Shown here: piece after piece, positions 1 through 64,000 of the stretch | Layout of the letters: each line of letters opens with the position of its first letter | Position numbering within the stretch: the stretch's first letter is position 1 | Assembly (NCBI GenBank): GCA_902499925.1 | Contig: GCA_902499925.1_4130.1 | Source: Escherichia coli | Lineage (GTDB): Bacteria; Pseudomonadota; Gammaproteobacteria; Enterobacterales; Enterobacteriaceae | Direction: 5' to 3' (one strand) | Length of the DNA: 64,000 nt | The notes under the pieces: model-generated | What the model saw: only the letters and a program-made list of their open reading frames with translations | Told to the model about the DNA's origin: nothing | Database searches by the model: none | Translations under genes and position numbers: made by a program

Positions 1-104
1 TAGCTACTTCCCGCATCAGTTCATCAAAGTTAGCCATTTTATTACTCCTTTTAGTGGGGGAGGATATCTCCCCCTATGCAAAACATTATACGCTTTATTC
101 AGTA

Positions 105-368
105 CTATGCAAGTACTTTTTTCATATAAAGATTATATTCTACACCGCCGTAACCTTCTACGATGATATGTTTTGCGTTATCACGTTTGCATATAGTAAA
201 GGCATCGTTGACGTGTTTTGCATTTTCCAGGGCAACATCGCCGATAGCGGCACATACTGAACTAATAACGATATTCCGCAAAGTACTGGTATCATTAGCG
301 GTCATAGTAGTTTGCAGTACTACGTTGTCGTATACGTGTGCATTGATAGTGATTTCGATAGTGTTCAT
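105..368 (-). CDS. hypothetical small early protein (87 aa)
   Basis: Track ORF 105..422 trimmed to Met19; AGGAGA RBS upstream of ATG; 5'-UTR hairpin (388-409) and promoter-like box upstream. Confidence 0.55.
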   Translation of the reverse strand: MNTIEITINAHVYDNVVLQTTMTANDTSTLRNIVISSVCAAIGDVALENAKHVNDAFTICKRDNAKHIIVEGYGGVEYNLYMKKVLA

Positions 369-455
369 GGTGTATCTCCTGGACTTGAGGGGAAACCATT
401 TCCCCCTCTCGATATAAAACATTATACGTTAATCTAACTACAATGCAAGTACTTT

Positions 456-647
456 TTAAATTTTATTTCCGATATAGTCCGGTCTATTCTTTTCGGTCAT
501 ACGCTTTGCTAATGATTGCATATGGCTTATTGCGTTTAATGTGTCTTCCTCCAGGGATGAATCAACATAATCAGGATCATTCTTCACCTTGCAATGATTA
601 TGATATCGTAGTACTGCCAGTACTTTTTTAACTTCTTCAACTGTCAT
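456..647 (-). CDS. hypothetical protein (63 aa)
   Basis: Minus ORF whose ATG overlaps the stop of 644..916 (ATGA), suggesting translational coupling. Confidence 0.5.
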   Translation of the reverse strand: MTVEEVKKVLAVLRYHNHCKVKNDPDYVDSSLEEDTLNAISHMQSLAKRMTEKNRPDYIGNKI

Positions 648-916
648 AATAAGTATTCCACTTCGTTAGCTTTCAGGTTAGTATCAATCATCAGTGGATT
701 TTTGTAGTTCACAAAACGAGTAGTTTTCTCGATAGCGAATCCCATATAATCCAGCTTACTAACAGTACATTCATTCTTAAAAACTTCTTTCGCTGCATCG
801 ATGGCTGATTGCATGGATAACCGCCCATCTAAGTTAATATTTCCAAATGATCCACCAGCAGAAGTAGGATTACCGTTCATATCTTTAATGATCATAGTAG
901 CGGAGTAGCTGGACAT
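644..916 (-). CDS. hypothetical protein (90 aa)
   Basis: Minus ORF; RBS AAAAGGAAAC before ATG; 5'-UTR hairpin 938-958 and promoter upstream. Confidence 0.6.
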   Translation of the reverse strand: MSSYSATMIIKDMNGNPTSAGGSFGNINLDGRLSMQSAIDAAKEVFKNECTVSKLDYMGFAIEKTTRFVNYKNPLMIDTNLKANEVEYLL

Positions 917-1000
917 AATTTTGTTTCCTTTTAGTATCGGGGAGAACTATTCTCCCCTTGATGTAAACTATTATACAGTACTAATATACTTTGTCAATAC

Positions 1001-1222
1001 TTAATTACGTTTAAAATGATATGTGCCTTTATCATCCTGTACGCCCCATACTGATTTACCATCAACACCAGTGAAACCGGATTGTAATTCAATATGGAAA
1101 CCATTATTATCAACTACAAAAACTTTTTTATTTTCATCCCGATAACATTGATATTCTGAATCAACATTAAAGGCCGCATCATTCAGAAGATTGGAAGCGT
1201 AAATGCAAGTCATTGTAGTCAT
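1001..1222 (-). CDS. hypothetical protein (73 aa)
   Basis: Track ORF trimmed to Met12; RBS TTAAGGAAT; hairpin 1243-1262; promoter TTGCAT-16-TATAAT at 1277-1304. Confidence 0.6.
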   Translation of the reverse strand: MTTMTCIYASNLLNDAAFNVDSEYQCYRDENKKVFVVDNNGFHIELQSGFTGVDGKSVWGVQDDKGTYHFKRN

Positions 1223-1397
1223 GATTTTATTCCTTAATATACCAGGGAGAACCATTTCCCCCTCTCGATATAAAACATTATACTTGATTCTAAGTACAAT
1301 GCAAGTACTTTTTTAAAAATAGTTTTCAGTACTGAATACTTATATAATATATACACTTCCGCACCCTATGGGTCAGTGAGTTATCTCTCAATGAATA

Positions 1398-1437
1398 TAT
1401 AATAGCAAAGGGACTGACCGGAGTCAATCCCTTTTTT
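1398..1437 (-). promoter_or_regulatory. terminator-promoter cassette (early-region variant)
   Basis: Minus strand reads GGGATTGAC-tccg-GTCAGTCCC then TTTGC-TATTAT. Confidence 0.5.
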
Positions 1438-1445
1438 AATCTTTT

Positions 1446-2030
1446 TTATCGTGTTACCTTACTTGCTTCTACATCACGCTTTTTATAGTACTGATTCCAG
1501 ATATTGCGGGTTAAACCGTAATCAAGTACTTTAATAAGTCCATTACGATCCTGGCCGATATTCTGTTTTCTGATATCTCTTATCGTTAGTGTTGATAATG
1601 TATCATCAACGTGTTGTAGTGCATCAGCAAAGCGGTGCTGGCGTTCGATTGCATTACGTTTAATATTGTACTTTAATTCGTTGCACGCGTTAACGTGCTT
1701 CACACTGCCTTTACTTGCAGTACTCAACCGATCCATAACGATAAACATATTATCAGGATCGCATAAATGCATATGCACCTTTGCAAAGTACTGTTTCAAC
1801 TGAGGGCGGTCATAGTCTAAAAAATTCCATACCTTACATTCAGTTTCATTTTGTTCTACACCCGCATCACAATTCGCGACCTTAATCACTAACCGATCAT
1901 TTAAAGCGAAAACTATACGGGAAGAACCAGCACCGATGATCTCCAGGCCAGCTAACCGACAAGCTGAAAGGATCTCTTTGTTGGTTTCCATTTCTGACAG
2001 TGTACGGATGAATTTAGTATAATTACGCAT
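1446..2030 (-). CDS. protein kinase-like mini-kinase (194 aa)
   Basis: Track ORF trimmed to Met20 with RBS AAGGAGA; Gly-rich loop IGAGSSRIV, VIKV lysine, catalytic-loop-like RDIRKQN and DYG 18 residues later; protein ends about 20 aa after DYG. Confidence 0.55.
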   Translation of the reverse strand: MRNYTKFIRTLSEMETNKEILSACRLAGLEIIGAGSSRIVFALNDRLVIKVANCDAGVEQNETECKVWNFLDYDRPQLKQYFAKVHMHLCDPDNMFIVMDRLSTASKGSVKHVNACNELKYNIKRNAIERQHRFADALQHVDDTLSTLTIRDIRKQNIGQDRNGLIKVLDYGLTRNIWNQYYKKRDVEASKVTR

Positions 2031-2061
2031 TGTTTTATCTCCTTGAGTTAATGAAACTATA

Positions 2062-2304
2062 TTACAGTACTTTACTATCAATGGCAACTACTTTTTTAAC
2101 ATTAACGGCGTGGATCACTTCCTTCGTGTTTTTAGTACTGAATACTTTCGCCGCACCATTCACGACCGTGATACGATAGCGACCATTAACATCAACCATA
2201 TTAATAAAGTCCGGCGTGCTGAATGGTGTTGTTTTACATTTCAGTACTGTTAACAGTTCCACCAGCGATGTAGTTTCTTTGATACGTTTTTCTAAAGTAA
2301 TCAT
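2062..2304 (-). CDS. hypothetical protein (80 aa)
   Basis: Trimmed to Met20; RBS GGGGGAAACAAA; promoter TTGACA-17-TACTAT upstream; upstream region duplicated at 2580-2640. Confidence 0.5.
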   Translation of the reverse strand: MITLEKRIKETTSLVELLTVLKCKTTPFSTPDFINMVDVNGRYRITVVNGAAKVFSTKNTKEVIHAVNVKKVVAIDSKVL

Positions 2305-2361
2305 TTTGTTTCCCCCGTGTTGGTATGTACATATAGTACTAAAACATTTGAGTACTGTCAA

Positions 2362-2580
2362 TTAGATAATATTATATTTCTTAAAATAAAATGCGTCCTG
2401 TGTTGGTTGATACTCGATACCGTTACCGTTATTGACTTCAACTAATAAACCTTTGTCAATAAGTTTTTTAATAGTACGATACCCTTGTTGAAAATTGGTA
2501 AAATGTGAATCATTACGAAAGGTATAACCGTGCTTAACTGCTTCATCAATAGTTTTCTTTTCGATTTTAGATAATTTCAT
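2362..2580 (-). CDS. hypothetical protein (72 aa)
   Basis: Trimmed to Met20; RBS GGGAGAAACAAA; upstream leader nearly identical to that of 2062..2304. Confidence 0.5.
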   Translation of the reverse strand: MKLSKIEKKTIDEAVKHGYTFRNDSHFTNFQQGYRTIKKLIDKGLLVEVNNGNGIEYQPTQDAFYFKKYNII

Positions 2581-2633
2581 TTTGTTTCTCCCGTGTTGGT
2601 ATATGTACATAGTACTAAAACAATTGAGTACTG

Positions 2634-2888
2634 TCAACGTGATATTAGTTTTATTTTCTTATTATATTGTTGGTGTTCATATAGGTTTATCTTTCCTGTG
2701 TTCTCTATTACTATTCTGTTGTTAGTGTCTACATCGATTACACGCAGTTTTCCGTTGCTTAACTTCCTTGGTAATAGGTTACCATTAATAAACTCATTAG
2801 CAAGCTGTACGGCCTTTGTGATGATTCTCTGAGGTGCTTTATAGTGTACCCGCAAGATATTATCTTTATATAGTTGAACCTTAATCAT
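2634..2888 (-). CDS. hypothetical protein (84 aa)
   Basis: Minus ORF; RBS AGGATAAACTAAA directly after terminator hairpin of upstream gene. Confidence 0.55.
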   Translation of the reverse strand: MIKVQLYKDNILRVHYKAPQRIITKAVQLANEFINGNLLPRKLSNGKLRVIDVDTNNRIVIENTGKINLYEHQQYNKKIKLISR

Positions 2889-2902
2889 TTTAGTTTATCC
2901 TA

Positions 2903-2928
2903 TAAAAAAGGCGGGAACTGATCCCGCC
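2903..2928 (-). terminator. intrinsic terminator (hairpin GGCGGGATCAGTTCCCGCC + U-run on minus RNA)
   Basis: GC-rich inverted repeat followed by T6 in the direction of minus-strand transcription, immediately 3' of 2951..3346. Confidence 0.55.
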
Positions 2929-2950
2929 GTGTTGTTAGTACTGCAAGTTA

Positions 2951-3346
2951 TTAGATAACCTGGCGGCGTTTACTGTATACTGTTACACGATTACCCTTAC
3001 GGTCGTGTCGGATCTCTTTCTGGTTGCGAATCAGTTCACTTGGACGCTTAAGGTTTGCCAGGTGATCCGCGTGAGTCCAAGCGGTATGGTTTACCTGTAC
3101 TTTGATATCAGAACCAGCGATAAACTCATCTTGTGCGTTAAGTACTGCCGCCAGATCTTCCGCTCGTTTTAGTTCTGCTGCTGTTAGTACTGGCTCAGGT
3201 GAATTCACAATATCAGAGATCTCTTTGAACTGTACGGCCCAACGTTGGCCTTTCGGTGCATCTTTGCCCATGTCTTTAAATGCTGCTCCTTCCTCGCGTG
3301 CAACAATACGGGCAGCTTCACGGGTAGCGTAGAATTTAGTAATCAT
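2951..3346 (-). CDS. hypothetical protein (131 aa); paralog of 15602..15865
   Basis: Minus ORF, start at Met4 with AGGA RBS; shares KFYATREAARI...FKDMG...RWA...DRKGNRVTVY with 15602..15865. Confidence 0.6.
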   Translation of the reverse strand: MITKFYATREAARIVAREEGAAFKDMGKDAPKGQRWAVQFKEISDIVNSPEPVLTAAELKRAEDLAAVLNAQDEFIAGSDIKVQVNHTAWTHADHLANLKRPSELIRNQKEIRHDRKGNRVTVYSKRRQVI

Positions 3347-3441
3347 GGTATACATCCTATTAGTTAAGTTAGTACTACAAGTTAGAGTCTATTATAAAGT
3401 ACTATCTGGGCAATGTCAAATAGTACTTTAAATGGATTCTA

Positions 3442-3765
3442 TTACATGTCTTTCTTACGTTTTACATCGTAGTAGCGAACTGTTATTTCTTTGTTAATCT
3501 CTTTTTCGATGTGGTGAATAACTTTTTCTTTCGGGTTGAAACCTATAACGGTTTCTTTAATGATCTCCAAACCAGTGTATTCGCCTTGTGTGCCGTAACC
3601 GTATGTAAAGGTTTCATGTCCCAGGTCTTCCCAGCGGTCGCCAATTAACGCAGACACGTAGCAAGAGTGGTAAGTATTGCCGTGTGAATCAGTCCACCGA
3701 TTAACTTTAATGTCAAAGGAGGTTACAATTTTCAATTCTACTTTCTGGGCAAGGATCATAGCCAT
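3442..3765 (-). CDS. hypothetical protein (107 aa); paralog of 10290..10613
   Basis: Minus ORF; shares RWTDSHGNTYHSC(Y/H)VS and FTYGY motifs with 10290..10613; promoter 3822-3850 and hairpin 3789-3807 upstream. Confidence 0.6.
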   Translation of the reverse strand: MAMILAQKVELKIVTSFDIKVNRWTDSHGNTYHSCYVSALIGDRWEDLGHETFTYGYGTQGEYTGLEIIKETVIGFNPKEKVIHHIEKEINKEITVRYYDVKRKKDM

Positions 3766-3788
3766 TTTTATTTCTCTCTTTTAGTTAG

Positions 3789-3807
3789 GAGGGGAACCAT
3801 TCCCCTC
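3789..3807 (-). promoter_or_regulatory. 5'-UTR stem-loop (family member)
   Basis: GAGGGGAA-loop-TTCCCCTC inverted repeat between promoter and RBS. Confidence 0.5.
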
Positions 3808-3821
3808 ACTTGATGTAAACT

Positions 3822-3850
3822 ATTATACAGTACTAAGATACTTTGTCAAT
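3822..3850 (-). promoter_or_regulatory. sigma70-like early promoter (TTGACA-16/17-TATAAT)
   Basis: Reverse complement reads TTGACAaagtatcttagtactgTATAAT. Confidence 0.6.
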
Positions 3851-3852
3851 AC

Positions 3853-4035
3853 TTATTTTTTGGAAAGTTTACGCATTAATTCTACGCTTTCTTGTGAACG
3901 TTTTGCTACCTGGCAAGCTGCATGGACAGTAAACATTTTTGTATAGTCTGACGCTTTGCCACCGAACCGAGCGGCACGTTCACGGGCACTTGGAACTAAT
4001 ACTATTTCTTTCTTGCAGATAGTGCACTTAGCCAT
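3853..4035 (-). CDS. small CxxC protein (60 aa)
   Basis: Trimmed to Met16 (MAKCTICKKE); RBS GAGAGAAATAAAA; hairpin upstream. Confidence 0.5.
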   Translation of the reverse strand: MAKCTICKKEIVLVPSARERAARFGGKASDYTKMFTVHAACQVAKRSQESVELMRKLSKK

Positions 4036-4123
4036 TTTTATTTCTCTCTCTTTGTTAGGAGGGGAACCGTTTCCCCTCACTCGATGTAAACTATTATACA
4101 GTACTAAGATACTTTGTCAATAC

Positions 4124-4399
4124 TTAATTATTGTAAATGTCGTGAATAGTGATAAAGTTTTTACGACCGTAAACCTGCAAATCAATATCAATGTAGTGCT
4201 TATCTAGTACATCCTCGACGCTTAACGCGGTGTCGTGGATATCTTCGTAGAATTGAGGATCTACAATCTTGCTTAAGTCATCCGGCGTTAACTTATCGTT
4301 AAGCCATTGAACCGCCTGGATATCTGCTTCACGTTTCCAGTCTTCCAGGTTAGTAGTCAGTACTTGTTCGATTTCGTTAGCTGTCAGTAGAATCCGCAT
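4124..4399 (-). CDS. hypothetical acidic protein (91 aa)
   Basis: Minus ORF; RBS AAGGAAACATAAAA. Confidence 0.6.
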   Translation of the reverse strand: MRILLTANEIEQVLTTNLEDWKREADIQAVQWLNDKLTPDDLSKIVDPQFYEDIHDTALSVEDVLDKHYIDIDLQVYGRKNFITIHDIYNN

Positions 4400-4665
4400 T
4401 TTTATGTTTCCTTATCAGTGGTTGATGTAAGTATTATACTCTTTTACTTTCTATTGTCAAACTATTTTATCAGGGGAGGTTTTCTTATGTCTTACTCCTG
4501 GACTACTTAACGGGGTTACTTGTTTCGTTCCCCGTCCTGATGTAAAACATTATACTTGATTCTAAGTACAATGCAAGTACTTTTTTAAAAATAGTTTTCA
4601 GTACTAGCCACCAGCATATAATAGATACATTTATGCACCCTGTGGGCTGATTTGTTTCTATGCGT

Positions 4666-4705
4666 ATATAATAGCAAAGGGACTGACCGGAGTCAATCCC
4701 TTTTT
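4666..4705 (-). promoter_or_regulatory. terminator-promoter cassette (early-region variant)
   Basis: Same element as 1398-1437. Confidence 0.5.
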
Positions 4706-4714
4706 CAATTATTT

Positions 4715-4864
4715 TTAAACTTCTTTCGGGTTGCGATAGGTGATAGCGTTCGGGTACATTTGTTTAATGTTATTCCATGCCTGGTTAACATTGTAACCAC
4801 TTGAGCGAATCAGTTGGTTACTACCGACACCTTGAAACACTACTTCGAATAAGAATTCTTTCAT
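4715..4864 (-). CDS. hypothetical small protein (49 aa)
   Basis: Untracked ORF MKEFLFEVVFQGVGSNQ...; ATG overlaps TGA of 4861..5034 (ATGA); followed by terminator cassette 4666-4705. Confidence 0.35.
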   Translation of the reverse strand: MKEFLFEVVFQGVGSNQLIRSSGYNVNQAWNNIKQMYPNAITYRNPKEV

Positions 4865-5034
4865 GCTTTCACCTCGCGATCTGCTTTACCTTTACGCCAG
4901 GACATTACTAATTGTTCGCGTTGCCATAAGTCGAGTGATACAAAAAGTTTTGCGGTATCACTTTTAGGATACTCGCCATTAGTACCTAACCGATAAAACA
5001 GATCTTTCAGTACTGATAATTCTACTTGGATCAT
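4861..5034 (-). CDS. hypothetical protein (57 aa)
   Basis: Track ORF 4861..5136 trimmed to Met35 (MIQVELS) with RBS AGAGGAAAG; hairpin upstream. Confidence 0.5.
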   Translation of the reverse strand: MIQVELSVLKDLFYRLGTNGEYPKSDTAKLFVSLDLWQREQLVMSWRKGKADREVKA

Positions 5035-5120
5035 TATACTTTCCTCTTTGTTGGGAGGGGAACTATTCCCCTCTCGATATAAAACATTATACACTTTATT
5101 CAGTACTGTGCAAGTACTTT

Positions 5121-5333
5121 TTAATCTTTCAGCCAATGATCCTGAATGAATTTTTCGCCGGAACCTTGCTGCATAGATTGTAACAGACGTTCACGATGAG
5201 CGGCGGCGAATTGCTCAGTACTATGCGTTACACCTGGTTGATATCTGGATTCACCATTGGGGGCGATGTATTGTACATCCCACGGTTTTTCGTTAGTATC
5301 AGACCATTTACGAACGATTAGTTGACCTTGCAT
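5121..5333 (-). CDS. hypothetical protein (70 aa)
   Basis: Minus ORF; RBS AGAGGAAAGAAAA; hairpin GGGGAGAATCATTTCTCCCC upstream. Confidence 0.6.
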   Translation of the reverse strand: MQGQLIVRKWSDTNEKPWDVQYIAPNGESRYQPGVTHSTEQFAAAHRERLLQSMQQGSGEKFIQDHWLKD

Positions 5334-5416
5334 TTTTCTTTCCTCTTAGTGGGGAGAATCATTTCTCCCCTTCATGTAAACTATTATACAGTACTAGATT
5401 ATCTTGTCAATAGTTT

Positions 5417-5740
5417 TTATTCACCTTGTTTGAATTTAGTTTTCTCCATTGATTCCATGATTGCAACCAATACACCGTGGATCTCGCTTAACGCGGAATC
5501 ACTAAAAGCATTAATGAATAGTCGATCATTCTCGCGAATATTTTTAATGTACTTTTCAGCAGTAGTTGCGAATTCATTCAACGGTAGATCAAATGCTTTA
5601 TCCCATGATGGATGGCGTAATTGTAACAGTACTGGATTATCACGATCACCAGGGGAAAACGTACCAGTGATGAAACATACGCCCGGAATACTTTCGAACT
5701 GGCAACGGACTTCCTTTGTGATAGTAGTATGAATGTACAT
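5417..5740 (-). CDS. hypothetical protein (107 aa)
   Basis: Minus ORF; RBS AGAGGATAACAATAA. Confidence 0.6.
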   Translation of the reverse strand: MYIHTTITKEVRCQFESIPGVCFITGTFSPGDRDNPVLLQLRHPSWDKAFDLPLNEFATTAEKYIKNIRENDRLFINAFSDSALSEIHGVLVAIMESMEKTKFKQGE

Positions 5741-5767
5741 TTATTGTTATCCTCTATTAAATTAATA

Positions 5768-5956
5768 TTACAGTTTATGAATCAATTCTTTATCTAAGCG
5801 ATAGCGTACATTATTAATGGTAACAGCATTATTTTTAATGCTACGCTGTACAGGTCCACCAGCAATAACAAATGTTGCTTTATTACCCCGAACAATGATA
5901 GCACTTCCAGGATTACCGAAATCATCTTGTACTAAAATACTTGATAAGTTTTCCAT
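5768..5956 (-). CDS. hypothetical protein (62 aa)
   Basis: Minus ORF; RBS AGAGGAAATAAAA; hairpin upstream. Confidence 0.55.
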   Translation of the reverse strand: MENLSSILVQDDFGNPGSAIIVRGNKATFVIAGGPVQRSIKNNAVTINNVRYRLDKELIHKL

Positions 5957-6034
5957 TTTTATTTCCTCTTAGTAGGGGAAGATGTTTCCCCTTGATGTAA
6001 GTACTATAACAGTACTGAAAACTAAATGCAAGTA

Positions 6035-6391
6035 CTATGATAAAATCATGATAGGATATTCACTATCGATCAGTACCTCGAATCCGAAACCTTCGTACCA
6101 TTCTTTAAGATTAAAGGCGTTATCTTCTCCCGTATCGCATTCTAAGATGATACAATCTGAATCATCAGCGGCATCGATAAAGGCATTCATTAATTCGTTA
6201 CCTTCACCATTGCCCCGACTATCAGGATCAACATAAAGAGAATCAATAAACGCTACACGGTCATAATCAAGATCCGGTGCAATGATTCCACGTTTAACAA
6301 ACCAGTACTGCAATTGTGCTACTTTGCCCTGTACTTGATAGCCAGTGATCTCGCCATTGTCAGTAGTACGCGTGATATGTTGTATTCCCAT
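6035..6391 (-). CDS. GNAT-like N-acetyltransferase (118 aa), tentative
   Basis: Motif VDPDSRGNGEGNELMNAF resembles the GNAT acetyl-CoA-binding motif A; RBS GAGGATAG; TATAAT box upstream. Confidence 0.5.
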   Translation of the reverse strand: MGIQHITRTTDNGEITGYQVQGKVAQLQYWFVKRGIIAPDLDYDRVAFIDSLYVDPDSRGNGEGNELMNAFIDAADDSDCIILECDTGEDNAFNLKEWYEGFGFEVLIDSEYPIMILS

Positions 6392-6455
6392 GATTACTAT
6401 CCTCAGTTAAGATATAAAACATTATACACTATCTTTCAGTACTGTCAATTACTTT

Positions 6456-6713
6456 TTATCTCATAGATCTATGCCAACAATTACGCGGGGGACGTTTAAA
6501 AGTACTATCATGATCCTCCTGGCAAGTAATGCAGTACATGCACCCTATAACGGCCTGGCGTCGATTCTCAGGGATTTTATCGCCGCAGTCGAGGCAATGT
6601 ACTAGTGATTCTCTTTGTGCGTTAATTTGCTTTCTAGCGTGGTTGACGGCGGCCTGAATCACTGCGTTGATCTCGTCTTGTTCGGCCCCGTCTTTCGCGT
6701 ATCCTACTGCCAT
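6456..6713 (-). CDS. TraR/DksA-family C4 zinc-finger protein (85 aa)
   Basis: C-x2-C...C-x2-C arrangement (CLDCGDKIPENRRQAV...CITCQ) typical of TraR/DksA zinc fingers; RBS GAGGTTAAAATA. Confidence 0.6.
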   Translation of the reverse strand: MAVGYAKDGAEQDEINAVIQAAVNHARKQINAQRESLVHCLDCGDKIPENRRQAVIGCMYCITCQEDHDSTFKRPPRNCWHRSMR

Positions 6714-7042
6714 TATTTTAACCTCATTATAAAAATACTATAGTACTGTAATGCTACAATAATACTACTAGTGTTTATCTTATTCAAACCATATGATACT
6801 ACATATCCATCAGCATTACCACGGATAGTAACGCCTTTGTACTGTCTATATAAATTCAACTGCGTATATTGCCTTTGATCAAGAATTGATCAGAATTATA
6901 CGCCTTATGCTAAATTAATCCAGTACTTTTTTGATCATTTATTGATCGATATTATATAGTTACATTTGTGCACCCTATGGGTTAGTGACGTTCTCGTCTT
7001 GATGTAAGTATTATGCCAGTACTGGAGGATATTGTCAATAGA

Positions 7043-7246
7043 TTATTTTAATTTTTTTCTGTCATTGATTAATGCTTTCAGTACTATACTAATAACTTGC
7101 AATGATTCATCAATGACAATGAAATTATTCTCTTTCATTAGATGATAGTTACCATTGATTGTATATTCTAACGAGTACTGTTTACGTTTAATTTTTGATA
7201 ATGTTTCTATTTGTTTTTGTACTGATTTCATGCTAATCATTGTCAA
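7043..7246 (-). CDS. hypothetical protein (67 aa)
   Basis: Minus ORF; weak RBS; follows terminator-like hairpin 7314-7339. Confidence 0.4.
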   Translation of the reverse strand: MTMISMKSVQKQIETLSKIKRKQYSLEYTINGNYHLMKENNFIVIDESLQVISIVLKALINDRKKLK

Positions 7247-7345
7247 ACGTCCTGTAACGCATTCTAACGAGATAAACGGTTTAGTACTGGCATTGTATAG
7301 GGTAAATGATTAAAGCCCACCAGCGTTAACCAGTGGGCTATAATC

Positions 7346-7489
7346 TTACATCTTGCGGATAATCTTAACAGTATCTTTCACCGATTTACCGTTTTGCTGA
7401 CATTGCTCGATCATCGCGTATTGTTCTGCGGTCAGATCCTCGCCAGTTTTTGCCAGTACTGCGTCGATGAATGAATCCAGTGCGATCAT
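7346..7489 (-). CDS. hypothetical small protein (47 aa)
   Basis: Untracked ORF MIALDSFIDAVLAKTGEDL...; RBS AGAGAGAAACAAA. Confidence 0.35.
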   Translation of the reverse strand: MIALDSFIDAVLAKTGEDLTAEQYAMIEQCQQNGKSVKDTVKIIRKM

Positions 7490-7588
7490 TTTGTTTCTCT
7501 CTTAGGTTAAGTTAACTACTGTTTATAAAACTTATTATACAGTACTATCAAACGTTGTCAATATCTTTAATAGTACTGGTAATATATT

Positions 7589-7768
7589 TTAGCGGTAATC
7601 GTCGTATGCTTTATTCACCTGGCGAATGTAACTTTCAAAGGCTTCGTCTACCGTTTCATACTCCCGAACATAATCACCATAGGAAACTACATACATACCT
7701 TTTTGATCTTCAAACGTCATGATGATAGAATCCAGGCCGATGATTTCAGTTTTTGCGATGATAGCCAT
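7589..7768 (-). CDS. hypothetical protein (59 aa)
   Basis: Trimmed to Met22; RBS AAGGAATTAAAA. Confidence 0.5.
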   Translation of the reverse strand: MAIIAKTEIIGLDSIIMTFEDQKGMYVVSYGDYVREYETVDEAFESYIRQVNKAYDDYR

Positions 7769-7850
7769 TTTTAATTCCTTAGTAGTGTAGTTGATAAAAG
7801 TTATTATGCCAGTACTATCAATCAGTGTCAATAGTACTGTGATAATATTT

Positions 7851-8063
7851 TTAGTTAATGATAGTCAGTGTAAAATTGTAATCCCCTGCCTGGTATAGTA
7901 CTTTGTCGCCGAACGTTCCAACACGTTTCATATTGCAATAGATACCCATAACACTTTTTACATCTTTGATATTCCGAACGCCAGTAATATCCTTGTTTAA
8001 ATGATCGTGATCAGAAAATAAAACTTGTTTTGCATTTTTCAGTACAGTGCAGATATTAGCCAT
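7851..8063 (-). CDS. hypothetical protein (70 aa)
   Basis: Minus ORF; hairpin 8084-8103 and promoter upstream. Confidence 0.55.
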   Translation of the reverse strand: MANICTVLKNAKQVLFSDHDHLNKDITGVRNIKDVKSVMGIYCNMKRVGTFGDKVLYQAGDYNFTLTIIN

Positions 8064-8083
8064 TTTGTTTTCTCTCTGTTAGT

Positions 8084-8103
8084 GGGGAGAATCATTTCTC
8101 CCC
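8084..8103 (-). promoter_or_regulatory. 5'-UTR stem-loop (family member)
   Basis: Perfect 8-bp inverted repeat GGGGAGAA-tcat-TTCTCCCC. Confidence 0.5.
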
Positions 8104-8157
8104 TTGATGTAAACTATTATACAGTACTATAATCTATTGTCAAACTATTTTTTTATA

Positions 8158-8499
8158 TTATTCGAAATCTTCTGGACCGGACTGATAATCATCTTCACCG
8201 TATGCACTTTCTAACCGCTCACCAGTGTGATCATCAGTTAGTGAGTCATCCTCATAGTTCACGTCTACGCCAGTGATGTAAAACTGGCTATCGTCTGGAT
8301 CATTGAAATTAATTTTTTGGATGTTTACAATAACTGTATTGATACCCAGGACACCGCCATCAGCCGTTACAAAGTACTGATAGTTTTCGCAACCGCCTGA
8401 ATTGAAACCGTAATTAATTTCGGCCCGACCATCATTTAAACGCAGTGCCTGGGCGATGATTTCATTTTCAAAGTTAGATTGAGCAATTGAGATAGTCAT
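8158..8499 (-). CDS. hypothetical acidic protein (113 aa)
   Basis: Minus ORF; RBS AAGGAAACAAATC; hairpin upstream. Confidence 0.6.
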   Translation of the reverse strand: MTISIAQSNFENEIIAQALRLNDGRAEINYGFNSGGCENYQYFVTADGGVLGINTVIVNIQKINFNDPDDSQFYITGVDVNYEDDSLTDDHTGERLESAYGEDDYQSGPEDFE

Positions 8500-8681
8500 G
8501 ATTTGTTTCCTTATTACCAGGGGAAACCGTTTCCCCTTTCGATGTAAAACATTATACGCTTATTGAGATAGTTTGCAAGTACTTTCTACAAATACTTTTA
8601 AAATAGTTTTCAGTACTCAAACATTATATAATAGATACACTTATGCACCCTGTGGGCTAGTGAGCTATCTCTCAATGAATA

Positions 8682-8720
8682 TATAATAGCAAAATGGCTG
8701 ACCGGAGTCAACCACTTTTT
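8682..8720 (-). promoter_or_regulatory. terminator-promoter cassette (early-region variant)
   Basis: TGGTTGAC-tccg-GTCAGCCA then TATTAT. Confidence 0.5.
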
Positions 8721-8864
8721 TCATTTATTTTTAGCTTTTAGAATCGCCGCCTTTCGCGTCATGCCTTGCTTGATGTATTCCTGTACTTTCGCTTTACGTG
8801 CATTCGCTTTATTTGCTTTCGTAAACGCCGAACAACTTTTATAATTTAAGCCTGTTGGATTCAT
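8721..8864 (-). CDS. hypothetical small basic protein (47 aa)
   Basis: Untracked ORF MNPTGLNYKSCSAFTKANKANARKAK...; last gene of a three-gene coupled unit, followed by terminator cassette. Confidence 0.35.
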   Translation of the reverse strand: MNPTGLNYKSCSAFTKANKANARKAKVQEYIKQGMTRKAAILKAKNK

Positions 8865-8954
8865 TTAAATCACCATAAAGAATAGATAGGTTACTAACAA
8901 TGCCGCGATCAATGCACCGACCAGGGCCGAACTATAGTAAGCTAATGATTTCAT
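8865..8954 (-). CDS. hypothetical hydrophobic peptide (29 aa)
   Basis: Untracked ORF MKSLAYYSSALVGALIAALLVTYLFFMVI; ATG overlaps stop of 8951..9103. Confidence 0.3.
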   Translation of the reverse strand: MKSLAYYSSALVGALIAALLVTYLFFMVI

Positions 8955-9103
8955 TTTTTAGCCTGAAAGTAATGTTTAATTTGAGCGGCGGTCAGTGCAC
9001 AATTACGCAGGAAGTTTTCTGTATAACTGCGGCGAGTACTGAAAGAGAATTGACCTTTGCCGTTACCGATAGTAACATCAAACCGAGCGTTGTATTGTTT
9101 CAT
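8951..9103 (-). CDS. hypothetical protein (50 aa)
   Basis: Trimmed to Met11; RBS AGGAGAAACAAA; hairpin upstream. Confidence 0.45.
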   Translation of the reverse strand: MKQYNARFDVTIGNGKGQFSFSTRRSYTENFLRNCALTAAQIKHYFQAKK

Positions 9104-9181
9104 TTTGTTTCTCCTGTTATTGGGGAGAATCATTTCTCCCCTTCATGTAAAACATTATACAGTACTAAAAACTAATTGCAA

Positions 9182-9331
9182 GTACTATTTTTTAGATTTA
9201 CGCAAACTTTCTACCATCTCAGGAGTAAGGCCAGGCGGGTAGAAAACCACTTCATCAACGAAACGTAAAGGGAATACCCCATCTAAGGTTGAACGTGCTT
9301 TCTTGTTAGTACTCTTTTTTGATGCTTTCAT
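9182..9331 (-). CDS. hypothetical small basic protein (49 aa)
   Basis: Untracked ORF MKASKKSTNKKARSTLDG...; RBS AAGGAATATGAA; hairpin upstream. Confidence 0.4.
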
Positions 9332-9400
9332 TTCATATTCCTTAATTAGTGGGGAGAATCATTTCTCCCCTTCATGTAAAACATTATACGCGTTTAAAAA

Positions 9401-9610
9401 CTAATTGCAAGTACTATTTGAAAGTAAATGCTCATACGCTGCATTAACTACGTTTTCAATAACCGACTGTACAGAAAGATCCCCCACGGCCTGGCTATAG
9501 TAGAAATCGCTTACAGTGGTGTCATCGTATGCAAATACTTTACCAGGTACTGCATCAATCACATACATATTAACCTTTAAGATGTCGATCTTATCCTGTA
9601 CAGTAAGCAT
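9401..9610 (-). CDS. hypothetical protein (69 aa)
   Basis: Minus ORF; RBS AAAGGTTAATTAAT. Confidence 0.5.
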   Translation of the reverse strand: MLTVQDKIDILKVNMYVIDAVPGKVFAYDDTTVSDFYYSQAVGDLSVQSVIENVVNAAYEHLLSNSTCN

Positions 9611-9615
9611 ATTAA

Positions 9616-9888
9616 TTAACCTTTTAAGTACTGGCTTAAGTAGTCTTGTTGATCTTCGGTGATTGCAGCCATCTTCCCTAGTACTGGATTGATGATATAA
9701 TCCCCTGTAACGTCCTGTAACGCATTCTCAGGCGGTTTAACGGCTGGGGTAGCCATAGCCATTGCCTGGACTTGTTCGACGCTGTAACGCTCATAAAGGC
9801 GGCATTCTTCCGGTGTTAACATAGCATCAGTACGCTTCATCGGTTTAATGATGCTTTCGATCTCATTCAGTACTTGATTAACGTTCAT
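9616..9888 (-). CDS. hypothetical protein (90 aa)
   Basis: Minus ORF; RBS GGGGATTATACC. Confidence 0.55.
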   Translation of the reverse strand: MNVNQVLNEIESIIKPMKRTDAMLTPEECRLYERYSVEQVQAMAMATPAVKPPENALQDVTGDYIINPVLGKMAAITEDQQDYLSQYLKG

Positions 9889-9939
9889 GGTATAATCCCC
9901 AATATAAGCGGCCTGAATCGACCGCTAACGATGTTTTGA

Positions 9940-10209
9940 TTAATAGGTGTATGGTTGACGCTCAAACAATGATTGCACGTTGTACGCCCCGCTTATGGGC
10001 TTCGCTGGTAAATCAATTTTATATTGTTCACGCTTAAAGATAATAAAACGGCAATTGTTTTTAACATCAAAATTGATTGAACGTTCCAGGAGTTTTCCAT
10101 CGTGCACAAATACAAGATAACCGCTTGCTACTTGTTTTGTAGTACTGGTTGCAACCATAGACCGACGAACATGTGTACCTGCATCGATTAAAGTACTGAT
10201 ATTTTTCAT
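9940..10209 (-). CDS. hypothetical protein (89 aa)
   Basis: Minus ORF; RBS AAGAGGATCGTATA. Confidence 0.6.
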   Translation of the reverse strand: MKNISTLIDAGTHVRRSMVATSTTKQVASGYLVFVHDGKLLERSINFDVKNNCRFIIFKREQYKIDLPAKPISGAYNVQSLFERQPYTY

Positions 10210-10289
10210 TATACGATCCTCTTAAGTTAATTTAATTTCTTTCCCCTATGCAGACACTATATCAAAGTATCTGCATAAAGTAAAGCTAA

Positions 10290-10613
10290 TTAAAGATCTT
10301 TTTTGCGTTTAACATTCTGTACAGTACAATGCAACGGGATATTAAGATCATTGCACAAACGAGTAAGGGAGGTTTCATCAGTATTAAGCCCGTCTACTGA
10401 TTCCTTTAAGAGAGATAACGCCGTTTGTTGATATGCATCTTCATAGCCATAAGTAAATGATTCAACCGCCAGATCATTCAAACCGTTATCCAGTTCAACG
10501 CTTACATGACAAGAATGATAAGTATTGCCATATGAATCAGTCCAACGTTTACCGTCAACATTGATTGCACGGATTGCAGCCAGGGAAACGGTGTTAATGA
10601 TAGTTTTAGCCAT
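10290..10613 (-). CDS. hypothetical protein (107 aa); paralog of 3442..3765
   Basis: Minus ORF; RBS AAGGAATACAAAA; shared RWTDS(Y/H)GNTYHSC motif. Confidence 0.6.
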   Translation of the reverse strand: MAKTIINTVSLAAIRAINVDGKRWTDSYGNTYHSCHVSVELDNGLNDLAVESFTYGYEDAYQQTALSLLKESVDGLNTDETSLTRLCNDLNIPLHCTVQNVKRKKDL

Positions 10614-10702
10614 TTTTGTATTCCTTAAATTAATATGTTGTCTTGATAAAATCTATTATGCCAGTACTATCAAACTATGTCAATAGTACTGTGATAATAT
10701 TT

Positions 10703-10846
10703 TTACTTACTTTTTTCTTTCTTTATTACTTCCACCTGGTCGGCCCATTCTTTACCCCATACTTGTAAATTATAATGGTACTGGCAAAGAGCAACGCCCC
10801 GCTTTAAACCCGTAATAGATTTCTGACCACATTGACAAGTTTTCAT
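10703..10846 (-). CDS. hypothetical small Cys-containing protein (47 aa)
   Basis: Untracked ORF MKTCQCGQKSITGLKRGVALCQYH...; RBS AAGGAAACTAAA; hairpin upstream. Confidence 0.4.
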   Translation of the reverse strand: MKTCQCGQKSITGLKRGVALCQYHYNLQVWGKEWADQVEVIKKEKSK

Positions 10847-10932
10847 TTTAGTTTCCTTGTAGTGGGGAGAACCATTTCTCCCCTTGATGTAATGTATTAT
10901 ACTTTATTCGATTTACTTTGCAAGTACTTTTT

Positions 10933-11160
10933 TTAATTTAATTCATCAAGGCAAAGGATACGCTCAACGCCCAAATCAGTTAAACTAATCGACGGCACTT
11001 GATAGGTTTCAATGTATGCTACACTTGCCCACTGACCGAACTCATTAACGGCCCAGGTATTCATTGCATTTTGCAATTCCGCACCTTCCTTGTTGGTAAT
11101 GACTGCAACTACTTGTTCGTTGCCAGTAGTACCAGATACGCGAGTAATGATAATAGCCAT
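10933..11160 (-). CDS. hypothetical protein (75 aa)
   Basis: Trimmed to Met20; RBS AAAGGAATCAAAACA; promoter TTGCAC-16-TATAAT upstream. Confidence 0.55.
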   Translation of the reverse strand: MAIIITRVSGTTGNEQVVAVITNKEGAELQNAMNTWAVNEFGQWASVAYIETYQVPSISLTDLGVERILCLDELN

Positions 11161-11396
11161 TGTTTTGATTCCTTTGATTTGGAAGGAGAACCGTTTCCCC
11201 CTCTCGATGTAAAACATTATACGCTAATCTCTTAATCGTGCAAGTACTTTTTATTACTTTTTGCAAAATACTTTAAACGCTCTCAATCGCATTACAACGA
11301 CCTTAACGCCACCAGCTAGGGCAATTGCATCAGATAATCAGTTTAATGCGTTAGAATCGTTTCTAGGCGGTGCTGGTGGCCTGGTAAACGATAAAC

Positions 11397-11425
11397 ACAA
11401 AAAAGCCCACCATTTAAGGTGGGCT
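11397..11425 (-). terminator. intrinsic terminator
   Basis: Hairpin AGCCCACC-ttaaatg-GTGGGCT followed by U6 on minus-strand RNA, 3' of 11447..11929. Confidence 0.6.
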
Positions 11426-11446
11426 AGTGATTCAGTACTTTAATTG

Positions 11447-11929
11447 TTATGCTTCAACTTTGCGATGAGCTTCGATCCATTCCTCGCGAGTCATACCGCT
11501 GGAGTTAATCGCATCCAGTACTACAGCAATGCAGTTACCACGCACCGGAATCAGATATTCTTCCCCGTTGTCCAGTACTACCGCTACGCGTTCCTGAATC
11601 CATTTTTTTGCTTTTACTTCTGGCTTATCTTCCCCGTACTTAACCGCCAGGGCTTTTTGTGCCATCTCTGTAACTACTTCCAGATCCAGCCCAACTACTG
11701 CCGCCTGAATACTTTCAATTGTTGCTTGCAGTTCTGCTTCACGGGCCGCTTTCGCCGCTTCAATTTCTGCCGCTTTATTTGCTTGTAGTTCTTTCGCAGT
11801 ACTGTACGCGATGTTAAAATTATTGCGTACCGCTTTCATGGTATCGTTGTCCAGTTCAGCCAGGATCTCAGCCGCGACGTTAGTTTCATTTGCTACCAGT
11901 GCTTTGATGAATGATTTTACATTAGCCAT
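11447..11929 (-). CDS. Ala-rich protein, predicted coiled coil (160 aa)
   Basis: Trimmed to Met6; RBS GAGGATTTATAAA; promoter TTGACA-16-TAGAAT upstream. Confidence 0.6.
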   Translation of the reverse strand: MANVKSFIKALVANETNVAAEILAELDNDTMKAVRNNFNIAYSTAKELQANKAAEIEAAKAAREAELQATIESIQAAVVGLDLEVVTEMAQKALAVKYGEDKPEVKAKKWIQERVAVVLDNGEEYLIPVRGNCIAVVLDAINSSGMTREEWIEAHRKVEA

Positions 11930-12131
11930 TTTATAAATCCTCAATTAAAGTTTAGTTTACGTTTATTAGTGTATCAAAGTTTTCTCGACGTGTCCAGTTT
12001 TTCGTTCGACTTACTGGCGGTCTACTTAGTGCTCCCCGTCTTGATGTAATACATTCTACGCCTTTTTGCGGTAATGTCAACTACTTTTTTTAAAACTATT
12101 TTCAAAGTATCTCAGTACTACGATACTATAA

Positions 12132-12161
12132 AAACAAAAAAGCCCACTGTATAAGTGGGCT
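12132..12161 (-). terminator. intrinsic terminator
   Basis: Hairpin AGCCCACT-tataca-GTGGGCT followed by U-run on minus RNA, 3' of 12179..12478. Confidence 0.6.
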
Positions 12162-12178
12162 AGTGATTCAGTACTAGA

Positions 12179-12478
12179 TTATAAACAGTTAATTACTCCG
12201 GTGTGCGTTACTTTCTCAGTATCCATTACAGTGACCGAACCGCGTTTAGTACTTGCATCGTAATAAATTGTCGTGCTACCTTTTTCGTCTTCTTCATGGA
12301 ACGGGCCGCTTTTAAATGCTTCTGGCTGGATCTCTAAATCCTTTAAAACAATCTCGCCAGTACTTTCATTGGTCATCGCTACAGTGCACTGAATGAATTT
12401 TTCATTACTTACATCTAACGACGCATTAACAGCGAAAGAGGAAACAGATAAAGCCAGGGCGATGATTGCAATTTTCAT
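12179..12478 (-). CDS. secreted protein with N-terminal signal peptide (99 aa)
   Basis: N-terminus MKIAIIALALSVSSFAVNA is signal-peptide-like; RBS AAGGATAATCAA. Confidence 0.6.
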   Translation of the reverse strand: MKIAIIALALSVSSFAVNASLDVSNEKFIQCTVAMTNESTGEIVLKDLEIQPEAFKSGPFHEEDEKGSTTIYYDASTKRGSVTVMDTEKVTHTGVINCL

Positions 12479-12562
12479 TTGATTATCCTTAGTTACCAGG
12501 GGGAACCGCTCCCCCTTGCGATGTAAAATATTATACAGTTCTAAAAACTATTATCAAGTACT

Positions 12563-12799
12563 TTATGATTTTTTATAAAACATTTCAGCAGTGATATTTT
12601 TACCCGTTGGCTGTACTTTATCCAGGATTTTTTGATGTCCAGGCCGACCAAATGAATATGATCCGTAAACCGTAAACCAGTAGTTACCCTCAGTGTTTAC
12701 ATGTACAGCACAATAAGGAACACCACGCGATTCATCACTAGTAAAGTGTGATACCGTTCCCGTTACATTCGCAGACGTTGATTTGATTTGTTCGAGCAT
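12563..12799 (-). CDS. hypothetical protein (78 aa)
   Basis: Minus ORF; RBS AAGGAATAAGAAA; hairpin upstream. Confidence 0.55.
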   Translation of the reverse strand: MLEQIKSTSANVTGTVSHFTSDESRGVPYCAVHVNTEGNYWFTVYGSYSFGRPGHQKILDKVQPTGKNITAEMFYKKS

Positions 12800-12906
12800 T
12801 TTCTTATTCCTTAGTTACCAGGGGAACCACTCCCCTATGCAAAACATTATACGCGTTTAAAAACTAATTGCAAGTATTTTAATAAAAAGTATTTGAAAAA
12901 TAGTTG

Positions 12907-12935
12907 TTGACAAGTGCATCCAGTACTGGCATAAT
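12907..12935 (+). promoter_or_regulatory. plus-strand (antisense-oriented) sigma70-like promoter
   Basis: TTGACA-17-CATAAT read on the plus strand; CCCACCGGGTGC box about 30 nt downstream; no plus-strand ORF follows. Confidence 0.4.
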
Positions 12936-13003
12936 TACTACATAAAGACAAAACAGTCTCTAACCCACCGGGTGCCGAGATCCGTCTATTAAATGATTCA
13001 GTA

Positions 13004-13036
13004 CTGAAAAAGTAACGGGGAGTTATTATCTCCCCG
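13004..13036 (-). terminator. intrinsic terminator
   Basis: Hairpin CGGGGAGATAATAACTCCCCG then UUACUUUUUC on minus RNA, 3' of 13042..13263. Confidence 0.55.
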
Positions 13037-13041
13037 CGTTG

Positions 13042-13263
13042 TTATTTGGTAAGGTATAAACAGAAGTCACCTTTATTTGCTACGCCGCCAGTGTAACGCG
13101 ATGAATAGTTAGAAACGTCCTGGACTTCTGCTATTACCAGTGTATCATCATTCATTTCGTCGCAGAAGCAAACGGCTGGATCTTGTACGCCGATTTTGTC
13201 GGCATGTTCCCGCATAGATTTAACCAGTGCTTCCAGTTGGGAAAGAGTAGTGATATTAGCCAT
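13042..13263 (-). CDS. hypothetical protein (73 aa)
   Basis: Trimmed to Met11; RBS GAGGAAAATAAA; hairpin upstream. Confidence 0.55.
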   Translation of the reverse strand: MANITTLSQLEALVKSMREHADKIGVQDPAVCFCDEMNDDTLVIAEVQDVSNYSSRYTGGVANKGDFCLYLTK

Positions 13264-13349
13264 TTTATTTTCCTCATTACCAGGGAGAACCATTTCTCCC
13301 TTTGATGTAAACCATTATACAGTACTGAAAACTAATTGCAAGTACTTTT

Positions 13350-13553
13350 TTAATTTAATTGCTTTAAAACATACTCAAAGACACCACGCACATCATTGAT
13401 CATCGCCTGGCGGTTAGCAGGTAACGCATCAGGATCGCCACTATCCCAGGCATTGATAAAACTCCCCAAATCATGATAGATTTTATTCTGTAAGCCGATT
13501 AACTGCAATTCTTTTTCTTCAAGCTCTTTGATACGTTCAATTAAATCACTCAT
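13350..13553 (-). CDS. hypothetical protein (67 aa)
   Basis: Trimmed to Met13; RBS GAGGATTATCTA, identical context to 13571..13855. Confidence 0.5.
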   Translation of the reverse strand: MSDLIERIKELEEKELQLIGLQNKIYHDLGSFINAWDSGDPDALPANRQAMINDVRGVFEYVLKQLN

Positions 13554-13570
13554 TAGATAATCCTCAGTAC

Positions 13571-13855
13571 TTAACTGTAAGATCCGCAACGGTCGCAGTA
13601 GTGCCCGTCCTCGTCATCGTCAACGAATTGACCGACGAAATGATCTACTTTCGCTTTCAGGTTATTATAATCGTTTTCTACTTCCGTTAAACGCTTCTGG
13701 TAGTATTCCAGTGCTTTAAGATATGCCGCATCAGCAGTTTTCTCCTGCATAGCTAAATTCATGCCACGCGTTTCATCGTACAGCCAAAAACCATCGGTGC
13801 ACTCACTGATTGACAATGATTTACTTAACACATTGTACTTTATTACTTTACTCAT
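13571..13855 (-). CDS. hypothetical protein with C-terminal CxxC (94 aa)
   Basis: Trimmed to Met14; RBS GAGGATTATCTA; C-terminus HYCDRCGSYS; hairpin upstream. Confidence 0.55.
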   Translation of the reverse strand: MSKVIKYNVLSKSLSISECTDGFWLYDETRGMNLAMQEKTADAAYLKALEYYQKRLTEVENDYNNLKAKVDHFVGQFVDDDEDGHYCDRCGSYS

Positions 13856-13911
13856 TAGATAATCCTCAGTAAAGGCGGGAACCATTCCCGCCATTGATTC
13901 AGTACTGAATG

Positions 13912-14151
13912 TTACATTCCAACCATTGCGGCACGGATCGCAGTAGTGCTATACTTGAATCCGTCCGGCGTTGTAGTAGTACCGTTGGCTTTTAATCTGC
14001 GGTACATACATTGGGCCGCAATATCTTTAGTTTTACATTGTGCGATGCAACTTTGAGCAAGCCGATATAATGACTCACCGTTATTAATCCACAATGAAAC
14101 ATTCCAATGAGTTTTGTTTTTGTGCCCGTTGTAAGTTTTAGTACTAGCCAT
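13912..14151 (-). CDS. hypothetical protein (79 aa); paralog of 15951..16190
   Basis: Trimmed to Met11; RBS GAGGATTTAAAA; shares GHKNKTHWNVSLWINN...PDGFKYSTTAIRAAMVGM. Confidence 0.55.
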   Translation of the reverse strand: MASTKTYNGHKNKTHWNVSLWINNGESLYRLAQSCIAQCKTKDIAAQCMYRRLKANGTTTTPDGFKYSTTAIRAAMVGM

Positions 14152-14241
14152 TTTTAAATCCTCGTTTGAGCGGGGAACCATTCCCCGCCTCGATATAAAG
14201 TATTATACGCTTTTAAACTTAGTTTGCAAGTACTTTTTGAA

Positions 14242-14853
14242 TTAATATTCGATTGATTCTACTACGCCATCAATAACATTGAATTGATATTCGTTACCCT
14301 CAATCAGTGCCGTAATGTTTTCAGTACTGAATTGATCCTCATATGCATTCTCTAAATCACGGTACAACTTGCGGGATAATTCACGAATAGTTTCAGTGAG
14401 TAGTTCCTCAAGCTCATTAACTAACGTTTCTTGTTTTGCGGTTAAATCAGTGTAAGCCGATTCAATGTACCCGCTTACAGTGTTTTCGTGTGAGTAGCGA
14501 GATTGAGAACGCTTTACACTCATCGCCAAATCATCTTCATTCAGCAGGTGACGGATTGAGCGATACTTAGTTAATGCTCTTACCTTGCGTAAAAACTTCA
14601 CTGCGTCAACGTGGTCAGTACTGATTGATGCACCGTCACCCTGGGACCAAAAACCACTGAATTGTATTTCAGCGTCATTAATGCCATATTCCGGTAATAC
14701 TGTTTCTTTATAGTATTCGATCACTGACTCAGAAAAGAAATCATCCCCGCTTGAACGTTCACGTTCCCGAACCAGTTCGATAGCTGACGTTTTTTGTTCT
14801 GCGTTCAATTCAGAAAAATCCATAACATAAGTAGTAGTAGTGATAGTTTTCAT
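14242..14853 (-). CDS. hypothetical acidic protein (203 aa)
   Basis: Minus ORF; RBS GAGGGTTACAAA; tandem promoters with structured leader upstream. Confidence 0.6.
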   Translation of the reverse strand: MKTITTTTYVMDFSELNAEQKTSAIELVRERERSSGDDFFSESVIEYYKETVLPEYGINDAEIQFSGFWSQGDGASISTDHVDAVKFLRKVRALTKYRSIRHLLNEDDLAMSVKRSQSRYSHENTVSGYIESAYTDLTAKQETLVNELEELLTETIRELSRKLYRDLENAYEDQFSTENITALIEGNEYQFNVIDGVVESIEY

Positions 14854-15078
14854 TTTGTAACCCTCATTCAGTAGTTGATGTAAGTATTATACGCTTTTAA
14901 AAACATTTGTCAAACTATTTTATCAGGGGAGTTTTTCGTGTGCCTTACTCCTGGGCTACTTAACGGGGAGTTACTTATTTCGTTCCCCGTCCTGATGTAA
15001 AACATTATACGCCTTTAAACATAGTTTGCAAGTACTTTTTAAAAATAGTTTTCAGTACTGAATATTAAAAAAAAAGTA

Positions 15079-15107
15079 TTGACAGCATTATCAAGTACTG
15101 GTATAAT
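15079..15107 (+). promoter_or_regulatory. plus-strand (antisense-oriented) sigma70-like promoter
   Basis: TTGACA-17-TATAAT on plus strand; CCCACCGGGTGC box downstream. Confidence 0.4.
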
Positions 15108-15281
15108 ATATCCCATGACAACAGCTAACCCACCGGGTGCACAATTGTAACTATACTAAACTAATTTTTCTATAGATACACTCCCGCACCCTATGGGCTA
15201 CGGCTTATCTGCCAATGAATACATTATGCCAGTACTGACAAAATAAGTCAATACCGGCAATTGTAAAGATTTGTAAACTGC

Positions 15282-15512
15282 TTATACTGCAATCGCGTCC
15301 AGGCTATAATAATAATAAGTGCCGTATTGGTGTACTTTATTACCTTTTATTTCAGTACTGAATGAATCCGAACGATTGGCATATGATGTTAATTTAAAGT
15401 ACTTTGATTTGCTGATACGTTGCCATACACCGCAGATCCGCTGTAAGTAAGTAGTTTTATTAGTGGTAGTATCTTTTACGGTTTTAACTTCAGTCATATA
15501 CATATTGGTCAT
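15282..15512 (-). CDS. hypothetical protein (76 aa)
   Basis: Minus ORF; RBS AAGGAGTAAAAAAA; hairpin 15535-15553 upstream. Confidence 0.55.
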   Translation of the reverse strand: MTNMYMTEVKTVKDTTTNKTTYLQRICGVWQRISKSKYFKLTSYANRSDSFSTEIKGNKVHQYGTYYYYSLDAIAV

Positions 15513-15601
15513 TTTTTTTTACTCCTTGCTTTAGTGGGGAACTATTCCCCACCTGATATAAAGTATTATACGCTTTTAAACTTAGTTTGCAAGTACTTTT
15601 T

Positions 15602-15865
15602 TTATAGTACTGCTATCTTTTTAGTACGGTACACGGTAACACGATTCCCCTTACGGTCGAGCTTTATTTCTACCACTCGACGCGATACACTAGCAGGACT
15701 TTTCAACGCCGCTAACCAGTACTGTAATGATCTGGCGGTACTACGCTTTACAATGGCCCAACGTTTACCACTTTCCGATTGTACGCCCATATCTTTAAAC
15801 GTTGCCCCGTCCTGGCGTGCGGCGATCCGAGCTTGTTCACGCGTCGCAAAATACTTAATATTCAT
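15602..15865 (-). CDS. hypothetical protein (87 aa); paralog of 2951..3346
   Basis: Trimmed to Met13 (MNIKYFATRE). Confidence 0.55.
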   Translation of the reverse strand: MNIKYFATREQARIAARQDGATFKDMGVQSESGKRWAIVKRSTARSLQYWLAALKSPASVSRRVVEIKLDRKGNRVTVYRTKKIAVL

Positions 15866-15950
15866 GCTGTTGCCCTTATCGTTGGTGTATGAATAAAACA
15901 CTATTATAAAGTACTATCGCAAAAAATGATAGTACTTTAAATAAATTCTA

Positions 15951-16190
15951 TTACATTCCAACCATCGCCGCACGGATCGCAGTAGTGCTATATTTGAATC
16001 CGTCCGGTGTTTTATCTTGTCCAGTCTGTTCTAAAAATAACATCATATGACGGGCCGCATCATTGCGATTAGTGCTATCGTTAATAAAGTCCTGGGCCAA
16101 CCGGTATAATGATTCATCGTTATTAATCCAAAGGCTTACATTCCAATGAGTTTTGTTTTTGTGACCTAAGAACATTTTTGATTTAGCCAT
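15951..16190 (-). CDS. hypothetical protein (79 aa); paralog of 13912..14151
   Basis: Minus ORF; RBS AAGAGGATTAAAAA; hairpin upstream. Confidence 0.55.
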   Translation of the reverse strand: MAKSKMFLGHKNKTHWNVSLWINNDESLYRLAQDFINDSTNRNDAARHMMLFLEQTGQDKTPDGFKYSTTAIRAAMVGM

Positions 16191-16282
16191 TTTTTAATCC
16201 TCTTATATAGTGGGGAACTATTCCCCACCTGATGTAAAACATTATACGCTTTTAAACTTAGTTTGCAAGTACTTTATTAAAC

Positions 16283-16645
16283 TTATTTGTAAATTTTGCC
16301 ACTGTCAGCCCATACCAGGAAACGATGCATATTATCCCATGCATCTTGTTTTAAATTTAAACCGTGCAATTCCTCAGTAGTTGCCATCCCTGGTACTGGC
16401 TTACTACACACCGCGAAATTTTCTCCCATGTACTGATAAACCATCGTTAAATCATTTGAGATCATTACATGGATCATTGAATCAAGCATCAAAGTAGCGG
16501 CGTATTGTTCACGCTTAAGCGGCAACATTGCAATAAGTTCCCGATAAGCTGCAATGTGAATTTTTACAGTTTCAGCCGGAAGACCTTTCATCTCTTCACG
16601 GAAGTTAACCAGGTTAAGCATGATTTTATTGATTTGAGTCGCCAT
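16283..16645 (-). CDS. hypothetical protein (120 aa)
   Basis: Trimmed to Met20; RBS AAGAGAGATTAAAACG; hairpin AGCGGGAA-gtg-TTCCCGCT upstream. Confidence 0.6.
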   Translation of the reverse strand: MATQINKIMLNLVNFREEMKGLPAETVKIHIAAYRELIAMLPLKREQYAATLMLDSMIHVMISNDLTMVYQYMGENFAVCSKPVPGMATTEELHGLNLKQDAWDNMHRFLVWADSGKIYK

Positions 16646-17008
16646 CGTTTTAATCTCTCTTAATGTGTAGCGGGAAGTGTTCCCGCTCTCGATGTAAAAC
16701 ATTATACGCTTTTATCAGTACGGTGCAAGTACTTTCTACAAATACTTTTAAAATAGTTTTCTTTCTATATAGGGGAACTATTATTCAGTACTGCAACCAT
16801 CCAGGGGAACTATCTTTCTATATAGTAGTACTATCATTCAGTACTGAATCAATCCACCAAATCATCCCGATACCCCGTAAAACGGCCTCAGACGCATTCT
16901 AACGCATTAATACACCTAAGCTATACATTTGCACCATTCCAATCATTCCAGGGCTTTACTGGCCGTTTAAACGCGTTAAATTATTTTCAATTATTTTGTT
17001 TTTAGCTA

Positions 17009-17036
17009 TTGACTCAGTACTAAAAAAGCGTATAAT
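17009..17036 (+). promoter_or_regulatory. plus-strand sigma70-like promoter
   Basis: TTGACT-16-TATAAT on plus strand inside the non-coding island. Confidence 0.4.
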
Positions 17037-17223
17037 TACTACATAGACGCGAGAAAGCGGATACCCCAGGGGGTGGGAAGATCCGTCCAAAATTCATAAA
17101 ATTTAAAAAGGATACACTCCCGCACCCTAGCAGGTCAAAGCACTTTCTCAGTACTGAAATATAGTACCATAGTCCGGCCCAGGATAGCAAGCAAATTAAT
17201 TAAAACTTTTTGCTTCCAGGGTA

Positions 17224-17251
17224 TTGCTTTATTTTTCCAGTACTGTATAAT
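17224..17251 (+). promoter_or_regulatory. plus-strand promoter-like box
   Basis: TTGCTT-16-TATAAT on plus strand; CCCACCGGGTGC box downstream. Confidence 0.35.
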
Positions 17252-45030: not shown

Positions 45031-46581
45031 TTAAACTATTTCGGTAGCTCCATACTTAAAGTAAATTTCCTTAATCATTTCAAGATTATGGATGCTTGTA
45101 GTTTCAGACCAACCATCCTCCATCAATTCACGTTCAATAATACCTTTCGTATTATGGATTTTAATATTTTCAGTTTGAAACAGTTTCTTACATTCAGTTT
45201 CGGCAGCAATACAATCAACTGGATTTTCAAATTTAAAAGAGCTAATACGTTTTATATCATAATAACATTTTAAGTTTTGTTCATATTCACGACGACCGAG
45301 GATTGTTTCAATTCCATATTTTAGCCCAATATATTCACCTGCATTACATATACCACTAATATATGCAATTTTTTGATTGCGATGTGCCTTACGAGGATTG
45401 CCACATCCACGCAAATGTATAGATGGTGTTTGCCAGAATTCATCACCACTTTCTGGATCAATAATACACACATTAGTACGGGCATCAATATACTCTACTT
45501 TACTGTAATCATATTGTTCATCGTGAATTTCGTTAGCCCTGTTGATAAATTCATCAATTGACATTTTATTTTTCAGGCCAGTTGATATATTAGCACGATC
45601 ATTATTACCACATCCCATCAAATGTGATGATGGTGTTTGCCAGAATTCACCATATACTGGATCTATAATACATACCTTAGTACTGTTGTTTACGTATACG
45701 ACCTTACTATAATCATACAGATTATCATGCACCAAATTGGCCTTCTCGATAAATTCATCAAGTGTTAAGCGTTTACTCTGTGCCGTTTTTTCAAAACCAC
45801 GGATTGGGTTTCCATGACCTTTCCAATGGTAGATTGGTTCTTGCCAGAATTCACCATATACTGGATCTACAATACATACCTTAGTCCATGCACCAGTATA
45901 CTCCACTTTACTGTAGTCATATAAATGACCATGTACTGCACGAGAACGTTCAATAAAAACTTCGTTGGTGAATGTTTTATTTACTGAAGTTCCTATACGC
46001 CCACGTTCCATGTTACCATGCTTGGATTTTAAATGGTCATATGGCGTTTGCCAGAATTCACCATACACTGGATCAATAATGCATACTGGAGTTTTACTAT
46101 TAACATATTCTACGTTTGAATAATCGAACGTATTTCCAAAACGTTCGATAGCTTCAGCTATAAATGTTTCAGTTGTTTTTGATTTAAGTTTTTTACCATT
46201 TTCAATGGCACGTTGTGGGCTACCTGCACCTTTTAAATGGGAGCTGGGTTCTTGCCAGAATTCACCATACACTGGATCAATAATACATACCTTAGTGCTA
46301 TTATTTTTATAAACAACTTTACTATAATCATAGAGGTTGTTATGAACTTTTTCTGCTCGTTCTATAAACGTTTGGGTGGTTAATTTGCCAACACCTGAAC
46401 GATATGGATTCCCCTGACCGCGAATGTGATGTGACGGAGTTTGCCAGAATTCACCATACACCGGATCAATAATGCATACTGGTTCTTTAGCTTTTACATA
46501 CACTGCTTTTTCGTAATTATAGAGATCACCATGTACATTTCGTGCAGCAATTAAAAAAGTTTCTTGGTCGGTAACACGCAT
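45031..46581 (-). CDS. tandem-repeat protein (516 aa): six ~67-aa repeats plus C-terminal GIY-YIG-like region
   Basis: Repeat unit TxxFIERAxxVHxNLYDYSKVxY...KVCIIDPVYGEFWQxPxxHLxGxGNPxR six times; C-terminal AYISGICNAGEYIGLKYG...GRREYE...FKFE resembles GIY-YIG spacing; RBS AGGGATAAAGAAA. Confidence 0.65.
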   Translation of the reverse strand: MRVTDQETFLIAARNVHGDLYNYEKAVYVKAKEPVCIIDPVYGEFWQTPSHHIRGQGNPYRSGVGKLTTQTFIERAEKVHNNLYDYSKVVYKNNSTKVCIIDPVYGEFWQEPSSHLKGAGSPQRAIENGKKLKSKTTETFIAEAIERFGNTFDYSNVEYVNSKTPVCIIDPVYGEFWQTPYDHLKSKHGNMERGRIGTSVNKTFTNEVFIERSRAVHGHLYDYSKVEYTGAWTKVCIVDPVYGEFWQEPIYHWKGHGNPIRGFEKTAQSKRLTLDEFIEKANLVHDNLYDYSKVVYVNNSTKVCIIDPVYGEFWQTPSSHLMGCGNNDRANISTGLKNKMSIDEFINRANEIHDEQYDYSKVEYIDARTNVCIIDPESGDEFWQTPSIHLRGCGNPRKAHRNQKIAYISGICNAGEYIGLKYGIETILGRREYEQNLKCYYDIKRISSFKFENPVDCIAAETECKKLFQTENIKIHNTKGIIERELMEDGWSETTSIHNLEMIKEIYFKYGATEIV

Positions 46582-46614
46582 TTTCTTTATCCCTAGTACG
46601 TTTCATTTCGATAG

Positions 46615-46650
46615 AGCTATAATAGCAAAAGGGCTGACCGAAGTCAACTC
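46615..46650 (-). promoter_or_regulatory. terminator-promoter cassette (degenerate copy)
   Basis: Hairpin GAGTTGAC-ttcg-GTCAGCCC with one mismatch, then TATTAT. Confidence 0.4.
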
Positions 46651-46859
46651 TTTGATATGATAATATAATCATTCCATAAATTATATATATTGTTTTCAAC
46701 ACAATCATCATCGCTTAATTCTATAATTGACGAGATAAGTTCTGATAAGGTTTGTGTGTTCAAAACCGTATCACGATGTCTCAACCACCATTTCATGGTG
46801 AGTGTTCGGATTTTGTACGGATTGTTTGAAAACTTGTATCTAGAAGTGTCAAGTATCAT
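46644..46859 (-). CDS. hypothetical protein (71 aa)
   Basis: Minus ORF directly downstream of denV; ends at the cassette hairpin. Confidence 0.45.
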   Translation of the reverse strand: MILDTSRYKFSNNPYKIRTLTMKWWLRHRDTVLNTQTLSELISSIIELSDDDCVENNIYNLWNDYIIISKS

Positions 46860-46872
46860 TTTTAATCTCTAT

Positions 46873-47310
46873 TTACTTAATCATCTCGGTATAGTACTCA
46901 GGTAACTCAACATCAGTAAATTTATACCACTTAGGCTTCATTTGGAGCTTCTCAATCAAGCGTTCACGAGACATTTTAATCTCTGAATCAGATGGTACAT
47001 AGTCCTGGCAAAACTCCGCAGGGAAGCCGCTAATGTCGTTTAATTCAATGTTTTGAATCTTCATACCACGACGCAAACATTCGTTAACAATTTCAATATG
47101 ACGCTTCTGTAAGTACAATAACTTGTTGTAGAAGAATGTTACATGACCTGAACCTAACAGGTAAGTACTGTTAATTTTGAAATCACGTACACGCTTACGT
47201 GCTTGAACATGTTTTTGTACAGCACCAAATACACGTGGGAGTTCACGATATTCAGCCATCAGATGTTGGTCAGCAAGTTCTTTAACGTGTACTAAGTTAA
47301 TGCGTGTCAT
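46873..47310 (-). CDS. denV: endonuclease V, pyrimidine-dimer DNA glycosylase/AP lyase (145 aa)
   Basis: Colinear with T4 DenV as I recall it: [31 protein letters not shown]...KRVRDFKI...GHVTFFY.KL; RBS GAGGATGAATAC. Confidence 0.85.
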
Positions 47311-47338
47311 GTATTCATCCTCTCGTTTCGATGAAATG

Positions 47339-47376
47339 ATTATAACAAAAAGGGCTGACCGAAGTCAACCCTTTGT
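47339..47376 (-). promoter_or_regulatory. terminator-promoter cassette
   Basis: Minus strand reads GGGTTGAC-ttcg-GTCAGCCC, T-run, TGtTATAAT (extended -10). Confidence 0.55.
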
Positions 47377-47377
47377 T

Positions 47378-47800
47378 TTAATCATCGCCAAAATCATAAT
47401 GGTTCTCGTAAAAACAATCCTGACAGTAGTCACCATCATCACCGAATGCAGTTTCATTACGATATACTTCACTTTCTGGTATTTGTTTACCACAATCATC
47501 ACATGTACATAGTTTCATAAATTCCTCATTAATCAACAATGCACCCAACTTCACAATCTCATACCCATCCAGATAGCCATAGGAACACTCAGGTGTTTCA
47601 TAAGTTGAACCATCATGGATACCTTGGCATTGGCTTTTGGAACGTTCAAGCAATCGTTGCAGTACTGATACGTCATCAAGAACGTAATACAAGTTAGCAT
47701 ATGGGTCCGTCACAATACAGTACTTAAACATGCCAAATGTATCAATCGATTTTTCAACCTTAGCAAATTGTTTCTTTTCTTTATTATACAATGCGTACAT
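47378..47800 (-). CDS. hypothetical protein with C-terminal Cys cluster (141 aa)
   Basis: Track ORF 47378..47866 trimmed to MYALYNKEKK, which starts 1 nt after the stop of 47802..48173; CTCDDCGKQ...YCQDCF. Confidence 0.5.
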   Translation of the reverse strand: MYALYNKEKKQFAKVEKSIDTFGMFKYCIVTDPYANLYYVLDDVSVLQRLLERSKSQCQGIHDGSTYETPECSYGYLDGYEIVKLGALLINEEFMKLCTCDDCGKQIPESEVYRNETAFGDDGDYCQDCFYENHYDFGDD

Positions 47801-47801
47801 A

Positions 47802-48173
47802 TTAATCTCCATAATCAAGTTTAACCAACTTACCACACAGATACCCAAAGTTTTCTGGCTTCGCATCTGAATAGAAGAAGTCAGTACTTAACTCTGAATT
47901 CAATGCTAAAGCACACAACTCCACCCAAAATAAACCCCTATGTTGTACTGGCTTACAACGTTTCTGTACAGTTACTAGTCCAGTACATGATGACCACAAA
48001 GTAGGACAGATACCAGTATCACTACGCTTGGAGTACTGCATCCACGAACGTTCATTGAGGTTAGCTATCATCCCTGTTAAGAATAGCTTCCAACTTTTAA
48101 AGGTTGGAATCTTGATAGCATATTCCCCAATGAGTATGACAGTTCGTGTTGCACCTTTCAAATCTATATTCAT
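47802..48173 (-). CDS. protein kinase-like mini-protein (123 aa)
   Basis: AIK lysine motif, catalytic-loop-like DAKPEN and DYG 16 residues later; C-terminus ends at DYGD, matching 1446..2030. Confidence 0.5.
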   Translation of the reverse strand: MNIDLKGATRTVILIGEYAIKIPTFKSWKLFLTGMIANLNERSWMQYSKRSDTGICPTLWSSCTGLVTVQKRCKPVQHRGLFWVELCALALNSELSTDFFYSDAKPENFGYLCGKLVKLDYGD

Positions 48174-48182
48174 ATTTTTTAA

Positions 48183-48434
48183 TTAGAAGAACACAAACCA
48201 AGTCCAGAATAAATTCCACACTACAAATAAAAACATAGTGGTTTTATGTACAATATCAGCAGTACTGGTCCATCCTCCACCGTGTCCTATTCCATTTATG
48301 AATAGAACTAAGAACAAGATACCATTTACTACAATAGTACATAGTAAGTACACAAACACATTCCATGCAAGTTCAGGGGATACTAACGTAAATGGTAAAA
48401 CAATTAGTAGTATTAGAACTAATAAAATTTTCAT
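48183..48434 (-). CDS. small membrane protein (83 aa)
   Basis: Three hydrophobic segments; RBS GAGGCGATAA. Confidence 0.55.
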   Translation of the reverse strand: MKILLVLILLIVLPFTLVSPELAWNVFVYLLCTIVVNGILFLVLFINGIGHGGGWTSTADIVHKTTMFLFVVWNLFWTWFVFF

Positions 48435-48462
48435 TTATCGCCTCACTTAATTAACGTGACAA

Positions 48463-48639
48463 TTAGTACGAATCAGATTCCCAGTACTCGATTGCTTCTT
48501 TCAGCAATTCTTTAGCACGTTGTTTTGCAATGCGAGCGGGTAACAGATATGTGTACATTAACTGACGCTTCACTTCATTCAGTGAAAGCTGTTCATGGTA
48601 CAGTGCATCCATCAGTCGATTACGAGTACGTAGTTTCAT
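48463..48639 (-). CDS. hypothetical small protein (58 aa)
   Basis: Untracked ORF MKLRTRNRLMDALYHEQLSL...; RBS AAGGATAACTTAT. Confidence 0.4.
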   Translation of the reverse strand: MKLRTRNRLMDALYHEQLSLNEVKRQLMYTYLLPARIAKQRAKELLKEAIEYWESDSY

Positions 48640-48650
48640 ATAAGTTATCC

Positions 48651-49205
48651 TTATTTCAAAGAATCATAGTAAGCAGTGTCAAAGATTGGAGTCATAATAA
48701 CATAGTCAATACGGTCAATGTAAGTTGAACTCCACATTTCTGGTTTGTCATAAAATTGACGCTCGCGTTCATTCATACGAGTCAGTACTTCTTCCAATTT
48801 ACTACGTGAAGCCATCAATGTATTACGCGATCCATAAGTGAAGTACTCAGTCCATTGATATTCATATTCAGTACTGATAGATTGAATAGTACCATCTTTG
48901 AAATGAGCTAAGGCATATCCTTTCTCTACAAAGTTATCAGGTGGAAGAACACTATCTGGATTAGTTTTCAATGCTTTGGTTAACTTTTCTTTAATTTCAG
49001 TTAACGTGCATACTGAACGAATGTTCTTCAGGTTTGATACTTGAAAATCACTGTACTTTCCAAAGAAAAATACACGCCAATCTTTAGGTTCATTATCAGA
49101 TACGGTAATATTCGGATGATGGGCGAGTAAACGAAGAAGGCCAGCTTTGTGACCGTTAATGTAGATCTCATGGATGTGGTTAGCAGTTTTCTTAAAAGTA
49201 ATCAT
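48651..49205 (-). CDS. hypothetical protein (184 aa)
   Basis: RBS GAGGAATTGTC; own promoter TTGACA-17-TATAAT and 5'-UTR hairpin 49223-49243. Confidence 0.6.
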   Translation of the reverse strand: MITFKKTANHIHEIYINGHKAGLLRLLAHHPNITVSDNEPKDWRVFFFGKYSDFQVSNLKNIRSVCTLTEIKEKLTKALKTNPDSVLPPDNFVEKGYALAHFKDGTIQSISTEYEYQWTEYFTYGSRNTLMASRSKLEEVLTRMNERERQFYDKPEMWSSTYIDRIDYVIMTPIFDTAYYDSLK

Positions 49206-49222
49206 GACAATTCCTCGATTGT

Positions 49223-49243
49223 GGGGATGAGAAGTTCATCCCC
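49223..49243 (-). promoter_or_regulatory. 5'-UTR stem-loop (family member)
   Basis: GGGGATGA-gaagt-TCATCCCC inverted repeat between promoter and RBS. Confidence 0.5.
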
Positions 49244-49281
49244 TTGATAAACATTATACAGTACTGAATGAGTTTGTCAAC

Positions 49282-49662
49282 TCAAAATAAATTCATTTCA
49301 TGTGCGTATTGTGGTTCAAGATGCGATAAGTTTTTGAAGCTTTCTTTCAACTCAGCATCATCTACATACACCGTGCCTGGTACATTCCCCATAGTGAAAC
49401 CTACCCACACAGTCATGTCACCAGTCCCTAAGCGTGGCATTGATAGCGAACCATCAGGTGAAACATCAAACGCTACACTGAAGTCATCAGTAACAACGTC
49501 TGAACCATTTTCGAGAATAATACATCCACTATCTTTAAGCTTCTGAATGTGGATAGCAGCCTCTACAGCACGTTTGAAGTTATAGTAAGACTCTTTATCC
49601 TCAAACATTGATTGTTTAATCAGACGCTTGTTTAGCTCGGTTACTTTGTGCATTTGACGCAT
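49282..49662 (-). CDS. hypothetical protein (126 aa)
   Basis: RBS GGGAGATGGATAAGTA; coupled to upstream gene. Confidence 0.55.
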   Translation of the reverse strand: MRQMHKVTELNKRLIKQSMFEDKESYYNFKRAVEAAIHIQKLKDSGCIILENGSDVVTDDFSVAFDVSPDGSLSMPRLGTGDMTVWVGFTMGNVPGTVYVDDAELKESFKNLSHLEPQYAHEMNLF

Positions 49663-49919
49663 TACTTATCCATCTCCCACAGTTGTAGAATTTCATAAGA
49701 GCCTGGTGGTGCTGGATTCCTGATCTCAGGGAATTGAGTACTTTTAGGATTACCACCAGCATTAAATTCGTCAAGTAATGATTCCAGTTCGCGACGATCC
49801 TGAACAACATAAACACAATCACCTGAACCTTCTTCGAGAATCATTTCACTTCCTGCACAATCCCATACTGTTGAGATACATAGAATCTCTTTTGTATTTT
49901 TATTACGCAATGCAAACAT
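49662..49919 (-). CDS. hypothetical protein (85 aa)
   Basis: RBS AGGGGGTTGCT. Confidence 0.55.
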   Translation of the reverse strand: MFALRNKNTKEILCISTVWDCAGSEMILEEGSGDCVYVVQDRRELESLLDEFNAGGNPKSTQFPEIRNPAPPGSYEILQLWEMDK

Positions 49920-49928
49920 AGCAACCCC

Positions 49929-50297
49929 CTATCGATTTGGCATTTTATCTCGTAATTTCACAAGATAATCAATCACGGTACATCCTGAAATAAAGGTAAT
50001 ATAAGTACTGAAAAATCCTACCAGAATAAAGGCAACAAGCGTACTCCCATTTGGTTCTTCAGCTTTAATACCAATGATACCATCAGATGCAGTGAAAAAT
50101 GTAGACATAAACGTTAGACAGATGTACATCACTAATAAGAATTCATGTTCTAATGACGGATAAAAACGATCAAAAAGTTTATAAAATTTAAAGTACAGTA
50201 GGAGTATACCAACAAAGGCATAGAAAGTAAACAGTGTTGTTATGATATATGATATTAAATTTAAATTATACATCTCAACGCTCCGGTAGATTATCAC
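49929..50297 (-). CDS. small multi-pass membrane protein, family member (122 aa)
   Basis: Same family as 41332-43771; C-terminus ...LRDKMPNR. Confidence 0.6.
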   Translation of the reverse strand: MIIYRSVEMYNLNLISYIITTLFTFYAFVGILLLYFKFYKLFDRFYPSLEHEFLLVMYICLTFMSTFFTASDGIIGIKAEEPNGSTLVAFILVGFFSTYITFISGCTVIDYLVKLRDKMPNR

Positions 50298-50616
50298 GTA
50301 ATGTTTTGATTCGATTATACAATTTCATTGCTACATTTCCAAATAAACCAAAACCCATTACTAAAATGTATGCGATGATCATAGTAATAATTACAATAGT
50401 ACCTAGACTGTAATGTACTGCACTGATACCCATTATTGTTTCTACAATGATGTGAGCAACAGAAATCACCAAAAGTACTACTACAATTGGATGATTTGGA
50501 TACATTCGGTTAAACAATGTTTTGTACTTAAAGAAGTACAGTACTCCACCAAATAAGAAGTACACAATGTAGATTGATGCAACGGCATAAGCAAACGCAT
50601 TAGTGTAAAAAATCAT
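50275..50616 (-). CDS. small multi-pass membrane protein, family member (113 aa)
   Basis: Track start is TTG; ATG at Met3 has RBS AAGGATTGATA; C-terminus ...LRDNLPER. Confidence 0.6.
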   Translation of the reverse strand: MIFYTNAFAYAVASIYIVYFLFGGVLYFFKYKTLFNRMYPNHPIVVVLLVISVAHIIVETIMGISAVHYSLGTIVIITMIIAYILVMGFGLFGNVAMKLYNRIKTLRDNLPER

Positions 50617-50625
50617 TATCAATCC

Positions 50626-50964
50626 TTACTTTTCAGGGATTTTATTACGCCACTCATCGATGCGATGAAGCAGTTTAAAGAGCAAAAATATCGGAACTGT
50701 AGCTATCATAGTAGCAATTGTTAGTAATGTCAACATCGATACGAGATTTAATTCGTCCGTACTATATCCACATACCAGTACTTCAATTATCCCCCACGTA
50801 CATGCACTGAACATCAAAAATGAAATTGGTGCATCGTAGTATATGCGTTGATACAAGGTCGTGTATCGGAAGAATGCAATAATGTAACAAAACATGTAAT
50901 ACACCCAAATTAACGATACTACATAAAATGATACCTTATTAATTAATTCAAAATGTTGTTCCAT
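50626..50964 (-). CDS. small multi-pass membrane protein, family member (112 aa)
   Basis: RBS AGGGGTAAAAA; C-terminus ...WRNKIPEK. Confidence 0.6.
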   Translation of the reverse strand: MEQHFELINKVSFYVVSLIWVYYMFCYIIAFFRYTTLYQRIYYDAPISFLMFSACTWGIIEVLVCGYSTDELNLVSMLTLLTIATMIATVPIFLLFKLLHRIDEWRNKIPEK

Positions 50965-50973
50965 TTTTTACCC

Positions 50974-51249
50974 CTACATATATTCTAAGAATAATGTATT
51001 AGCTTCGTCTATGTTCTTAAGATAATACATGTAATACAGATTTGGTTGTCCGTCTTTTGAACTCAAATCAAAGTACTTTAAACTATGCACCGTCATGACA
51101 AAAACAAATAATGACTTAAAACCAATCTCACCGTACTTAATAAACAGTTCATCTAAATGAATGTAACTCTTAGTTTCAGATAATTCCTTCACATCAGCTT
51201 CAATTTCTTGTAAGCGAAGTTTACCGATTAAGTTTTCAAATGAACGCAT
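50974..51249 (-). CDS. hypothetical protein (91 aa)
   Basis: Track ORF trimmed to Met10. Confidence 0.45.
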   Translation of the reverse strand: MRSFENLIGKLRLQEIEADVKELSETKSYIHLDELFIKYGEIGFKSLFVFVMTVHSLKYFDLSSKDGQPNLYYMYYLKNIDEANTLFLEYM

Positions 51250-51260
51250 GATGTTGTTCC

Positions 51261-51674
51261 TTATGCTGGTACACAATTTTTTATAATGAATACACGTTTC
51301 ATGAATGAACTTTCATATACGTACTTCAGTTTACCATTTTCACGCATACGATGAAACACATCTTTACCGCTAGTACTCCATGTTGAACCAGTCTCTGCAT
51401 CAACATTGTTCATTACACCAGATGTTACGTTCACCCCGTACTTGAAGCTAAAGGTACTACCTTCTTCTACCAGAGGGATTGGTGTACTACGTTCATGTTC
51501 CAGTACAAGTTTACTGCCGATGATGTTGTACGAAGTTAGCTTGCATTTTAAAACACCCATCTCTTGTGCAGTTGGGTAATTCTTCTCAAACAAATCAGAT
51601 ACTTCATTTGCATAACAAACTGAACTAATCATAAGAAGTAATGAACTGATAGAACGGAAAATAACTTTTAACAT
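51261..51674 (-). CDS. secreted protein with signal peptide (137 aa)
   Basis: N-terminus MLKVIFRSISSLLLMISSVCYA; RBS GGAGGCAAAC; cassette upstream. Confidence 0.6.
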   Translation of the reverse strand: MLKVIFRSISSLLLMISSVCYANEVSDLFEKNYPTAQEMGVLKCKLTSYNIIGSKLVLEHERSTPIPLVEEGSTFSFKYGVNVTSGVMNNVDAETGSTWSTSGKDVFHRMRENGKLKYVYESSFMKRVFIIKNCVPA

Positions 51675-51700
51675 GTTTGCCTCCAGTAGTTGATGAAATG

Positions 51701-51740
51701 ATTATAGCAAAAAGGGCCGACCGAAGTCAACCCTTTTCTT
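51701..51740 (-). promoter_or_regulatory. terminator-promoter cassette
   Basis: GGGTTGAC-ttcg-GTCGGCCC, T-run, TATAAT. Confidence 0.55.
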
Positions 51741-52115
51741 TTATATTTTACATGTCATGTCTGGTTTTGGCTTTTCATTCTTTGGCTTTTCAAATGGATT
51801 TGGCTTAGGGGACTTTTTATCTTTATCATCTTTAGCTTTCTTTTTGTTTTCTTTTTTATCCGATTTGTCAGCTTTGTCTTTCTTATCTTTTGAATCTTTG
51901 TCAGCTTTAGATTGTGGTTCCTCACATACAGCAGCTTTTGGCTCTGGCATATCACATGAGTTATCCACAGGTTTAATGAACTCTTTACAGTTGTAGAAGT
52001 ATAAACTTTCATTGGTAGTAAGATTGTGGAATCTAAAGGTATTTTCACCATTAGTATATACTTTCTTAGTACTCTCAATATCATTACACATTGCAACTGT
52101 GTCACCGGAATTCAT
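51741..52115 (-). CDS. protein with Cys-containing N-domain and Lys/Asp-rich tail (124 aa)
   Basis: RBS AGGTATCGAGC; overlaps stop of upstream gene; preferred over alternative-frame ORF 51755..52105. Confidence 0.5.
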   Translation of the reverse strand: MNSGDTVAMCNDIESTKKVYTNGENTFRFHNLTTNESLYFYNCKEFIKPVDNSCDMPEPKAAVCEEPQSKADKDSKDKKDKADKSDKKENKKKAKDDKDKKSPKPNPFEKPKNEKPKPDMTCKI

Positions 52116-52353
52116 GCTCGATACCTATTACATCCGACTTACGTTCAGATAGTATTCCAGACGTATATCGATCTTTGTTATCAAATGCATTGAACCCTAT
52201 AGTTTTATTATTGTCATGTACCAATCCTCTAGTGTAAGACTTGGTATAGAACTCACCGTTTCTAAACTCCTGTCTAGCAATGGAGCACTGGTATTCAGTA
52301 CTATAAACTATATCAGTAAACAATACAAGTGAAAATAAAACATATTTAAACAT
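52102..52353 (-). CDS. secreted small protein (83 aa)
   Basis: Signal-peptide-like MFKYVLFSLVLFTDIVYS; RBS AAGAGGTAATGCA. Confidence 0.55.
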   Translation of the reverse strand: MFKYVLFSLVLFTDIVYSTEYQCSIARQEFRNGEFYTKSYTRGLVHDNNKTIGFNAFDNKDRYTSGILSERKSDVIGIEHEFR

Positions 52354-52379
52354 TGCATTACCTCTTATAAAACCCTCTA

Positions 52380-52417
52380 CAATATTTACAAAAAAAGGTT
52401 GACCGAAGTCAACCTTT
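52380..52417 (-). promoter_or_regulatory. terminator-promoter cassette
   Basis: Perfect hairpin AAGGTTGAC-cgaa-GTCAACCTT, T-run, TAAATA. Confidence 0.5.
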
Positions 52418-52424
52418 TAAATGT

Positions 52425-53918
52425 TTATTTTTTATCCTTTCCAACACCACGGTCGTACTCTTTGAATGAGTTATCAAGTGTAGTTAGAGCATACTCATAT
52501 GCTTCTGGTGATTCAATGTCAACATCATCTGCACCATTTACTAAATCAGCCCAAGCCTTTTGAAGTTTACGAGCATTGTTACCAACATTATCTTTAATCC
52601 AACTAATATTTTTGTTGATACTTTTACTATCAGCACCTGCTTTTTTACCAATCTCGGATATCCACATCATTAACTTTTGAAGTTCATGAATTGATTTATC
52701 AGTCATTTCAAGATGTTCTTCTTCCATACCGTCAGTATCAGATGAACCAACGTCAATTCCATGTTTAGCTAATAGTTTACCAAGTTCAAAGAATGCAGCT
52801 TCAGCAGGGAAGTCATAACCTTTCTCTTTGTAGTTATTCCATGCACTATCAAACTCGTCAACAAAACGGTTAGCATAATCTGGATTTTTAACTAATGCTT
52901 TATATACTGCCATTGCATGTTCAAAACCTTCTTTATCTGACCCAAACTCTTCCATCTCAGGACGATGAATGTATCCATCCATATCAACGGTATCAGGTAG
53001 ATCTTCTTGCTCAGGCTCAACATCTTTCTGTTCAACTGCACCTTCTTCATCTGCACGCTTTAGATAACCATCTGGTGTTACCTTCTCACCATGTTCGGCT
53101 TCATACTTTTTCATAGTGTTGAATGCAGCATCCATAGCTGTTACGAAGCGACTTTTCTCACCTTGTACATAAGATTTAAGTGCACTGTTAACTGCATCTG
53201 ATACGAGCTTAACCTTATCGTCTTTACCTTCTAAACGGTTTTCAAGTTTAGCCAGTACATTCTTGACTTGCTGGGCATTAGCACGGTCTGCTTTACCAAT
53301 ACTATCAAAAGTTTTAAGAATACCATCAAGACTTGCTTCACCCTGTTCAGGTTCTTTGGAATCTTCTTTGTGTGTACCTTCAAGTGCACGCATGATAGTA
53401 CTGAATACTTCAGTAGGTTCAGTGCTCTTATTACCTTTCATTGCATCAAGTACAGCTTGTGCTTTACCTTTGAGTTCTTCTTTAGGAACTGCCTGTAGTG
53501 CTTTGACAATACCCTGAATCAACTGTGGTTTGTTAGCAAAGATCTTACCTAAGTTATCAGATAACTCTTTAACAGGGTTAGCTGCTTTAGGAGCTTCTGG
53601 TTTTGGTTCTTCTTTAGGAACTGCTTGTTCTTTCTCAGCACGTTCCATATCAGCAAGGCGTTGTTTCTGTGTTGCGTTAAGAAGACCTAATGAGTTAACA
53701 TAACGTAGCTTTTCTAGCTCAGTCATGTTCTCAGTACTCTTAACTGCACCTGCTTCTGCGTTTGCCTTACCAGCTAAACCTGTCCCTTGATTACGTGAAC
53801 CACGTGACCCCTGTCCTGCTTGATAACTATTTTTGCGACGATTTCGGTCGGCCCATTTATCCGAGTGTTGTACTAGTCCACCATTACGATGTTTCATATC
53901 CCCATTATCTTGTGGCAT
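52425..53918 (-). CDS. Lys/Glu-rich protein (497 aa), function unknown
   Basis: RBS AGAGGATTAAAAAT; N-terminal region shares Y(V/L)(N/D)SLGLL motif with 55282..55665. Confidence 0.65.
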   Translation of the reverse strand: MPQDNGDMKHRNGGLVQHSDKWADRNRRKNSYQAGQGSRGSRNQGTGLAGKANAEAGAVKSTENMTELEKLRYVNSLGLLNATQKQRLADMERAEKEQAVPKEEPKPEAPKAANPVKELSDNLGKIFANKPQLIQGIVKALQAVPKEELKGKAQAVLDAMKGNKSTEPTEVFSTIMRALEGTHKEDSKEPEQGEASLDGILKTFDSIGKADRANAQQVKNVLAKLENRLEGKDDKVKLVSDAVNSALKSYVQGEKSRFVTAMDAAFNTMKKYEAEHGEKVTPDGYLKRADEEGAVEQKDVEPEQEDLPDTVDMDGYIHRPEMEEFGSDKEGFEHAMAVYKALVKNPDYANRFVDEFDSAWNNYKEKGYDFPAEAAFFELGKLLAKHGIDVGSSDTDGMEEEHLEMTDKSIHELQKLMMWISEIGKKAGADSKSINKNISWIKDNVGNNARKLQKAWADLVNGADDVDIESPEAYEYALTTLDNSFKEYDRGVGKDKK

Positions 53919-53922
53919 ATTT

Positions 53923-54465
53923 TTAATCCTCTATCCATGTTTGATTGTATAAAATACGACGTATTGTTTTTTTACATACACGGTATTTATTACAATTTTC
54001 TCGTGCATATTCTATCACATCATTATAATTATCATTATAATCTTTTCTTATTTCTCTTACAATTTCCCATGTCAACACAGCAGCACCACGATTAGTTGTT
54101 GCGTTACCATGTGAATAAGAATATAGTACGTTTTCAGATGCTGTGTTCCATTCCAAATTCAAATAGTGATTGTTACTTCTATTACAATCTTTATGGTTTA
54201 TGTGAACAACTTTTTTCTTTGTTCTACTCGCCCACTGTAACTGTTTCTGTTTGGGTGGTGGTAAAAATGCTTCAGCTACTAGTCGATGAATCGCCTTTCT
54301 ATTTTTCACAGAATTGCGATACAAATCGACCTTCACATACCCATCTTTATTTTTAAATCCACAACTTATATATCCAGTTTGTTCGTTTCTTACTCTTCCA
54401 TGATCAGAAATTGAATAGTCATAATCAGGAATTAATTTCCAACGTTCCATGTTTATTTCTTCCAT
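53923..54465 (-). CDS. HNH homing endonuclease (180 aa)
   Basis: WKLIPDYDYSISDHGRVRN then HRLVAEAF and VHINHKDCNRSNNHYLNLEWNTASEN, the HNH_3 family pattern; start may be Met6. Confidence 0.8.
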   Translation of the reverse strand: MEEINMERWKLIPDYDYSISDHGRVRNEQTGYISCGFKNKDGYVKVDLYRNSVKNRKAIHRLVAEAFLPPPKQKQLQWASRTKKKVVHINHKDCNRSNNHYLNLEWNTASENVLYSYSHGNATTNRGAAVLTWEIVREIRKDYNDNYNDVIEYARENCNKYRVCKKTIRRILYNQTWIED

Positions 54466-54498
54466 TATATATAAAGGTTGACCGAAGTCAACCCTATT
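54465..54498 (-). promoter_or_regulatory. terminator-promoter cassette
   Basis: GGGTTGAC-ttcg-GTCAACC, T-run, TATATAAT. Confidence 0.5.
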
Positions 54499-54515
54499 TT
54501 CACTGTACTATACCA

Positions 54516-54812
54516 TTAGTAGTTACAGTCAGCTTTCGCTGTGAATGTTTTACTTTCTCCGCGTTGTGTGGTGATTCGTCCGAGTAAAGTAGTTTTGTCA
54601 ATAGTCATTGTAGTTAGTACTGGAACATTACCTTCAAAGTCAATAGCTTTGAAATTGTAGGTGGTTTCATTCTCCACTACACTTGGACCAAAGAGTTCAT
54701 ATGTGTTGATTTCAAGTGTGTCACCATCCGAACGCATCAGTGTACAGTCCAGATTAGGAGTAGCCAGTACAGGGAAAGCCAAACACATCATCATTGCAAT
54801 AATTAATTTCAT
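54516..54812 (-). CDS. secreted small protein (98 aa)
   Basis: Signal peptide MKLIIAMMMCLAFPVLA; RBS AGGAGAAGTGAA. Confidence 0.6.
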   Translation of the reverse strand: MKLIIAMMMCLAFPVLATPNLDCTLMRSDGDTLEINTYELFGPSVVENETTYNFKAIDFEGNVPVLTTMTIDKTTLLGRITTQRGESKTFTAKADCNY

Positions 54813-55072
54813 TTCACTTCTCCTGTTTTTTTCTTAGGATCAACCAATGACCAAATGAAGAATCCGAGAATTACAAGTACCCACAGAATCATGATAAAGA
54901 AAGCAAACAGTACAATAGTATTTGTCAAAAAGAAATACAATAGAATGTTCGACCCAATACTACATACAATCAATGCAGCTTCATGTTTAACAACACGAAT
55001 GGCTGTAATGAGTGCGGGAAGAAATCCGACAAATAACAGTACTAACGCATATAGTGATAATGTTTCAGCCAT
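54809..55072 (-). CDS. small membrane protein (87 aa)
   Basis: Two or three hydrophobic helices; RBS AAGGGATATC. Confidence 0.55.
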   Translation of the reverse strand: MAETLSLYALVLLFVGFLPALITAIRVVKHEAALIVCSIGSNILLYFFLTNTIVLFAFFIMILWVLVILGFFIWSLVDPKKKTGEVK

Positions 55073-55080
55073 GATATCCC

Positions 55081-55194
55081 TTATTTGGTTTGTTCAACAC
55101 TAGGTGTATTGATATAGGTGTCAATTGAATAACATACTGTACCAACTACAACAGCAGCGATTAGGGCAGCGATGATGAATTTAGTACCTTGCAT
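55081..55194 (-). CDS. small membrane peptide (37 aa)
   Basis: Untracked ORF MQGTKFIIAALIAAVVVGTVCY...; RBS GAGGTATTAAATT. Confidence 0.35.
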   Translation of the reverse strand: MQGTKFIIAALIAAVVVGTVCYSIDTYINTPSVEQTK

Positions 55195-55241
55195 AATTTA
55201 ATACCTCACGTTGTTTGTATTTTGTATCACTTGATGAAAAT

Positions 55242-55280
55242 ATTATACGACAAAGGGCTGACCGAAGTCAACCCCTTTTA
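55242..55280 (-). promoter_or_regulatory. terminator-promoter cassette
   Basis: GGGGTTGAC-ttcg-GTCAGCCC, T-run, TATAAT. Confidence 0.55.
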
Positions 55281-55281
55281 A

Positions 55282-55665
55282 TTATTTTTTAAACTTATGT
55301 TTTTCGCCTTCAATAGAGTTCACGATGTCATCATGAATCTTGCGAAGGTTATGAGTTTTCTTTAGTGCTTCATGTAGTGCACGGAATGCTGCGTGTACTG
55401 TTGCCTTGAAGTGCTCTTTAGGAGTCACTTTAAGTTTCTCAATGATATCACGTACATAAATTGGATGATCTTCAAATACACGATTCAATTCATGGCCTAG
55501 TGATTCTAGACTGAAAGCTTTTTCACGTGAAGGACGATCATGTGCAAGACTTTGGTCAGGCTTTAGTAGACCTAGTGAATCAAGATACTTATGCTTATGT
55601 GCATTATCAATTCCAGAAATATCCACATCATGCGATGGATCTTTCTTATTCCATTTATCAACCAT
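55282..55665 (-). CDS. hypothetical protein (127 aa); N-terminal motif shared with 52425..53918
   Basis: RBS AAGGAGTATGAA. Confidence 0.6.
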   Translation of the reverse strand: MVDKWNKKDPSHDVDISGIDNAHKHKYLDSLGLLKPDQSLAHDRPSREKAFSLESLGHELNRVFEDHPIYVRDIIEKLKVTPKEHFKATVHAAFRALHEALKKTHNLRKIHDDIVNSIEGEKHKFKK

Positions 55666-55776
55666 TTCATACTCCTTAAAGAGATAAATTACTTTAATAT
55701 TTATACTTCATGTGCTGTTTATTTCTACAGACACTTAAGATTATATCACATATGAAATGGTTGTTCCAAAGTCAAA

Positions 55777-56220
55777 TCAGTACTGCTTAAGTTCTGAACT
55801 GAAGATAAAGGAATCCATATCTTCTAGTGTTAACTTCAAGTCCGGTGTGTACTTTAATATCACACATTCAGGTTTCTTAATGGCAGCTTGATAGGCAGCA
55901 ATTGCCAACTGTTGAAGCTGCTCTGGTGTGTAGTTCATGCGTTCTGCATTGAATACGATGTTCTTAATATCACCACCAGGTAGCTTCTCAAACTCACGCA
56001 TAACAGCAGCCATCACATCATCAGATGTATTCTTATAAGCCCAATGAGGTAGTTGCATAACGTCATAAATCTCGCCATTGTCGTTCATAAGAGAGATCCA
56101 TTTTTTACAGTCCGATGAACTAAACAGACGACCTTTAATAGCAATGTTCTCTACCAAATTAACAAAGGCAAATATGTCTTGCTCATTTAGTTCAATGCTA
56201 TTAACGTTAATCCAACCCAT
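55777..56220 (-). CDS. hypothetical protein (147 aa)
   Basis: RBS GGAGATGAAGT. Confidence 0.6.
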   Translation of the reverse strand: MGWINVNSIELNEQDIFAFVNLVENIAIKGRLFSSSDCKKWISLMNDNGEIYDVMQLPHWAYKNTSDDVMAAVMREFEKLPGGDIKNIVFNAERMNYTPEQLQQLAIAAYQAAIKKPECVILKYTPDLKLTLEDMDSFIFSSELKQY

Positions 56221-56233
56221 ACTTCATCTCCAG

Positions 56234-56806
56234 TTATAAATCACGAACGACATTCATTAAACACAATTTGGGCTTTATCGCATTCAAAACCCATATGCAT
56301 TCTTTGTAAGTTGCTATTATAGCATCTAAATGCTCAGTTACAATGCTTTCTTGAAAATATTCTTCTTCATTGAGCTTTGCTAAATTAGTCACATCACATG
56401 TAGGTACTATAGTTCTGGATTGTACACCCATTCCATTATTGATATTGGTAAAATGTAAAAATTTGTACTTCACCACACCGTTATCTACACTTATGATACA
56501 TGTCAAATGTTCCAACTCAGTTAGTTCGGTATTACAAGTGACATGGATGAATCCAGCATTATAGGCTCTATAATCATCTACTAATATCTCAAAATCATTA
56601 CGTTCAAATATAAGTGAAATGAGTTTGTCTTGTGGTTTAACCTTCTGAAATTTTAACGAATTTACGTATGATACTTTAATCTTAGATGAAATTATCTTTT
56701 TACTAAGTGCAGTTAATTCTTCTTTAGCCTTAAAAGTTAAAGTTATAGGTCTAAATCTAGAACTTTTGTTCTTCTTTGATACTTTGAACTTACCTTTTCT
56801 ATTCAT
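56234..56806 (-). CDS. hypothetical protein (190 aa)
   Basis: Minus ORF; basic N-terminus. Confidence 0.55.
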   Translation of the reverse strand: MNRKGKFKVSKKNKSSRFRPITLTFKAKEELTALSKKIISSKIKVSYVNSLKFQKVKPQDKLISLIFERNDFEILVDDYRAYNAGFIHVTCNTELTELEHLTCIISVDNGVVKYKFLHFTNINNGMGVQSRTIVPTCDVTNLAKLNEEEYFQESIVTEHLDAIIATYKECIWVLNAIKPKLCLMNVVRDL

Positions 56807-56860
56807 TAATTAAACCCCACATAAAGTAAAAGGGATGGCATATTACCAACCCTATATCTT

Positions 56861-57097
56861 TTATTTTTTAATAGATTCATAAAGCAGAAACAACCAAATA
56901 AACATTGATGAACAAACTACTACTGGGATTAATGTAAATTCAGTAAAGAATAAAAGTATCCCATAAGTTAGTATGCAACATAAGTTTACGTACATAATTG
57001 CTTCTGCATTTTTATTTTTCATTTTATATGCAATGAATGTTGGTGACCACATTACCAAAAATGCAAACAACGCACATATGATGATTATAGTTTCCAT
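56861..57097 (-). CDS. small membrane protein (78 aa)
   Basis: RBS GGAGGTGTAAT. Confidence 0.55.
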   Translation of the reverse strand: METIIIICALFAFLVMWSPTFIAYKMKNKNAEAIMYVNLCCILTYGILLFFTEFTLIPVVVCSSMFIWLFLLYESIKK

Positions 57098-57167
57098 ATT
57101 ACACCTCCGTAAAATAATGTTCTGTACTGCTATTATTTACAGAGAATATCTGAAAAATTGATCTAGA

Positions 57168-57392
57168 TCAATTTTTAGTCACTTTACAATTTGAATCTTT
57201 TTTGTACTGAACAATCACATTGTTCTTAAGGAAGATGATGGTCCCATAGGAACCTTGGGCTGCAACTTCAACAATATGGTTCTTATATGTTTCAGTATAT
57301 CCTTCCATCTCGTTGATACACACTACATGATACTTTGGTTTAGCACATACAACAGTACTCAAGAATAGCAGTACTAGTACTAGATATTTCAT
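57168..57392 (-). CDS. secreted small protein (74 aa)
   Basis: Signal peptide MKYLVLVLLFLSTVVCA; RBS AAGGTAATAAA. Confidence 0.55.
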   Translation of the reverse strand: MKYLVLVLLFLSTVVCAKPKYHVVCINEMEGYTETYKNHIVEVAAQGSYGTIIFLKNNVIVQYKKDSNCKVTKN

Positions 57393-57442
57393 TTTATTAC
57401 CTTATAAACAAGAACAGGAATCCTTTTACGGATTCCTATAAT

Positions 57443-57736
57443 TTAGTCCTTTAATGTACCATTGTGTAAACGATTATACACATCATTGCGACGCAACTCA
57501 ACAATATCTTCAGCGTACTTCATTGTAAACGCCCATGCTTTTGGATGCACATTAAGCTTCATACGAATGCGATTCTTCATCAATTCACCGCTTAGGCGAA
57601 CAAACTCATGAACACCACGACTTCCGTACTCTGAAATCAAATCATTGATGTACATGTTGCGAAGGGTTTCGTCTGTACATTCTTTAACCATTTCTACGTC
57701 TGCCACGATGCTTGCATTTACTGAAGTACTGATCAT
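57443..57736 (-). CDS. hypothetical protein (97 aa)
   Basis: RBS AAGGTAACTTAAA. Confidence 0.6.
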   Translation of the reverse strand: MISTSVNASIVADVEMVKECTDETLRNMYINDLISEYGSRGVHEFVRLSGELMKNRIRMKLNVHPKAWAFTMKYAEDIVELRRNDVYNRLHNGTLKD

Positions 57737-57747
57737 TTTAAGTTACC

Positions 57748-58014
57748 TTATTTGAATTGGACTGTAATTTTATCACCTTCAACTACGAACTTACAGTCGT
57801 AGCGACGGGCCATATCCATGTACATATGCTCAGAATACCACGGAACATCAATCTCAGGATGCTCTGCGTATTGTAGCACTTCACGGTCACCAACAGTAGT
57901 GATGACAAAAGGAATGTTCATCTCTCGCAAAAACAACTCAGCACCTGGTGAACGATTGACAAACTCAGTGTCGTTACGCAAAGTAAAACCATTGTATTGT
58001 AATTTAAGCTTCAT
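57748..58014 (-). CDS. hypothetical protein (88 aa)
   Basis: RBS AGAGGATAATC. Confidence 0.6.
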   Translation of the reverse strand: MKLKLQYNGFTLRNDTEFVNRSPGAELFLREMNIPFVITTVGDREVLQYAEHPEIDVPWYSEHMYMDMARRYDCKFVVEGDKITVQFK

Positions 58015-58028
58015 GATTATCCTCTAAG

Positions 58029-58373
58029 TTAATACCATTCTTTTAAACCATCAAGTTCGGCTATGTGAGTAATTATAACACAGATAACACTCAGGTCAAG
58101 CATTATTTGCTCATAATTTAATTTTATTCTATCATCATTGTATGCTCGAAAAACAACATCAAAGTCAAAGTAGTTATCGTTTTCATCATTCATTGGAATG
58201 ATTCTATATCTACGTCTACCATCATCATTGAATACAGTCAAACACTGTTTGAATTTCTTCATTAACTGTGTAGTCAATGCATTGTAATATGCAACATCAT
58301 ATTGTGTACAACGTGGGTCATTGGGTAGATAAAACGATACAAATTTTTTTAATTCTATTTGAGTCTTATCCAT
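58029..58373 (-). CDS. hypothetical protein (114 aa)
   Basis: Track ORF trimmed to Met5 (RBS GAGG within upstream gene end). Confidence 0.55.
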   Translation of the reverse strand: MDKTQIELKKFVSFYLPNDPRCTQYDVAYYNALTTQLMKKFKQCLTVFNDDGRRRYRIIPMNDENDNYFDFDVVFRAYNDDRIKLNYEQIMLDLSVICVIITHIAELDGLKEWY

Positions 58374-58806
58374 ATACAGCCTCATGTATTACTCTTTTAC
58401 TTTGGCGGTACTCATCCTTTGCTTCTCTCACTGACATGATACGAACCAGATTGGCACGACCACAATAGTACTGAACCTGACTACGACCAATGTCAACATG
58501 ATTATCAGGAACTTCATATACTGATACAGCGAACCCTGCACGATGTAATTTACCCAAGTCCATAGTAAAGAACTTAAACAAATCATTCAAACTCTGACAG
58601 CCAAATGCCCAGCCACGTTTGATTGAATAGATTCCATCTTCAGTTGGTTCTGGTTGGAATTGCGAAGGCGTGGTCATGCACAAACGGTCAAATCCATTTT
58701 TAGTACTGTATCGTGAAGAGTACCGTGCGAACGGCCCTACTGTTTTTGCTGGATCTAAGTTAGGTTCAATATAACTGAATTTAAGTTCAAAACGATATAC
58801 GTACAT
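58366..58806 (-). CDS. hypothetical protein (146 aa)
   Basis: RBS GGGGATTTTAATT; cassette upstream. Confidence 0.6.
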   Translation of the reverse strand: MYVYRFELKFSYIEPNLDPAKTVGPFARYSSRYSTKNGFDRLCMTTPSQFQPEPTEDGIYSIKRGWAFGCQSLNDLFKFFTMDLGKLHRAGFAVSVYEVPDNHVDIGRSQVQYYCGRANLVRIMSVREAKDEYRQSKRVIHEAVYG

Positions 58807-58835
58807 AATTAAAATCCCCAGTAGTTGATGAAATA

Positions 58836-58872
58836 ATTATAACAAAAAAGGTTGACCGAAGTCAACCTTTAT
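58836..58872 (-). promoter_or_regulatory. terminator-promoter cassette
   Basis: Perfect hairpin AGGTTGAC-ttcg-GTCAACCT, T-run, TGtTATAAT. Confidence 0.55.
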
Positions 58873-59053
58873 TTTGAAGTTCTTGAACTAATTGTCGTAC
58901 TTCTTTGATGTTACGACACTGCTTTACAGTGAAGTAATCATACTTACGACCATAGGTTCTTGGGTCATCACCTTCCATATACTGCTGCACATCAAAGATT
59001 TGTAAGTAGGGATGCTGCATAACACGAATGTTATCACATTGATAAATCAACAT
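58862..59053 (-). CDS. hypothetical protein (63 aa)
   Basis: Track start is GTG; trimmed to Met11 with RBS GAGGACTAAACAT. Confidence 0.45.
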   Translation of the reverse strand: MLIYQCDNIRVMQHPYLQIFDVQQYMEGDDPRTYGRKYDYFTVKQCRNIKEVRQLVQELQNKG

Positions 59054-59057
59054 ATGT

Positions 59058-59408
59058 TTAGTCCTCATATTTACACAAGCCACCGAATGTTGCCTGTTTT
59101 GCTGCCTTACGCATCATCACAAGTTTAACATACTGTTCGCCATTACTATCTTCATATACATCAACTTGAAGAAATGCAAGCATATTGGGATCAGTATCGT
59201 TCGAGTACTGCGTAAAACTAATGTCACCTACGGTATGTTCTTTAACAAAATTATACACTTCACCGTCGATATAAACGATAGTATGGTCATCGCTATCACC
59301 TTGGTAAATGTGTTTAATATCACCTTCAGTACAGACTAGTCCAGGTAATGGTTCTGCATAAGACATACCACATATAATCATACAAACAAAAAACAAAATT
59401 ACTTTCAT
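59058..59408 (-). CDS. secreted protein (116 aa)
   Basis: Signal peptide MKVILFFVCMIICGMSYA; RBS AAAGGAAACAAATC. Confidence 0.6.
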   Translation of the reverse strand: MKVILFFVCMIICGMSYAEPLPGLVCTEGDIKHIYQGDSDDHTIVYIDGEVYNFVKEHTVGDISFTQYSNDTDPNMLAFLQVDVYEDSNGEQYVKLVMMRKAAKQATFGGLCKYED

Positions 59409-59788
59409 GATTTGTTTCCTTTGGATAAAATGGATTTCTTCACTTTGTACTGCTTGTAGTTATTATACCAAACATCGATTACATAAATCAAGTACCAAAG
59501 TGATGGATATAATGATAGACCAATAAAAACTGAAAAAATACTTGTATTAATAAAACCAATACAGTGCAGTGTAAATGCAACGATTAGAATACCAATCGTA
59601 ATCATACTAGCTGAATATGGTACACTATCAGATGCGAACCATGAATCAACCTTACTAATTAAAGTATACTTTCCAGTACTAACCGCATAAACAATTGCTA
59701 CTATACCAAATAATGCCATTGAAATAGTTATTACTGAGTTAATAAGAATCGGAGTAATTAATACATAAAGCATTACATCGTTTATCAT
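59405..59788 (-). CDS. membrane protein (127 aa)
   Basis: Several hydrophobic segments; RBS AAGGTATAACAA. Confidence 0.6.
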   Translation of the reverse strand: MINDVMLYVLITPILINSVITISMALFGIVAIVYAVSTGKYTLISKVDSWFASDSVPYSASMITIGILIVAFTLHCIGFINTSIFSVFIGLSLYPSLWYLIYVIDVWYNNYKQYKVKKSILSKGNKS

Positions 59789-59798
59789 TTGTTATACC

Positions 59799-60164
59799 TT
59801 AAAGTTCACAATGAATATTCAATTTATCAATATCCTGATCGCGTTTGTTCGACGAATCTTGATAAATGACTATGTAAATATCCCCATCCTTTGTCTTGGG
59901 GTCCACTATCAATATTACATTTGCTATTATACCAGCATCTGATTTATATGTCGATACCTTTTTATTCCCAATCAAACTCTCGGCCCTGAAACGGTAAACC
60001 TCATTATCTACGACAATATTGTTTCCATTTTGTGGGTCATTAGAAAGTACATGCCATGTTCCATCGTTTCCCATACAATCAAGGTAAGCAGGTACGGCTG
60101 TACTGAACCTTGAATAAAGCATGAATACTACAAACACCATTATCATTCTTATATATTTTTTCAT
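59799..60164 (-). CDS. secreted protein (121 aa)
   Basis: Trimmed to Met11; signal peptide MKKYIRMIMVFVVFMLYSRFSTA; RBS AGAGGTTATA. Confidence 0.55.
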   Translation of the reverse strand: MKKYIRMIMVFVVFMLYSRFSTAVPAYLDCMGNDGTWHVLSNDPQNGNNIVVDNEVYRFRAESLIGNKKVSTYKSDAGIIANVILIVDPKTKDGDIYIVIYQDSSNKRDQDIDKLNIHCEL

Positions 60165-60242
60165 TATAACCTCTAACGAGCAATACTTCTGCACATATTA
60201 TTTGTACAGAAGTATTTAATACTATTAGAGACTTTTTGAACG

Positions 60243-60569
60243 TTACTTCTTACTAGTTAGTTTATCTTTCAAGATATCAAACCAAATGGAAACTTTACCA
60301 GCAAACAATGCATTAGTAAACCACACAATACCAACAATGTTCTCAACTAAATTCATAATTGAAACAAATGGTCCAATTGGTAATACAAAACTTACTAACC
60401 ATGACAGTACTGAAATAAGTACTACAACGAAGAAGATTCGTACAATGGGTGAGTCTAACATAAACAACTCACGAAACTCATCACGCTCGGTTTCGTCTTT
60501 AATGAAGAATTCGAAAACCATAACCCATAACAGAATTAGAGCAGGAATTGAAATTAGAACTGATAACAT
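60243..60569 (-). CDS. membrane protein (108 aa)
   Basis: RBS GAGGATATAAAAC. Confidence 0.6.
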   Translation of the reverse strand: MLSVLISIPALILLWVMVFEFFIKDETERDEFRELFMLDSPIVRIFFVVVLISVLSWLVSFVLPIGPFVSIMNLVENIVGIVWFTNALFAGKVSIWFDILKDKLTSKK

Positions 60570-60627
60570 GTTTTATATCCTCAAGTTTAAGTGTTAAGTT
60601 TCAGACTACAAGAACCATTATACAGTA

Positions 60628-60870
60628 CTACAAACGTTTGTCAACAGGTTTTTCTTCAATAAGCATAAGATAACTGAAGACGAATAGTAATACAGATGCC
60701 ATATCAATAACCGTAAAGCTCACGGGAATGATAATAGACACTAGAACGAGTGCCACGTTTAGCAAGAATACAGTAGTGATATCCACCAGCTTTCGTTTAG
60801 TGGCTACTGCTACTAGTGTAGGGTAGAACATAAACAATAATGCAACTACAAAACTCAATACTAGATACAT
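60628..60870 (-). CDS. small membrane protein (80 aa)
   Basis: RBS AAGGTGAAAAAGAA. Confidence 0.55.
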   Translation of the reverse strand: MYLVLSFVVALLFMFYPTLVAVATKRKLVDITTVFLLNVALVLVSIIIPVSFTVIDMASVLLFVFSYLMLIEEKPVDKRL

Positions 60871-61523
60871 TTCTTTTTCACCTTAAGAAAATTATAACAT
60901 AAAACAACCTCAACATCTGGCTCATCATACAAGTACTCAAAGCGTTCTTTACTACGCTTAGTACCGATGTACTCACCATTCTTATGCCAACGCCACCCAC
61001 CACTCTCTGGTTGGTCAGACTTCAGTACTGGATGATAGCACATGACAATTTCTTCTGTACCTTCAATAAGGTTCTTGTACTTCGTCAAAATCTGTTCAAG
61101 CGTATCTGCTACACCATAAGACGAGTGCATAAGATAAGACTCAGGGCGTGGACGACCACTTGGTAGAATGTCATCCGTACTATTAAAGATAGCACGGAAG
61201 TCTTCTGACGTGTATAAACTTCCATCTTCATGGATCATGGGGTACTCATCTACTACATCATAATCAGTGAAGTGTTCAATCGCATGTCCTGGTCTGTAAC
61301 CTGCGAGGATACCTGTATGTTTCGTCTGTACAATAGTCATAACAGATGTACTATTGTTTACATTAGGATCATGAATTTCAGCCCAAAAAGGATGATGAGG
61401 ATCAAATGTAGCATTAACTAAAGTACAATCACCAATGTAGTCGAAATTAGTTTCTTTAAAGTTCAAAGAAACACCACGCAATGCCCAATCAGGAGAAGTG
61501 ATGAAATTAAGATTAACTAACAT
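60861..61523 (-). CDS. hypothetical protein (220 aa)
   Basis: RBS GAGGATACT; His-rich stretches FDPHHPFW, GHAIEH. Confidence 0.6.
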   Translation of the reverse strand: MLVNLNFITSPDWALRGVSLNFKETNFDYIGDCTLVNATFDPHHPFWAEIHDPNVNNSTSVMTIVQTKHTGILAGYRPGHAIEHFTDYDVVDEYPMIHEDGSLYTSEDFRAIFNSTDDILPSGRPRPESYLMHSSYGVADTLEQILTKYKNLIEGTEEIVMCYHPVLKSDQPESGGWRWHKNGEYIGTKRSKERFEYLYDEPDVEVVLCYNFLKVKKKCI

Positions 61524-61559
61524 AGTATCCTCAGTTGCAGTTGTTTTTTGATGTAGTTA

Positions 61560-61772
61560 TTATATCAGAGACGTGTCAATTTGTACAACATTTATTGTAA
61601 CTATTTCGTACATAAAATCAATGGCATTGAACTCTGCATACCACTCTACAATCTCACAAGCAGCATCAACTTGGTTTTTCGCATTAACACGTCTGGCATA
61701 GGTGCTGCTCATTTTGAATCTACCATATTCATAGACATTGTAGACACCATGACACCACCACATCTTAGTCAT
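61560..61772 (-). CDS. hypothetical protein (70 aa), start uncertain
   Basis: Track ORF 61560..61880 overlaps 61765..61983; trimmed to Met38. Confidence 0.35.
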   Translation of the reverse strand: MTKMWWCHGVYNVYEYGRFKMSSTYARRVNAKNQVDAACEIVEWYAEFNAIDFMYEIVTINVVQIDTSLI

Positions 61773-61983
61773 TAATGCTAGGCCATACAGTGAATTGTAA
61801 GTCTTGGTATTCAAATTTACCAATATCATTCTTCTTACGGAATGATTCTTCAACCTGAATTTCTGCGTCGTACTGACCATCGGCCTTTACTACGTACTTA
61901 AAATATTCTACATGTGAAAAACGATACCCTTCTCCGTCTTGCTTGGATACTTGTACTGACCCTTCAACTAGATATAAATTCAT
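61765..61983 (-). CDS. hypothetical protein (72 aa)
   Basis: RBS GGAGAATGACAA. Confidence 0.55.
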   Translation of the reverse strand: MNLYLVEGSVQVSKQDGEGYRFSHVEYFKYVVKADGQYDAEIQVEESFRKKNDIGKFEYQDLQFTVWPSIND

Positions 61984-61986
61984 TTG

Positions 61987-62208
61987 TCATTCTCCATCAT
62001 ATTCAGTGAGTATTACACTATGTACGGTTTCAATATAGCGTTGTGTTTTTGGTGTGTTGTACTTAGTTACTTCATCAAACAATTTAAATAGTGCATGTGT
62101 TGGACTTAATGCACGAACAAATACATCAATCTTCTGTACTTCTTTCTTATAACCACGTACATTATTAAACTCAGATACATGCTCATACACAATGTAGTAA
62201 CGATTCAT
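61987..62208 (-). CDS. hypothetical protein (73 aa)
   Basis: Start overlaps stop of 62205..62720. Confidence 0.5.
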   Translation of the reverse strand: MNRYYIVYEHVSEFNNVRGYKKEVQKIDVFVRALSPTHALFKLFDEVTKYNTPKTQRYIETVHSVILTEYDGE

Positions 62209-62720
62209 ATATTAAGTAGTTCCATAAATTCATCGATCAAGGAAGTTCTAATGCACATAACAAATTCAAAATCAACATCGATAGTATCGAGTAGTTTGAA
62301 CAACTTTGGTACATTTGGGTCATTCAACTGGAAGTTATGAATCAAGCTCTGTTGAAACACACTTTCTTCAGTACTGTAATCAATAACAAAATATTCAGCT
62401 ACACCTGGTGGTGAATAAACATCATATAATATCTGACGTTTATTGTGTGTTTCTGAACCAGGACAATATATAAGTTCTATTTCATACGAACCTGCCGAGG
62501 ATCTATCATAAAACACAATTTCAGTACTGATTATTTCACTACCATCACTTCGTTCATGAAAACATACATCGGCATATCGTTTACCATTGGGCTTCAAAAT
62601 CTCATGAGTTGTTTTACCATAACATTTATCAGTTTCAATGTGAATTTTGTCTTGATATTCAGAACGTCTTACATCATTTCCACGATTAAACAATAAGATC
62701 AACAACTCATTAATATCCAT
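62205..62720 (-). CDS. hypothetical protein (171 aa)
   Basis: RBS GAGGCGAAATA. Confidence 0.6.
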   Translation of the reverse strand: MDINELLILLFNRGNDVRRSEYQDKIHIETDKCYGKTTHEILKPNGKRYADVCFHERSDGSEIISTEIVFYDRSSAGSYEIELIYCPGSETHNKRQILYDVYSPPGVAEYFVIDYSTEESVFQQSLIHNFQLNDPNVPKLFKLLDTIDVDFEFVMCIRTSLIDEFMELLNI

Positions 62721-62920
62721 TATTTCGCCTCGATAACCTTAAGGTTAACAAAATCACCTTTTACTTTCATGCATTTGAATTCAGTGCGAGTTTCATCCCC
62801 ACTATCGCGAGGCCAATGAGTAGCAGAGTAGCACTGGTCAGGCGTTTTATATACACCTTCACCAATAGTACGAGTGATCTCACCATTGGTGAGAACTACT
62901 GCGAGATATAAAGTAAGCAT
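62720..62920 (-). CDS. hypothetical protein (66 aa)
   Basis: RBS AGGAATTCCC. Confidence 0.5.
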   Translation of the reverse strand: MLTLYLAVVLTNGEITRTIGEGVYKTPDQCYSATHWPRDSGDETRTEFKCMKVKGDFVNLKVIEAK

Positions 62921-62928
62921 GGGAATTC

Positions 62929-63075
62929 CTATAAAAATTTATTAATAATAATAGCACCCAAACCAAGTACTGCAATAATTGAAGATACCCACATTACCGC
63001 ATTCACTGCACCAGTAAGTTCTTTATCAAACTCCCTGCACTTCTTGCGGTAATCTTCCCACTCTTTGTTATTCAC
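62929..63075 (-). CDS. small membrane-anchored protein (48 aa), GTG start
   Basis: Untracked ORF with AGGAG 7 nt before GTG; C-terminal hydrophobic helix. Confidence 0.3.
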   Translation of the reverse strand: MNNKEWEDYRKKCREFDKELTGAVNAVMWVSSIIAVLGLGAIIINKFL

Positions 63076-63287
63076 ACTGCCACTCCTAATAGGTCGGTAG
63101 CTTTCTTCAGTACTACGTCAATTGTTTCCAGTACTGCACCTTTGTGTTCAATTGATACAATATTATTATAAGTATCAAGGTCCAAGTACTCCATATATTC
63201 AGTTTTGAATACACGAACATCAGTACTAGTGATTTTAATATCACAACCTTTATCCCAAATAACCTGCATCATTTCATTGGTAGTCAT
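63072..63287 (-). CDS. hypothetical protein (71 aa)
   Basis: RBS AAGGTTGAATA. Confidence 0.55.
   Translation of the reverse strand: MTTNEMMQVIWDKGCDIKITSTDVRVFKTEYMEYLDLDTYNNIVSIEHKGAVLETIDVVLKKATDLLGVAV

Positions 63288-64000: not shown

Follow-up and report, generated by a model that had tools for sequence, protein, structure and literature searches.

The OOP RNA of phage lambda is a short phage antisense RNA, known from the pair OOP and cII; the boxB hairpin of nut sites carries a GNRA-like pentaloop, to which an N protein binds, and 5'-terminal stem-loops stabilise mRNA in E. coli. In T4-like phages, the PeSL (promoter-early stem-loop) unites an early sigma70 promoter with a stem-loop fused to it (Arbiol et al. 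2010, PMC2839356; Comeau et al. 2014, PMC4122927). Such cassettes are described as mediating recombinational shuffling, or mini-circles, of the ORFs that they flank. The put RNA of phage HK022, of ~70 nt, is built from long bulged stems and a triplex, occurs in two copies per genome that each lead an operon, and suppresses termination by acting in cis on the host RNA polymerase (beta' zinc-binding domain) without any phage protein (PMC9378689). Here we analysed a 64 kb stretch of phage DNA (64,000 nt, hereafter the window), in which a block of about 55 bp recurs between small genes. Judged by comparison among related phages, this block is a transcribed module that is coupled to a promoter, specific to the strand, structured, and deeply conserved. 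That it works as an element of RNA we regard as highly probable; what this RNA does is a more tentative matter, on which several readings are weighed below.

The terminal repeat and its copies of the block

By megablast, positions 1-6000 of the window matched 101 phage records, the best of which were Escherichia jumbo phages of the genus Asteriusvirus with 94-96% identity, including Ecwhy_1, G17, 121Q, and PBECO4. The matching stretch of vB_Ec-M-J belongs to a direct terminal repeat annotated at 21.5 kb, and the repeat of fEgEco12 measures 20,993 bp, as confirmed via PhageTerm and restriction mapping (PMC13070987). When window positions 16000-22000 were mapped onto fEgEco12, the repeat boundary, that is, the physical genome end, fell at about window 18,390, and thus window 1 to ~18.4 kb represents terminal repeat. 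By these alignments, the module copies reside in a direct terminal repeat, ~21 kb long, of a 121Q/RaK2-like Asteriusvirus jumbo coliphage.

This terminal repeat is an early-gene region, and about ten units (a promoter with its copy of the block) are found in each repeat. Within the window it consists of densely packed small minus-strand ORFs, most of them without a Pfam family. Among 37 repeat ORFs, Pfam returned a ParE-like domain, GNAT, a DksA/TraR zinc finger, DUF7247, DUF7249, and weak kinase matches, and in the same 37 ORFs it detected no RNA-binding domain and no N-like or NusG-like protein. The early region also holds stand-alone terminators, for instance at 2910-2928, 11404-11425, and 12141-12161. 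The repeat contains another promoter class as well, which is the more numerous one (TTGCAA or TTGACA, 16-bp spacer, TATAAT; hereafter the second class), with 24 minus-strand members, ~19 of which are followed by a leader with a G/C hairpin of 7-9 bp from about +7, most commonly GGGGAGAA-AUGR-UUCUCCCC, and then by a Shine-Dalgarno sequence and an ORF. No Fur box with three or fewer mismatches was found within the window, nor did ARAGORN report any tRNA or tmRNA gene there.

An exact search for GCACCCNNNGGGT gave four occurrences in the window against 0.02 expected, and GCACCCNRTGGG, with at most one mismatch, gave eight against 0.58. With the core expression RCC(C/U)-N3/4-RGGUG(C/G), ten copies were obtained, all within 1361-17291, and their units, listed in the table, all lie within 1-17,305. 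The recurrent block of ~55 bp with an internal palindrome, as described in an earlier note on this DNA, is hence real and alignable across the window copies, and the coordinates given there hold to within about 10 nt; its “partial copy” at 17110 proved to be a minus-strand copy (unit 6), and the plus-strand copy at 17063-17076 (ACCCCAGGGGGTGG) had been absent from it. A covariance model, built partly from other phages, recovered nine of the ten copies with E values of 9e-17 to 1.6e-4; among these, the copies that had not been part of its seed (15170-15218, 4619-4663, 15118-15156, and 17043-17092) were found with E values of 4e-12 to 1.6e-4. In the remaining ~46 kb of the window (17.3-64 kb) the model found no match better than E=0.5.

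Searched for in related phages, as the earlier note had suggested, promoter and module together recur in RaK2-like relatives. A BLAST query of 95 nt, spanning promoter and block, retrieved 66 phage records from RaK2-like genera at 72-99% identity, namely phages of Escherichia, Klebsiella (K64-1, RaK2, Muenster), and Salmonella (7t3, SE_PL, Munch), as well as Cronobacter GAP32, Serratia BF, Erwinia phages, and Pectobacterium CBB. Each repeat copy held four to five BLAST-detectable places, always at terminal-repeat positions where repeats are annotated. The covariance model gave 110 matches (106 distinct) in 16 sources, comprising phages of Klebsiella, Salmonella, Cronobacter, Serratia, and Pectobacterium together with uncultivated relatives; outside the repeat, its coverage comprised 46 kb of the window, and elsewhere the BLAST place counts apply. 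As far as these matches indicate, the module is common to related phages of at least seven host genera.

Among 185,579 bacterial and archaeal species genomes, none matched the stringent pattern CTARCCCAYAGGGTGCNNNNNTNTATC, and a host origin of the module was discarded on this ground. True instances in IMG/VR were located on RaK2-like jumbo contigs of ~350-380 kb, on one contig of 109 kb, and on three shorter ones (5-33 kb); the other IMG/VR matches, which might have spoken for a spread beyond the clade, come without promoter and hairpin 1 and look like chance. No Rfam 15 family matched the 64 kb window at the gathering score, and when 1-19 kb was searched at E values up to 5, only two weak Trp_leader matches appeared, both at unrelated terminators. 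Likewise, the motif strings occurred in no relevant paper that we found, and the papers on CBB, RaK2, fEgEco12, and PA5oct do not describe the motif. The transcribed module, which matches no described RNA family, probably represents a new regulatory signal in early RNA.

Promoter coupling and structure of the transcribed module

For the relation between block and promoter, 77 instances of the core expression were used, drawn from the window and from the repeat regions of six relatives (seven phages with 10-13 units each). In all 77 the core follows the best-scoring -10-like hexamer on its strand at a distance of 20-28 nt, and the best promoter-like pair is at the expected place, again in 77 of 77 and including all ten window units. 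At least five of six positions match in the -35 hexamer of 63 instances and in the -10 hexamer of 67, the spacer measures 17 bp in 58, and TGn is present in 49; the window promoters mostly read TTGAC(A/T)-17-TGn-TATTAT/CATAAT and are of sigma70 type. Positions 6 and 7 after the -10 hexamer are C in 59 and A in 61 of 75 sequences, and since C/A is the usual -1/+1 pair, the A of this conserved CA is the predicted start. As each copy, whether on the plus or the minus strand, comes behind a promoter of that same strand, the module has a single orientation relative to transcription. With starts predicted in this manner, the block is the first ~46-48 transcribed nt behind a special class of strong host-type promoters.

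This result changes how the surroundings of the block are to be read. The occurrence in both orientations that had been reported is an artefact of reading one strand only, each copy following a promoter on its own strand. Similarly, the block does not lie between a terminator and the next promoter but forms the initial transcribed region, and it is the promoter whose -35 is placed inside a terminator hairpin. The claim that the block precedes a terminator-promoter cassette is true, on a plus-strand reading, for three of the six minus-strand copies (1373, 4647, and 8657), but with respect to transcription this cassette is upstream and drives the block. Read on the minus strand, unit 1 proceeds from the hairpin AAAGGGATTGACTCCGGTCAGTCCCTTT through GC, TATTAT, and ATATTC to A-UUGAGAGAUAACUCACUG-ACCCAUAGGGUGC-GGAAGUGUAUAUAU. 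Its terminator-like hairpin carries a terminator annotation in phage G17.

Units of the promoter-module family in the window (hairpin and tail sequences as RNA; starts and transcripts predicted)
Feature	Position	Strand	Details
Unit 1, terminator-like hairpin	1407..1434	-	AAAGGGATTGACTCCGGTCAGTCCCTTT; ends the upstream gene (ORF 1446-2087) and holds the -35; PeSL-like composite
Unit 1, promoter	1399..1427	-	-35 TTGACT 1427-1422; 17-bp spacer with TG; -10 TATTAT 1404-1399
Unit 1, predicted start and hairpin 1	1377..1392	-	Start A 1392 in conserved CA, 7 nt after -10; hairpin 1 UGAG-AGAUAA-CUCA 1390-1377
Unit 1, hairpin 2 and GC	1361..1373	-	ACCC-AUA-GGGU-GC; on the transcribed strand, the GCACCC-N3-TGGG palindrome of the earlier note
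Unit 1, conserved unpaired tail	1347..1360	-	GGAAGUGUAUAUAU; family consensus RGARN-U-S-U-R-U-C-Y-A-U
Unit 2, short form without hairpin-1 stem	4621..4703	-	Terminator hairpin 4703-4676; -35 4696-4691; -10 4673-4668
Unit 2, transcribed part		-	Predicted start 4661; hairpin 2 4647-4635; tail to 4621
Unit 3	6956..7038	-	-35 TTGACA 7038-7033; TGn-CATAAT 7015-7010; predicted start 7003
Unit 3, transcribed part		-	Hairpin 1 GAC-GAGAAC-GUC; hairpin 2 6982-6970; tail to 6956
Unit 4	8631..8718	-	Terminator hairpin 8718-8691; -35 8711-8706; -10 8688-8683; predicted start 8676
Unit 4, transcribed part		-	Hairpin 1 UGAG-AGAUAG-CUCA; hairpin 2 8657-8645; tail to 8631
Unit 5	15172..15251	-	-35 15251-15246; -10 15228-15223; predicted start 15216; converges with unit 8
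Unit 5, transcribed part		-	Hairpin 1 UGGC-AGAUAA-GCCG; hairpin 2 15198-15186; tail to 15172
Unit 6, divergent copy	17108..17190	-	-35 TTGCTA; 18-bp spacer; TGG-TACTAT; converges with unit 9
Unit 6, hairpin 2	17135-17122	-	ACCU-GCUA-GGGU; unit below covariance-model threshold
Unit 7, antisense stand-alone	12907..13036	+	Promoter 12907-12935; predicted start 12942; bidirectional terminator 13016-13036
Unit 7, transcribed part		+	Hairpin 1 AGAC-AAAACA-GUCU; hairpin 2 12963-12975; tail to 12989; predicted RNA ~100 nt, no ORF
Unit 8, short form	15079..15154	+	TTGACA-17-TGG-TATAAT 15079-15107; hairpin 2 15128-15140; tail to 15154; converges on unit 5
Unit 9	17009..17090	+	TTGACT-16-TATAAT 17009-17036; predicted start 17043; converges on unit 6
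Unit 9, transcribed part		+	Hairpin 1 CGC-GAGAAA-GCG; hairpin 2 variant ACCCCAGGGGGUGG 17063-17076; tail to 17090
Unit 10	17224..17305	+	-35 TTGCTT; 16-bp spacer; -10 TATAAT (17224-17251); predicted start 17258
Unit 10, transcribed part		+	Hairpin 1 AGUC-GAGAAA-GACU; hairpin 2 17279-17291; tail to 17305; toward genome end, no ORF

In the predicted transcripts, hairpin 1 spans roughly +4 to +17. For its stem, of 3-5 bp, more than 20 different sequences were found, such as UGAG/CUCA, UGGC/GCCG, GCCA/UGGC, GGAG/CUCC, GACG/CGUC, ACCG/CGGU, and UCGAA/UUCGA. The loops of 6-8 nt are, in contrast to these free stems, conserved, purine-rich, and GNRA-like (GAGAAA, GCGAAA, AGAUAA, AGAACAA), and in the short form of the module the stem is absent while an A-rich segment, CAUGAAAACAAGCUA, is kept. 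Across the 106 distinct sequences, 94% of the hairpin-1 cells pair, and every one of the four pairs shows 34-50 double-sided changes, in an alignment that leans toward structure as it derives from a model whose seed was chosen for pairing; sliding the partner by 1-3 columns brought the pairing down to 27-54%. The same sequences contain 19 G.U and no A.C cells, a pattern that fits pairing in the sense strand and not in its complement. An independent best-hairpin test found stems of at least 4 bp in 39 of 65 unique sequences as compared with 24% of shuffles, a contrast that sequence relatedness inflates.

Hairpin 2 follows a different rule. It consists of RCCC, a loop of 3-4 nt that usually begins with A (RCCC-ANN-GGGU), GGGU, and then GC, and it is nearly invariant, with 98% of cells paired and C-G pairs in 102-106 of the 106 distinct copies. 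Variation is confined to the basal pair, where 59 of these copies have A-U and 40 have G-U, and where G-C or a swapped pair never occurs; no compensatory change occurs among the 106, and the support for pairing comes from the alternation of A-U and G-U and from the context. The tail comprises 14 conserved positions (consensus in the table), as in GGAGAUGUAUCUAU or GGAGAUCCGUCUAU, and conservation ends about 14-16 nt after hairpin 2. Column tests for a third helix or a pseudoknot with the tail (linker with tail, 5' region with tail, and within the tail) gave nothing consistent. Two tail pairings, AGAUA/UAUCU and AUAGA/UCUAU, were dropped as unsupported, since cognate 5' and tail segments are no more complementary than non-cognate ones (mean 4.19 versus 4.20 bp, p about 0.56), and a mini-ORF in the tail, AUG-UAU-CUA-UAG, was likewise set aside, as it is not conserved and many tails have no start codon.

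Folding of single sequences was modestly better than that of shuffles (z -0.7 to -2.4), with alternative folds competing; thermodynamic support being weak, the case for structure rests on the comparative evidence. On a plain MAFFT alignment RNAalifold returned hairpin 2 only, with hairpin 1 misaligned, and a structure-anchored seed with the covariance model was used in its place.

The invariance of hairpin 2 without covariation is also what a protein-contacted DNA site would display, and its place, immediately behind the start, is one from which a roadblock could act. Accordingly, ACCC-N3-GGGT with the tail (+20 to +48) could be a duplex DNA operator, at which a dimeric repressor or roadblock shuts the promoter class. 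We consider this very improbable. Half-sites of 4+4 bp with a 3-bp spacer are very short, and the degeneracy is one-sided, the 5' base being A or G and the 3' base always T, where a symmetric dimer predicts otherwise. Moreover, the site always comes with the adjacent hairpin-1 region and in fixed polarity, and a covariation in hairpin 1 that admits G.U and excludes A.C is inexplicable by a site in duplex DNA. Of the two suggestions made in the earlier note, the short RNA hairpin is thus the better supported, through its fixed orientation to the promoter, its basal pair of A-U or G-U, and the adjacent covarying hairpin, whereas the dimeric DNA site explains neither the strand rule nor hairpin 1.

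A further reading would make the transcribed part functionless. In this case the units are PeSL-type promoter-terminator cassettes and nothing else, duplicated or recombining, and serve to shuffle small early genes. Units 1, 2, and 4, as well as many units of relatives, do have their -35 inside a terminator hairpin, and the cassettes flank small ORFs annotated without function, as was described for PeSLs in T4-like phages (PMC2839356, PMC4122927). Units 3 and 5-10, like many units of the relatives, have no terminator hairpin overlapping the promoter. More importantly, the hairpin-1 stems differ within one genome with their pairing kept, and the module persists in phages whose units are only ~72-81% identical to those of the window, both of which point to selection on structure and specific bases and not to recent copying. 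A cassette with a functionless transcript therefore appears improbable to us.

Arrangement of units and possible functions

Mostly, the units sit between the terminator of one gene and the own promoter of the next, in either orientation. With respect to the genes, 49 of the 77 units are co-oriented and 28 are opposite. For roughly half of the former, a second-class promoter comes next, within 45-80 nt, and then the gene. As no convincing terminator precedes the next promoter in co-oriented units, a discrete small RNA would there need processing. Among the opposite units, nine isolated antisense ones from six phages (window 12963; K64-1 21721 and 14340; 7t3 16678 and 8110; RaK2 15350 and 8282; BF 9117; CBB 10246) have a called terminator that starts 34-40 nt after hairpin 2 and no ORF, so that their predicted RNAs measure ~100 nt and end at a terminator common with the convergent upstream gene. 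The remaining opposite units form convergent pairs 70-90 bp apart, one to three per phage, which in the window are 15128/15198 and 17063/17135.

Since units occur in either orientation and several of them run from promoter to terminator without an ORF, we favour the RNA domain itself as the product. Under this reading, which we prefer tentatively and with less than even confidence, the units would be the many gene copies of a small non-coding RNA domain, abundant in the early phase and acting in trans. Host sigma70 RNA polymerase would make a short transcript from the unit's own promoter, starting at the conserved CA. Hairpin 1, whose stem sequence is free and which begins 2-3 nt behind the predicted 5' end, may structure and protect that end, and the near-invariance of hairpin 2, GC, and tail suggests that hairpin 2 and tail are a sequence-specific recognition site for a putative partner, conserved either across Enterobacterales or across RaK2-like phages. 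Through this partner the domain would act in trans by titration, decoy, or marking; it might be released as ~100-nt RNAs at the terminators of antisense units, and elsewhere it would be the 5' part of longer transcripts. The explanation as a whole, an RNA element including this trans-acting small-RNA mechanism, is put forward with a confidence that stays somewhat short of even.

At least one unit, that at L006 20058, directly leads an ORF, with a Shine-Dalgarno sequence and an ATG 37 nt after hairpin 2. It counts against the small-RNA reading and fits a role as a cis leader.

If protection of the 5' end were the whole purpose, the block would be a 5' stability or processing module, in which hairpin 1 blocks 5'-end-dependent decay by RNase E and RppH, and hairpin 2 with its A/U-rich tail guides the cut of a host or phage endoribonuclease. 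The closeness of hairpin 1 to the predicted 5' end fits this, and so does its varying stem, where structure and not sequence is selected; furthermore, the second promoter class also has leaders with a 5' hairpin from about +7, so that 5' hairpins are general here. Such a module leaves unexplained, however, why hairpin 2, GC, and tail are near-invariant across genera, why some units have no gene downstream, and why genes mostly have a second promoter and leader of their own, and we judge it to be rather improbable.

A cis-acting signal in the nascent RNA, which reprograms the transcribing RNA polymerase in the style of put (RNA alone) or nut (RNA plus factors), is the main alternative, and by analogy with these elements a possible one, although we think it unlikely. 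Right after initiation, the hairpins would bind a factor or the polymerase itself, perhaps where a hairpin-stabilised pause occurs in the tail, and would alter pausing or termination downstream, such that this promoter class reads through the intrinsic terminators of the early region. That region does carry stand-alone terminators, as noted above, and the loops of hairpin 1 on their free stem resemble the GNRA-like loops of boxB. The distance to the predicted start site is fixed, and the conservation would end at about the length of RNA held inside the polymerase when hairpin 2 has emerged. In addition, the module has a predicted start at +3/+4 and two stem-loops, and putL starts at +3 of the PL transcript (PMC9378689). 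For the phages of seven host genera, the host transcription machinery is the sole partner that is certainly common at time zero.

Against such a cis signal stands the arrangement of the units, as the antisense ones reach at once a strong terminator beyond which nothing useful lies, and the convergent pairs face each other, so that read-through would in both cases yield only antisense RNA. Also, the module measures ~48 nt with stems of 3-5 bp as opposed to ~70 nt for put, a boxA-like GCTCTTTA (nut boxA consensus, CGCUCUUUA-like), at one mismatch or fewer, occurs within the first ~100 nt of just one of the 77 units, and the 37 repeat ORFs searched with Pfam include no N-like or NusG-like protein.

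The module could also represent a new class of phage RNA that captures polymerase or a factor, either as a compact put-like nascent RNA that reprograms the host RNA polymerase independently of protein, or as a multi-copy decoy that titrates a conserved host RNA-binding or defence factor. In both versions it would be fired from the ~10 promoters of each terminal repeat in the first moments of infection by the jumbo phage. We rate this reading as doubtful.

RaK2/121Q-like jumbo phages carry ~20 kb terminal repeats of small early genes, a region whose expression was previously unstudied, and our analysis provides it with a testable regulatory grammar made of two promoter classes, each with a structured leader, and a conserved RNA module of 48 nt. 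Should RNA polymerase or a host factor prove to be its binding partner, the module would join the very few RNAs through which elongation is controlled or host proteins are titrated in the course of phage takeover, and it would be a compact part for synthetic biology. Should it only stabilise or mark transcripts, it would still be an annotation feature for ~70 jumbo-phage genomes, whose intergenic regions are now blank or labelled “terminator”.

Comparison with described phage elements

With the PeSL, our units have in common a near-consensus sigma70 early promoter and the many repeats between small early ORFs of unassigned function; a G/C stem-loop that overlaps the -35 and can end upstream transcription, as in the PeSL, is present in units 1, 2, and 4 and in many units of relatives. 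The PeSL is promoter plus stem-loop, whereas here a further ~48 transcribed nt are conserved; many units are without terminator hairpin, and antisense stand-alone units and convergent pairs also occur. Furthermore, the PeSL is pair-specific, whereas our module is conserved across genera. The PeSL concept thus covers the promoter-in-terminator part, and the conserved transcribed module is outside of it.

Lambda OOP is reminiscent of the isolated antisense units, which consist of a promoter, ~100 nt, and a terminator common with the convergent upstream gene. In these units, however, the overlap with mRNA is limited to the terminator or 3' end of the neighbour, the conserved part is the common 5' domain and not the antisense part, and the units are multi-copy.

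The nut site (boxA plus boxB) resembles the module in that a hairpin of variable stem and conserved purine-rich loop, of 6-8 nt in the module and a GNRA-like pentaloop in boxB, is combined with a conserved linear element downstream of early promoters. It differs in order and spacing, the invariant second hairpin has no nut counterpart, and no N-like protein was found by Pfam among the 37 repeat ORFs.

Finally, put and the module are both non-coding, both located in early sigma70 transcripts, and both composed of two stem-loops, with a start at +3 for putL and a predicted one at +3/+4 here. By the published description of put, the differences concern size, our module having a length of ~48 nt and stems that measure 3-5 bp (hairpin 1) and 4 bp (hairpin 2), and also copy number, since ~10-13 copies are present per repeat and many of them have no operon behind.

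A palindrome shared by two promoter classes

Across the whole window there are 62 copies of the 8-bp palindrome CAGTACTG, where 0.9 would be expected. At the early sigma70-type promoters of the two-hairpin module it directly precedes the extended -10 (context cCAGTACTGGcATAAT), and it is also found about 22-30 nt downstream of hairpin 2, the near-invariant palindrome of the transcribed module. Copies cluster in the region of the terminal-repeat boundary, at 17826-18480. CAGTACTG may be the site of a phage DNA-binding protein or, alternatively, a DNA-modification motif.

The palindrome likewise abuts the -35 on its 5' side, in the form AAAAAGTACTTGCA, in a second class of promoters, of which the minus strand of the repeat holds 24 (TTGCAA or TTGACA, a 16-bp spacer and TATAAT). 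These carry a conserved leader of their own, in which CAUC(A/G)AG is followed, from about +7, by a G/C hairpin with a covarying stem of 7-9 bp (most commonly GGGGAGAA-AUGR-UUCUCCCC); a Shine-Dalgarno sequence and an ORF come next. This leader looks like a separate, second leader RNA family.

Other elements of the terminal repeat

Comparison with phage fEgEco12, whose terminal repeat measures 20,993 bp (PMC13070987), places the boundary of the repeat, and with it the physical end of the genome, at about position 18,390. The final ~1.4 kb ahead of this boundary (17,000-18,400) contains promoters and structured non-coding stretches and is nearly devoid of ORFs; here, a plus-strand promoter leading into a G/C-rich structured stretch may represent a further small non-coding unit close to the genome end.

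Pfam matched ORFs of the repeat to a ParE-like toxin domain (E 6e-11), to a DksA/TraR C4 zinc finger (E 4e-9), to a GNAT acetyltransferase and, in two paralogues, to DUF7249. Host RNA polymerase at the module promoters could be a target of the predicted DksA/TraR-like protein. Two near-identical strong terminators gave weak Rfam matches to Trp_leader (25 and 21 bits), below the gathering score of 41, and are almost certainly merely terminators.

Coordinates of the features (window, unless a relative's repeat region is named)
Feature	Coordinates	Strand
CAGTACTG, example copies	1327-1334, 7017-7024, 12921-12928, 15230-15237; cluster at 17826-18480	palindrome
Second-class promoters, examples	16268, 14229, 10923, 9410, 8143, 5410, 4120, 1304, 997	minus
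Promoter TTGACA-17-GATAAT, then CTGCGGGGAAACTATCCCCACGCGGTAGGGG without ORF	17349-17445	plus
ParE-like toxin domain	2637-2888	minus
DksA/TraR C4 zinc finger	6459-6713	minus
GNAT acetyltransferase	6038-6391	minus
DUF7249 paralogues	13915-14181, 15954-16190	minus
Terminators, AGCCCAC...GTGGGCT then T6	11404-11425, 12141-12161	minus
GATC in tail, unit 7	12979-12982	
GATC in tail, unit 9	17080-17083	
Fur-box gaps, L004	10480-10500, 11340-11365	
Fur-box gaps, L006	5800-5825, 12075-12100	
Fur-box gap, L007	5485-5515	
Fur-box gap, L008	1020-1045	

Dam sites in module tails and predicted Fur boxes in related phages

One subtype of the tail, the conserved 14 nt after hairpin 2, reads GGAGATCCGTCT or GGAGATCTATCT and so contains a Dam methylation site, GATC, roughly at nucleotides +38 to +41 of the RNA, both in two units of the window and in many relatives; a Dam-like methyltransferase is encoded by the relatives BF and CBB.

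A search of the window at up to 3 mismatches found no Fur box. In the Klebsiella phages K64-1 and RaK2, Salmonella phage 7t3 and Serratia phage BF, convergent units leave a gap of 40-60 bp that contains a near-consensus Fur box, GAGAATGATAATCATTTAC, and the placement of these predicted sites suggests that the convergent promoters of these relatives are gated by host iron status.

Follow-up and report, generated by a model that had tools for sequence, protein, structure and literature searches.

Two minimal kinase-like genes of an Asteriusvirus-like Escherichia coli phage and their wider phage family

Described kinases with reduced domains

The gp0.7 kinase of phage T7 (T7K; PHROG 2828/15752) is phage-encoded and lies in the early, leading-end region transcribed by host RNA polymerase. 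It has an N-terminal helical extension, and its kinase domain ends soon past the equivalent of DFG. A recent account places this domain at residues 1–242, with a DFG-like DPV at 213–215, and describes an experimentally active, hyper-promiscuous enzyme that disarms bacterial host defenses via mass phosphorylation; a T7 phage with the kinase only still yields about 31% of phosphopeptides (PMC13645617). The two genes that we describe here, gene A and gene B, share general traits of this kind with T7K. Nevertheless, T7K belongs to a separate family. Neither A nor B matched PHROG 2828 or 15752 at E ≤ 1, whereas T7K and its 224-aa relative gp144 of phage Sharanji (D-P at 204–205) matched PHROG 2828, 15752, and 18305 but not 4301, and hhalign of gene A against the T7K/gp144 pair gave a probability of only 14.7%. 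Residues 22–170 of gene A do align in register with 47–204 of gp144, with a common A-G-L-x-x-(L/I)-G-x-G stretch. In A and B, D-Y-G stands where T7K has D-P-V, and D-x-(K)-x-x-N where it has D-x-H-x-x-N; an invariant Gly-loop Arg is present, the shut-off/DNA-binding domain is absent, and the T7K kinase domain is about twice as large as gene B. No T7K-like kinase corresponding to gp144 was found in the window (the whole 64,000-nt stretch of DNA that was analyzed), where the Sharanji gp144–145 cassette is replaced.

Several type III effectors (OspG, NleH1/2, HopBF1, and SteC) have a minimal fold without Hanks subdomains VIII–XI (PMC12756638; PMC9950578). The truncation point of OspG, NleH, and HopBF1 is of the same class as that of A and B. 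Unlike A and B, these effectors are secreted into eukaryotic cells and have eukaryotic targets, and our genes scored no better against OspG, NleH, HopBF1, and SteC than against ordinary kinases, with no specific sequence relationship. The solved effector chains span 153–176 residues and retain C-terminal helices after DFG; the gene B chain, by contrast, goes no further than DFG+1. With its 123 aa, it is shorter than all kinase chains among the structural matches listed, the shortest being a SteC fragment of 153 residues.

Hanks-type Ser/Thr kinases (PF00069; MKK4/7, STK24, TTK, and PknB/Stk1) are the best sequence and structure matches of A and B, with the Gly-loop, the VAIK Lys, the αC Glu, the HRD-type D-x-K-x-x-N, and DFG all in register. 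A and B differ from them in having no activation segment, APE, αF Asp, or αG–αI, in carrying an Arg at the third Gly of the G-x-G-x-x-G loop, and, for gene B, in a catalytic Asp with neither His nor Arg before it (Y-S-D). A likeness to Bud32 and Kdo kinases, suggested in an earlier note on this DNA, gained no support from family models. Pfam/NCBIfam models of RIO1, Kdo, and Bud32 kinases matched neither A nor B at E ≤ 10, nor any of the family members searched. Solved Bud32, RIO, and Kdo (KdkA/WaaP) chains comprise 208–269 residues and, unlike A and B, keep a helical C-lobe past the metal-binding Asp; their catalytic-loop motifs also differ. No sequence relationship was detected to the archaeal RNA kinase ArkI/Ark1, which is 50–90 residues longer than gene B, and an RNA-related gene context of family B is only sporadic.

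Genes, homology, and genomic context

The window comes from a jumbo phage of E. coli that resembles Asteriusvirus (121Q/G17/Sharanji). The two ORFs, each on the minus strand, are genuine genes and are conserved as such in dozens of phages. Gene A (1446..2030) encodes 194 aa from an ATG at 2030, with AAGGAG 8 nt upstream as ribosome-binding site, and its product is 100% identical to Sharanji WNN14351.1. It consists of an N-terminal helical extension of ~30 aa, kinase subdomains I–VII, and a 22-aa tail. Gene B (47802..48173) encodes a minimal kinase core of 123 aa with subdomains I–VII only. A sequence check found both ORFs and their motifs where the earlier note had placed them: I32-G-A-G-S-S-R-I-V40, V48-I-K50-V, R151-D152-I-R-K-Q-N157, and D170-Y-G172 in gene A, and A19-I-K21, D103-A-K-P-E-N108, and D120-Y-G122 in gene B. 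The distance from D152 to D170 is 18 residues, as had been said, but D103 lies 17 rather than 16 residues from D120. Past DYG, the gene A chain has 22 residues after G172, and the gene B chain has one after G122.

Both products matched PHROG 4301 ("unknown function"), gene A at E = 1e-41 (profile positions 13–184 of 225) and gene B at E = 9e-43 (positions 40–167 of 225). Alignment-based comparison shows that they are distant homologues of each other. An hhalign comparison of the gene A alignment (A3) with a 158-sequence family B alignment gave a probability of 98.3% (E = 1.7e-14) with all motifs in register, and the family B HMM picked up gene A among the ORFs of the window at E = 5e-8. This homology became clear only after the alignments were deepened: a shallow first hhalign gave only 67%, and direct BLASTP of A against B was insignificant (E = 0.04). 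It is absent from the earlier note. No third family member was found in the window.

Pfam PF00069 (Pkinase) scored gene A at 17.8 bits, below its gathering threshold of 31.7, and gene B had no match in Pfam, NCBIfam, or PADLOC; sub-threshold Pkinase matches were obtained for 8 of the 13 family A members searched and for none of 15 in family B. Searched against PDB sequences, the gene A family profile gave 103 matches at E < 0.01, and all 60 of those listed are kinases. The best were MKK4 (E = 2.5e-6) and STK24 (E = 7e-5), with a match that runs from the Gly-loop through DFG (28–184 against 10–160 in the STK24 alignment). Family B profiles searched against the same database returned nothing with 15 sequences and no significant match with 121 (E = 0.18–0.6; TTK). 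PADLOC models of the PD-T4-6 defense kinase matched gene A in the catalytic-loop region only (E = 2.4e-4, 18.9 bits), consistent with generic kinase similarity, and did not match gene B. The Muenster GenBank note on a gene A orthologue records an HHpred match of 99.9% to 6J5T_M.

Gene A already carries a putative-kinase label in a few GenBank records and in one paper; our literature search yielded a single sentence on it, in which an orthologue is termed a kinase with unknown function. Records of gene B nearly always read "hypothetical", no Pfam family covers it, and the same search found no described family of phage mini-kinases. The label "virion structural protein" near a homologue in Shewanella phage SXP01 belongs to neighboring CDSs.

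Directly 3′ of gene A lies a terminator-like hairpin (1407..1434, minus strand), a motif that occurs 10 times on the minus strand. It overlaps the −35 element of the next candidate promoter, a sigma-70-like TTGACT-17-TATTAT located downstream of gene A (1427–1399, minus strand) and recognized by consensus match. Gene A orthologues sit within the 20–21.5 kb direct terminal repeat. A perfect sigma-70 consensus, TTGACA-16-TATAAT (49253..49280, minus strand), is the putative promoter of a five-gene unit from 49205 to 47378 that includes gene B; a terminator-like hairpin (47349..47374, minus strand) closes the unit and overlaps the putative promoter of the DenV gene. The ATG of a gene for a 140-aa Cys-rich protein (47378..47800, minus strand) follows the gene B stop by 1 nt, with GGAGAT in the last codons of gene B as its Shine-Dalgarno sequence. 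This protein has no Pfam match and is absent near eight other family B loci, and so is not a conserved partner.

Gene B lies two genes from DenV here, and the family B gene of phage NP1 adjoins DenV. Elsewhere, the family B gene overlaps rnlB (JS10), lies between DNA ligase and DNA polymerase (SPJ41), or stands just upstream of the tRNA cluster (G4507). T4 has no such gene; relative to it, G4507 carries its copy as a simple insertion between trna.3 and trna.2. An all-vs-all comparison of ORFs at nine loci found no recurrent neighbor save DenV in NP1, and we therefore rejected both a C-lobe encoded in trans and a conserved partner gene.

Native truncation and catalytic residues

The AF2 model of gene B is a compact monomeric domain (pLDDT 90, pTM 0.80) with the order β1–3, αC, β4–5, αE, catalytic loop, β7–8, and DYG, and kinases are its top Foldseek matches. 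The gene A model is of low confidence (pLDDT 50) and still matches mainly kinase-like folds, with APH(2'') at the top. Kinase-like fold matches by Z score included APH(2'') at 7.9, viomycin kinase at 7.2, the RNA kinases Ark1 at 7.1 and TkArkI at 6.7, and ethanolamine kinase at 6.6. The core of the superfamily is present: a five-stranded N-lobe sheet with αC, followed by αE, the catalytic loop, a β hairpin, and the metal-binding loop. Our results thus support a protein-kinase-like superfamily fold for both proteins, in which the N-lobe, the catalytic loop, and a DFG-type Mg site are all intact. The earlier note had placed both genes in this superfamily, and profile, structure-prediction, and fold-search evidence now backs it; the kinase N-lobe and catalytic loop, which it had made the touchstone for predicted structures, are present in the models.

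Most of a canonical C-lobe is missing, as the same note had proposed: everything after Hanks subdomain VII is absent from both proteins. Subdomains VIII–XI (the activation segment/APE, αF with its conserved Asp, and αG–αI) are likewise absent from both families, and the truncation is native to each. Family B comprises at least 1,212 clusters at E ≤ 1e-3 (639 at E ≤ 1e-10), formed at 50% identity so that representatives are ≤50% identical to one another, with a median length of 123 aa. Among the 74 representatives with the strict catalytic-loop and DxG pattern, 64 stop 0–3 residues past DxG. This length distribution rules out that gene B is a pseudogene piece of a longer kinase. The few longer members contain no recognizable extra domain, and the apparent 1,073-aa member P0055 is a tandem-repeat artifact. 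Family B occurs in T4-like, Felix-O1-like, N4-like, jumbo, and siphoviral phages and in lambdoid prophages. The family is very large and uncharacterized, and its 123-aa type lies below the size of every kinase structure among our matches. In canonical kinases, the catalytic machinery is anchored by the αF helix; gene B is wholly without αF, which makes its stand-alone activity uncertain.

The residues conserved across both families are the kinase catalytic set: Gly-loop, β3 Lys, αC Glu, D-x-K-x-x-N, and D-Y-G (all coordinates below are on the minus strand). Nine columns are invariant among 34 family A sequences: S36, R38, V40, K50, Q60, E64, G159, D170, and G172. The first three belong to the Gly-rich loop G33-A-G-S-S-R-I-V40 (1911..1934), which aligns with G-x-T-R-x-V of family B; K50 (V-I-K-V; 1881..1883) is the β3 lysine, and E64 (Q-N-E-T-E; 1839..1841) the αC glutamate. 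The catalytic loop D152-I-R-K-Q-N157 (1560..1577) aligns to HRDIKPSN of MKK4, and D170-Y-G172 (1515..1523) to DFG of MKK4 and Stk1. D152 is found in at least 90% of sequences, no Lys is conserved at +2 from it, and some sequences have Q or H instead of N157. The gene A loop therefore matches the Ser/Thr-type D-x-K-x-x-N only in part, because its basic residue is shifted.

Conservation in family B was scored over 158 representatives. The β3 lysine K21 (A-I-K; 48111..48113) and the αC glutamate E41 (48051..48053), which lies inside a predicted helix at 28–43, are present in every one. In the Gly-loop equivalent G7-A-T-R-T-V12 (48138..48155), G7 and R10 each occur in 156, T9 in 133 (plus Ser in 16), and V12 in 148. 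The C-terminal D120-Y-G122 (47808..47816; D in 156, Y in 142, G in 138) aligns to DFG of TTK, and the catalytic loop D103-A-K-P-E-N108 (47850..47867) to HSDLKPAN of the same kinase. This loop is of the Ser/Thr type D-x-K-x-x-N, with K105 in 135 representatives. Position 103 is acidic in 156 (D in 101, E in 55), and position 108 is N or S in 153 (106 and 47). In about one-third of the family, E-x-K-x-x-S replaces D-x-K-x-x-N, with E covarying with S; we know of no characterized kinase with such a loop. The earlier note was silent on the αC glutamate and on the invariant Gly-loop Arg (R38 in A, R10 in B).

A six-frame scan of the window yields 265 stop-to-stop segments of ≥60 aa, of which only those of gene A and gene B carry the catalytic-loop pattern followed by D-[FYLWM]-G. 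Because only two segments do so, and their motif residues are invariant family columns, the pattern is beyond chance.

Proposed function and alternatives

We give about an even chance to the proposal that PHROG 4301, the one phage family to which A and B belong, comprises minimal kinase domains of the Hanks type that are active and that, produced early, have host or phage proteins as phosphorylation substrates. Such a domain would consist of the N-lobe, helix αE, the catalytic loop, and the Mg-binding D-Y-G, where the gene B chain ends. ATP would be seated between the β1–β3 sheet and the β7–β8 hairpin. The paired invariant Lys and Glu (K50 and E64 in A, K21 and E41 in B) would hold its α and β phosphates, and Mg2+ would be bound by the Asn of the catalytic loop together with the Asp of DYG. 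D152 of gene A and D103 of gene B, the Asp residues of the loop, would serve as catalytic base, and the family-specific Gly-loop Arg may touch the γ-phosphate or the substrate. Because activation segment, P+1 pocket, and αF–αI platform are absent, an open active site with low intrinsic substrate selectivity is expected. We infer kinase activity and an early host-directed role from the consensus-matched host-type sigma-70 promoters ahead of both genes, the terminal-repeat location of gene A orthologues, and the T7 precedent. The promoters and the repeat location make both proteins probable early products and probable kinases of host or phage proteins, in the manner of T7 gp0.7.

A bolder form of this proposal concerns the ~120-residue family B protein, and we advance it only tentatively, at somewhat under even chances. 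The protein would be a free-standing active kinase that ends at DFG without an αF scaffold; spread by horizontal transfer, it would act as a promiscuous host-takeover or anti-defense enzyme or be completed in trans by a host protein, and the covarying E...S would constitute a second catalytic configuration, not seen before.

The substrate might instead not be a protein. A and B could be kinases of a small molecule, a nucleotide or second messenger, an RNA or tRNA 2′-OH or 5′-OH, or an envelope sugar, with the minimal core providing the ATP chemistry and the Gly-loop Arg helping to bind an anionic substrate. Small-molecule and RNA kinases do appear among the fold matches, with Z scores on a par with those of protein kinases, APH(2'') tops those of the gene A model, family B lies near nucleic-acid genes in several phages (JS10, G4507, NP1, SPJ41, and the phage studied here), and a platform for protein substrates (activation segment or P+1 loop) is missing. 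However, gene B has a D-x-K-P-E-N loop of the Ser/Thr protein kinase type, and the kinases matched best by sequence (MKK4, STK24, TTK, and PknB-type) are of that type too. Small-molecule kinases of kinase-like fold usually have no Lys at +2. Moreover, the neighborhoods are not conserved over nine loci, save for DenV in one other lineage, and the G4507 copy is a plain insertion relative to T4. On balance, we consider a non-protein substrate unlikely.

We judge it more improbable still that A and B are non-catalytic, pseudokinase-like nucleotide binders that block or scaffold a host protein or sequester a nucleotide. Many small phage early proteins are stoichiometric inhibitors. The loss of the entire αF–αI scaffold would fit such a role, as would E/S at the catalytic-base and Mg-Asn positions in ~30% of family B and the variable catalytic-loop positions of family A, and NleH binds RPS3 without needing kinase activity (PMC12756638). 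Yet Lys, Glu, and the DFG Asp hardly vary across more than 150 clusters ≤50% identical, and an acidic residue (D or E) occupies the base position in 156 of 158 representatives. As a rule, pseudokinases have lost one of Lys, Glu, and DFG Asp. The covariation of E with S also suggests a coupled active site that is maintained, not decay.

Ranked directly after this, and no less improbable, is obligate activation by a partner, in the way that E2~ubiquitin activates OspG: a host protein, another protein of the phage, or a second copy in a homodimer would provide the missing C-lobe surface in trans. The architecture is that of OspG and NleH, without subdomains VIII–XI; the fold implies that, with gene B stopping at DYG, surfaces normally buried on αF would be exposed; and gene B is translationally coupled here to the Cys-rich protein. 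Against this, no neighbor is conserved across phage lineages, so the partner, if any, would have to come from the host or be a second copy of the protein, and the gene B monomer is modeled confidently as a compact domain (pTM 0.80). In the available part of its description, the kinase-only truncation of T7K (1–242) is active in infected cells with no partner described.

Chance resemblance of the motifs in non-coding or unrelated ORFs, which the weak Pfam and BLASTP results might suggest, has a negligible probability and is already refuted by retention of the genes in dozens of phages, the more than 1,200 family B clusters, the confident kinase-fold model with catalytic motifs in register, and the restriction of the pattern to two ORFs of the window.

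The family is practical to study, as its members are small single-gene proteins. Tractable carriers of family B include Tequatrovirus G4507, phage PaulHMueller (isolated on E. coli K-12), and Salmonella prophages, and the two members per Asteriusvirus phage, joined in some by a T7K-like kinase, make a direct comparison possible. If inactive, A and B would represent a widespread class of phage pseudokinases or nucleotide binders that is still new. If active, they would mark the lower size limit of the protein kinase fold, and phosphotransfer would need none of the αF-anchored C-lobe, the organizing core of textbook accounts. A very large enzyme family, unannotated and with no Pfam model, would then join the phage toolkit for host manipulation.

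Gene calls, motifs and homology

The DNA is about 96% identical to the Asteriusvirus E. coli jumbo phages Ecwhy_1, G17, Sharanji and 121Q. Gene A (1446-2030, minus strand, 194 aa) begins with an ATG at 2030, with AAGGAG 8 nt before the start, and this 585-nt coding sequence is the one annotated in every relative. Gene B (47802-48173, minus strand) encodes 123 aa. An earlier note had read both as mini protein-kinase-like genes, and all of the motifs it listed for gene A were located: IGAGSSRIV (residues 32-40), VIKV (48-51), RDIRKQN (151-157) and DYG (170-172), the DFG equivalent, after which 22 residues remain. Those listed for gene B are likewise in place (AIK, 19-21; DAKPEN, 103-108; DYG, 120-122, with 1 residue remaining), except that D103 and D120 lie 17 residues apart and not 16. 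When the window was scanned in six frames (265 segments, each 60 aa or longer), a catalytic-loop pattern followed by D-x-G turned up in these two genes only.

BLASTP of gene A against gene B gave no significant match. Both match PHROG 4301, of 'unknown function' (gene A, E 1e-41; gene B, E 9e-43), on whose proteins we found no experimental work in the literature. With enlarged alignments (34 sequences in family A, 158 representatives in family B), hhalign paired residues 31-172 of A with 3-122 of B (98.3% probability, E 1.7e-14). All motifs line up: in A/B order, G-S-S-R-x-V/G-x-T-R-x-V, V-I-K/A-I-K, Q-N-x-x-E/A-N-x-x-E and V-M-E-R/V-M-x-R, and also the catalytic loop and L-D-Y-G. Genes A and B are homologues. 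Compared with B, gene A is longer by an N-terminal helical extension of ~30 residues, an insertion of ~20 residues before alphaE and the 22-residue tail. The remotest family A members (P0195 and P0196) stop no more than a few residues past DYG, like family B.

The AlphaFold2 model of gene B, a confident one (pLDDT 90.1, pTM 0.80), follows the kinase order: beta1-beta3, alphaC (28-43), beta4-beta5, alphaE (79-92), catalytic loop, beta7-beta8 and DYG. Kinase N-lobe elements and a catalytic loop are thus both present, and the best Foldseek matches are Lpg2603, TTK, WbdD, CDK2 and S6K. From its sequences alone, family B is almost undetectable as a kinase: it has no match in Pfam, NCBIfam or PADLOC, and a 121-sequence profile reached E 0.18-0.6 at best against the PDB, with TTK accounting for 22 of 23 weak matches, aligned at HSDLKPAN...DFG. 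Gene A scored 17.8 bits against Pfam Pkinase, under the 31.7 threshold, and sub-threshold Pkinase matches occurred in 8 of 13 family A members. All 60 weak PDB matches listed for the single gene A sequence are kinases. The 34-sequence family A profile matched MKK4 (E 2.5e-6) and STK24 (E 7e-5), its positions 28-184 aligning with kinase residues 10-160. For the orthologue in Klebsiella phage Muenster, a GenBank note gives HHpred 99.9% to 6J5T_M. The kinase-like reading is therefore supported by AlphaFold2 and Foldseek for gene B and by the PDB profile matches for gene A. That A and B are homologues with a kinase fold, and that their active site is intact, is in our view almost certain.

Active-site conservation and truncation

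Residue counts for family B were taken over 158 representatives, one per 50%-identity cluster. K21 and E41 occur in all 158, G7, R10 and D120 in 156, G110 in 155, V12 in 148, Y121 in 142, G122 in 138 and K105 in 135. Position 103 is D in 101 and E in 55, and position 108 is N in 106 and S in 47. D pairs with N (D-K-N, n = 81) and E with S (E-K-S, n = 45), so that E-x-K-x-x-S replaces D-x-K-x-x-N in 45 of the 158 clusters (about 30%; for example, P0056, P0057 and P0060). The E and S changes covary almost perfectly, with K21, E41 and D120 staying invariant; as read from these counts, the replacement is covariation and not decay. We know of no characterised kinase with an E-x-K-x-x-S active-site configuration. 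Adenine-pocket positions are conserved as well (V12; A19, with A in 113 and V in 44; V117). Among the 34 family A sequences, S36, R38, V40, K50, Q60, E64, G159, D170 and G172 are invariant, D152 is nearly so, and position 157 is mostly N, with Q or H in some. In both families, Arg occupies the position of the third Gly in the canonical kinase G-x-G-x-x-G.

At E <=1e-3 the family B profile matched 1,212 clusters among 1.84 billion representatives, and at E <=1e-10 it matched 639. Median length is 123 aa, and the C-terminus falls 0-3 residues past D-x-G in 64 of the 74 members with the strict catalytic-loop and DxG pattern. No recognisable added domain was found in the rare longer members. The truncation is native.

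Genomic surroundings and earlier annotation

Family A occurs only in RaK2-like jumbo phages (Asteriusvirus, Alcyoneusvirus, Munch-like phages, Erwinia Hallingskeid, Yersinia fHe-Yen9-04, Pectobacterium CBB and one Xanthomonas phage). The gene A orthologues lie within the annotated direct terminal repeats of vB_Ec-M-J (1-21525) and Muenster (1-20030). In the window, gene A is surrounded by many small genes on its own strand, and five predicted promoters with a perfect TTGACA-16/17-TATAAT sequence occur within 5 kb. Perfect 12/12 sigma-70 consensus sites (16-18 nt spacer) occur on the minus strand, 5' of many small genes, at 970-997, 3391-3419, 3822-3849, 4093-4120, 4433-4460, 44641-44670 and 49253-49280. 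Positions 1-5000 hold 30 promoter-like sites against 17.1 expected. This richness is consistent with an early region dependent on host RNA polymerase.

Directly 3' of gene A, a terminator-like hairpin is fused to the next promoter (1434-1407, minus strand). The motif TTGACTYCGGTCAG occurs 10 times in the window against 0.03 expected, always on the minus strand (1414-1427, 4683-4696, 8698-8711, 46634-46647, 47355-47368, 51717-51730, 52399-52412, 54478-54491, 55258-55271 and 58852-58865). It is the core of an AAAGGG...CCCTTT hairpin, and its TTGACT is also the -35 element of a TATTAT/TATAAT promoter lying downstream; the element looks like a composite terminator/promoter cassette separating early transcription units. 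This terminal-repeat-type early region also encodes, three genes upstream of gene A, a protein with a ParE-like toxin domain (2634-2888, minus strand, 84 aa; PF24732, E 6.4e-11), and the Muenster record has a 'putative YafQ-like ribonuclease toxin' in the corresponding neighbourhood. Relatives add a GNAT acetyltransferase and a DksA-like protein near gene A.

The Sharanji paper (PMC11895373) describes WNN14351.1, with which gene A shares 100% identity, as 'another protein kinase ... which function is unknown'. Orthologues are labelled protein kinase in a minority of GenBank records (Turkey3, Turkey5, fEgEco12, ph0011, K64-1, Munch, Muenster and SE_PL). Annotators had thus already guessed at the type of which gene A is a new member. 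Nearly every record lists gene B as 'hypothetical', apart from those of the Erwinia phages pEa_SNUABM_5 and AH04. The jumbo-phage kinases treated in the T7 gp0.7 kinase (T7K) paper had been identified with a PHROG 2828 profile (PMC13645617). Sharanji gp144, a T7K-like kinase, matches the T7K profiles PHROG 15752 and 2828, and no gp144 homologue was found in the window. Where Sharanji has its gp144-gp145 cassette (OR545507.1 66135-67536; L004 4136-5536), the window has unrelated ORFs instead (51264-51981), one of 124 aa that is rich in Lys and Asp and one for a 137-aa protein whose N-terminus is hydrophobic. The third kinase of some Asteriusviruses is therefore missing from the window.

Five genes, of which gene B is the fourth, form a unit that runs from a perfect sigma-70 consensus promoter (49280-49253) to a hairpin (47374-47349), and a gene for a 140-aa Cys-rich protein starts 1 nt from the gene B stop codon. 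Just upstream of the unit, three small membrane proteins (112-122 aa; 49929-50297, 50275-50622 and 50626-50964, minus strand) are encoded in tandem; they are paralogues with a common motif (for example, KYKTLFNRMYPNHP, KFYKLFDRFYPSLEH and RYTTLYQRIYYDAP). A 516-aa protein (45031-46581, minus strand) has six tandem ~85-aa repeats (...LYDYSKV.Y....TKVCIIDPVYGEFWQTP..H...), in a region annotated 'endonuclease' or 'HNH endonuclease' in relatives.

The 118 phage records with a family B gene cover very diverse phages: T4-like JS10 and G4507, Felixounavirus SPJ41, Schitoviridae Moonfish, Vequintavirinae A7_1, jumbo phages of Erwinia, Aeromonas, Ralstonia, Klebsiella and Shewanella, Pseudomonas siphophage NP1 and a Rhizobium phage. 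Temperate phages carry it too, since a homologue (P0026, 45% identical) occurs in Salmonella lambdoid prophages (L016 and L017, 6001-6372), in a moron slot between an Rz-type lysis gene and the Nu1 terminase. In Tequatrovirus G4507 (L021 2501-2881), the gene is cleanly inserted between homologues of T4 trna.3 and trna.2, beside the tRNA cluster, and T4 itself (L024) has no family B gene. In Dhakavirus JS10, rnlB (RNA ligase 2) starts 1 nt after the end of the homologue. A DenV pyrimidine-dimer DNA glycosylase lies two genes downstream of gene B (46873-47310, minus strand; PF03013, E 2.5e-15); in NP1, which is unrelated to the window phage, the family B gene directly adjoins DenV, followed by a Zn-finger protein (L007 2264-2812). 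This linkage was absent from seven other lineages checked. No recurrent neighbour was found across the compared loci except DenV in NP1, and family B therefore moves as a single unit, without a genomically linked partner.

Proposed catalytic competence and substrates

The best-supported reading is that both proteins would be catalytically competent minimal kinases, because the full set of ATP, Mg and catalytic residues is under strong purifying selection in a very diverse family, because the coupled D/N to E/S change fits a maintained active site, and because proteins of the same architecture (T7K, NleH and OspG) are proven kinases. T7K and OspG/NleH-type minimal kinases are a better analogy than the Bud32/Kdo-kinase folds of the earlier note. 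According to the T7K paper, the T7K kinase domain comprises residues 1-242 with the DFG equivalent at 213-215, and T7 with the kinase domain only still makes about 31% of phosphopeptides (PMC13645617). NleH and OspG lack subdomains VIII-XI (PMC12756638).

Protein substrates are favoured because the D-x-K-P-E-N loop is of Ser/Thr type and the best matches are Hanks kinases. Kinases of a non-protein substrate are an unlikely alternative, suggested by small-molecule and RNA kinases scoring as well structurally and by occasional proximity to rnlB, tRNA, DenV and ligase genes. A non-catalytic nucleotide binder, set against the selection on the whole residue set, is more doubtful. Least probable, by a little, is a kinase obligately completed by a partner, given a family that moves without a linked one.

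For competent minimal kinases, substrate selectivity would be low unless a partner supplies it, because activation segment and P+1 pocket are lacking. From promoter type and terminal-repeat position, we infer an early, host-directed role; that A and B are active protein kinases with host or phage proteins as their early targets is, in our judgement, about as likely as not. Gene B stands for a large unannotated family that takes the kinase fold down to about 120 residues, ending at DFG.

Follow-up and report, generated by a model that had tools for sequence, protein, structure and literature searches.

The window analysed here, a 64,000-nucleotide stretch of DNA, has its closest genomes in the genus Asteriusvirus (PBECO4/121Q-like jumbo coliphages), to which the region described below is 92-97% identical. 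Positions 1-21525 of phage vB_Ec-M-J are annotated as direct terminal repeats, with its position 1 aligning to window position 18381, and in fEgEco12 a repeat of 20,993 bp has been confirmed by restriction digests (PMC13070987). By this alignment, window positions 1-18381 belong to the direct terminal repeat, ~21 kb long, of an Asteriusvirus jumbo coliphage. Positions 1-18400 hold an array of ~50 small, non-nested minus-strand ORFs, ORFans without an assigned function, most of which would sit behind a host-type (sigma70) promoter of their own (Table 1). Their early timing, their transcription starts and the presence of the leader hairpins in RNA are predicted from consensus promoters only. The window contains no tRNAs, and 1-19000 gave no Rfam match at E ≤ 0.1. 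The gene coordinates given in a first-pass annotation of the sequence agree with the CDS lengths annotated in related phages.

Table 1. Genes, promoters, leader repeats and cassettes of the early region (window coordinates)
Feature	Position	Strand	Remarks
Early-gene array in direct terminal repeat	1..18381	.	repeat end ~18381; PMC13070987
Leader-hairpin cassette	44..86	-	promoter -10 at ~85
Leader-hairpin cassette	375..422	-	
Leader-hairpin cassette	927..971	-	relatives: extra ~400-nt gene between two copies (window 904-1002)
Leader-hairpin cassette	1232..1278	-	
80-aa ORFan behind leader copy 1	2062..2304	-	unrelated to 2362-2580 product
Duplicated promoter/leader copy 1	2305..2361	-	TTGACA-17-TACTAT, without hairpin
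72-aa ORFan behind leader copy 2	2362..2580	-	missing from phage SP27
Duplicated promoter/leader copy 2	2581..2637	-	SP27 crossover within repeat
A1, phrog_8127, 131 aa	2951..3346	-	N-terminal ~40 aa and C-terminal beta-hairpin conserved, middle variable
Intergenic B1 to A1, A-type promoter (ATTTAAAGTACTAT...GATAGTACTTTATAATAG)	3347..3441	-	homologous to 15866-15950
B1, family B (phrog_6246), 107 aa	3442..3765	-	directly upstream of A1
Leader-hairpin cassette driving B1	3778..3823	-	90% identical to cassette 4048..4094; gene between missing in 121Q, phAPEC6
Leader-hairpin cassette	4048..4094	-	
Leader-hairpin cassette	5043..5087	-	
Leader-hairpin cassette	5339..5384	-	top covariance-model score, 73 bits
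Leader-hairpin cassette	5962..6007	-	one end of GNAT-gene deletion in G17, BF17 (6017/6438)
Leader-hairpin cassette	8072..8117	-	
Leader-hairpin cassette	8507..8552	-	
Leader-hairpin cassette	9110..9155	-	
Leader-hairpin cassette	9339..9384	-	
B2, family B, 107 aa	10290..10613	-	SP27, phAPEC6: third B allele in this slot, ~32% identical
Leader-hairpin cassette	10852..10897	-	
Leader-hairpin cassette	11171..11217	-	relatives: extra 153-nt gene inserted (11173/11203)
Weak cassette match, E 0.54	12019..12054	-	behind TTGACA-16-TAGAAT
Leader-hairpin cassette	12486..12531	-	gene up to cassette 12808..12847 missing in 121Q; 45-nt junction overlap
Leader-hairpin cassette	12808..12847	-	
Leader-hairpin cassette	13270..13315	-	upstream edge (13348-13363) = seven HSP ends from relatives
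67-aa ORFan (phrog_29832), duplicated 21-nt start	13350..13553	-	missing from vB_Ec-M-J, BF17, JNE01, phAPEC6
Exact 21-nt SD-ATG repeat copy 1	13548..13568	-	
94-aa ORFan (phrog_19040; weak DUF1033 match), duplicated 21-nt start	13571..13855	-	
Exact 21-nt SD-ATG repeat copy 2	13850..13870	-	hairpin GGCGGGAAtggTTCCCGCC precedes
C1, DUF7249 / phrog_871, 79 aa	13912..14151	-	central segment of Phapecoctavirus type
Leader-hairpin cassette driving C1	14158..14203	-	stem GGCGGGGAA/UUCCCCGCU
Leader-hairpin cassette	15522..15566	-	promoter variant of C1 and C2; drives unrelated 76-aa gene
A2, family A, 87 aa	15602..15865	-	short form without ~45-aa middle segment
Intergenic C2 to A2, A-type promoter	15866..15950	-	homology to 3347-3441 begins at upstream gene's stop codon
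C2, family C, 79 aa	15951..16190	-	central segment of Vequintavirus/EJP2 type; directly upstream of A2
Leader-hairpin cassette driving C2	16198..16242	-	stem GGUGGGGAA/UUCCCCACU, compensatory relative to C1; relatives carry extra gene between two copies (16194-16273)
Leader-hairpin cassette	16653..16702	-	stem AGCGGGAA, type dominant in EJP2
Seven chimeric-cassette events	904-1002, 2383/2577, 3861/4029, 4418-4472, 10607-10735, 12565/12837, 16194-16273		

Paralogous genes and duplicated leaders

Three dispersed paralog pairs, here A, B and C, had been proposed in the first-pass annotation together with two sets of duplicated leaders, and formal alignment established the pairs as true homologs. 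In single BLASTP comparisons, pair A (ORF spans 2951-3355 and 15602-15901) aligned at 63.9 bits (E 2e-19, 35% identity, with a 45-residue gap), pair B (3442-3765 and 10290-10613) at 85.9 bits (E 2e-28, 38% identity over all 107 aa, gapless) and pair C (13912-14181 and 15951-16190) at 107 bits (E 9e-38, 66% identity over 79 aa). All three were recovered when the 361 ORFs of the window were compared all against all as proteins (E 5e-17, 7e-26 and 4e-35), and no other gene pair among the ~50 non-nested minus-strand ORFs in 1-18400 is significant; other matches between early ORFs were discarded as short N-terminal artefacts, in which promoters and leaders are translated in frame. Each pair falls into a single PHROG (A 8127, B 6246, C 871), with full-length matches of A1 (2e-35) and A2 (8e-26) to phrog_8127 and of B1 (2e-36) and B2 (5e-41) to phrog_6246, while C1 and C2 match the Pfam family DUF7249 (PF23907) at 52.2 and 45.0 bits, above its gathering threshold of 27 bits.

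Searches for function returned little. DUF7249 was the only Pfam match, with none for A or B, the PHROGs are all classed as 'unknown function', PADLOC gave zero matches, profile searches against PDB sequences yielded chance-level matches only, and fold matches were weak or absent; an RNase H-like fold was considered for family B. At 50% identity this family falls into more than a thousand clusters; it has no Pfam model, and ten longer proteins that carry the B domain contain zero Pfam domains. No Pfam-assigned function was found for the proteins of the early array.

All six genes (A1, A2, B1, B2, C1 and C2) have orthologs that are 86-100% identical in eight other Asteriusviruses, whereas the window copies within pairs A-C are only 35-66% identical, so the pairs are old, with no recent duplication visible. 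For C1 a Phapecoctavirus protein matches at 73% identity, for C2 a Vequintavirus and an EJP2 protein at 83.5%; the 66% between C1 and C2 thus falls below the best match of each in other phage subfamilies. What separates the two is a swapped central segment flanked by near-identical ends, a mosaic that points to alleles exchanged among coliphages rather than to divergence in place, and it is suggested that homologs from other genera nest between C1 and C2. Conserved ends flanking swapped centres are seen in both B and C. The C1 slot is occupied by unrelated genes in 121Q, G17 and fEgEco12, and the B2 slot of SP27 and phAPEC6 holds a third B allele (~32% identical). Neighbour orders are B to A and C to A both here and in EJP2, and B to C in Phapecoctavirus; the genes upstream of the A homologs in RaK2 (ORF352) and Munch (gp034) were checked and do not belong to family B.

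The leader duplications are equally real. From promoter to ATG, the sequences upstream of 2304 and 2580 agree at 55 of 61 positions, spacer and initial transcribed region included, and their 29-nt core, TTGACAGTACTCAAWTGTTTTAGTACTAT, occurs at just these two sites (0 expected). The identical ribosome-binding context ascribed to genes 13350-13553 and 13571-13855 corresponds to an exact 21-mer, ACTGAGGATTATCTAATGAGT, which covers the Shine-Dalgarno sequence (SD), the ATG and the second codon and is found exactly twice, at 13548-13568 and 13850-13870 (0 expected). In both cases the coding parts that follow are non-homologous. Promoters and leaders upstream of pairs A and C are homologous too, and C1, C2 and 15282-15512 are all preceded by an identical run of 35 nt that crosses the spacer. 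The duplicated leaders would be copies of portable promoter-leader segments and not leftovers of gene duplication. Two of the four leader observations, the promoter pair 2305-2361 / 2581-2637 and the 21-nt SD repeat, do not involve a hairpin.

Promoter-leader cassettes and their hairpins

The promoter-leader segments form a population of ~40, at least 23 of which combine a sigma70 promoter, a covarying GC-rich 5' hairpin and an SD. Pattern searches and repeat families gave 22-23 such cassettes, and a covariance model built from six gapless copies placed 23 of its 24 window matches in 1-18400, leaving a single one for the remaining 45.6 kb. Perfect 12/12 matches to TTGACA-16/17-TATAAT number 12, of which 11 lie on the minus strand. 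The 22 aligned cassettes read TTG(A/C)(C/A)A-16-TATAAT, with the AT-rich AAAAAGTAC upstream; a GC-rich hairpin of 7-9 bp begins 10-14 nt (about 12) after the -10 box and is followed, after about 5-12 nt, by the SD and ATG. Individual cassettes span 60-110 nt and resemble one another. This layout recurs in EJP2, mostly with another stem, and also precedes the A homolog of RaK2 and phiKp_21 and the B homolog of Phapecoctavirus ukendt.

Cassette similarity declines with genome distance (r = -0.17, permutation p about 0.009), and the top three pairs by similarity consist of adjacent cassettes, so that cassettes are to some extent copied or homogenised locally. This decay, the tandem placement of the 2305-2361 / 2581-2637 leaders, the promoter sequence common to the copies of A and of C, and the confinement of six paralogs to 13 kb of one strand would also fit plain local duplication with drift in place, which needs neither a special recombination system nor exchange between phages. 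We nevertheless regard that account as unlikely: the paralog copies are not tandem, the genus-wide orthologs leave no recent duplication visible, C1 and C2 are each nearer to other phage subfamilies and differ by a swapped block, the proteins behind the duplicated leaders are unrelated, and sister phages hold unrelated genes in the same slots. The 'repeated local duplication and divergence' originally read from the region thus holds as far as the homology of the genes, the shared A and C promoters and the decay with distance are concerned, but not for the age of the pairs or for the descent of C1 and C2, which are closer to homologs of other phage subfamilies.

In 23/23 cassettes the stem folds at a fixed position, at -10 to -16 kcal/mol (z -2 to -6). 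Plain MAFFT alignments put the stems out of register and were rejected, and pairs were instead counted from the loop outward. In the structural alignment behind these counts, itself fitted to the covariance model, 97.6% of cells are paired compared to 84.2% in shuffles (0/500), seven of the eight stem pairs have changed on both sides, and cells with a double change number 49 compared to 12 in shuffles (0/500); controls with a slid register scored far lower than the true stem register. The sense strand contains 24 G-U cells, which become C-A mismatches in the antisense. Stems are homogenised within each genome and specific to lineages, being GGGGAGAA/GAGGGGAA here, GCGGGAA in EJP2 and GGGGCAA in RaK2.

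A near-perfect palindrome just past the -10 box, a common location for operators, could also be a DNA operator for a dimeric phage repressor, and genome-specific stem types would fit a co-evolving binding protein. Alternatively, it could terminate upstream transcription, as one stem-loop of the promoter-early stem-loop (PeSL) cassettes of T4-type phages has been shown to do (PMC2839356). Both seem quite improbable to us, in that the arms co-vary to retain pairing and do not preserve a fixed half-site, the G-U cells pair in sense RNA only, and the T-run that marks genuine terminators of the region (e.g., 2910-2928) follows none of the leader hairpins. In silico, no leader hairpin was called terminator-like on the coding strand; without a T-run, these hairpins are unlikely to terminate transcription, and we infer that they are not terminators.

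The hairpin would instead act in the sense mRNA, near the 5' end, where it may stabilise or insulate early transcripts. A stem-loop at the very 5' end of the ompA 5' UTR is reportedly an mRNA stabiliser (Emory, Bouvet and Belasco, 1992). Here too a stable hairpin precedes the SD and lies a few nt from the predicted 5' end, but its predicted unpaired 5' tail of 4-7 nt is above the optimum reported for protection. That length assumes that transcription begins about 7 nt past the -10 box, and it is at the long end for known 5' protection. More speculatively, and in our judgement with only a small chance of being right, the leader hairpins would form a regulon-wide RNA operator, a reading with a second thread in which A, B and C are modules of one early system. 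Some two dozen early mRNAs could in this way be marked for a factor encoded by phage or host, such as one that times their shut-off or protects them; the lineage-specific stems would fit co-evolution with a trans-acting partner, and A, B and C could be interchangeable modules under diversifying selection.

Recombination between cassettes in related phages

Breakpoints between the window and eight relatives concentrate in the promoter-leader intervals: 23 of 38 breakpoint clusters fall there, compared to 7.9 +/- 2.5 expected under a null uniform over the region, of which these intervals make up 20%, and 0 of 20,000 permutations reach 23. A stricter test gave 10 of 40 compared to 4.6 expected (p = 0.013). 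Surviving breakpoints would, however, be driven into intergenic DNA, here mostly cassette, even by selection that does no more than keep genes intact. In seven events, a single chimeric cassette in one phage corresponds to two gene-flanking cassettes in another. SP27, for example, lacks gene 2362-2580 and retains one chimeric leader copy, with a crossover inside the duplicated leader and a junction verified base by base, which makes the duplicated leader 2305-2361 / 2581-2637 a site of recombination in its own right. Among the same eight relatives, no deletion between the 21-nt SD repeat copies was found and this repeat is never a breakpoint; nearby indels end at 13348-13363, 13566 and 13607. 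The leaders that had been taken as signs of duplication are real repeats, but the unrelated genes downstream of them, the large portable population to which they belong and the SP27 crossover speak against that meaning.

These chimeric junctions also bear on whether the leaders and promoters might be alike without shared ancestry or recombination, through convergence on strong sigma70 promoters and good translation initiation. The -35 and -10 boxes do fit the host consensus and SD sequences are constrained; yet identity spans unconstrained positions, both in the 35-nt run of C1, C2 and 15282-15512 and in the 2305/2581 pair, and stem sequences are specific to lineages (those of EJP2 differ from those here). 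Together with the junctions in sister phages, this makes convergence highly improbable.

We consider it likely that promoter-leader cassettes let this jumbo phage swap small early genes by recombination. The segments would serve as portable regulatory cassettes: because they are 60-110 nt long and mutually similar, homologous recombination between copies, in the same genome or in co-infecting relatives, could delete, insert or replace the intervening gene, resulting in gene-by-gene mosaicism. Families A, B and C, either anciently duplicated or separately acquired, would have been carried along and then reshuffled within this cassette system. The mechanism of recombination is one that we infer.

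Known systems and implications

Our literature search found neither these cassettes nor DUF7249 described. The closest known system appears to be that of the PeSL cassettes (Arbiol et al., 2010, PMC2839356; Comeau et al., 2014, PMC4122927), where recombination between copies yields encapsidated mini-circles. Both systems consist of a repeated intergenic motif with a consensus sigma70 early promoter, AT-rich upstream sequence and a stable stem-loop with G/C tracts; both are concentrated in a hyperplastic region, directly upstream of small ORFans; and in both, the motif is where the indels and replacements that distinguish close relatives have their ends, with one chimeric copy left behind. Unlike the T4-type PeSL phages, the phage here is a Rak2-like jumbo phage, a group that has some T4-like core genes in common yet lies outside the T4-type group (PMC5259590). 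Its array also differs in lying within a direct terminal repeat, in having the stem-loop at one fixed position of the predicted 5' UTR with RNA-type covariation, and in hairpins that have no T-run and gave no terminator call in silico.

Two other systems are similar in part. The pre-early region of T5 contains small genes of the host-takeover type behind strong host-type promoters, in a long direct terminal repeat. Many small genes, host-type promoters and a long direct terminal repeat are likewise found here; two-step DNA transfer is a feature of T5. The lambdoid morons of Hendrix and colleagues are autonomous promoter-gene-terminator units, and they resemble the cassettes in being single small accessory genes with their own promoter, whose presence varies among relatives. 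Morons are prophage-expressed inserts, whereas the genes here form a dense, uniform early lytic array with one stereotyped cassette.

Taken together, the cassettes would account, gene by gene, for the mosaic early region in the terminal repeat of coliphages of 350-380 kb that are otherwise ~95% identical, and would extend the model of plasticity through promoter/stem-loop cassettes beyond the T4-type group to Rak2-like jumbo phages. The list of cassettes may serve as a guide to where early promoters are likely to lie and to where therapeutic jumbo phages could safely be cut and pasted in engineering, and families A, B and C, as conserved early proteins, are candidates for host-takeover or anti-defence screens.

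Paralog pairs in the terminal repeat

As a series of pieces separated by indels, the first 18 kb of the window align (92-97% identity) with Escherichia jumbo phages of the genus Asteriusvirus (PBECO4/121Q/G17 type). In the annotation of one of these, vB_Ec-M-J, the 'Direct Terminal Repeats' (1-21525) cover the stretch matching the start of the window, and position 1 aligns with window position 18381; for fEgEco12, a 20,993-bp terminal repeat has been described, with restriction digests as confirmation (PMC13070987). From this alignment and the fEgEco12 repeat, all features of the finding lie inside a long terminal repeat. Every gene within 1-16.7 kb is on the minus strand, the cumulative GC skew changes direction near 18 kb, and tRNA and Rfam searches returned no tRNA and no Rfam family.

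Few early genes have a recognisable annotation from relatives (Table). The segment 16760-18680, about 1.9 kb that include the end of the terminal repeat (~18381) and the GC-skew turning point, holds no convincing genes; within it are a degenerate array of 8-bp period (17475-17573, unit TAGCCGTC) and ATGATTACAT repeats (18294-18317 and 18523-18560). The palindrome AGTACT occurs 275 times in the whole window, where dinucleotide shuffles predict 21.5 +/- 5, a strong excess that is unusual for a phage. Its core GTAC is about 3-fold over-represented, and its longer form is in many cases CAGTACTG. The palindrome is densest in 1-23.3 kb (6.6-8.2 per kb, compared to 2.5-3 per kb elsewhere in the window), with copies both within genes and in promoters (AAAGTACTTGCAA, CAGTACTGTATAAT), terminator stems and the vicinity of stop codons.

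Three dispersed paralog pairs had been proposed in the first-pass annotation, and all three are significant, standing out in an all-against-all search among 361 ORFs (Table). Of the roughly 50 ORFs on the minus strand in the early region, none form genuine pairs beyond A, B and C; the remaining matches were short N-terminal artefacts, produced by translation of shared promoter or leader DNA. Both members of each pair fall in one common PHROG, and the C pair corresponds to Pfam DUF7249.

Orthologs of all six genes are present at 86-100% identity in most of eight Asteriusvirus relatives, whereas the paralogous copies are only 35-66% alike; any duplication is therefore older than the radiation of this phage group. 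Family C occurs widely (Vequintavirinae, Stephanstirmvirinae, T7-like podoviruses and cyanophages), with C1 73% identical to a Phapecoctavirus ukendt protein and C2 matching a Vequintavirus protein, as well as one copy in phage EJP2, at 83.5% identity. The DNA ends of C1 and C2 are 76-100% identical, and the central ~80 nt of the family exist in two types, each common to several genera, a pattern that fits allele exchange or separate acquisition rather than divergence in place. For family B, tblastn matched only Asteriusvirus genomes, and a profile search recovered 1268 clusters at E <= 0.001 (182 at E <= 1e-10), a large unnamed family for which Pfam has no model. Its motifs are RW..GNTYHS, YGYG and DVxRKKDL (nearly invariant: RW, GNTYH, YGY and D-x-RK-D); in some proteins of 200-590 aa, themselves without a Pfam match, it makes up the C-terminal domain, and the B2 slot of SP27 and phAPEC6 holds a third allele, ~32% identical. 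Asteriusvirus phages carry family A twice, and Rak2-like jumbo phages of Klebsiella, Erwinia, Serratia, Yersinia and Salmonella carry it once, A2 being a short form that lacks the variable middle.

Promoter DNA is common to both copies in pairs A and C, and the upstream homology of pair A begins exactly at the stop codon of the preceding gene (3347-3441 vs 15866-15950). B1 and B2 have differing promoters, and a C-type promoter also lies upstream of the unrelated gene 15282-15512. The families recur next to one another in changing combinations (B1 before A1 and C2 before A2 in the window, C before A and B before A in EJP2, B before C in ukendt), which hints that they may be functionally linked.

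Table. Coordinates of paralog pairs, gene gains and losses, and neighbouring features (window positions unless a locus is named)
Feature	Coordinates	Remarks
Pair A (A1 / A2)	2951-3346 / 15602-15865	63.9 bits, E 2e-19, 35% identity, 45-residue gap
Pair B (B1 / B2)	3442-3765 / 10290-10613	85.9 bits, E 2e-28, 38% identity over 107 aa, gapless
Pair C (C1 / C2)	13912-14151 / 15951-16190	107 bits, E 9e-38, 66% identity
A/B/C adjacency, window	3347-3441, 15866-15950	
A/B/C adjacency, EJP2	L009 6026-6721; L010 4944-5654	
A/B/C adjacency, ukendt	L011 146-840	
Extra genes in relatives	904-1002, 4418-4472, 10607-10735, 16194-16273	two-cassette vs one-cassette events
Genes missing in relatives	2383/2577 (SP27), 3861/4029 (121Q, phAPEC6), 12565/12837 (121Q)	two-cassette vs one-cassette events
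Protein-kinase-like gene	1446-2087	named from relatives
GNAT acetyltransferase gene	6035-6391	absent from G17 and BF17
DksA-like zinc-finger protein gene	6456-6713	named from relatives
Intergenic module, ~135 nt	1312-1447, 4586-4717, 8596-8731	85-98% identity; partial copies near 6951 and 15167
Second large paralog family	18684-23060 (-)	run of ~60-aa genes
Much larger paralog family	23391-41295 (+)	14 or more genes of ~380 aa, lowest pairwise E 2e-60; a relative is labelled in G17 as weakly similar to putative DNA condensation protein

A family of promoter-leader cassettes

The duplicated leaders reported in the first pass were also recovered. Over the -35-to-ATG stretch, those upstream of 2304 and 2580 are identical at 55/61 positions, their 29-nt core having no further copy anywhere in the window, and 13350-13553 and 13571-13855 share an exact 21-nt SD-ATG-codon 2 repeat (at 13548 and 13850). 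In both pairs, the genes behind the leaders encode unrelated proteins. The 252 nt at 13355-13606 are missing from vB_Ec-M-J, BF17 and JNE01, which have a single 261-nt gene, apparently the first ~83 codons of 13571-13855 joined to the stop of 13350-13553; phAPEC6 lacks 13349-13565 instead.

Both leader pairs belong to a much larger family. Repeat finding together with a promoter-plus-hairpin pattern identified a cassette unit whose coding-strand consensus is AAAAAGTAC-TTG(A/C)(C/A)A-16 nt-TATAAT-(G/A)TTTTA(C/T)ATC(G/A)A, followed by a 7-9 bp GC-rich stem with a 3-5 nt loop and by ACTAA/GGTAA-AGGA-ATG. A covariance model from six copies gave 23 matches in 1-18400 versus one in the other 45.6 kb, and 11 of the 12 perfect TTGACA-16/17-TATAAT sites in a simple promoter scan are on the minus strand. 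The hairpin is missing from other promoter variants: the A-type promoter, the 2333/2609 pair and a TTGACA-17-CATAAT class to which the B2 promoter belongs. At 4433-4585, a cassette has apparently lost its gene: the promoter, an enlarged-loop hairpin (ACGGGG-14 nt-CCCCGT) and AGGAG are followed by ATA, not ATG, and downstream a second perfect promoter, without a hairpin, serves 4124-4399. Besides the motif AGCCCACAGGGTGCATAAATGTATCTATTATAT, the ~135-nt intergenic module (Table) contains a hairpin (AAAGGGATTGAC-tccg-GTCAGTCCCTTT) whose T-run is on the plus strand; the module may be a small RNA, or a terminator combined with a further type of promoter.

In every cassette, a stable hairpin (-10 to -16 kcal/mol) begins 10-14 nt past the -10 box. 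Counted from the loop outward, seven of nine stem positions have changes on both sides, and swapping 3' arms between cassettes lowered pairing from 100% to 83% (0/5000 shuffles reach 100%). In a model-based alignment of 52 copies from the window phage, EJP2 and ukendt, 97.6% of cells are paired, a percentage biased high because the alignment was fitted to the model, compared to 84.2% in shuffles (0/500). This bias is weaker for double changes, found at 49 cells vs 12 in shuffles (0/500), and for the G-U asymmetry, with G-U in the sense strand at 24 cells where the antisense equivalent is C-A; pairing collapses in slid-register controls. We infer that the hairpin is a structure in the predicted sense 5' UTR. 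No T-run follows any of the leader hairpins, whereas true terminators in the region have one, and the hairpin would most likely serve in stabilising or insulating early mRNAs.

The promoter-plus-5'-hairpin architecture also occurs in EJP2 (loci L009, L010), RaK2 and phiKp_21 (L016, L017) and ukendt (L011), and an exact leader 17-mer matches a 109-kb IMG/VR contig with four cassettes. Stems are lineage-specific: GGGGAGAA/GAGGGGAA in the window, GCGGGAA in EJP2 (about 12 of 28 plus-strand cassettes among the matches listed in a pattern scan), GGGGCAA in the Klebsiella phages and GGCGGGAAG in ukendt. Within genomes the stems are homogenised, an instance of concerted evolution that is compatible with frequent exchange between copies.

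Probable recombination at the cassettes

Breakpoints were taken as the HSP ends from alignment of the window to eight Asteriusvirus loci, and they recur at the same sites across these relatives. Of 38 breakpoint clusters, 23 lie inside the 40 promoter-leader intervals (all were tested; 20% of the region), against 7.9 +/- 2.5 expected (0/20,000 permutations reach 23), an excess due in part to the survival of intact genes, since the null model is uniform. With a stricter interval definition, the count is 10/40 vs 4.6 expected (p = 0.013). A more specific signature is provided by seven events in which a gene lies between two cassette copies in one phage versus a single copy in another (Table). 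At one of the duplicated leaders from the first pass, the SP27 junction has the 2581-2637 copy on its promoter-upstream side and the 2305-2361 copy downstream, with the crossover within the common TTGACAGTACTCAA core. Unrelated genes occupy the C1 slot in 121Q, G17 and fEgEco12, and both ends of the GNAT deletion are in promoters (6017/6438).

These observations bear on the earlier proposal of repeated local duplication and divergence, which is partly right. Cassettes are less alike the farther apart they lie, and the three closest matches are between neighbours, so some local copying stands; the age of the paralogous copies and the C pattern speak against divergence in place. The region is better described as a terminal-repeat array whose units are portable promoter-leader-gene cassettes; the array would be reshuffled via recombination at their common regulatory sequence and would carry the three old paralog families as passengers.

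Relation to known systems

Among described systems, the PeSL cassettes of T4-type phages come closest. Each combines a sigma70 early promoter with a stem-loop; they recur upstream of ORFans in hyperplastic regions and mediate indels and replacements, mini-circle formation having been shown experimentally (PMC2839356, PMC4122927). The window cassettes share four defining PeSL features; in silico their hairpins are not terminator-like, and the window phage is not in the T4-type group. For the Rak2-like phage CBB, RpoD-like promoters in a presumed early region that reaches into the terminal repeat, and 22 paralogous ORFs, were reported, with no cassette or hairpin described there (PMC5259590); our literature search found no description of these cassettes in Asteriusvirus. 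The cassette array represents a known, PeSL-like type of system, met here in a further phage group.

Follow-up and report, generated by a model that had tools for sequence, protein, structure and literature searches.

A repeated promoter-plus-leader module with a G/C-rich hairpin probably steadies early gene expression in an Asteriusvirus-type jumbo coliphage

Why does a small palindrome recur between the –10 box and the ribosome-binding site of one early gene after another, with arms that differ from copy to copy and still pair? Positions 3789–3807 of the window (the whole stretch of 64,000 nt analyzed here) raise this question. The window represents an Asteriusvirus-type jumbo coliphage, with approximately 96% identity to fEgEco12 and CMSTMSU. 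In the sequence-only reading the palindrome was taken for one of about 24 hairpins present on most early transcripts. The hairpin is indeed there, GAGGGGAA-CCA-TTCCCCTC on the plus strand, and our count of the family, 25, is close to the number proposed.

The catalog (Table 1) comprises 22 canonical copies, all on the minus (gene) strand and localized from 55 to 16687 (1–17 kb), two long-loop variants (4510–4535 and 14963–14990), and one copy at 49223–49243. Both long-loop variants belong to structured transcripts lacking ORFs, one of 73 nt (4469–4541), after which a second promoter comes, and the other of 75 nt (14922–14996). The pattern GGGAA-N3–8-TTCCC alone has 11 occurrences, compared to 0.09 expected. 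All variants quoted earlier exist, with coordinates off by 0–7 nt (14170, 13874 instead of 13881, 15534, and 16669). The copy placed at 1243–1262 is found at 1244–1263, and its single A/C mismatch on the plus strand is, as described, a G·U pair in the minus-strand RNA. An unfiltered covariance-model search of the whole 64 kb yielded no additional copy and none within genes, and no Rfam family matched the window at the gathering threshold. In the window pooled with 10 related loci, the hairpin is present in 95 of 212 unique promoter-like leaders, compared to 1.3–1.5% of shuffled leaders. Scanning of IMG/VR with the exact pattern TATAATGTTTTACATC yielded 72 loci, mostly chance matches, with cassettes only on contigs of the same phage group. 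In the literature on Asteriusvirus and Rak2-like phages, we found neither a description of these leader hairpins nor mapping of transcription starts or 5' ends.

Table 1. Leader hairpins of the window (arms and loops given as gene-strand RNA, 5' arm-loop-3' arm).
Feature	Hairpin	Position	Strand	Context
Leader hairpin	AGGGGGAG-AUAUC-CUCCCCCA	55..75	(-)	–10 at 85–90, stem 9 nt after; ATG 35–37
Leader hairpin	GGGGGAAA-UGG-UUUCCCCU, one G·U	388..406	(-)	–10 421–426; ATG 366–368
Leader hairpin	GGGGAGAA-UAG-UUCUCCCC	939..957	(-)	–10 970–975; ATG 914–916; chimeric cassette (two vB_Ec-M-J cassettes)
Leader hairpin	AGGGGGAA-AUGG-UUCUCCCU, G·U wobble (plus-strand A/C mismatch)	1244..1263	(-)	–10 1277–1282; ATG 1220–1222
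Flagged leader hairpin	GAGGGGAA-UGG-UUCCCCUC	3789..3807	(-)	TTGACA-N17-TATAAT, –10 3822–3827; ATG 3763–3765
Leader hairpin	GAGGGGAA-ACGG-UUCCCCUC	4059..4078	(-)	–10 4093–4098; ATG 4033–4035
Long-loop variant	ACGGGGA-(12 nt)-CCCCGU	4510..4535	(-)	after promoter, –10 end 4549
Leader hairpin	GAGGGGAA-UAG-UUCCCCUC	5055..5073	(-)	–10 5086–5091; ATG 5032–5034
Leader hairpin	GGGGAGAA-AUGA-UUCUCCCC	5351..5370	(-)	–10 5383–5388; ATG 5331–5333
Leader hairpin	AAGGGGAA-ACAUC-UUCCCCUA, 7 bp	5973..5993	(-)	weaker –10 TTATAG 6004–6009; ATG 5954–5956
Leader hairpin	GGGGAGAA-AUGA-UUCUCCCC	8084..8103	(-)	–10 8116–8121; ATG 8061–8063
Leader hairpin	AGGGGAAA-CGG-UUUCCCCU	8519..8537	(-)	–10 8551–8556; ATG 8497–8499
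Leader hairpin	GGGGAGAA-AUGA-UUCUCCCC	9122..9141	(-)	–10 9154–9159; ATG 9101–9103
Leader hairpin	GGGGAGAA-AUGA-UUCUCCCC	9351..9370	(-)	–10 9383–9388; ATG 9329–9331
Leader hairpin	GGGGAGAA-AUGG-UUCUCCCC	10864..10883	(-)	–10 10896–10901; ATG 10844–10846; cassette and gene common to Vequintavirinae phage W70
Leader hairpin	GAGGGGGAA-ACGG-UUCUCCUUC, two G·U	11182..11203	(-)	–10 11216–11221; ATG 11158–11160
Leader hairpin	AGGGGGAG-CGG-UUCCCCCU	12498..12516	(-)	–10 12530–12535; ATG 12476–12478
Leader hairpin	UAGGGGAG-UGG-UUCCCCUG	12819..12837	(-)	only 8 nt after –10 12846–12851; ATG 12797–12799
Leader hairpin	AGGGAGAA-AUGG-UUCUCCCU	13282..13301	(-)	–10 13314–13319; ATG 13261–13263
Leader hairpin	GCGGGGAA-UGG-UUCCCCGC	14170..14188	(-)	–10 14202–14207; ATG 14149–14151
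Long-loop variant	ACGGGGA-(14 nt)-UCCCCGU	14963..14990	(-)	after promoter, –10 end 15004
Leader hairpin	GUGGGGAA-UAG-UUCCCCAC	15534..15552	(-)	–10 15565–15570; ATG 15510–15512
Leader hairpin	GUGGGGAA-UAG-UUCCCCAC	16210..16228	(-)	–10 16241–16246; ATG 16188–16190
Leader hairpin	AGCGGGAA-CAC-UUCCCGCU	16669..16687	(-)	–10 16701–16706; ATG 16643–16645
Outlying hairpin	GGGGAUGA-ACUUC-UCAUCCCC	49223..49243	(-)	TTGACA-TATAAT, –10 49253–49258; ATG 49203–49205

The hairpin is embedded in a repeated cassette of approximately 85 bp, comprising an A/T-rich element upstream, a sigma70 promoter close to consensus, ACAUCGA as a short and conserved initial transcribed sequence, the hairpin, a spacer, the Shine-Dalgarno (SD) sequence, and ATG. 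Promoters of the TTGACA/TTGCAn-N16–17-TATAAT type, preceded by an A/T-rich stretch, are found at all copies; the G/C-rich stem has 7–9 bp, and an A/U-rich spacer of 6–15 nt separates it from the SD sequence. The position between the –10 box and the ribosome-binding site is as proposed: in the 22 canonical copies the stem starts 8–14 nt past TATAAT (mode 12–13), ahead of the SD sequence and ATG, and in the pooled set the distance is 8–16 nt (mode 12), with the hairpin downstream of the –10 box in 95 of 95 unique leaders. Start sites were predicted from promoter geometry, +1 being set at the eighth nucleotide after TATAAT, and the predicted unpaired 5' segment ahead of the stem is then 1–7 nt (mode 5). 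The hairpins have ΔG of –10 to –15 kcal/mol (mean z –2.8), and the minimum free energy folds leave both the SD sequence and the AUG unpaired.

That most early genes carry the element holds for the 1–18 kb region, where hairpins are present at 24 of approximately 30 promoter-like sites, but not for all promoters of the early region. A second promoter class, with the discriminator ACTTACATCAAC (e.g., at 14886, 4433, 7534, 6421, and 3391), lacks the hairpin and constitutes from one fifth to one half of early promoters. Hence there are two early promoter classes, with and without the hairpin, and the hairpin is not required for early expression.

As judged from sequence comparison, the structure is under RNA-level selection on the gene strand, stem sequence and loop varying while the pairing persists. 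Pairs were counted by apex-anchored counting in Python and in gap-free alignments of equal-loop subsets; a MAFFT alignment of the segments from the –10 box into the leader was dropped for this purpose, as it misplaced gaps in the 5' arm. Pairs 1–7 are canonical in all 22 copies, and past pair 8 pairing is at approximately 25%. Among 40 distinct hairpins, relatives included, both sides change at five of eight pairs, and the covariation score is 0.42, compared to 0.18 in shuffles (none of 500 reaching 0.42) and at most 0.15 in slid controls; the covariation analysis suggested earlier thus has a positive outcome. Internal wobbles favor the gene strand, with 15 G·U and 4 A·C mismatches (p ~0.02) when the strands are treated alike and Watson-Crick pairs are demanded on both sides of the mismatch. 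Two other counts were set aside: one of 26 G·U and 4 A·C, biased because detection had accepted G·U as pairs, and a Watson-Crick-only count, in which loops shrank and created A·C “closing pairs.” In orthologues, the loop diverges by 20%, approximately four times as much as the stem arms (4–5%), the initial transcribed sequence and flanking leader by 8–9%, and the –10 and –35 boxes by 1–1.5%. Loop length varies from 3 to 7 nt in the 95 unique leaders, with no nucleotide common to the loops. The pairing, the covariation, the G·U asymmetry, and the difference between loop and stem divergence independently support the earlier suggestion that selection maintains an RNA structure on the transcribed strand of many early transcripts.

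Orientation and composition of the stem are constrained as well. The gene strand carries the hairpin in all but one of 97 pooled hairpin-bearing leaders, the exception being a UUCG-type outlier from the Erwinia locus, and Erwinia phage pEa_SNUABM_47 has an unrelated stem, GGGUAAGC/GCUUACCC, at the same position. Purines (G/A) always dominate the 5' arm, and C/U the 3' arm. The top pairs GAA/UUC are 86–90% conserved among enterobacterial copies; in the 97 unique leaders the two loop-proximal pairs are A-U in 86–90%, and pair 5 is G-C in 96%. Rather than structure alone, this composition and the conserved top could point to a partner that reads the sequence, or simply to concerted evolution among the cassettes.

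Several known identities were considered for the element. Intrinsic terminators were rejected because the leader hairpins lack a U-tract: on average 1.6 U are found in the 8 nt downstream, with T-runs of at most 2, compared to 5.6–5.8 U and T-runs of 3–6 for terminator-type hairpins of the same window. Leader hairpins are not called as terminators in the ARNold-based GenBank annotation of phage G17. Canonical A-tract/hairpin/T-run terminators are found elsewhere in the same genome, and promoterless terminator-like hairpins with the same G/C style occur at 2909, 13015, and 13874, with U-rich stretches after them. The last of these had been presented (at 13881) as a 5'-UTR element and as one of five “compensatory” examples. 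It has no promoter, directly follows a stop codon, and precedes the short U-rich UUUACU; it therefore resembles the hairpins at 2909 and 13015 and is not a 5'-UTR element. The window also holds terminator-in-promoter composites, where UUCG hairpins enclose the –35 box, and the two layouts coexist. Sites of RNase III consist of approximately 20 bp or more of mostly double-stranded RNA, and a processing site of the T7 early type was rejected, as the pairing ends after 7–9 bp. An N4-type DNA hairpin promoter was rejected too, since a consensus sigma70 promoter is already present upstream, and an antitermination site of the lambda boxB/nut type does not fit loops of such variable length and divergence, nor is there an Rfam match.

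The hairpin is one module of a mobile promoter-leader-RBS cassette of the PeSL type, known in the T4-like phages RB49/phi1, T4/PST, and KVP40/nt-1 (Arbiol et al., 2010, PMC2839356; Comeau et al., 2014, PMC4122927). Between related phages, breaks in homology and indels of single genes fall together with the cassettes, which are also common to unrelated coliphage families. Relatives span only 25–82% of the 18 kb, in several pieces, and of the 65 homology breakpoints against five relatives, 32 fall inside promoter cassettes, with 12.8% expected. Phage vB_Ec-M-J has an extra gene (a one-gene indel) with a cassette on either side, and the cassette at 914–998 is exactly a chimera of these two, with the crossover mapped at the SD sequence, outside the hairpin. 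A cassette together with its gene is also found in Vequintavirinae (W70) and Justusliebigvirus (muut) phages. The conserved cassette would supply the homology for gene shuffling by recombination of the PeSL type.

We give about an even chance to the leader hairpins being cis-acting folding units in this portable early cassette that stabilize or insulate the messages, and the repeated promoter-plus-leader module as a whole probably steadies early gene expression. Host RNA polymerase would initiate approximately 7–8 nt past TATAAT, which would leave 1–7 nt, in most copies about 5, between the primary 5' end and the hairpin. In this position the hairpin would fold autonomously in cis and protect the message, as the 5' stem-loops of T7 gene 10 and ompA do. 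In read-through transcripts it would form a 3'-exonuclease barrier for the upstream message, and it would insulate the ribosome-binding site from the joined ORF or upstream RNA, which may provide context-independent, high early expression. In E. coli, 5'-terminal stem-loops of the ompA type block 5'-end-dependent decay by RppH and RNase E, and RppH needs only 2–3 unpaired 5' nucleotides. Strong protection, as reportedly established by Emory, Bouvet and Belasco in 1992, needs a hairpin within approximately 2–4 nt of the 5' end; the approximately 5 unpaired nucleotides predicted in most copies would speak against the stabilizing function. According to PMC9943677, where the 5'-end-dependent decay pathway is described, simple orthogonal stem-loops are readily bypassed by scanning RNase E; an internal hairpin alone would thus be a weak barrier, and a mechanism in which it acts as an obstacle to RNase E scanning is weakened.

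The stem is far from random, with its G/A-rich 5' arm, C/U-rich 3' arm, A-U loop-proximal pairs, and G-C at pair 5, and it marks one promoter class and not the other, as a regulon tag would. It may then be a recognition tag for a trans-acting factor, such as an RNA-binding protein or endoribonuclease encoded by the phage or the host, which would act simultaneously on every tagged early message, for example shutting off early expression when middle genes take over, as T4 RegA/RegB do, or modifying the transcribing polymerase, as in lambda N-boxB. We consider this rather unlikely: the loops are the fastest-evolving part, share no nucleotide and differ in length, there is neither a bulge nor a conserved unpaired base that a specific partner could recognize, the stem of the Erwinia relative is unrelated, Rfam gave no match, and no candidate protein was identified. 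An elaborated variant also seems unlikely, namely that a phage-encoded RNA-binding protein or structure-specific ribonuclease reads the G-rich/C-rich stem of hairpin-class transcripts only, switching approximately 25–50 messages off or on together in the early-to-middle transition, the tag traveling with the cassette between unrelated coliphage families.

Other readings assign the hairpin to the upstream transcript or to the DNA. As most of these genes are not separated by a terminator, read-through is expected across most gene junctions, and cleavage in the A/U-rich spacer, a single-stranded stretch of the kind RNase E prefers, would leave the stable GC-rich hairpin as a 3'-terminal stem-loop of the upstream message, blocking 3' exonucleases similarly to REP stabilizers or to the hairpins that remain after RNase III cleavage in the early region of T7. 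That this is the main function is quite unlikely, since such a barrier could sit anywhere between genes, yet the hairpin is always past the start point of its own promoter (which common descent could explain), and it is present even in the cassettes that open a transcription series; as an additional function it is compatible with stabilization or insulation. An attenuator or terminator for polymerases arriving from upstream was proposed for the stem-loops of RB49/phi1 PeSL, which are likewise of the Gn-loop-Cn form (PMC4122927), and an RB49 stem-loop inserted between a promoter and lacZ cut expression as much as rrnB T1 (PMC2839356). Here this role is improbable, as the U-tract is absent, canonical terminators are used elsewhere in the genome, and a terminator in this position would also cut short the transcripts that start in the cassette itself. 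Finally, the palindrome could act as DNA, being an operator of a dimeric repressor at +6 to +25, a cruciform, or a recombination hot spot, with the RNA hairpin as a by-product. Operators classically lie just past the start site, mini-circle recombination junctions of RB49 PeSL map in or beside the stem-loop (PMC2839356), and homology breakpoints cluster in the cassettes here. Still, the half-site spacing, that is the loop, varies from 3 to 7 bp, arm changes are compensatory rather than independent, and mismatches are biased to those forming G·U in the gene-strand RNA; on these grounds the dimeric operator was rejected, and with the crossover of the dissected chimera at the SD sequence and not at the hairpin, action as DNA is very improbable altogether.

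Phages of the 121Q/PBECO4/Rak2 group are in development for therapy, and their gene expression is almost unstudied. The early expression unit of the group is now defined as a strong sigma70 promoter with a structured leader, and this unit also marks the junctions where the phages gain or lose ORFan genes and where such genes pass to unrelated coliphages. For synthetic biology, the cassettes are naturally diversified, ready parts (promoter, 5' hairpin, and RBS), and they also constitute a natural series of compensatory mutations for the effect of a near-5'-terminal hairpin on the fate of E. coli mRNA.

Compared to known systems, the leader hairpins share with intrinsic terminators the GC-rich stem of 7–9 bp and the short loop, but no U-tract follows them, and each is preceded by its own promoter. 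Small hairpins likewise stand early in phage early transcripts at lambda nut boxB and HK022 put, but boxB, found once or twice per genome, has a purine-rich pentaloop that is conserved, with boxA as its partner; the approximately 25 copies here have loops of varying length and no conservation, and nothing resembling boxA is seen.

The layout agrees with PeSL in its intergenic repeats of 70–100 bp with an A/T-rich upstream part, a near-consensus sigma70 promoter, a G-run/C-run stem-loop, an SD sequence, and a start codon, as well as in the hyperplastic region with small ORFans, indels and replacements between close relatives, and chimeric cassettes. The published PeSL stem-loop precedes the –35 and –10 boxes, lies between them, or overlaps them (a place just before +1 is rare), and it is interpreted as the terminator of the preceding unit. 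Unlike it, the hairpin described here always starts 8–14 nt past its own –10 box and is thus transcribed from its own promoter, and it lacks a U-tract. PeSL phages are T4-like and the phage studied here is a jumbo phage of the Rak2/121Q type, so that the PeSL idea is extended past T4-like phages, to a layout with the stem-loop in the message rather than in a terminator.

Among 5' stabilizers, those of the ompA type need the stem approximately 2–4 nt from the end, where most copies here are predicted to leave approximately 5 nt; the common features are a simple hairpin near the (here predicted) 5' end and the importance of pairing and not of sequence. The T7 gene 10 (phi10) leader has an 8-bp hairpin, GGGAGACC-ACAAC-GGUUUCCC, followed by an A/U-rich spacer, the SD sequence, and ATGGCT. 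It begins exactly at +1 of a class III (late) transcript of T7 RNA polymerase, whereas the cassettes have early promoters of the host sigma70 type with 1–7 unpaired nucleotides predicted before the stem, and there is no sequence homology. In both, the 5' arm is rich in purines and the 3' arm in pyrimidines, a G·U included, and PMC6146998 (citing Mertens et al., 1996) reports that the 5' hairpin of T7 gene 10 raises mRNA stability and expression.

The hairpin at 3789–3807 reads GAGGGGAA-CCA-TTCCCCTC, and its minus-strand context is TTGACA-N17-TATAAT-agtttacATCAAGT-GAGGGGAA-UGG-UUCCCCUC-cuaacuaaaagagagaaauaaaaAUG. The sequence-only reading had assigned it to a family of about 24 stem-loops lying between the –10 box and the Shine-Dalgarno (SD) sequence of most early genes. 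Exhaustive hairpin and promoter scans confirm this observation, yielding 22 canonical leader hairpins, two long-loop variants and one outlier; the GGGAA-N3-8-TTCCC pattern alone occurs 11 times, compared to 0.09 expected. The earlier coordinates are accurate to within 0–7 nt, and the copies quoted are leader hairpins with the exception of the one at 13874, which is promoterless and terminator-like (stop codon immediately 5', UUUACU 3') and falls outside the set. In every catalogued copy the distance from the consensus –10 box to the hairpin is 8–14 nt (mode 12–13), and an ORF-opening ATG follows 20–30 nt downstream; ATGGCTA (Met-Ala) opens eight of the 22 cassette-driven ORFs, as in T7 gene 10. 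An unfiltered search of the whole 64 kb, on either strand, with a covariance model derived from 13 copies returned these sites and, beyond them, a few terminator-type hairpins, with zero matches inside genes. An in-frame AUG occurs in several of the loops, AAUGG and AAUGA (1253–1255, 9131–9133, 13291–13293, 14179–14181 and similar), so that mechanical ORF calls begin inside the hairpin, while the real starts are SD-preceded ATGs 30–57 nt downstream.

Positions of hairpins and associated features (window coordinates)
Feature	Positions	Strand	Remarks
Canonical leader hairpins	55 to 16687	gene strand	
Long-loop variants	4510–4535, 14963–14990	gene strand	
Outlier copy	49223–49243	gene strand	
Terminator-plus-promoter composites	1411–1430, 4680–4699, 8695–8714, 44654–44673, 46631–46650, 47352–47371, 51714–51733, 52396–52415, 54475–54494, 55255–55274, 58849–58868	minus	
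Promoterless GC-rich hairpins	2909–2929, 11404–11425, 12141–12161, 13015–13037, 13874–13892	minus	stop codon directly before, U-rich stretch after
Strong promoters, ORF-poor stretch	–10 ends 17036, 17251	plus	
Strong promoter, ORF-poor stretch	–10 ends 17989	minus	
ORF-less transcript candidates	4469–4541, 14922–14996	minus	73–75 nt, between tandem promoters
Tandem paralogous ORFs	23391–41295	plus	~13 ORFs, 360–450 codons

Window positions 3000–7000 are 94–96% identical to Asteriusvirus-type jumbo coliphages (fEgEco12, CMSTMSU, WPEC3, 121Q, PBECO4) with genomes of 350–385 kb. Small minus-strand ORFs densely fill 1–17.4 kb; their fEgEco12 counterparts, g01–g060, occupy the left end of that phage's linear genome, and the corresponding region of Klebsiella phage fENko-Kae01 falls within its 19.7-kb direct terminal repeat. 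Annotations in relatives include a DksA-like zinc-finger protein, a GNAT acetyltransferase, a Ser/Thr kinase and "spackle". Judging by their promoters, their content and their place in the genome, we infer that these are early genes. The region is very mosaic: relatives cover 25–82% of the 18 kb, split over several segments.

The adjoining ORF-poor stretch (~17000–18700) carries strong promoters followed by structured non-coding sequence; CCCAC(N)GGGTGC recurs there and 3' of the UUCG hairpins at 1411, 4680 and 8695, and GC skew changes sign at ~18 kb. The palindrome CAGTACTG occurs 62 times in the window (0.9 expected) and AGTACT 275 times, most densely at 17149–18480. AGTACT, with 13 copies within an ORF-poor 1.4-kb stretch, is present in most early promoters read (AAAAAGTACTTGCA at –35, tAGTACTGTATAAT in the spacer) and, as AGTACTGAATCAnT, immediately 5' of promoterless terminator hairpins; a role as a regulatory word or protein-binding site is possible. 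In the paralogous array all eleven ORFs with an upstream flank read start ATGTTACCTTTTG, and the spacer repeat, with a period of ~1.2 kb, opens with a GCCAGTAC-loop-GTACTGGC hairpin, which is followed by a T-run, then aaatatagTATAATgaataaaGGAGG and ATG. In the ORF-less candidates 5' AUCAGG pairs with 3' CCUGAU, enclosing the long-loop hairpin (predicted MFE –19 and –22 kcal/mol; z –2.6 and –3.0), and these are possible small RNAs.

Counting outward from the loop, pairing in the window is canonical in 22/22 copies at positions 1–7, in 18/22 at position 8 and in ~25% at positions 9–11. A pooled set was assembled from the window and ten annotated relatives (vB_Ec-M-J, G17, EJP2, fEgEco12, 121Q, Salmonella Munch, Klebsiella fENko-Kae01, Erwinia pEa_SNUABM_47, W70 of Vequintavirinae and the Justusliebigvirus muut). 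Hairpins were found in 95 of 212 unique promoter-like leaders, compared to 1.3–1.5% of shuffles, and the 97 unique hairpin-bearing leaders have 96–100% canonical pairing at positions 1–7 and 29% at position 9. All are on the gene strand except a UUCG-type outlier at the Erwinia locus. In a gap-free alignment of 40 distinct hairpins with 3-nt loops, 96.3% of cells are paired, a figure biased because hairpins were chosen for pairing; less affected are both-sided changes, seen in 5/8 pairs, a single position showing G-C, A-U, C-G and U-A. Covariation scores 0.42, compared to 0.177 ± 0.017 for shuffles (0/500 reach it) and ≤0.153 for slid partners. Moreover, among internal mismatches between Watson-Crick pairs in 43 distinct stems, with both strands detected alike, 15 are G·U and four A·C or C·A (p = 0.02), a modest excess in the direction expected for gene-strand RNA; the hairpin at 1244–1263 has the G·U pair in the minus-strand RNA, A·C on the plus strand, as first described. 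When orthologous cassettes are compared between the window and five Asteriusvirus genomes, the –10/–35 boxes differ by 1.2–1.5%, the arms by 3.7–5.3%, coding sequence by 5.9%, the spacer, initial transcribed sequence and 3' leader by 8–9% and the loop by 20%. At the corresponding position the Erwinia phage carries hairpins whose stems, GGGUAAGC/GCUUACCC and GGUUAAGGG/CUCUUAACC, are unrelated. Together, these data show that selection acts on pairing rather than loop sequence, and support the original interpretation as a selected RNA structure.

The leader forms an RNA-level stem-loop on the gene strand. Intrinsic termination does not fit, as the 8 nt past the leader stem contain on average 1.6 U with T-runs of ≤2, compared to 5.6–5.8 U and T-runs of 3–6 for UUCG-loop and promoterless G/C hairpins of the same window; lacking a U-tract, the stems are also most improbable attenuators. 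It is probably the promoterless hairpins that serve as genuine intrinsic terminators in the early region. A dimer operator is rejected, since the loop, equivalent to half-site spacing, varies between 3 and 7 nt, changes in one arm are compensated in the other and the wobble bias depends on the strand, and by the same evidence any DNA-level element is, if anything, slightly less credible than attenuation. Stem pairing stops at 7–9 bp, too short for an RNase III site, and no Rfam family matched at the gathering threshold.

Regarding function, we consider it an even bet that the hairpin is a stabiliser or insulator, start sites being predicted. The predicted start is the A of ACAUC, which would place the stem 1–7 nt from the 5' end; SD and AUG are unpaired in predicted folds. 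Acting in cis, the stem would insulate its message and protect it, and on read-through transcripts it would shield the 3' end of the upstream message; that it serves as such a 3' barrier only is quite unlikely. Against a stabiliser, the ~5 unpaired 5' nucleotides may suffice for RppH and RNase E, RNase E skips past orthogonal stem-loops (PMC9943677), and class 2 early promoters lack the hairpin. A regulon tag read by a trans-acting partner, for which the strongly conserved purine-rich 5' arm and GAA/UUC top of enterobacterial copies leave room, is unlikely, if a little less so than the barrier.

The hairpin is part of an ~85 bp expression cassette. Hairpin-bearing class 1 promoters have the discriminator GTTTTAC followed by ATCGA, and class 2 promoters have ACTTA, then CATCAAC, and a leader that is short and unstructured; class 1 constitutes 24 of ~30 early promoters in the window and ~11 of 26 in Salmonella phage Munch. 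These cassettes are mobile. Compared to five relatives, 32 of 65 internal homology breakpoints are inside promoter cassettes (12.8% of sequence; p ~1e-12, with the caveat that breakpoints of these phages are not independent and intergenic DNA generally may be favoured). Cassette 914–998 combines the upstream half of one vB_Ec-M-J cassette with the downstream half of the next, with the junction near the SD, and the intervening 135-codon gene EcMJ_640 is missing from the window. Cassettes with their downstream gene are also present in unrelated coliphage families (W70, 7725–8090; muut, ~6080–6131), which points to horizontal transfer of cassette-plus-gene units.

We found no description of leader hairpins of the Asteriusvirus/jumbo group in the searchable literature. 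The same mobility behaviour is known for promoter-early stem-loop (PeSL) cassettes of T4-like phages, whose stem-loop precedes the promoter or lies inside it and is interpreted as a terminator (PMC2839356, PMC4122927). The window contains a second cassette type with this classical layout: in eleven composites an A-tract, a GGGTTGAC-UUCG-GUCAGCCC hairpin with a C(UUCG)G tetraloop and a T-run are directly followed by TATAAT, the 5' arm and loop of the hairpin forming the –35 TTGACT of the next promoter. Hence the leader-hairpin cassette is a distinct variant; the element described here is very probably a selected RNA leader hairpin inside a PeSL-like mobile cassette. The T7 gene 10 leader (NC_001604) is its closest functional counterpart: an 8-bp hairpin, GGGAGACC-ACAAC-GGUUUCCC, lies at +1, and an A/U-rich spacer, SD and ATGGCT come after it; according to Mertens 1996, as cited in PMC6146998, that leader stabilises mRNA and, when transplanted, increases expression 1.5- to 3-fold.

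Follow-up and report, generated by a model that had tools for sequence, protein, structure and literature searches.

F-plasmid TraR is composed of an N-terminal helix carrying the motif DxxDxA, a zinc domain with arginines R48 and R49, and a C-terminal helix that contacts betaSi1 (PMC9239242). The two arginines contact the rim helices and beta'Si3 of RNA polymerase, DxxDxA is critical in both TraR and DksA, and phage homologues of TraR bind RNA polymerase and reprogram transcription (PMC9239242). According to a data-not-shown remark, overexpression of the related Escherichia coli protein YbiI rescues dksA auxotrophy, while the authors of that work considered iron metabolism its likelier role (PMC2613031). 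Beyond this single remark our literature search found no functional work on YbiI, and no study testing the YbiI-type zinc-finger proteins of phages.

GNAT acetyltransferases have been described in several phage settings. Rac, from phiKMV-like Pseudomonas phages, acts on RNA polymerase alpha (PMC7552054), and Iyer et al. predict a Rac-like action of jumbo-phage GNATs on the host transcription machinery (PMC7824862). A GNAT domain is also found beside ART in polyvalent proteins of gammaproteobacterial phages, for which protein substrates were predicted (Iyer et al., PMC5512222). AcrVA5 (PDB 6IUF), a GNAT with anti-CRISPR activity, acetylates Cas12a. We report here how a pair of neighboring phage genes, one for a TraR/DksA-type zinc-finger protein and one for a GNAT protein, compares with these systems.

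The gene pair and its phage

The window, the whole stretch of 64,000 nucleotides that was analysed, belongs to an Asteriusvirus jumbo coliphage. Megablast of positions 5000-8000 gives 97% identity to fEgEco12 and JNE01 and 92% to 121Q. An earlier note, made from the sequence without database searches, had placed adjacent GNAT-like and TraR/DksA-type genes at 6035-6713. This segment corresponds exactly to two ORFs in the ORF listing, both on the minus strand and each with an ATG start, so that the limits proposed were exact (Table 1). The HMM searches which that note recommended agree with its family assignments, as the GNAT and the TraR/DksA models both exceed their Pfam curated cut-offs, with scores far above what chance would give.

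The RefSeq record of 121Q lists the pair as gp295 ('GNAT family N-acetyltransferase') and gp294 ('DksA-like zinc-finger protein'), and both are annotated in ~20 further public records. Because the 121Q record carries identical labels, the family names were already public and the two assignments are already known for Asteriusvirus genomes. The 48-aa ORF that precedes the zinc-finger gene matches none of the family models and its product is hypothetical in 121Q and in PBECO4. Its stop and the start codon of the zinc-finger gene overlap in TAATG, an arrangement in which translational coupling is possible.

Table 1. Features of the gene pair and its surroundings (window positions).
Feature	Position	Strand	Basis or remark
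CDS, 118 aa, minimal GNAT acetyltransferase (predicted)	6035..6391	-	Pfam, PHROG, AlphaFold model
Shine-Dalgarno GAGGA of the GNAT gene	6400..6404	-	read in sequence
Sigma-70-type promoter TTGACA-N16-TATAAT (12/12)	6421..6448	-	perfect consensus
420-bp segment with the GNAT gene and promoter halves	6018..6437	-	present here, absent in PBECO4
CDS, 85 aa, YbiI-subtype TraR/DksA C4 zinc-finger protein	6456..6713	-	Pfam, PHROG, NCBIfam, PDB matches
Shine-Dalgarno GAGGT of the zinc-finger gene	6721..6725	-	read in sequence
48-aa ORF, TTG start	6713..6859	-	hypothetical gp293 in 121Q
Degenerate second-class promoter copy (repeat family D5)	6895..6935	-	perfect TATAAT 6900-6895
Promoter-like TTGACA-N17-CATAAT with TG (11/12)	7010..7038	-	nearest strong candidate upstream of the zinc-finger gene
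Intrinsic-terminator-like hairpin	4676..4703	-	next downstream of both genes
Intrinsic-terminator-like hairpin	8691..8718	-	upstream bound of the transcription region

Other features of the window are recorded here for completeness. On the plus strand, 14 diverged paralogues stand in tandem at 23391-41295; they code for proteins of 264-449 aa with 24-42% pairwise identity, and the first matches RCC1 and RCC1-like beta-propeller repeat models. Within the early region, four minus-strand ORFs share a length of exactly 107 aa (3442-3765, 5417-5740, 10290-10613 and 13571-13894) and on this ground may be paralogues forming a small family; DUF7247 is matched by the ORF at 5417-5740. Positions 47399-47533 gave a weak tblastn match to the zinc-finger protein (E 0.017) and were rejected as a paralogue for want of family support.

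The zinc-finger protein and the RNA polymerase secondary channel

The zinc-finger protein matches PF01258 (dksA/traR C4; E 3.7e-09, 36.9 bits for a cut-off of 24.9) and PHROG 54, 'DksA-like zinc-finger protein' (7.6e-19). Its knuckle reads C40-LD-C43-GDKIPENRRQAVIGCMY-C61-IT-C64, that is CxxC-x17-CxxC, and includes IPENRRQA, in accordance with the paired cysteines and the IPxxRRQA motif recognized in the earlier note. The zinc ligands C40, C43, C61 and C64 are invariant among 45 relatives, and so are I47-P48 and the RR pair R51-R52. Apart from the zinc finger itself, the best-conserved stretch in these relatives is formed by residues 1-12. The conserved amino terminus MAVGYAKDGAEQ follows the family pattern M-A-x-G-x-A-K-D-G-A-x-Q, also written MAxGFAKDGAxQ, in which M1, A2, G4, A6, K7, D8, G9, A10 and Q12 are invariant or near-invariant. 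The C-terminal tail FKRPPRNCWHRSMR is found only in phage versions.

Several comparisons place the protein nearest to YbiI. Among NCBIfam models the YbiI equivalog ranks highest (PRK11019, 9.4e-23), although the score lies under its curated cut-off (80.4 vs 96 bits), as it does for TIGR02419 (C4_traR_proteo; 49.1 vs 59.7 bits) and for NF033459 DksA_like (14.1 vs 105 bits). A search of PDB sequences returned YbiI (2KGO) at 3e-12 and RNA polymerase-bound TraR at 7.5e-06, and Foldseek of the predicted model ranked YbiI first (7e-05) and TraR in its complex with RNA polymerase second. E. coli YbiI, the closest match in sequence and fold, shares the MAxG(F/W/Y)AxD amino terminus, a single long helix, CxxC-x17-CxxC and IPxxRRxA. 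Identity to it is only ~40%, however, and the phage versions have a conserved FKRxPRNCWHRSMR where the cellular proteins have the C-terminus GYNRRGSKDSQLR.

Cellular YbiI-type proteins of 88 aa are ~50% identical to the phage protein, and relatives at 60-72% identity are encoded by the T4-like phages Moon, RZ, MHG19 and fHe-Yen9-01. The family was detected by tblastn in 947 phage records, mostly of T4-like phages. On these sequence comparisons the 85-aa protein is assigned to the TraR/DksA family as a phage version of the YbiI branch.

The protein is also similar in size to TraR and to its phage homologues such as lambda Orf73, with which it has in common the helix and zinc knuckle and its carriage on mobile elements of Proteobacteria. 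Hhalign aligns its residues 21-71 onto TraR 18-68 with 98.6% probability, leaving the tips unaligned. The RR pair is kept, R51 and R52 corresponding to TraR R48 and R49, and is invariant among the relatives. In contrast to TraR, DxxDxA is absent from residues 1-30, where it was sought, and the tip region, the 20 residues at the amino terminus, is unalignable; in a gap-free register TraR D3, D6 and A8 fall on A6, G9 and E11.

The predicted model (pLDDT 72) features a helix at residues 8-28, the knuckle and a short helix at 62-68, beyond which the tail is poorly defined, of low confidence, and contains P75-P76. The predicted C-terminal helix is thus short when compared to that of TraR and is followed by a Pro-Pro basic tail. 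The gene also differs from traR in residing in virulent jumbo and T4-like phages rather than in temperate phages or plasmids. DksA, of ~150 aa and with a two-helix coiled coil and residues that bind ppGpp, is further removed from this 85-aa protein with its single N-terminal helix.

The proposal of the earlier note that the cysteine spacing and IPxxRRQA mark a binder of the RNA polymerase secondary channel stands in part: the zinc knuckle and the RR pair are there, but the protein is of the YbiI subtype and DxxDxA is missing. The protein probably docks in the channel, a reading that is plausible rather than secure. The knuckle and R51-R52 would dock at the channel rim of E. coli RNA polymerase and the long N-terminal helix would point into the channel, altering initiation at kinetically sensitive promoters in a manner independent of ppGpp. 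The strength and even the direction of this effect are uncertain because the A-K-D-G-A tip differs from DxxDxA. As this non-TraR tip is itself conserved, a TraR-like outcome is not to be assumed.

A serious rival to a TraR-like outcome is that the protein competes passively for the secondary channel and exerts no allosteric inhibition of the TraR kind. Such a plug would exclude DksA/ppGpp and the Gre factors, shielding phage and rRNA/tRNA transcription from the stringent response. The combination of a lost DxxDxA tip with a retained RR pair and zinc knuckle is what would be expected of it. C4 proteins without DxxDxA can be inactive as regulators, and Rnk binds the secondary channel and competes there without Gre activity (PMC9239242). 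The high conservation of the first 12 residues favours instead an active tip, and P2 Orf82 and Gp34 regulate despite incomplete motifs (PMC9239242).

A weaker variant gives the protein a YbiI-like role unrelated to RNA polymerase, in line with the placing of YbiI in iron metabolism by some authors; the reported rescue of dksA auxotrophy by YbiI speaks against it (PMC2613031). Taken with this variant, the passive role is rather unlikely, and an active secondary-channel ligand remains the preferred reading of the zinc-finger protein.

The GNAT protein, its relatives and its substrate

The GNAT protein matches PF00583 (E 4.1e-09, 37.2 bits for a cut-off of 20.7), PF13508 (33.5 vs 27 bits) and PF13673 (26.3 vs 23.6 bits), and its PHROGs name is 'acetyltransferase'. 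The motif on which the first assignment was based is readable in the sequence: the motif A loop Q/R-x-x-G-x-G/A is found as R59-G-N-G62-E-G64. In 40 relatives G64, W98 and Y99 are invariant and R59, G62, D86, E89, G17-Y18 and P113 near-invariant. Judged by its place in the sequence, the invariant Y99 of W-Y-E-x-F-G-F would occupy the usual position of the general acid.

The protein covers only positions 53-116 of the 116 in the PF00583 profile, its C-terminal half. The AlphaFold model (pLDDT 93.4) consists of a beta-hairpin (residues 3-21) and one helix (25-33) followed by a beta4-alpha3-beta5-alpha4-beta6-beta7 core. The usual full beta1-alpha1-alpha2 arm at the amino terminus is not present in the model, which therefore describes a predicted minimal GNAT.

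A word-indexed protein search found only the Asteriusvirus copies, for which reason an exhaustive HMMER search was required to define the family. It identified 290 relatives at E<=1e-3 in 1.84 billion proteins, mostly of 117-150 aa and aligned to the query end to end. Sequence and profile searches of the PDB retrieved generic GNATs only, and PADLOC gave nothing useful. Among phages, tblastn against 50,697 records (E<=1e-3) located the gene in 25, all of them Asteriusvirus-type phages except for Klebsiella phage 05F01.

Some relatives are domains of larger proteins, recovered with E-values of 1e-9 to 1e-13 in the search of 1.84 billion proteins. One of 2284 aa (P0111) combines the GNAT domain (578-693) with ART-PolyVal (1003-1146) and NUDIX, another (P0064) unites GNAT, PARP and ParB_N, and further fusions involve a ParB C-terminal domain, Amidoligase_2 or DUF5661. 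In a more remotely related protein the domain is joined to a 2H phosphoesterase that matches Acb1 weakly. An amidoligase gene is located 1 kb upstream of a GNAT relative on one metagenomic phage contig of 335 kb.

The closest relative outside the genus has 123 aa and 48% identity and occurs in hundreds of metagenomic contigs of up to 1.3 Mb. In the loci L019-L022 (positions 7001-7372) it belongs to an integrated element of ~30% GC with many small ORFs. This element carries PF03230 Antirestrict, CcdA and SocA_Panacea adjoining the GNAT relative, as well as an AAA_23 ATPase and an HNH/RRXRR protein.

Over its full length the 118-aa protein is thus homologous to domains found with ART-PolyVal, PARP, ParB_N, NUDIX and Amidoligase_2, like the GNAT domain of polyvalent proteins. 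It fits the description that Iyer et al. give of their family, to which it may belong (PMC5512222). Unlike that domain, it is here encoded by a solo gene behind an early-type promoter and is not part of a large protein. From this arrangement, with a sigma-70 consensus promoter ahead of a solo gene, the protein is more likely made after infection than delivered in the virion. The protein would be a catalytically intact minimal enzyme, a solo copy of a domain that phages also build into polyvalent proteins, and it would acetylate a host protein soon after infection. Acetyltransferase activity towards a host protein is probable, and we infer the protein nature of the substrate from these relationships. 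Judging from the fusions and neighbours, the protein may be an effector for host proteins in general or for counter-defence; they give no specific indication of transcription.

Of the characterised structures, AcrVA5 fits the predicted model best. The likeness is in fold only: identity is 17-22%, and the GNAT protein is set apart by a further conserved helix, at residues 25-33, which bears an N-W motif. AcrVA5 does not figure in the phmmer list of the GNAT protein, nor among the best 60 of the 153 profile matches to PDB sequences. E. coli has, to our knowledge, no Cas12a, so that the target would have to differ from that of AcrVA5.

The substrate might instead be a small molecule, such as an antibiotic, a toxin, a polyamine, an amino-acid analogue or a nucleotide-derived signal. 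The matches to models of this kind are all far under their curated cut-offs and concern only the acetyl-CoA-binding half. The beta1-alpha1-alpha2 arm that shapes small-molecule pockets is missing from the predicted structure, relatives are fused to conflict domains directed at proteins or DNA (ART-PolyVal, ParB), and AcrVA5, which fits best of the characterised structures, acetylates lysine in a protein. A small-molecule substrate is consequently unlikely, and a host protein remains the favored target of the GNAT protein.

Presumed early-region setting and relationship of the two genes

The window contains 14 perfect TTGACA-N16/17-TATAAT sites for 0.11 expected, 13 of them on the minus strand. 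They fall in 1-18016, at 49253-49280 and at 60617-60644, and most have a conserved (T)AGTACTG directly before the -10 element; from their sequence, the AGTACTG-bearing sites look like a phage-specific extended early-promoter consensus. One perfect promoter is positioned 7 nt past the zinc-finger stop and 30 nt ahead of the GNAT start. The zinc-finger gene and the 48-aa ORF before it have a weaker candidate promoter in the degenerate second-class copy, in addition to the stronger one further upstream (Table 1). No terminator is found in the 64-nt spacer between the zinc-finger and GNAT genes, and read-through co-transcription of both is therefore likely.

Both genes sit among short ORFs. In phage vB_Ec-M-J they are annotated within the 21.5-kb direct terminal repeat, and assemblies that hold both terminal repeats have two GNAT copies. 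RpoD-like promoters of the related phage CBB are concentrated in the short-ORF region that its authors take as early (PMC5259590). No Asteriusvirus transcriptome or promoter analysis was found in the literature. The label of early genes given to the pair in the earlier note is thus backed indirectly, by the array of sigma-70 promoters, the short-ORF setting and the position in the terminal repeat, and early timing of both is plausible. The two genes would be transcribed co-directionally in an early region that depends on the host RNA polymerase and that lies in the terminal repeat of related genomes.

The intergenic regions of 1-9500 are made of repeated cassettes of ~100 nt with a promoter, a G+C hairpin and an RBS. 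There are at least eight repeats, each having a promoter, a conserved AGTTTACATCAAG, a GGGGAGAA...TTCTCCCC hairpin and a ACTAAGAGGAAA RBS. Cassettes of families D2-D4 are found at 930-1025, 3782-3877, 4062-4137, 5343-5438, 8076-8171, 9114-9209 and 9343-9438; a second class (families D1/D5) has a TTGCA -35 element. The cassettes resemble the PeSL elements that mediate gene shuffling in T4-type phages. A terminator-like hairpin AAAGGGATTGACTCCGGTCAGTCCCTTT is present on the minus strand in three copies (1388-1448, 4657-4717 and 8672-8732), each followed by a second conserved element, D10, which contains ACCCATAGGGTGCA. D10 occurs at 1342-1374, 4616-4648, 6951-6983 and 8626-8658; the copy at 6951-6983, upstream of the zinc-finger gene, has no terminator.

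Phage PBECO4 separates the two genes. Its zinc-finger protein is 92% identical while GNAT is absent, the next gene following directly after the zinc finger. The zinc-finger gene of PBECO4 (KC295538.1, 1501-1755) is intact, yet it has no CDS annotation in the GenBank record. Both breakpoints of the 420-bp segment that distinguishes the two genomes are within AGTACT-containing spacers of promoters like those of the cassettes. This insertion or deletion is reminiscent of shuffling by promoter-stem-loop (PeSL) elements, as described for T4-type phages (PMC2839356, PMC4122927). The zinc-finger profile found nothing within 4 kb of the GNAT relative in 11 loci outside Asteriusvirus, and phages RZ and Marfa have no GNAT beside the zinc finger, which sits in their tk-rI early region.

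It had been suggested that the two genes fit a host transcription takeover module. The zinc-finger protein would then occupy the secondary channel and the GNAT protein would acetylate RNA polymerase or a transcription factor, as Rac does. Rac, a phage GNAT acting on the host transcription machinery through RNA polymerase alpha, is a precedent for the mechanism envisaged (PMC7552054), and the prediction of Iyer et al. extends it to jumbo phages (PMC7824862). The genes are moreover adjacent, on the same strand, and joined by a spacer that transcription may cross.

The distribution of the genes speaks against such a module. The GNAT gene has its own consensus promoter, and when compared to PBECO4 it is a single-gene insertion or deletion of 420 bp that leaves the zinc finger in place. 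The two differ widely in frequency, with 25 phage records for the GNAT gene against 947 for the zinc finger, and they share no neighbourhood at the 11 other GNAT-relative loci (within 4 kb) or in RZ and Marfa. The tblastn search of the 50,697 phage records at E<=1e-3 matched no phiKMV-like phage, hence the GNAT protein is not a detectable Rac orthologue. The notion of a module is not sustained by these comparisons and we regard a coordinated takeover as very unlikely; on the genomes compared, the two are independently inherited accessory genes that form no conserved module.

The preferred reading of the locus as a whole, held with a probability of roughly 55%, is therefore one of independent accessory genes, with a zinc-finger protein that would bind the RNA polymerase secondary channel and a GNAT protein that would acetylate a host protein; we infer binding, substrate and timing. 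A more specific proposal, speculative and in our judgement improbable, joins a GNAT enzyme of the AcrVA5 kind, acting in counter-defence, to a YbiI-type zinc finger that represents a second class of phage secondary-channel ligand. Early in infection the enzyme would inactivate a host immunity protein, other than Cas12a, through acetylation of a key lysine. The second ligand class, with the conserved A-K-D-G-A tip in place of DxxDxA, would be widespread among virulent phages of the T4-like and jumbo kinds.

YbiI-type TraR/DksA proteins that lack DxxDxA are found in ~950 phage records, many of them from virulent T4-like phages. At stake is whether lytic phages also use the secondary-channel strategy shown for lambda Orf73, and whether the outcome changes with the tip. 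Given the polyvalent-protein and anti-restriction settings in which it occurs, the minimal GNAT family is a fair candidate for an enzymatic anti-defence or host-takeover activity that would be new, and its presence or absence between sister phages offers a natural single-gene comparison.

Follow-up and report, generated by a model that had tools for sequence, protein, structure and literature searches.

Why would promoters close to the sigma70 consensus lie on the plus strand of a region whose genes are all on the minus strand? The question comes from a 64,000-nucleotide stretch of DNA (hereafter the window) in an Escherichia coli assembly (GCA_902499925.1, contig GCA_902499925.1_4130.1). An initial annotation, made from the letters alone, had listed four such promoters, none of them followed by a plus-strand ORF, and had proposed that they give short antisense or non-coding transcripts running into the 3' ends of minus-strand genes.

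Plus-strand promoters in a phage terminal repeat

Sequence comparison identified the source of the window as an Asteriusvirus-like jumbo coliphage. At 94% identity, positions 12500-17500 match Escherichia phage ph0011 and about 35 further Asteriusvirus jumbo coliphages, including PBECO4, 121Q, phAPEC6 and G17, whose annotation across this segment has hypothetical genes only, all on the minus strand. We found no credible plus-strand ORF after the promoters either, and the initial annotation was right on this point. Base 1 of phage vB_Ec-M-J, which has an annotated direct terminal repeat (DTR) of 21.5 kb, has its counterpart at window position 18381 (95% identity). Hence, positions 1-18381 of the window are part of a long DTR. 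Its genes are directed away from the physical left end of the genome, its last 1.7 kb (16.7-18.4 kb) is without annotated gene, and its terminal segment is about 73% identical to Muenster. The terminal repeats of CBB and Muenster are predicted early regions with RpoD-type promoters and UP elements.

We retrieved all four promoters where they had been placed, three of them near consensus. The first (12907-12935) reads TTGACA-17-CATAAT, with an extended -10 TG and CCAGTACTGG in the spacer, and matches the consensus at 11 of 12 positions. The second (15079-15107; TTGACA-17-TATAAT, also with the TG) matches at all 12, and the third (17009-17036; TTGACT-16-TATAAT) at 11. The fourth (17224-17251; TTGCTT-16-TATAAT) is poorer than announced: its -35 matches at only three of six positions and our promoter scan did not list it. 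A fifth promoter had been overlooked at 17349-17377 (TTGACA-17-GATAAT, 11 of 12). The plus strand of the 10-20 kb interval thus has four matches of at least 11/12 (12907, 15079, 17009 and 17349, all with hexamers 16-18 bp apart), against 0.18 ± 0.44 expected from 300 dinucleotide shuffles, in which the maximum was 2. A dozen further near-consensus promoters lie at 43-64 kb, on the minus strand and outside the region discussed below.

The genome has a G+C content of 36%, and loose promoter matches are common in such DNA (44 observed versus 34 expected), as one would anticipate if the sites were chance resemblances in AT-rich intergenic sequence. This reading fails on the excess of near-consensus sites and on their conservation across genera together with a downstream module. 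The RaK2/Muenster orthologue of the 12907 promoter keeps TTGACA-17-TATAAT with a changed spacer sequence, and orthologues in Klebsiella phages retain the hexamers and their 17-bp spacing despite spacer divergence. As far as sequence analysis goes, chance is refuted, and we give it practically no weight. Since the sites are far above chance expectation and keep hexamers and spacing while the spacer diverges, their behaviour is that of real sigma70 promoters. The reading that we prefer is that of genuine early promoters of this class, belonging to a conserved cassette.

A cassette with a conserved box on both strands

The initial annotation had also noted a common sequence about 30 nt after the promoters, and this observation largely held. 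The sequence, which we call the box, matches CCCACCGGGTGC exactly at 12964, 15129 and 17280 and has the variant CCCCAGGGGGTGGG at 17064; the -10 and the box are separated by 28, 21, 27 and 28 nt for the promoters at 12907, 15079, 17009 and 17224, respectively. Allowing up to two mismatches, the window has eight boxes when 0.82 are expected, a count reached in none of 100 shuffles. Five of the eight are on the minus strand (1372, 4646, 6981, 8656 and 15197), each with its own promoter of the form TTGAC(A/T)-17-(T/C)AT(T/A)AT whose -10 lies 21-28 nt upstream. The feature, initially noted on the plus strand, is therefore equally common on the gene strand.

A search with a profile of the family gave 10 copies in the window, on both strands, all within 1340-17313 and none in the remaining 46 kb. 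Wherever a DTR is annotated, the family is confined to this long terminal repeat of RaK2-like jumbo phages: the 11 copies found in the 32 kb examined of vB_Ec-M-J are all within its annotated DTR, and every copy of Muenster is inside the DTR predicted by PhageTerm. Together, the window, G17, RaK2, Muenster, 121Q, GAP32, CBB and other jumbo-phage contigs gave 70 copies, of which 46 were unique after de-duplication, and the cassette is also present in jumbo phages of Klebsiella, Cronobacter and Pectobacterium. All 70 have TTGAC(A/T)-16..18-(T/C)AT(A/T)AT upstream of the box, a figure that is not independent because the detection filter demanded a promoter. Exact matches to the box followed by TGTATCT came from viral contigs attributed to RaK2, 121Q, GAP32 and CBB, and from others that are mostly jumbo-sized. 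We rejected a host origin of the box, since 596 Gb of bacterial genomes gave 27 scattered matches, approximately the number expected by chance by our own estimate, with none listed for Escherichia, Klebsiella, Cronobacter or Pectobacterium.

The elements of the cassette follow a fixed order: promoter, conserved start region ((T)ACTACAT or ATTCAT), hairpin P1, and the box R-CCC-AYN-GGG-UGC, which forms hairpin P2. The promoter takes one of two forms. In the first, it reads TTGACA-N7-CCAGTACTGG-CATAAT. In the second, the -35 lies in the 5' arm of the terminator hairpin of the preceding gene, the T-run serves as spacer and TATTAT as -10. P1 has a stem of 3-5 bp and a purine-rich loop of 4-8 nt, mostly 6-7 (AGAACAA, AGATAA, GAGAAA, GCGAAA), and a linker of 3-5 nt separates it from the box, which has the form CCCAYNGGGTGC in the alignment. 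P1 and box make up a module placed directly after the promoter, at about +5 to +36. In 13 of the 46 unique cassettes, the one at 15079 among them, P1 is lacking and the leader is 21-22 nt long. Downstream of the box there are five mostly purine bases followed by TGTATCTAT, or by TCCGTCY or TACGCCC in several antisense copies, and about 20-30 nt further on a motif AGTACTG. The alignment of the cassettes has the box better conserved than the promoter hexamers.

The cassette at 12907 would give an RNA of about 100-105 nt without ORF on the plus strand (12942-13046, with start and end that we infer). It has P1 (AGAC at 12946-12949 with GTCT at 12956-12959), the box (12964-12975), a segment rich in A and U that includes CAGTACTG (12999-13006), and a predicted bidirectional terminator (13016-13036), and its predicted fold has a minimum free energy of -27.9 kcal/mol (z = -2.8). 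Non-coding DNA of RaK2, K64-1 and Muenster has a counterpart of the transcribed part (12931-13035) at 74-75% identity, which in these Klebsiella phages is likewise antisense between two genes. Back to back with this promoter, 33 bp away, lies the gene-type early promoter of the gene at 12563-12799 (12846-12873, minus strand, TTGCAA-16-TATAAT).

The cassette at 15079-15140 (plus strand) has a 21-nt leader without P1 and its box at 15129-15140. It faces a convergent sister at 15165-15251 on the minus strand, with promoter TTGACT-17-CATAAT (15251-15223), P1 GGC/GCC and box CCCATAGGGTGC (15197-15186). The two boxes are inverted relative to each other at a distance of 45 nt, so that each transcript would hold its own box and the complement of its partner's; in the plus transcript 15114-15215 the box pairs with the anti-box (z = -4.9). 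121Q, Muenster and CBB have convergent pairs of this kind as well.

The remaining plus-strand units lie in the ORF-free 1.7 kb, 1.0-1.4 kb from the genome end near 18381 and pointing at it. The cassette at 17009-17077 has P1 CGC/GCG (17048-17059) and the variant box (17064-17077), and is faced by a weaker minus-strand cassette at 17110-17159 (box CCTGCTAGGGTGC at 17133-17121, P1 AGTAC/GTGCT, nhmmer E = 2e-4) whose orthologue in Muenster is L003 -30758. The cassette at 17224-17291, with the weak -35 TTGCTT, has its -10 TATAAT at 17246-17251, P1 AGTC/GACT at 17262-17275 and the box at 17280-17291, and is conserved in G17 and vB_Ec-M-J. The fifth unit (17349-17450) has a P1-like hairpin AGATT/AATCT (17384-17399), and a hairpin GGGGA..TCCCC, of the kind found in gene leaders, replaces the box (z = -2.8). 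Transcription from these three promoters would cross an array of 8-bp periodic repeats and run towards strong promoters that point inward, at 18016 and 18116.

The other minus-strand cassettes are oriented with the genes. Those at 1340-1427 (-35 TTGACT within the 5' arm of the hairpin that terminates the upstream gene, -10 TATTAT, P1 TGAG/CTCA, box 1372-1361), 4616-4696 (short leader without P1, box 4646-4635) and 8623-8711 (P1 TGAG/CTCA, box 8656-8645) have their promoter embedded in a terminator, as do several copies in Klebsiella phages. The one at 6949-7038 has the promoter with CCAGTACTGG in the spacer (7038-7010), P1 GACG/CGTC and its box at 6981-6970.

These arrangements bear on the proposal of the initial annotation, and on the model that follows from it, in which each RNA would regulate the convergent minus-strand gene, or the read-through from it, by RNA duplex formation or polymerase collision. 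The geometry at 12907 agrees with it: the upstream gene is convergent, the shared terminator would produce an overlap of about 25-30 nt, and the cassette RNA would find its full complement in any read-through from the gene at 13042-13293. The pair at 15079 and 15251 would also yield complementary RNAs. However, the RNA from 12907, predicted to be non-coding as proposed, should stop at 13016-13036, and its overlap with the gene would be restricted to the terminator, just before the stop codon, instead of reaching the coding 3' end. Elsewhere the supposed targets are missing: 15079 faces its sister cassette, while 17009, 17224 and 17349 face no gene. The majority of the cassettes are in sense orientation with the same conserved RNA, and the neighbouring genes are not conserved alongside it. 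In particular, the genes flanking the RaK2 orthologue of the 12907 cassette are unrelated to those flanking it in the window, which argues against gene-specific control by cis-antisense RNA. We regard such regulation as improbable, and antisense pairing with the adjacent gene as an unlikely mode of action. An antisense RNA of a type I toxin-antitoxin system was rejected as well, given that the neighbouring proteins are, by eye, neither evidently similar between the two phages nor hydrophobic, and that the overlap involves the terminator only.

Predicted structure of the leader RNA

A Watson-Crick hairpin ends 2-6 nt before the box in 32 of the 46 unique leaders, versus 12.0 ± 2.9 in shuffled sequences (maximum 21 in 300 shuffles), and P1 is built from about 20 different stem sequences. 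A test accepting a 3-bp hairpin anywhere in the leader is too permissive and was not significant (38/46 versus 34.4 in shuffles). An alignment made with MAFFT (A1) left P1 out of register, and RNAalifold found P2 alone in it. We therefore used a structural alignment of 33 cassettes (A2), padded with N and registered by hand so as to maximise the pairing of P1, from which RNAalifold returned both P1 and P2. The three inner pairs of P1 are paired in all 33 sequences of A2, and each of them shows four or five pair types. Their covariation score reaches 0.577, compared with 0.173 in column shuffles, of which none in 500 reached the observed value. When the partner was slid by one to three columns, pairing dropped to 18-50%. 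Because hand registration adapted A2 to the structure, the shuffle test with constrained position provides the more independent of these figures. Taken together, the comparative evidence indicates that the P1 hairpin is real.

P2 pairs R-CCC with GGG-U in all sequences. It is otherwise invariant except for an alternation of A-U and G.U at its base and one compensatory change from C-G to U-A, CCTACAAGG in CBB. Its support by covariation is weak, because a nearly invariant stem barely tests the pairing. The covariation expected of a structured small RNA is thus apparent for P1, in a register fitted to it, and weak for P2. The GGGUG of the box has an alternative partner, a YRYCY segment 8 nt downstream, whose formation excludes that of P2. 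The variation of this segment consists of transitions only, which preserve G-C/G.U or U-A/U.G pairs (97.6% of the cells are paired), and it makes sense solely on the RNA strand predicted from the promoter.

The same nucleotides could instead be read as a translation decoy, a minigene like that of lambda bar, in which GGGUG serves as Shine-Dalgarno sequence 5 nt before an NTG codon followed by TAT CTA and a stop (M-Y-L), tying up ribosomes or the rare tRNA-Leu(CUA). An ATG, GTG or TTG is indeed rightly placed in 20 of the 33 aligned cassettes, many of which read ATG/GTG TAT CTA TAG, and homologous gene leaders have CTAAGGA where the cassettes have CTAACCC. The other 13 have no start codon, three of the four copies initially noted are without the minigene, and the copy at 15129 reads TTG-TAA. 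The length of the ORF varies from one to more than 40 codons, the GGGUG would be sequestered in P2, and RNA pairing fits the pattern of variation better. We hold this interpretation to be very improbable.

A further alternative places the function in the DNA. In T4-type phages, PeSL (promoter-early stem-loop) cassettes are repeated composites of a terminator and a sigma70 early promoter found between small variable early genes (Arbiol 2010, PMC2839356; Comeau 2014, PMC4122927). If the present cassettes were mobile units of this kind, conserved for recombination or shuffling, the plus-strand copies would be inverted cassettes and their transcripts by-products. The likeness is substantial in the sense copies, which are terminator and promoter composites with the -35 inside the terminator stem, matching the T4-type description, and in the setting: cassettes in both orientations flank small hypothetical genes that differ between genomes and are unrelated around orthologous copies, and the motif is conserved while its neighbours change. 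Moreover, leaders of gene promoters are homologous to those of the cassettes (TATAAT, ACTTACATCAA, hairpin, CTAA). The four plus-strand promoters, in contrast, lie apart from any hairpin, and these phages are only distantly T4-like. The cassette also adds to PeSL a transcribed P1 and box with covariation at the RNA level, the use of both orientations, and confinement to the DTR. A role in DNA only would leave unexplained the covariation of P1, the A-U/G.U alternation and compensatory change of P2, the transition-only variation confined to one strand, the constant distance to the terminator described below, and the stronger conservation of the box than of the hexamers. We therefore consider it unlikely that the cassette is merely a mobile terminator and promoter unit.

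Two orientations and a possible common partner

The explanation that we favour, with moderate confidence, is that the plus-strand sites are functional early promoters of a multi-copy cassette made of promoter and leader RNA, which would act through its RNA module. Orientation and neighbours vary and the box does not, and the module most likely acts through RNA for this reason. Under this explanation, the host sigma70 RNA polymerase would start at the cassette promoters early in infection, and each RNA would begin with P1 followed by the near-invariant box, the latter folding as P2 or pairing with the pyrimidine-rich segment downstream. The cassette would sit either way round between the terminator of one gene and the promoter of the next, and its role would depend on the orientation.

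In antisense orientation the cassette may be a stand-alone gene for a non-coding RNA. Seven antisense copies from at least three genera, all in the gene-dense part of the repeat, share a spacing of 48-52 nt between the start of the box and that of a GC-rich terminator hairpin downstream. This hairpin belongs to the convergent gene and is bidirectional. The 12907 copy has this complete layout of promoter, no ORF and terminator at a set distance, and its product would be about 100 nt long and end at the shared terminator. The copies at 15079, 17009 and 17224 would behave as stand-alone genes less cleanly: the first runs into its convergent partner and the other two are without terminator, so that among the four sites of the initial annotation a clean terminator is found at 12907 alone. 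In sense orientation, the promoter would be built into the terminator hairpin and the module would serve as a distal 5' leader. Sense copies are without terminator, and about 110 bp further on their transcripts would reach the promoter that belongs to the next gene (AGTACTTGCAA-16-TATAAT). It follows that the term small RNA fits only part of the copies.

The RNA from 12907 is like the product of an ordinary small-RNA gene in its sigma70 promoter, size of about 100 nt, AU-rich stretch and intrinsic terminator. It differs in being one of about 10 paralogues per repeat, most of which are leaders without terminator, and in belonging to no Rfam family. Rfam gave no match in the whole window at the gathering threshold and, with E values up to 5, only a spurious plant miRNA in 12800-18700; ARAGORN found no tRNA or tmRNA. 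Three possible resemblances, on which we do not rely, are those of the box to the PK1 region of tmRNA, of one leader to 6S RNA, and of 17414-17445 to a type I-E CRISPR repeat.

A promoter-proximal module could also act in cis, on the polymerase that has just transcribed it, as an antitermination or polymerase-modifying signal comparable to lambda nut, HK022 put or RfaH ops. The site of modification would be the hairpin with the box or, on the non-template DNA strand, a CCC-AYN-GGG hairpin; the modified polymerase would go on past early terminators, and the antisense copies would shut early genes off. Several features are as this would have them. The module follows the promoter immediately, the short stem and purine-rich loop of P1 resemble boxB and lie beside a conserved linear element in a terminator-rich early region, as in nut and put, and the nine-nucleotide CCCAYNGGG would fit the transcription bubble. 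Sense copies would restart transcription exactly at terminators, and some genes in the region have a terminator to themselves. Yet the alignment has no boxA-like sequence (CGCTCTTA), the P1 loops differ from the GNRA-like pentaloop of boxB, and the copy number is much higher than that of nut or put. The ops consensus, GGCGGTAGnnTG, is not matched by the box; only the 3' half is similar, with TAG-GTG in common. Strong terminators are conserved about 50 nt behind the antisense copies, which would be pointless if the module constitutively defeated them, and a second complete gene promoter follows every sense copy. Pfam scans of 20 neighbouring DTR proteins returned nothing beyond DUFs, a GNAT and a DksA/TraR zinc finger, hence neither an antiterminator (N, Q or NusG-like) nor another candidate protein partner. 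These observations make a cis-acting signal of this type rather unlikely.

Our preferred guess is that the cassettes specify a multi-copy early RNA, small RNA or leader, whose invariant box serves for recognition. A single common partner, be it a protein of host or phage or the RNA polymerase, would recognise the RNA module, which might act on it in trans and would be present in many copies at the start of infection. More specifically, but only tentatively, the hairpin and CCCAYNGGGUGC could constitute a previously undescribed recognition signal of the 'first-in' terminal repeat, either reprogramming the polymerase in the manner of nut, put or ops, or serving as a decoy RNA whose many copies titrate an RNA-binding or defence factor of the host, with the stand-alone antisense copies and the leader copies as its two uses.

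Non-coding RNAs from early regions in terminal repeats have precedents: RNA-seq detected ncRNA001/002 in PA5oct (PMC7318152) and sncRNAs in phage K (PMC9241854), which are early transcripts of a long terminal repeat, some of them antisense or intergenic, with no function assigned. Those RNAs are single loci, whereas the cassette is a multi-copy family with a conserved core, for which the evidence is comparative, and a profile search found no homologous cassette in the DTR of PA5oct. In the literature on the RaK2-like group we found no description of the cassettes and no transcriptome. What appears to be new is thus the combination of a PeSL-like early cassette with a conserved structured RNA, together with its putative second form as a stand-alone small-RNA gene. 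It would widen the concept of mobile regulatory cassettes beyond T4-type phages and add an RNA component to it.

RaK2-like jumbo phages (Asteriusvirus, Alcyoneusvirus, GAP32, CBB) are candidates for therapy, and their early programme is essentially without annotation: some 50 tiny genes with no assigned function are packed in a terminal repeat of 20 kb. The 'empty' intergenic stretches between them merit annotation as promoters, non-coding RNAs and leaders. The predicted cassette RNAs offer concrete targets for Northern blots, mapping of transcription starts and pull-down experiments. A structured RNA module under near-consensus host promoters, in about 10 copies per repeat and kept in at least four genera despite the turnover of genes, may provide a handle on how these phages take over their host.

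The genome end and its gene-free flank

The annotated left genome end of the related phage vB_Ec-M-J, which has an annotated direct terminal repeat (DTR), maps to position ~18381, and calculation from the alignment coordinates places the record starts of CRJP21 and fEgEco12 at ~18381 as well. This agreement of ends indicates, from alignment, that the window crosses either the boundary of the terminal repeat or a concatemer junction. The adjoining terminal region (16.7-18.4 kb) has no annotated gene and carries many promoters on both strands. Within this ORF-free region lies a tandem array of ~14 units of 8 bp (17479-17630; consensus CRTCYAGC, e.g. TAGCCGTC or CAGCCATC), a possible packaging, replication or DNA-entry site. 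Related CCGTCCA or ACGCCCAAAAT motifs occur at 17078, 17293, 17332, 17617 and 17643, and some of them fall on the stretch that follows the box in plus-strand cassettes (units of promoter, leader RNA and near-invariant box). The fourth plus-strand promoter has a weak -35 element at 17224-17232, TTGCTTTA, which resembles the T4 MotA box (TGCTTtA) but is 14 bp from the -10 element instead of ~12. PmSL offers a precedent for a MotA-box-like reading of 17224-17232.

Terminal-repeat genes and their leaders

The product of the gene at 6456-6713 is a zinc-finger protein of DksA/TraR type (Pfam E = 4e-9) that probably binds the secondary channel of RNA polymerase; the promoter of this gene is flanked by two pairs of TTGATCA-type inverted repeats (6880-6955; TTGATCAAGAATTGATCA and TTGATCATTTATTGATCGAT). 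Paralogous small minus-strand genes at 13912-14181 and 15951-16190 match DUF7249 (E = 2e-13 and 2e-11), and the gene at 5417-5740 matches DUF7247; together, these genes show that gene cassettes have been duplicated within the repeat.

The minus-strand early promoters of gene type are followed by 5' leaders (e.g. 12800-12845, 1215-1272 and 8505-8550) with a conserved order of elements: TATAAT, GTTTTACATC, the hairpin GGGGAGAAATGGTTCTCCCC, CTGGTAAC, TAAGGA, 6-8 nucleotides and ATG. This leader is homologous to that of the cassettes as far as CTAA. Because the leader hairpin contains an ATG, mechanical ORF calls acquire spurious N-terminal extensions (MVLPG..., MFYIERG...); the second ATG is the true start of the genes behind this leader.

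Palindromes at promoters and cassettes

The AGTACT palindrome is present in 275 copies over the whole window, where ~22 are expected, and CAGTACTG in 62 (0.9 expected). Intergenic regions contain AGTACT at 10 per kb, and coding regions still at 3.2 per kb. Copies lie within promoter spacers, adjoining the -10 element, abut the -35 element in gene promoters (AGTACTTGCAA), and follow every cassette; examples are found at 12921-12928, 12999-13006, 17238-17245 and 17826-17859. The enrichment is 16- to 21-fold in the related jumbo phages Muenster, GAP32 and CBB and in two other contigs; PA5oct shows no such enrichment. AGTACT may be bound as an operator by a global regulator; alternatively, it may have a structural role or be a site of modification.

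Other sequence elements accompany the cassettes of related phages. In Klebsiella-type phages, convergent cassettes close to the genome end are separated by the palindrome AATGAGAATCATTATCATTCTCATT (Muenster contig L003, ~29575-29625 and 30700-30740; contigs L018, ~6095, and L005, ~1290). This palindrome matches 16 of the 19 positions of the Fur-box consensus, GATAATGATAATCATTATC, and does not occur in the E. coli phage window. The element TACTGTACATAAAAACAGTA, made of two AGTACTG motifs, is found 3' of the cassette in L007 (~5400), L014 (~4470) and L006/L008 (CBB, GAP32 and relatives), and fits the LexA-box pattern CTGT-N8-ACAG. In these phages, the terminator stems are built from the same AGTACTG repeats.

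Chi sites in the terminal repeat

The window contains 12 copies of the E. coli Chi site GCTGGTGG, against an expectation of 0.73. Nine of these are in the terminal-repeat part (852, 2259, 4608, 5856, 7317, 11309, 11372, 17785 and 17797), seven of them on the minus strand, and the others are at 24824, 49753 and 60783. A divergent pair lies ~600 bp from the genome end. In phage RaK2 and contig L018, some Chi sites fall within cassette promoter spacers. The excess of Chi sites, their position and their strand bias suggest that they would protect the linear ends from RecBCD.

Follow-up and report, generated by a model that had tools for sequence, protein, structure and literature searches.

Homing endonucleases of the T5orf172 class with up to six CapR, DUF723 or DUF4379 domains have been described by Barth et al. 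2023 (PMC10448857), who interpreted the repeated domains as 'beads on a string' that give specificity by binding in combination. CapR demonstrated sequence-specific DNA binding by EMSA, and this binding was lost when its four cysteines were mutated to serine (PMC8096241). Odn, a T5orf172 nuclease, cut DNA in vitro in a metal-dependent manner, and a Glu-to-Ala mutation killed its activity (PMC8263062).

We analysed a 64,000-nucleotide stretch of DNA (the window), which is that of an Asteriusvirus-type jumbo coliphage. One gene on its minus strand encodes a protein of 516 aa, in which six tandem repeats are followed by a C-terminal domain. An earlier sequence-only reading had described the same layout, and the intact ORF was confirmed at exactly the position it had given. 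With a probability of roughly 0.7, the gene encodes a free-standing homing-type (or phage-competition) endonuclease of the T5orf172 class. Its architecture has already been described, and the gene is thus a new member of a published type. The features of the gene are listed below.

45031..46581, minus strand: complete CDS of 516 aa with an ATG start, taken from the ORF list; six-repeat array plus predicted C-terminal nuclease domain
46381..46569, minus strand: repeat 1 (aa 5-67), a cysteine-less CapR/DUF723-like domain with D-Y-N-R at the ligand positions
46177..46380, minus strand: repeat 2 (aa 68-135), with D-Y-S-R at the ligand positions
45970..46176, minus strand: repeat 3 (aa 136-204), which diverges most from the others and has a one-residue insertion ahead of the second knuckle (KSKHGNMER)
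45766..45969, minus strand: repeat 4 (aa 205-272), core CIVDPVYGEFWQ
45562..45765, minus strand: repeat 5 (aa 273-340), the repeat that was modelled
45382..45561, minus strand: repeat 6 (aa 341 to about 400), core CIIDPESGDEFWQ, with D-S-N-K at the ligand positions
45034..45381, minus strand: predicted T5orf172/MUG113-like nuclease domain of the GIY-YIG superfamily (aa 401-516, ~115 aa), with invariant residues Y407, K421, G423, R431, E461, G490, E493 and T494

The protein was 99.8% identical to an 'endonuclease' of phage WPEC3 and matched PHROG 681, also labelled 'endonuclease', with an E value of 1.7e-63. A near-identical copy has already been annotated as 'endonuclease' in GenBank, and the gene is probably one more selfish phage nuclease. 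When the whole protein, a single repeat and the C-terminal domain were searched against Pfam, NCBIfam and PDB sequences, only sub-threshold noise was obtained (e.g. PNP_phzG_C and Colicin_D), and profiles built from alignments A1 and A3 had no credible match among PDB sequences. The family assignments given here are transitive, made through homologues and structure prediction. A phrog_559 'HNH endonuclease' label was also considered and rejected; it spans the repeat region alone, and the protein showed neither an HNH motif nor an HNH fold.

The six repeats are 63-69 aa long, share 42-65% pairwise protein identity, and carry CI[IV]DP cores at aa 36, 99, 167, 236, 304 and 372. When repeat 5 was compared with the 64-kb window by tblastn, the other five repeats were matched with E values of 1e-18 to 1e-28, and the repeat array is therefore far beyond chance; no paralogue was found elsewhere in the window by the same search. 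Tandem Repeats Finder detected no repeat at the DNA level, because the DNA copies are too diverged (just ~65-70% identical). The core CIIDPVYGEFWQ, which had been called invariant, is exact in four of the six repeats, but it reads CIVDP in repeat 4 and CIIDPESGDEFWQ in repeat 6. Alignment of the repeats, which had been proposed as a way to find hypervariable positions, did reveal a conserved scaffold with ~15 variable positions. The predicted model of repeat 5 consists of helix a1, a b-hairpin and short helices (pLDDT 93.5), and the variable surface positions fall in helix a1, in the 23-28 loop and at positions 44-56. A discrete code of the TALE type was not evident in the array.

By homology, the repeats can be placed in the CapR/DUF723/DUF4379 superfamily of treble-clef zinc fingers. 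Thousands of repeat homologues carry precomputed PF05265, PF14311 or PF21817 labels, including the 99%-identical protein P0001. When 61 aligned repeats were compared with Pfam, DUF723 was matched by nine, DUF4379 by seven and CapR by two, while the window repeats themselves gave no direct Pfam match. The latter are 30-57% identical to zinc-type repeats, with repeat 5 reaching 57%. Thus the sequence-only reading, which could not place the repeat in a family, had met one that is in fact catalogued, and whose architecture with a nuclease has been published (PMC10448857).

The zinc-ligand set is CxxC...CxC as published, and C-P-x-H-G ... G-C-x-x-C within our homologue set. All six window repeats instead carry D, Y (S in repeat 6), N or S, and R (K in repeat 6) at the ligand positions. 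They are homologous to the zinc-type domain, yet not strict zinc fingers. Among ~1000 homologue repeats, 709 showed C-H-C-C and 112 showed the zinc-free D-[YF]-[NHS]-R pattern; all window repeats are of the second type, while C-H-C-C repeats occur for instance in TH47 and P0003. The zinc-free set is spread over many proteins and phage lineages (including P0002, P0021, P0036, P0065 and Turkey3), and the remaining scaffold of its members is as conserved as that of zinc-type repeats. On this comparison, the window repeats are a putative zinc-free version of the domain, in which C-H-C-C was switched together to D-Y-(N/S)-(R/K). These residues presumably form a polar or salt-bridge cluster where the metal site was. 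In the literature cited here on CapR and T5orf172 proteins, we found no mention of a correlated, recurrent zinc-free repeat variant.

Because CapR binding needs its cysteines, a domain without all four ligands might bind DNA differently or not at all. Accordingly, the array could be a decaying or inactive remnant, in which ligand loss marks a degenerating homing endonuclease with both binding and cutting gone. The loss of all four ligand positions in six out of six repeats agrees with such a scenario, as does the Cys-to-Ser form of CapR that no longer bound DNA (PMC8096241); decay of homing endonuclease genes after fixation is general knowledge (cf. PMC13619312). However, the same four substitutions occurring six times are not expected from random decay, and the D-[YF]-[NHS]-R pattern is itself conserved in the 112 repeats noted above, with an otherwise conserved scaffold. 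The confident repeat model, the uninterrupted ORF and the retention of every invariant nuclease residue also argue against decay. We therefore regard an inactive remnant as highly improbable.

The array offers a clean natural case of a zinc-finger-type DNA-binding domain with all four ligands exchanged in a correlated way. The change from C-H-C-C to D-Y-N-R is seen six times within this single protein and recurs in numerous other proteins of phages. One may ask whether such a domain can still bind DNA once zinc is gone, given the essential cysteines of CapR. Natural arrays are numbered in the thousands, contain 1-11 repeats and are combined with at least three nuclease folds. It is conceivable, albeit quite unlikely, that CapR-like repeats of the zinc-free kind fold independently and read DNA without any metal, and that their arrays do so in register (one repeat per fixed number of bp) with specificity from the ~15 variable surface positions. 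If so, these arrays would amount to a naturally occurring modular system for DNA targeting, one that could potentially be re-programmed, in concept like zinc-finger or TALE nucleases.

The GIY-YIG motif comprises a Tyr in b1 ('GIY'), a Tyr/Phe-x-Gly in b2 ('YIG'), an Arg at the beginning of a1, plus a catalytic Glu. The core fold of this superfamily (b1-b2-a1-b3-a2) was found in the C-terminal domain. When 35 members of the family were aligned, Y407 ('AYI'), K421-Y422-G423 ('LKYG'), R431 (the second R of 'GRR'), E461 ('AAETEC') and G490/E493/T494 ('DGWSET') proved to be invariant. The window domain keeps every family-invariant residue, with Y407, K421-Y422-G423, R431, E461 and E493 being invariant or nearly so. 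The C-terminal strings quoted in the sequence-only reading are present, but the residues it chose for the GIY-YIG motif were right only in part: the second motif is 'LKYG' rather than 'EYIG', and the E of 'FKFE' is not invariant among the 35 members. Candidate catalytic residues are Y407, Y422, R431, and E493 and/or E461.

No match of the window domain to T5orf172 (PF10544) or MUG113 (PF13455) was found even at E <= 10. Among its 35 relatives, MUG113 was matched by 13 (best E 2.3e-5) and T5orf172 by 12 (best E 9.3e-5), and hhalign placed KYG on KIG and DGxTET on GNTEL of MUG113/T5orf172-positive domains. As this support comes via relatives, the domain is a divergent relative or subfamily of T5orf172/MUG113 and not a model-level member. 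An exhaustive HMMER search recovered 253 relatives of the domain, and a word-index search with the domain alone gave none, owing to the limits of that method. The proposal that nucleic-acid-recognition repeats are fused to a nuclease-like domain was thus essentially right, in that the repeats are homologous to a DNA binder and the GIY-YIG-superfamily residues are kept; binding and cleavage by the window protein are themselves inferred.

About 19 of the best 120 homologues consist of an array plus an acidic tail, with no recognisable nuclease. This is consistent with a transcription regulator or DNA-binding factor whose nuclease domain is silent. CapR, which is derived from such endonucleases, acts as a repressor via its binding domain (PMC8096241), and a recombination role, as for a junction-resolving enzyme, has been proposed for some T5orf172 proteins in jumbo phages by Iyer et al. 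(PMC7824862). Against regulation, CapR has no nuclease domain, whereas the window protein retains one with all invariant residues. A core function of either kind is also hard to reconcile with the presence of the gene in two of ~57 related genomes and the empty site in close relatives described below. A regulatory or recombination role is therefore very unlikely.

Comparison of the locus with other phages located the gene in a ~2.2-kb insert between conserved genes, as follows.

43839..44612, minus strand: ATPase-like gene, conserved and flanking the slot on the left
44708..46893, no strand assigned: insert of ~2.2 kb with the 71-aa ORF, promoter, 516-aa gene and 65-aa ORF, defined by blastn, annotation and boundary sequences against phage fEgEco12
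44802..44999, minus strand: 65-aa ORF of the insert that follows the nuclease gene; in TH47, its homologue comes directly after endoV
46619..46660, minus strand: the nuclease gene's own promoter/stem-loop cassette, a slightly degraded copy of the element upstream of neighbouring genes
46644..46859, minus strand: 71-aa ORF of the insert, flanked by endoV and the nuclease gene; TH47 has a 73-aa homologue elsewhere in the cassette order
46873..47310, minus strand: endonuclease V (endoV, denV-like, 145 aa), directly upstream of the nuclease gene

Phage fEgEco12 has an empty site, with ~72 bp where the window has ~2.2 kb and with the ATPase and endoV genes adjacent; vB_Ec-M-J is a further relative that lacks the gene. 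The endoV protein has 145 aa in the window, as against 171 aa in phages that lack the insert, its acidic C-terminal tail being exchanged for ...YTEMIK*. The right insert boundary therefore lies inside the 3' end of endoV. Turkey3 carries the same 145-aa form of endoV, adjoining a related nuclease gene. The promoter cassette of the nuclease gene contains the hairpin GTTGAC-TTCG-GTCAGC including a -35 element TTGACT, followed by a 17-nt spacer and TATTAT. A conserved promoter/stem-loop element borders each cassette of the region, and small ORFs have been shuffled from phage to phage. A ~88-bp direct repeat (target-site duplication) flanking the insert was suspected from the overlapping TH47 coordinates of two window segments; it was rejected, as direct comparison gave similarity in the shared promoter/stem-loop element alone, and the overlapping mapping arises because the small-ORF cassettes differ in order.

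At the DNA level, the gene was found in only 2 of ~57 related records (99.5-99.9% identity). The three carriers (the window, WPEC3 and CMSTMSU) are near-identical across the region. In Turkey3, Ecwhy_1 and JNE01, the slot is filled by other nuclease genes, and at least five allelic states of the locus exist among close relatives (an empty site or one of four different nuclease genes). Homology to Turkey3 ends ~13 bp upstream of the nuclease start codon. The C-terminal family recurs in Turkey3, TH47 and Ecwhy_1, where the N-termini fused to it are zinc-free, zinc-type or CapR-type. A single ORF that has expression signals of its own is predicted to combine a nuclease with a separate DNA-binding region, and its presence is sporadic with an empty site between conserved genes, as in free-standing homing genes. 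A slot that is empty or holds interchangeable nuclease genes in close relatives is what is classically seen with selfish homing genes. The exchange boundaries at the endoV 3' end and ~13 bp 5' of the nuclease start support the published idea that nuclease genes mark the boundaries of genetic exchange, and extend it to jumbo coliphages.

For the homing-type endonuclease, we infer DNA binding, cleavage, a target site and homing itself. The gene would be transcribed from its own sigma-70-like promoter/stem-loop cassette. The six CapR/DUF723-like domains would lie side by side on a long, asymmetric DNA target, each adding contacts via its variable surface positions, and the array would position the C-terminal GIY-YIG-superfamily domain to cut nearby DNA. 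The likely target would be the gene-less allele of the locus, near the 3' end of full-length endoV or in the endoV-ATPase intergenic region. As this putative target sequence is replaced in the carrier genome, the carrier would be immune to its own nuclease. During co-infection, the cut would be repaired from the carrier genome, by which the gene and its flanks would be copied. On the other side, the near-identical carriers could share the gene by common descent and not by recent homing. Since cassettes are bounded by promoter/stem-loop elements and small ORFs are shuffled, presence and absence could also arise by recombination at these elements without cleavage.

The nuclease might also have been domesticated or weaponised, such that the array targets competitor DNA (phage, satellite or plasmid) for destruction by the nuclease, as with ICP1 Odn against PLE satellites, and the gene is kept for the benefit of the phage and not through self-copying. 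This nuclease class has been co-opted before (PMC8263062, PMC10448857). The intact ORF with all family-invariant residues and its own early-type promoter fit such a role, and jumbo phages of the group carry several such genes (WPEC3 has them at 5 places, Klebsiella phage KP13-7 at 25). However, a slot that is interchangeable or empty in close relatives follows the selfish homing pattern, and no candidate target element was identified. Weaponisation is hence unlikely as the explanation; it should be pointed out that a homing role does not preclude a weaponised one.

I-TevI and the T4 Seg proteins are classical GIY-YIG homing endonucleases, encoded by free-standing or intron-borne selfish genes of large lytic phages. 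Like the window protein, they tether a GIY-YIG-fold catalytic domain to a separate DNA-binding region. The catalytic domain of I-TevI is N-terminal, i.e. the order is reversed, and its binding region consists of a zinc finger, a minor-groove helix and an HTH, whereas the window protein has a six-fold repeat array. TALE and zinc-finger array nucleases also combine tandem repeats of fixed scaffold and variable positions with a cleavage domain, albeit with no homology. Compared with those arrays, the window repeats are 63-69 aa long, each an independently folding domain, and their variation is distributed over ~15 positions rather than confined to a code of one or two residues.

The DNA-binding domain of CapR, from the PLE satellites of Vibrio cholerae (Netter et al. 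2021, PMC8096241), is homologous to the repeats (PF21817 in window relatives), while the window protein has six zinc-free copies of it plus a nuclease. The chimeric ICP1 Odn (Gp88; Barth et al. 2021, PMC8263062) resembles the window protein in its T5orf172-type C-terminal domain with catalytic Arg and Glu, and in a borrowed DNA-binding module that directs the nuclease. Odn, however, finds its target via a RepA_N domain and not via CapR-like repeats, and its activity is experimental whereas that of the window protein is predicted. Closest are ICP1 gp165 and gp174 and the six-repeat protein of Vibrio phage Helene (PMC10448857), in which an N-terminal array of up to six domains likewise precedes a C-terminal T5orf172-type domain. 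The T5orf172 proteins of that study and the window protein are alike in being encoded by free-standing genes between conserved phage genes, in their sporadic distribution and in their domain shuffling. The window host, in contrast, is a jumbo coliphage and not a vibriophage, and the C-terminal domain belongs to a divergent subfamily with no score against Pfam T5orf172 or MUG113. Furthermore, the window repeats are all without zinc ligands, whereas the three domain families of that paper are zinc fingers.

The gene under study was confirmed at window positions 45031..46581 on the minus strand, where an ATG-started ORF encodes 516 aa. The six tandem repeats proposed by the sequence-only reading were likewise borne out, at aa 5-67, 68-135, 136-204, 205-272, 273-340 and 341-~400, with CI[IV]DP cores at aa 36, 99, 167, 236, 304 and 372 and pairwise protein identities of 42-65%; the core it called invariant is exact in four repeats and inexact in the other two. 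When repeat 5 was searched by tblastn against the whole 64-kb window, the other five were recovered (E 1e-18 to 1e-28) and no match fell outside the repeats of this gene. Thus, the repeats are real and confined to the gene within the window. Tandem Repeats Finder reported no repeat at the gene because the DNA copies are only ~65-70% identical, short near-identical stretches encoding the core.

Scans of Pfam, NCBIfam and PDB sequences with the whole protein or one repeat gave nothing significant. PHROGs placed the protein in 'endonuclease' families (phrog_681, E 1.7e-63; phrog_559 and phrog_4605 over the repeats), and a homologue search returned 7,928 of 8,000 scored candidates at E <= 1e-5, most covering ~76% of the query, namely the repeat region. 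Precomputed Pfam labels on the homologues were PF05265 (DUF723), PF14311 (DUF4379, described as a 'probable treble clef zinc finger') and PF21817 (CapR homology domain). From the fetched homologues, which carry 1-11 repeats each (commonest 6-8), 904 single repeats were excised; among 61 diverse aligned repeats DUF723 matched nine, DUF4379 seven and CapR two, and window repeat 5 reached 57% identity to zinc-type repeats. Because of these labels, matches and identities, the repeat, left without a known family at first reading, is assigned by homology to the catalogued CapR / DUF723 / DUF4379 superfamily. CapR binds DNA sequence-specifically by EMSA and needs four cysteines for binding (PMC8096241).

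The ligand positions in the homologue set read C-P-x-H-G ... G-C-x-x-C. Across ~1000 repeats, 709 carried C-H-C-C and 112 carried D-[YF]-[NHS]-R at the same four positions, intermediates being fewer. All six window repeats are of the zinc-free type (D-Y-N/S-R; D-S-N-K in repeat 6), so that, judged by sequence, they share homology with the CapR superfamily and lack its defining zinc ligand set. The D-[YF]-[NHS]-R set recurs in unrelated proteins (homologues P0002, P0021, P0036 and P0065, and the Turkey3 phage gene), and the remaining scaffold of zinc-free repeats is conserved as strongly as that of zinc-type repeats. It seems that the metal site has been exchanged in a stable and correlated way and has not decayed; a decaying remnant is a very improbable reading of the gene. 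These domains have been described as zinc fingers (PMC10448857, PMC8096241), and no mention of a cysteine-less lineage of CapR, DUF723 or DUF4379 domains was found in either paper. A repeat alignment, proposed at first reading to find hypervariable positions, located several with entropy > 2.5 bits, in helix a1 (3, 4, 7, 10, 11), in the 23-28 loop and at 44-56. The variation thus takes the form of many variable sites on a fixed scaffold, with no discrete two-residue code. That the array is a modular, metal-independent, re-programmable DNA-reading system is an unlikely reading.

The C-terminal domain itself gave no match in a Pfam scan. When 1.84 billion representatives were searched exhaustively with phmmer, 253 relatives emerged at E <= 1e-3, each carrying the domain at its C-terminus. 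An alignment of 35 relatives contained eight invariant positions (Y407, K421, G423, R431, E461, G490, E493 and T494), all kept in the 516-aa protein. Thirteen of these relatives matched MUG113 (best E 2.3e-5) and 12 matched T5orf172 (best E 9.3e-5), both families of the GIY-YIG clan. Profile-profile comparison with the 'YKIGIT'-type tails of sibling arrays (E 1.9e-5), of which 7/7 match MUG113 and 4/7 T5orf172, paired KYG with KIG, AE-EC with EEQ and DGxTET with GNTEL. In addition, the T5orf172 domain of ICP1 Odn is a proven nuclease, which cleaves in vitro and is abolished by E180A (PMC8263062). The GIY-YIG-like call was therefore right at the superfamily level, though not in detail: KYG, not EYIG, takes the place of 'YIG', and in the 35 relatives the conserved glutamates are E461 and E493 instead of that of FKFE. 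On predicted fold and motif residues the protein belongs to the GIY-YIG superfamily, while its relation to the Pfam T5orf172/MUG113 models is transitive only. A nuclease directed against competitors, as Odn is, would share this domain type and is an unlikely, though not negligible, alternative.

In the 120 best homologues the array sits at the N-terminus, most often preceded by no more than 5 aa. By motif, ~54 tails were PD-(D/E)xK-like, 11 T5orf172/MUG113-like, three window-type and ~19 acidic with no recognisable nuclease, the rest being unclassified. Of ten representative tails scanned with Pfam, two gave canonical GIY-YIG (PF01541) and three gave weak matches of a restriction-endonuclease-like kind. 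The ~19 acidic cases (e.g. P0004, P0008, P0010, P0014, P0023) join a zinc-type array to a ~160-aa tail with the motif …YKFNLLEEFExEY…IEHMLTPEDRxYI…, in which neither a recognisable nuclease domain nor a credible Pfam match was seen, and may represent a non-nuclease use of the array. A regulator or recombination factor whose nuclease domain is silent or differently used remains improbable for the 516-aa protein. Places matching the repeat protein numbered 25 in Klebsiella phage KP13-7 (OP617745.1), 11-12 in some Vibrio phages and five in WPEC3; some phage genomes are therefore heavily colonised by the family.

The 12 kb around the gene was 85-99% identical to Asteriusvirus-type jumbo coliphages (121Q/PBECO4-like, 350-385 kb). 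At the DNA level the gene was found only in WPEC3 (99.9%), whose annotated 'endonuclease' has 99.8% protein identity, and in CMSTMSU (99.5%), an unverified record whose annotation fragments the gene. Since the window and these two phages are near-identical throughout the gene region, the gene may have come to all three by common descent.

In phage fEgEco12 an ATPase-like gene directly adjoins the endonuclease V (endoV) gene, and ~72 bp occupy the place of ~2.2 kb in the window:

44708-46893, ~2.2-kb insert holding a 71-aa ORF, a promoter, the 516-aa gene and a 65-aa ORF

The right boundary of the insert falls within the endoV 3' end. EndoV (46873-47310, minus strand) has 145 aa in the window, ending ...YTEMIK, and 145 aa in Turkey3; in fEgEco12, Ecwhy_1 and TH47 it is longer, at 171 aa, and ends in an acidic tail (…VKDMQDVSSNIESSTDMFDEIEEQIKDEMNNY), and the CDS in JNE01 has the length of the 171-aa form (516 bp). 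Because the short form accompanies zinc-free repeat nuclease genes (window, Turkey3), the replaced 3' end may hold their target site.

The same slot shows five states in close relatives: window-type; Turkey3-type, with five zinc-free repeats and the window-type C-terminal family (42% identical, homology to the window ending ~13 bp before the start codon of the nuclease gene); Ecwhy_1-type, a 447-aa protein with a CapR match (E 1.4e-6) and the same C-terminal family; JNE01-type, an unrelated 474-aa protein with a PD-(D/E)xK-like C-terminus; and empty. In TH47 a zinc-type array with the window-type C-terminal family lies on the opposite side of endoV, at the position of an HNH endonuclease in fEgEco12. 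Free-standing homing endonuclease genes would be expected to show such polymorphism, which also matches the 'nuclease genes at boundaries of exchange' of Barth et al. (PMC10448857). The endoV surroundings (window 44700-47530) are a nuclease-gene hot spot. Adjoining endoV is a 162-aa ORF (47378-47866, minus strand), which may be N-terminally extended or fused, since relatives annotate only an ~89-aa gene there, with homology from 47529; the fEgEco12 HNH gene is inserted at the junction of its homologue and endoV.

The 516-aa gene has its own copy (TTGACT, 17 nt, TATTAT) of a conserved ~45-nt intergenic promoter/stem-loop element, AAAGGGTTGACTTCGGTCAGCCCTTTTTGCTATAATCATTTCATC:

~44641-44686, minus strand, copy of the element
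~46619-46660, minus strand, copy of the element
~47339-47374, minus strand, copy of the element
~51690-51741, minus strand, copy of the element

It combines a terminator-like GC-rich hairpin and T-run, a -35 TTGAC in the hairpin 5' arm, and an extended -10 (TGnTATAAT) 17-18 nt after it. The element precedes several genes including the nuclease gene, recurs in related phages, and resembles the 'promoter-early stem-loop' mobile regulatory cassettes of T4-type phages. Because every cassette of the region is bounded by it, and the 65-aa and 71/73-aa ORFs are ordered differently in TH47, recombination at these elements could be an alternative route for gene movement. Elsewhere in the window, ~14 ORFs in a row, of 358-449 aa (23391-41295, plus strand), resemble a set of tandem paralogues, and the WPEC3 annotation of the matching region includes a 'regulator of chromosome condensation'. 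Three neighbouring ORFs of 112, 115 and 112 aa (42751-43771, minus strand) are alike in their hydrophobic N-terminal halves and appear to be small-membrane-protein genes duplicated in tandem; at this place the annotations of Ecwhy_1 and fEgEco12 list a longer series of such ~105-125-aa genes.

The architecture, predicted fold, residue conservation and locus polymorphism are observed here. We consider the 516-aa protein to be most likely a site-specific DNA endonuclease, with a probability of about 0.7. The six-domain array would bind a long DNA target and the T5orf172-type domain would cut nearby; the gene would then act as a homing or marker-exclusion element directed, close to the 3' end of endoV, at the allele that lacks it. 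Binding, cutting, target and homing alike are inferred.

The repeat-array plus T5orf172 architecture has already been published (Barth et al. 2023, PMC10448857), and our census of the 120 best homologues agrees with it. In that study, CapR, DUF723 or DUF4379 domains occur in 87% of T5orf172 homing endonuclease genes, many in multiple copies (six in Vibrio phage Helene), which the authors read as 'beads on a string' that specify the target by binding it jointly, with recombination shuffling binding and nuclease modules. The closest described counterparts of the 516-aa protein are these T5orf172 homing endonucleases with repeated CapR/DUF723/DUF4379 domains.
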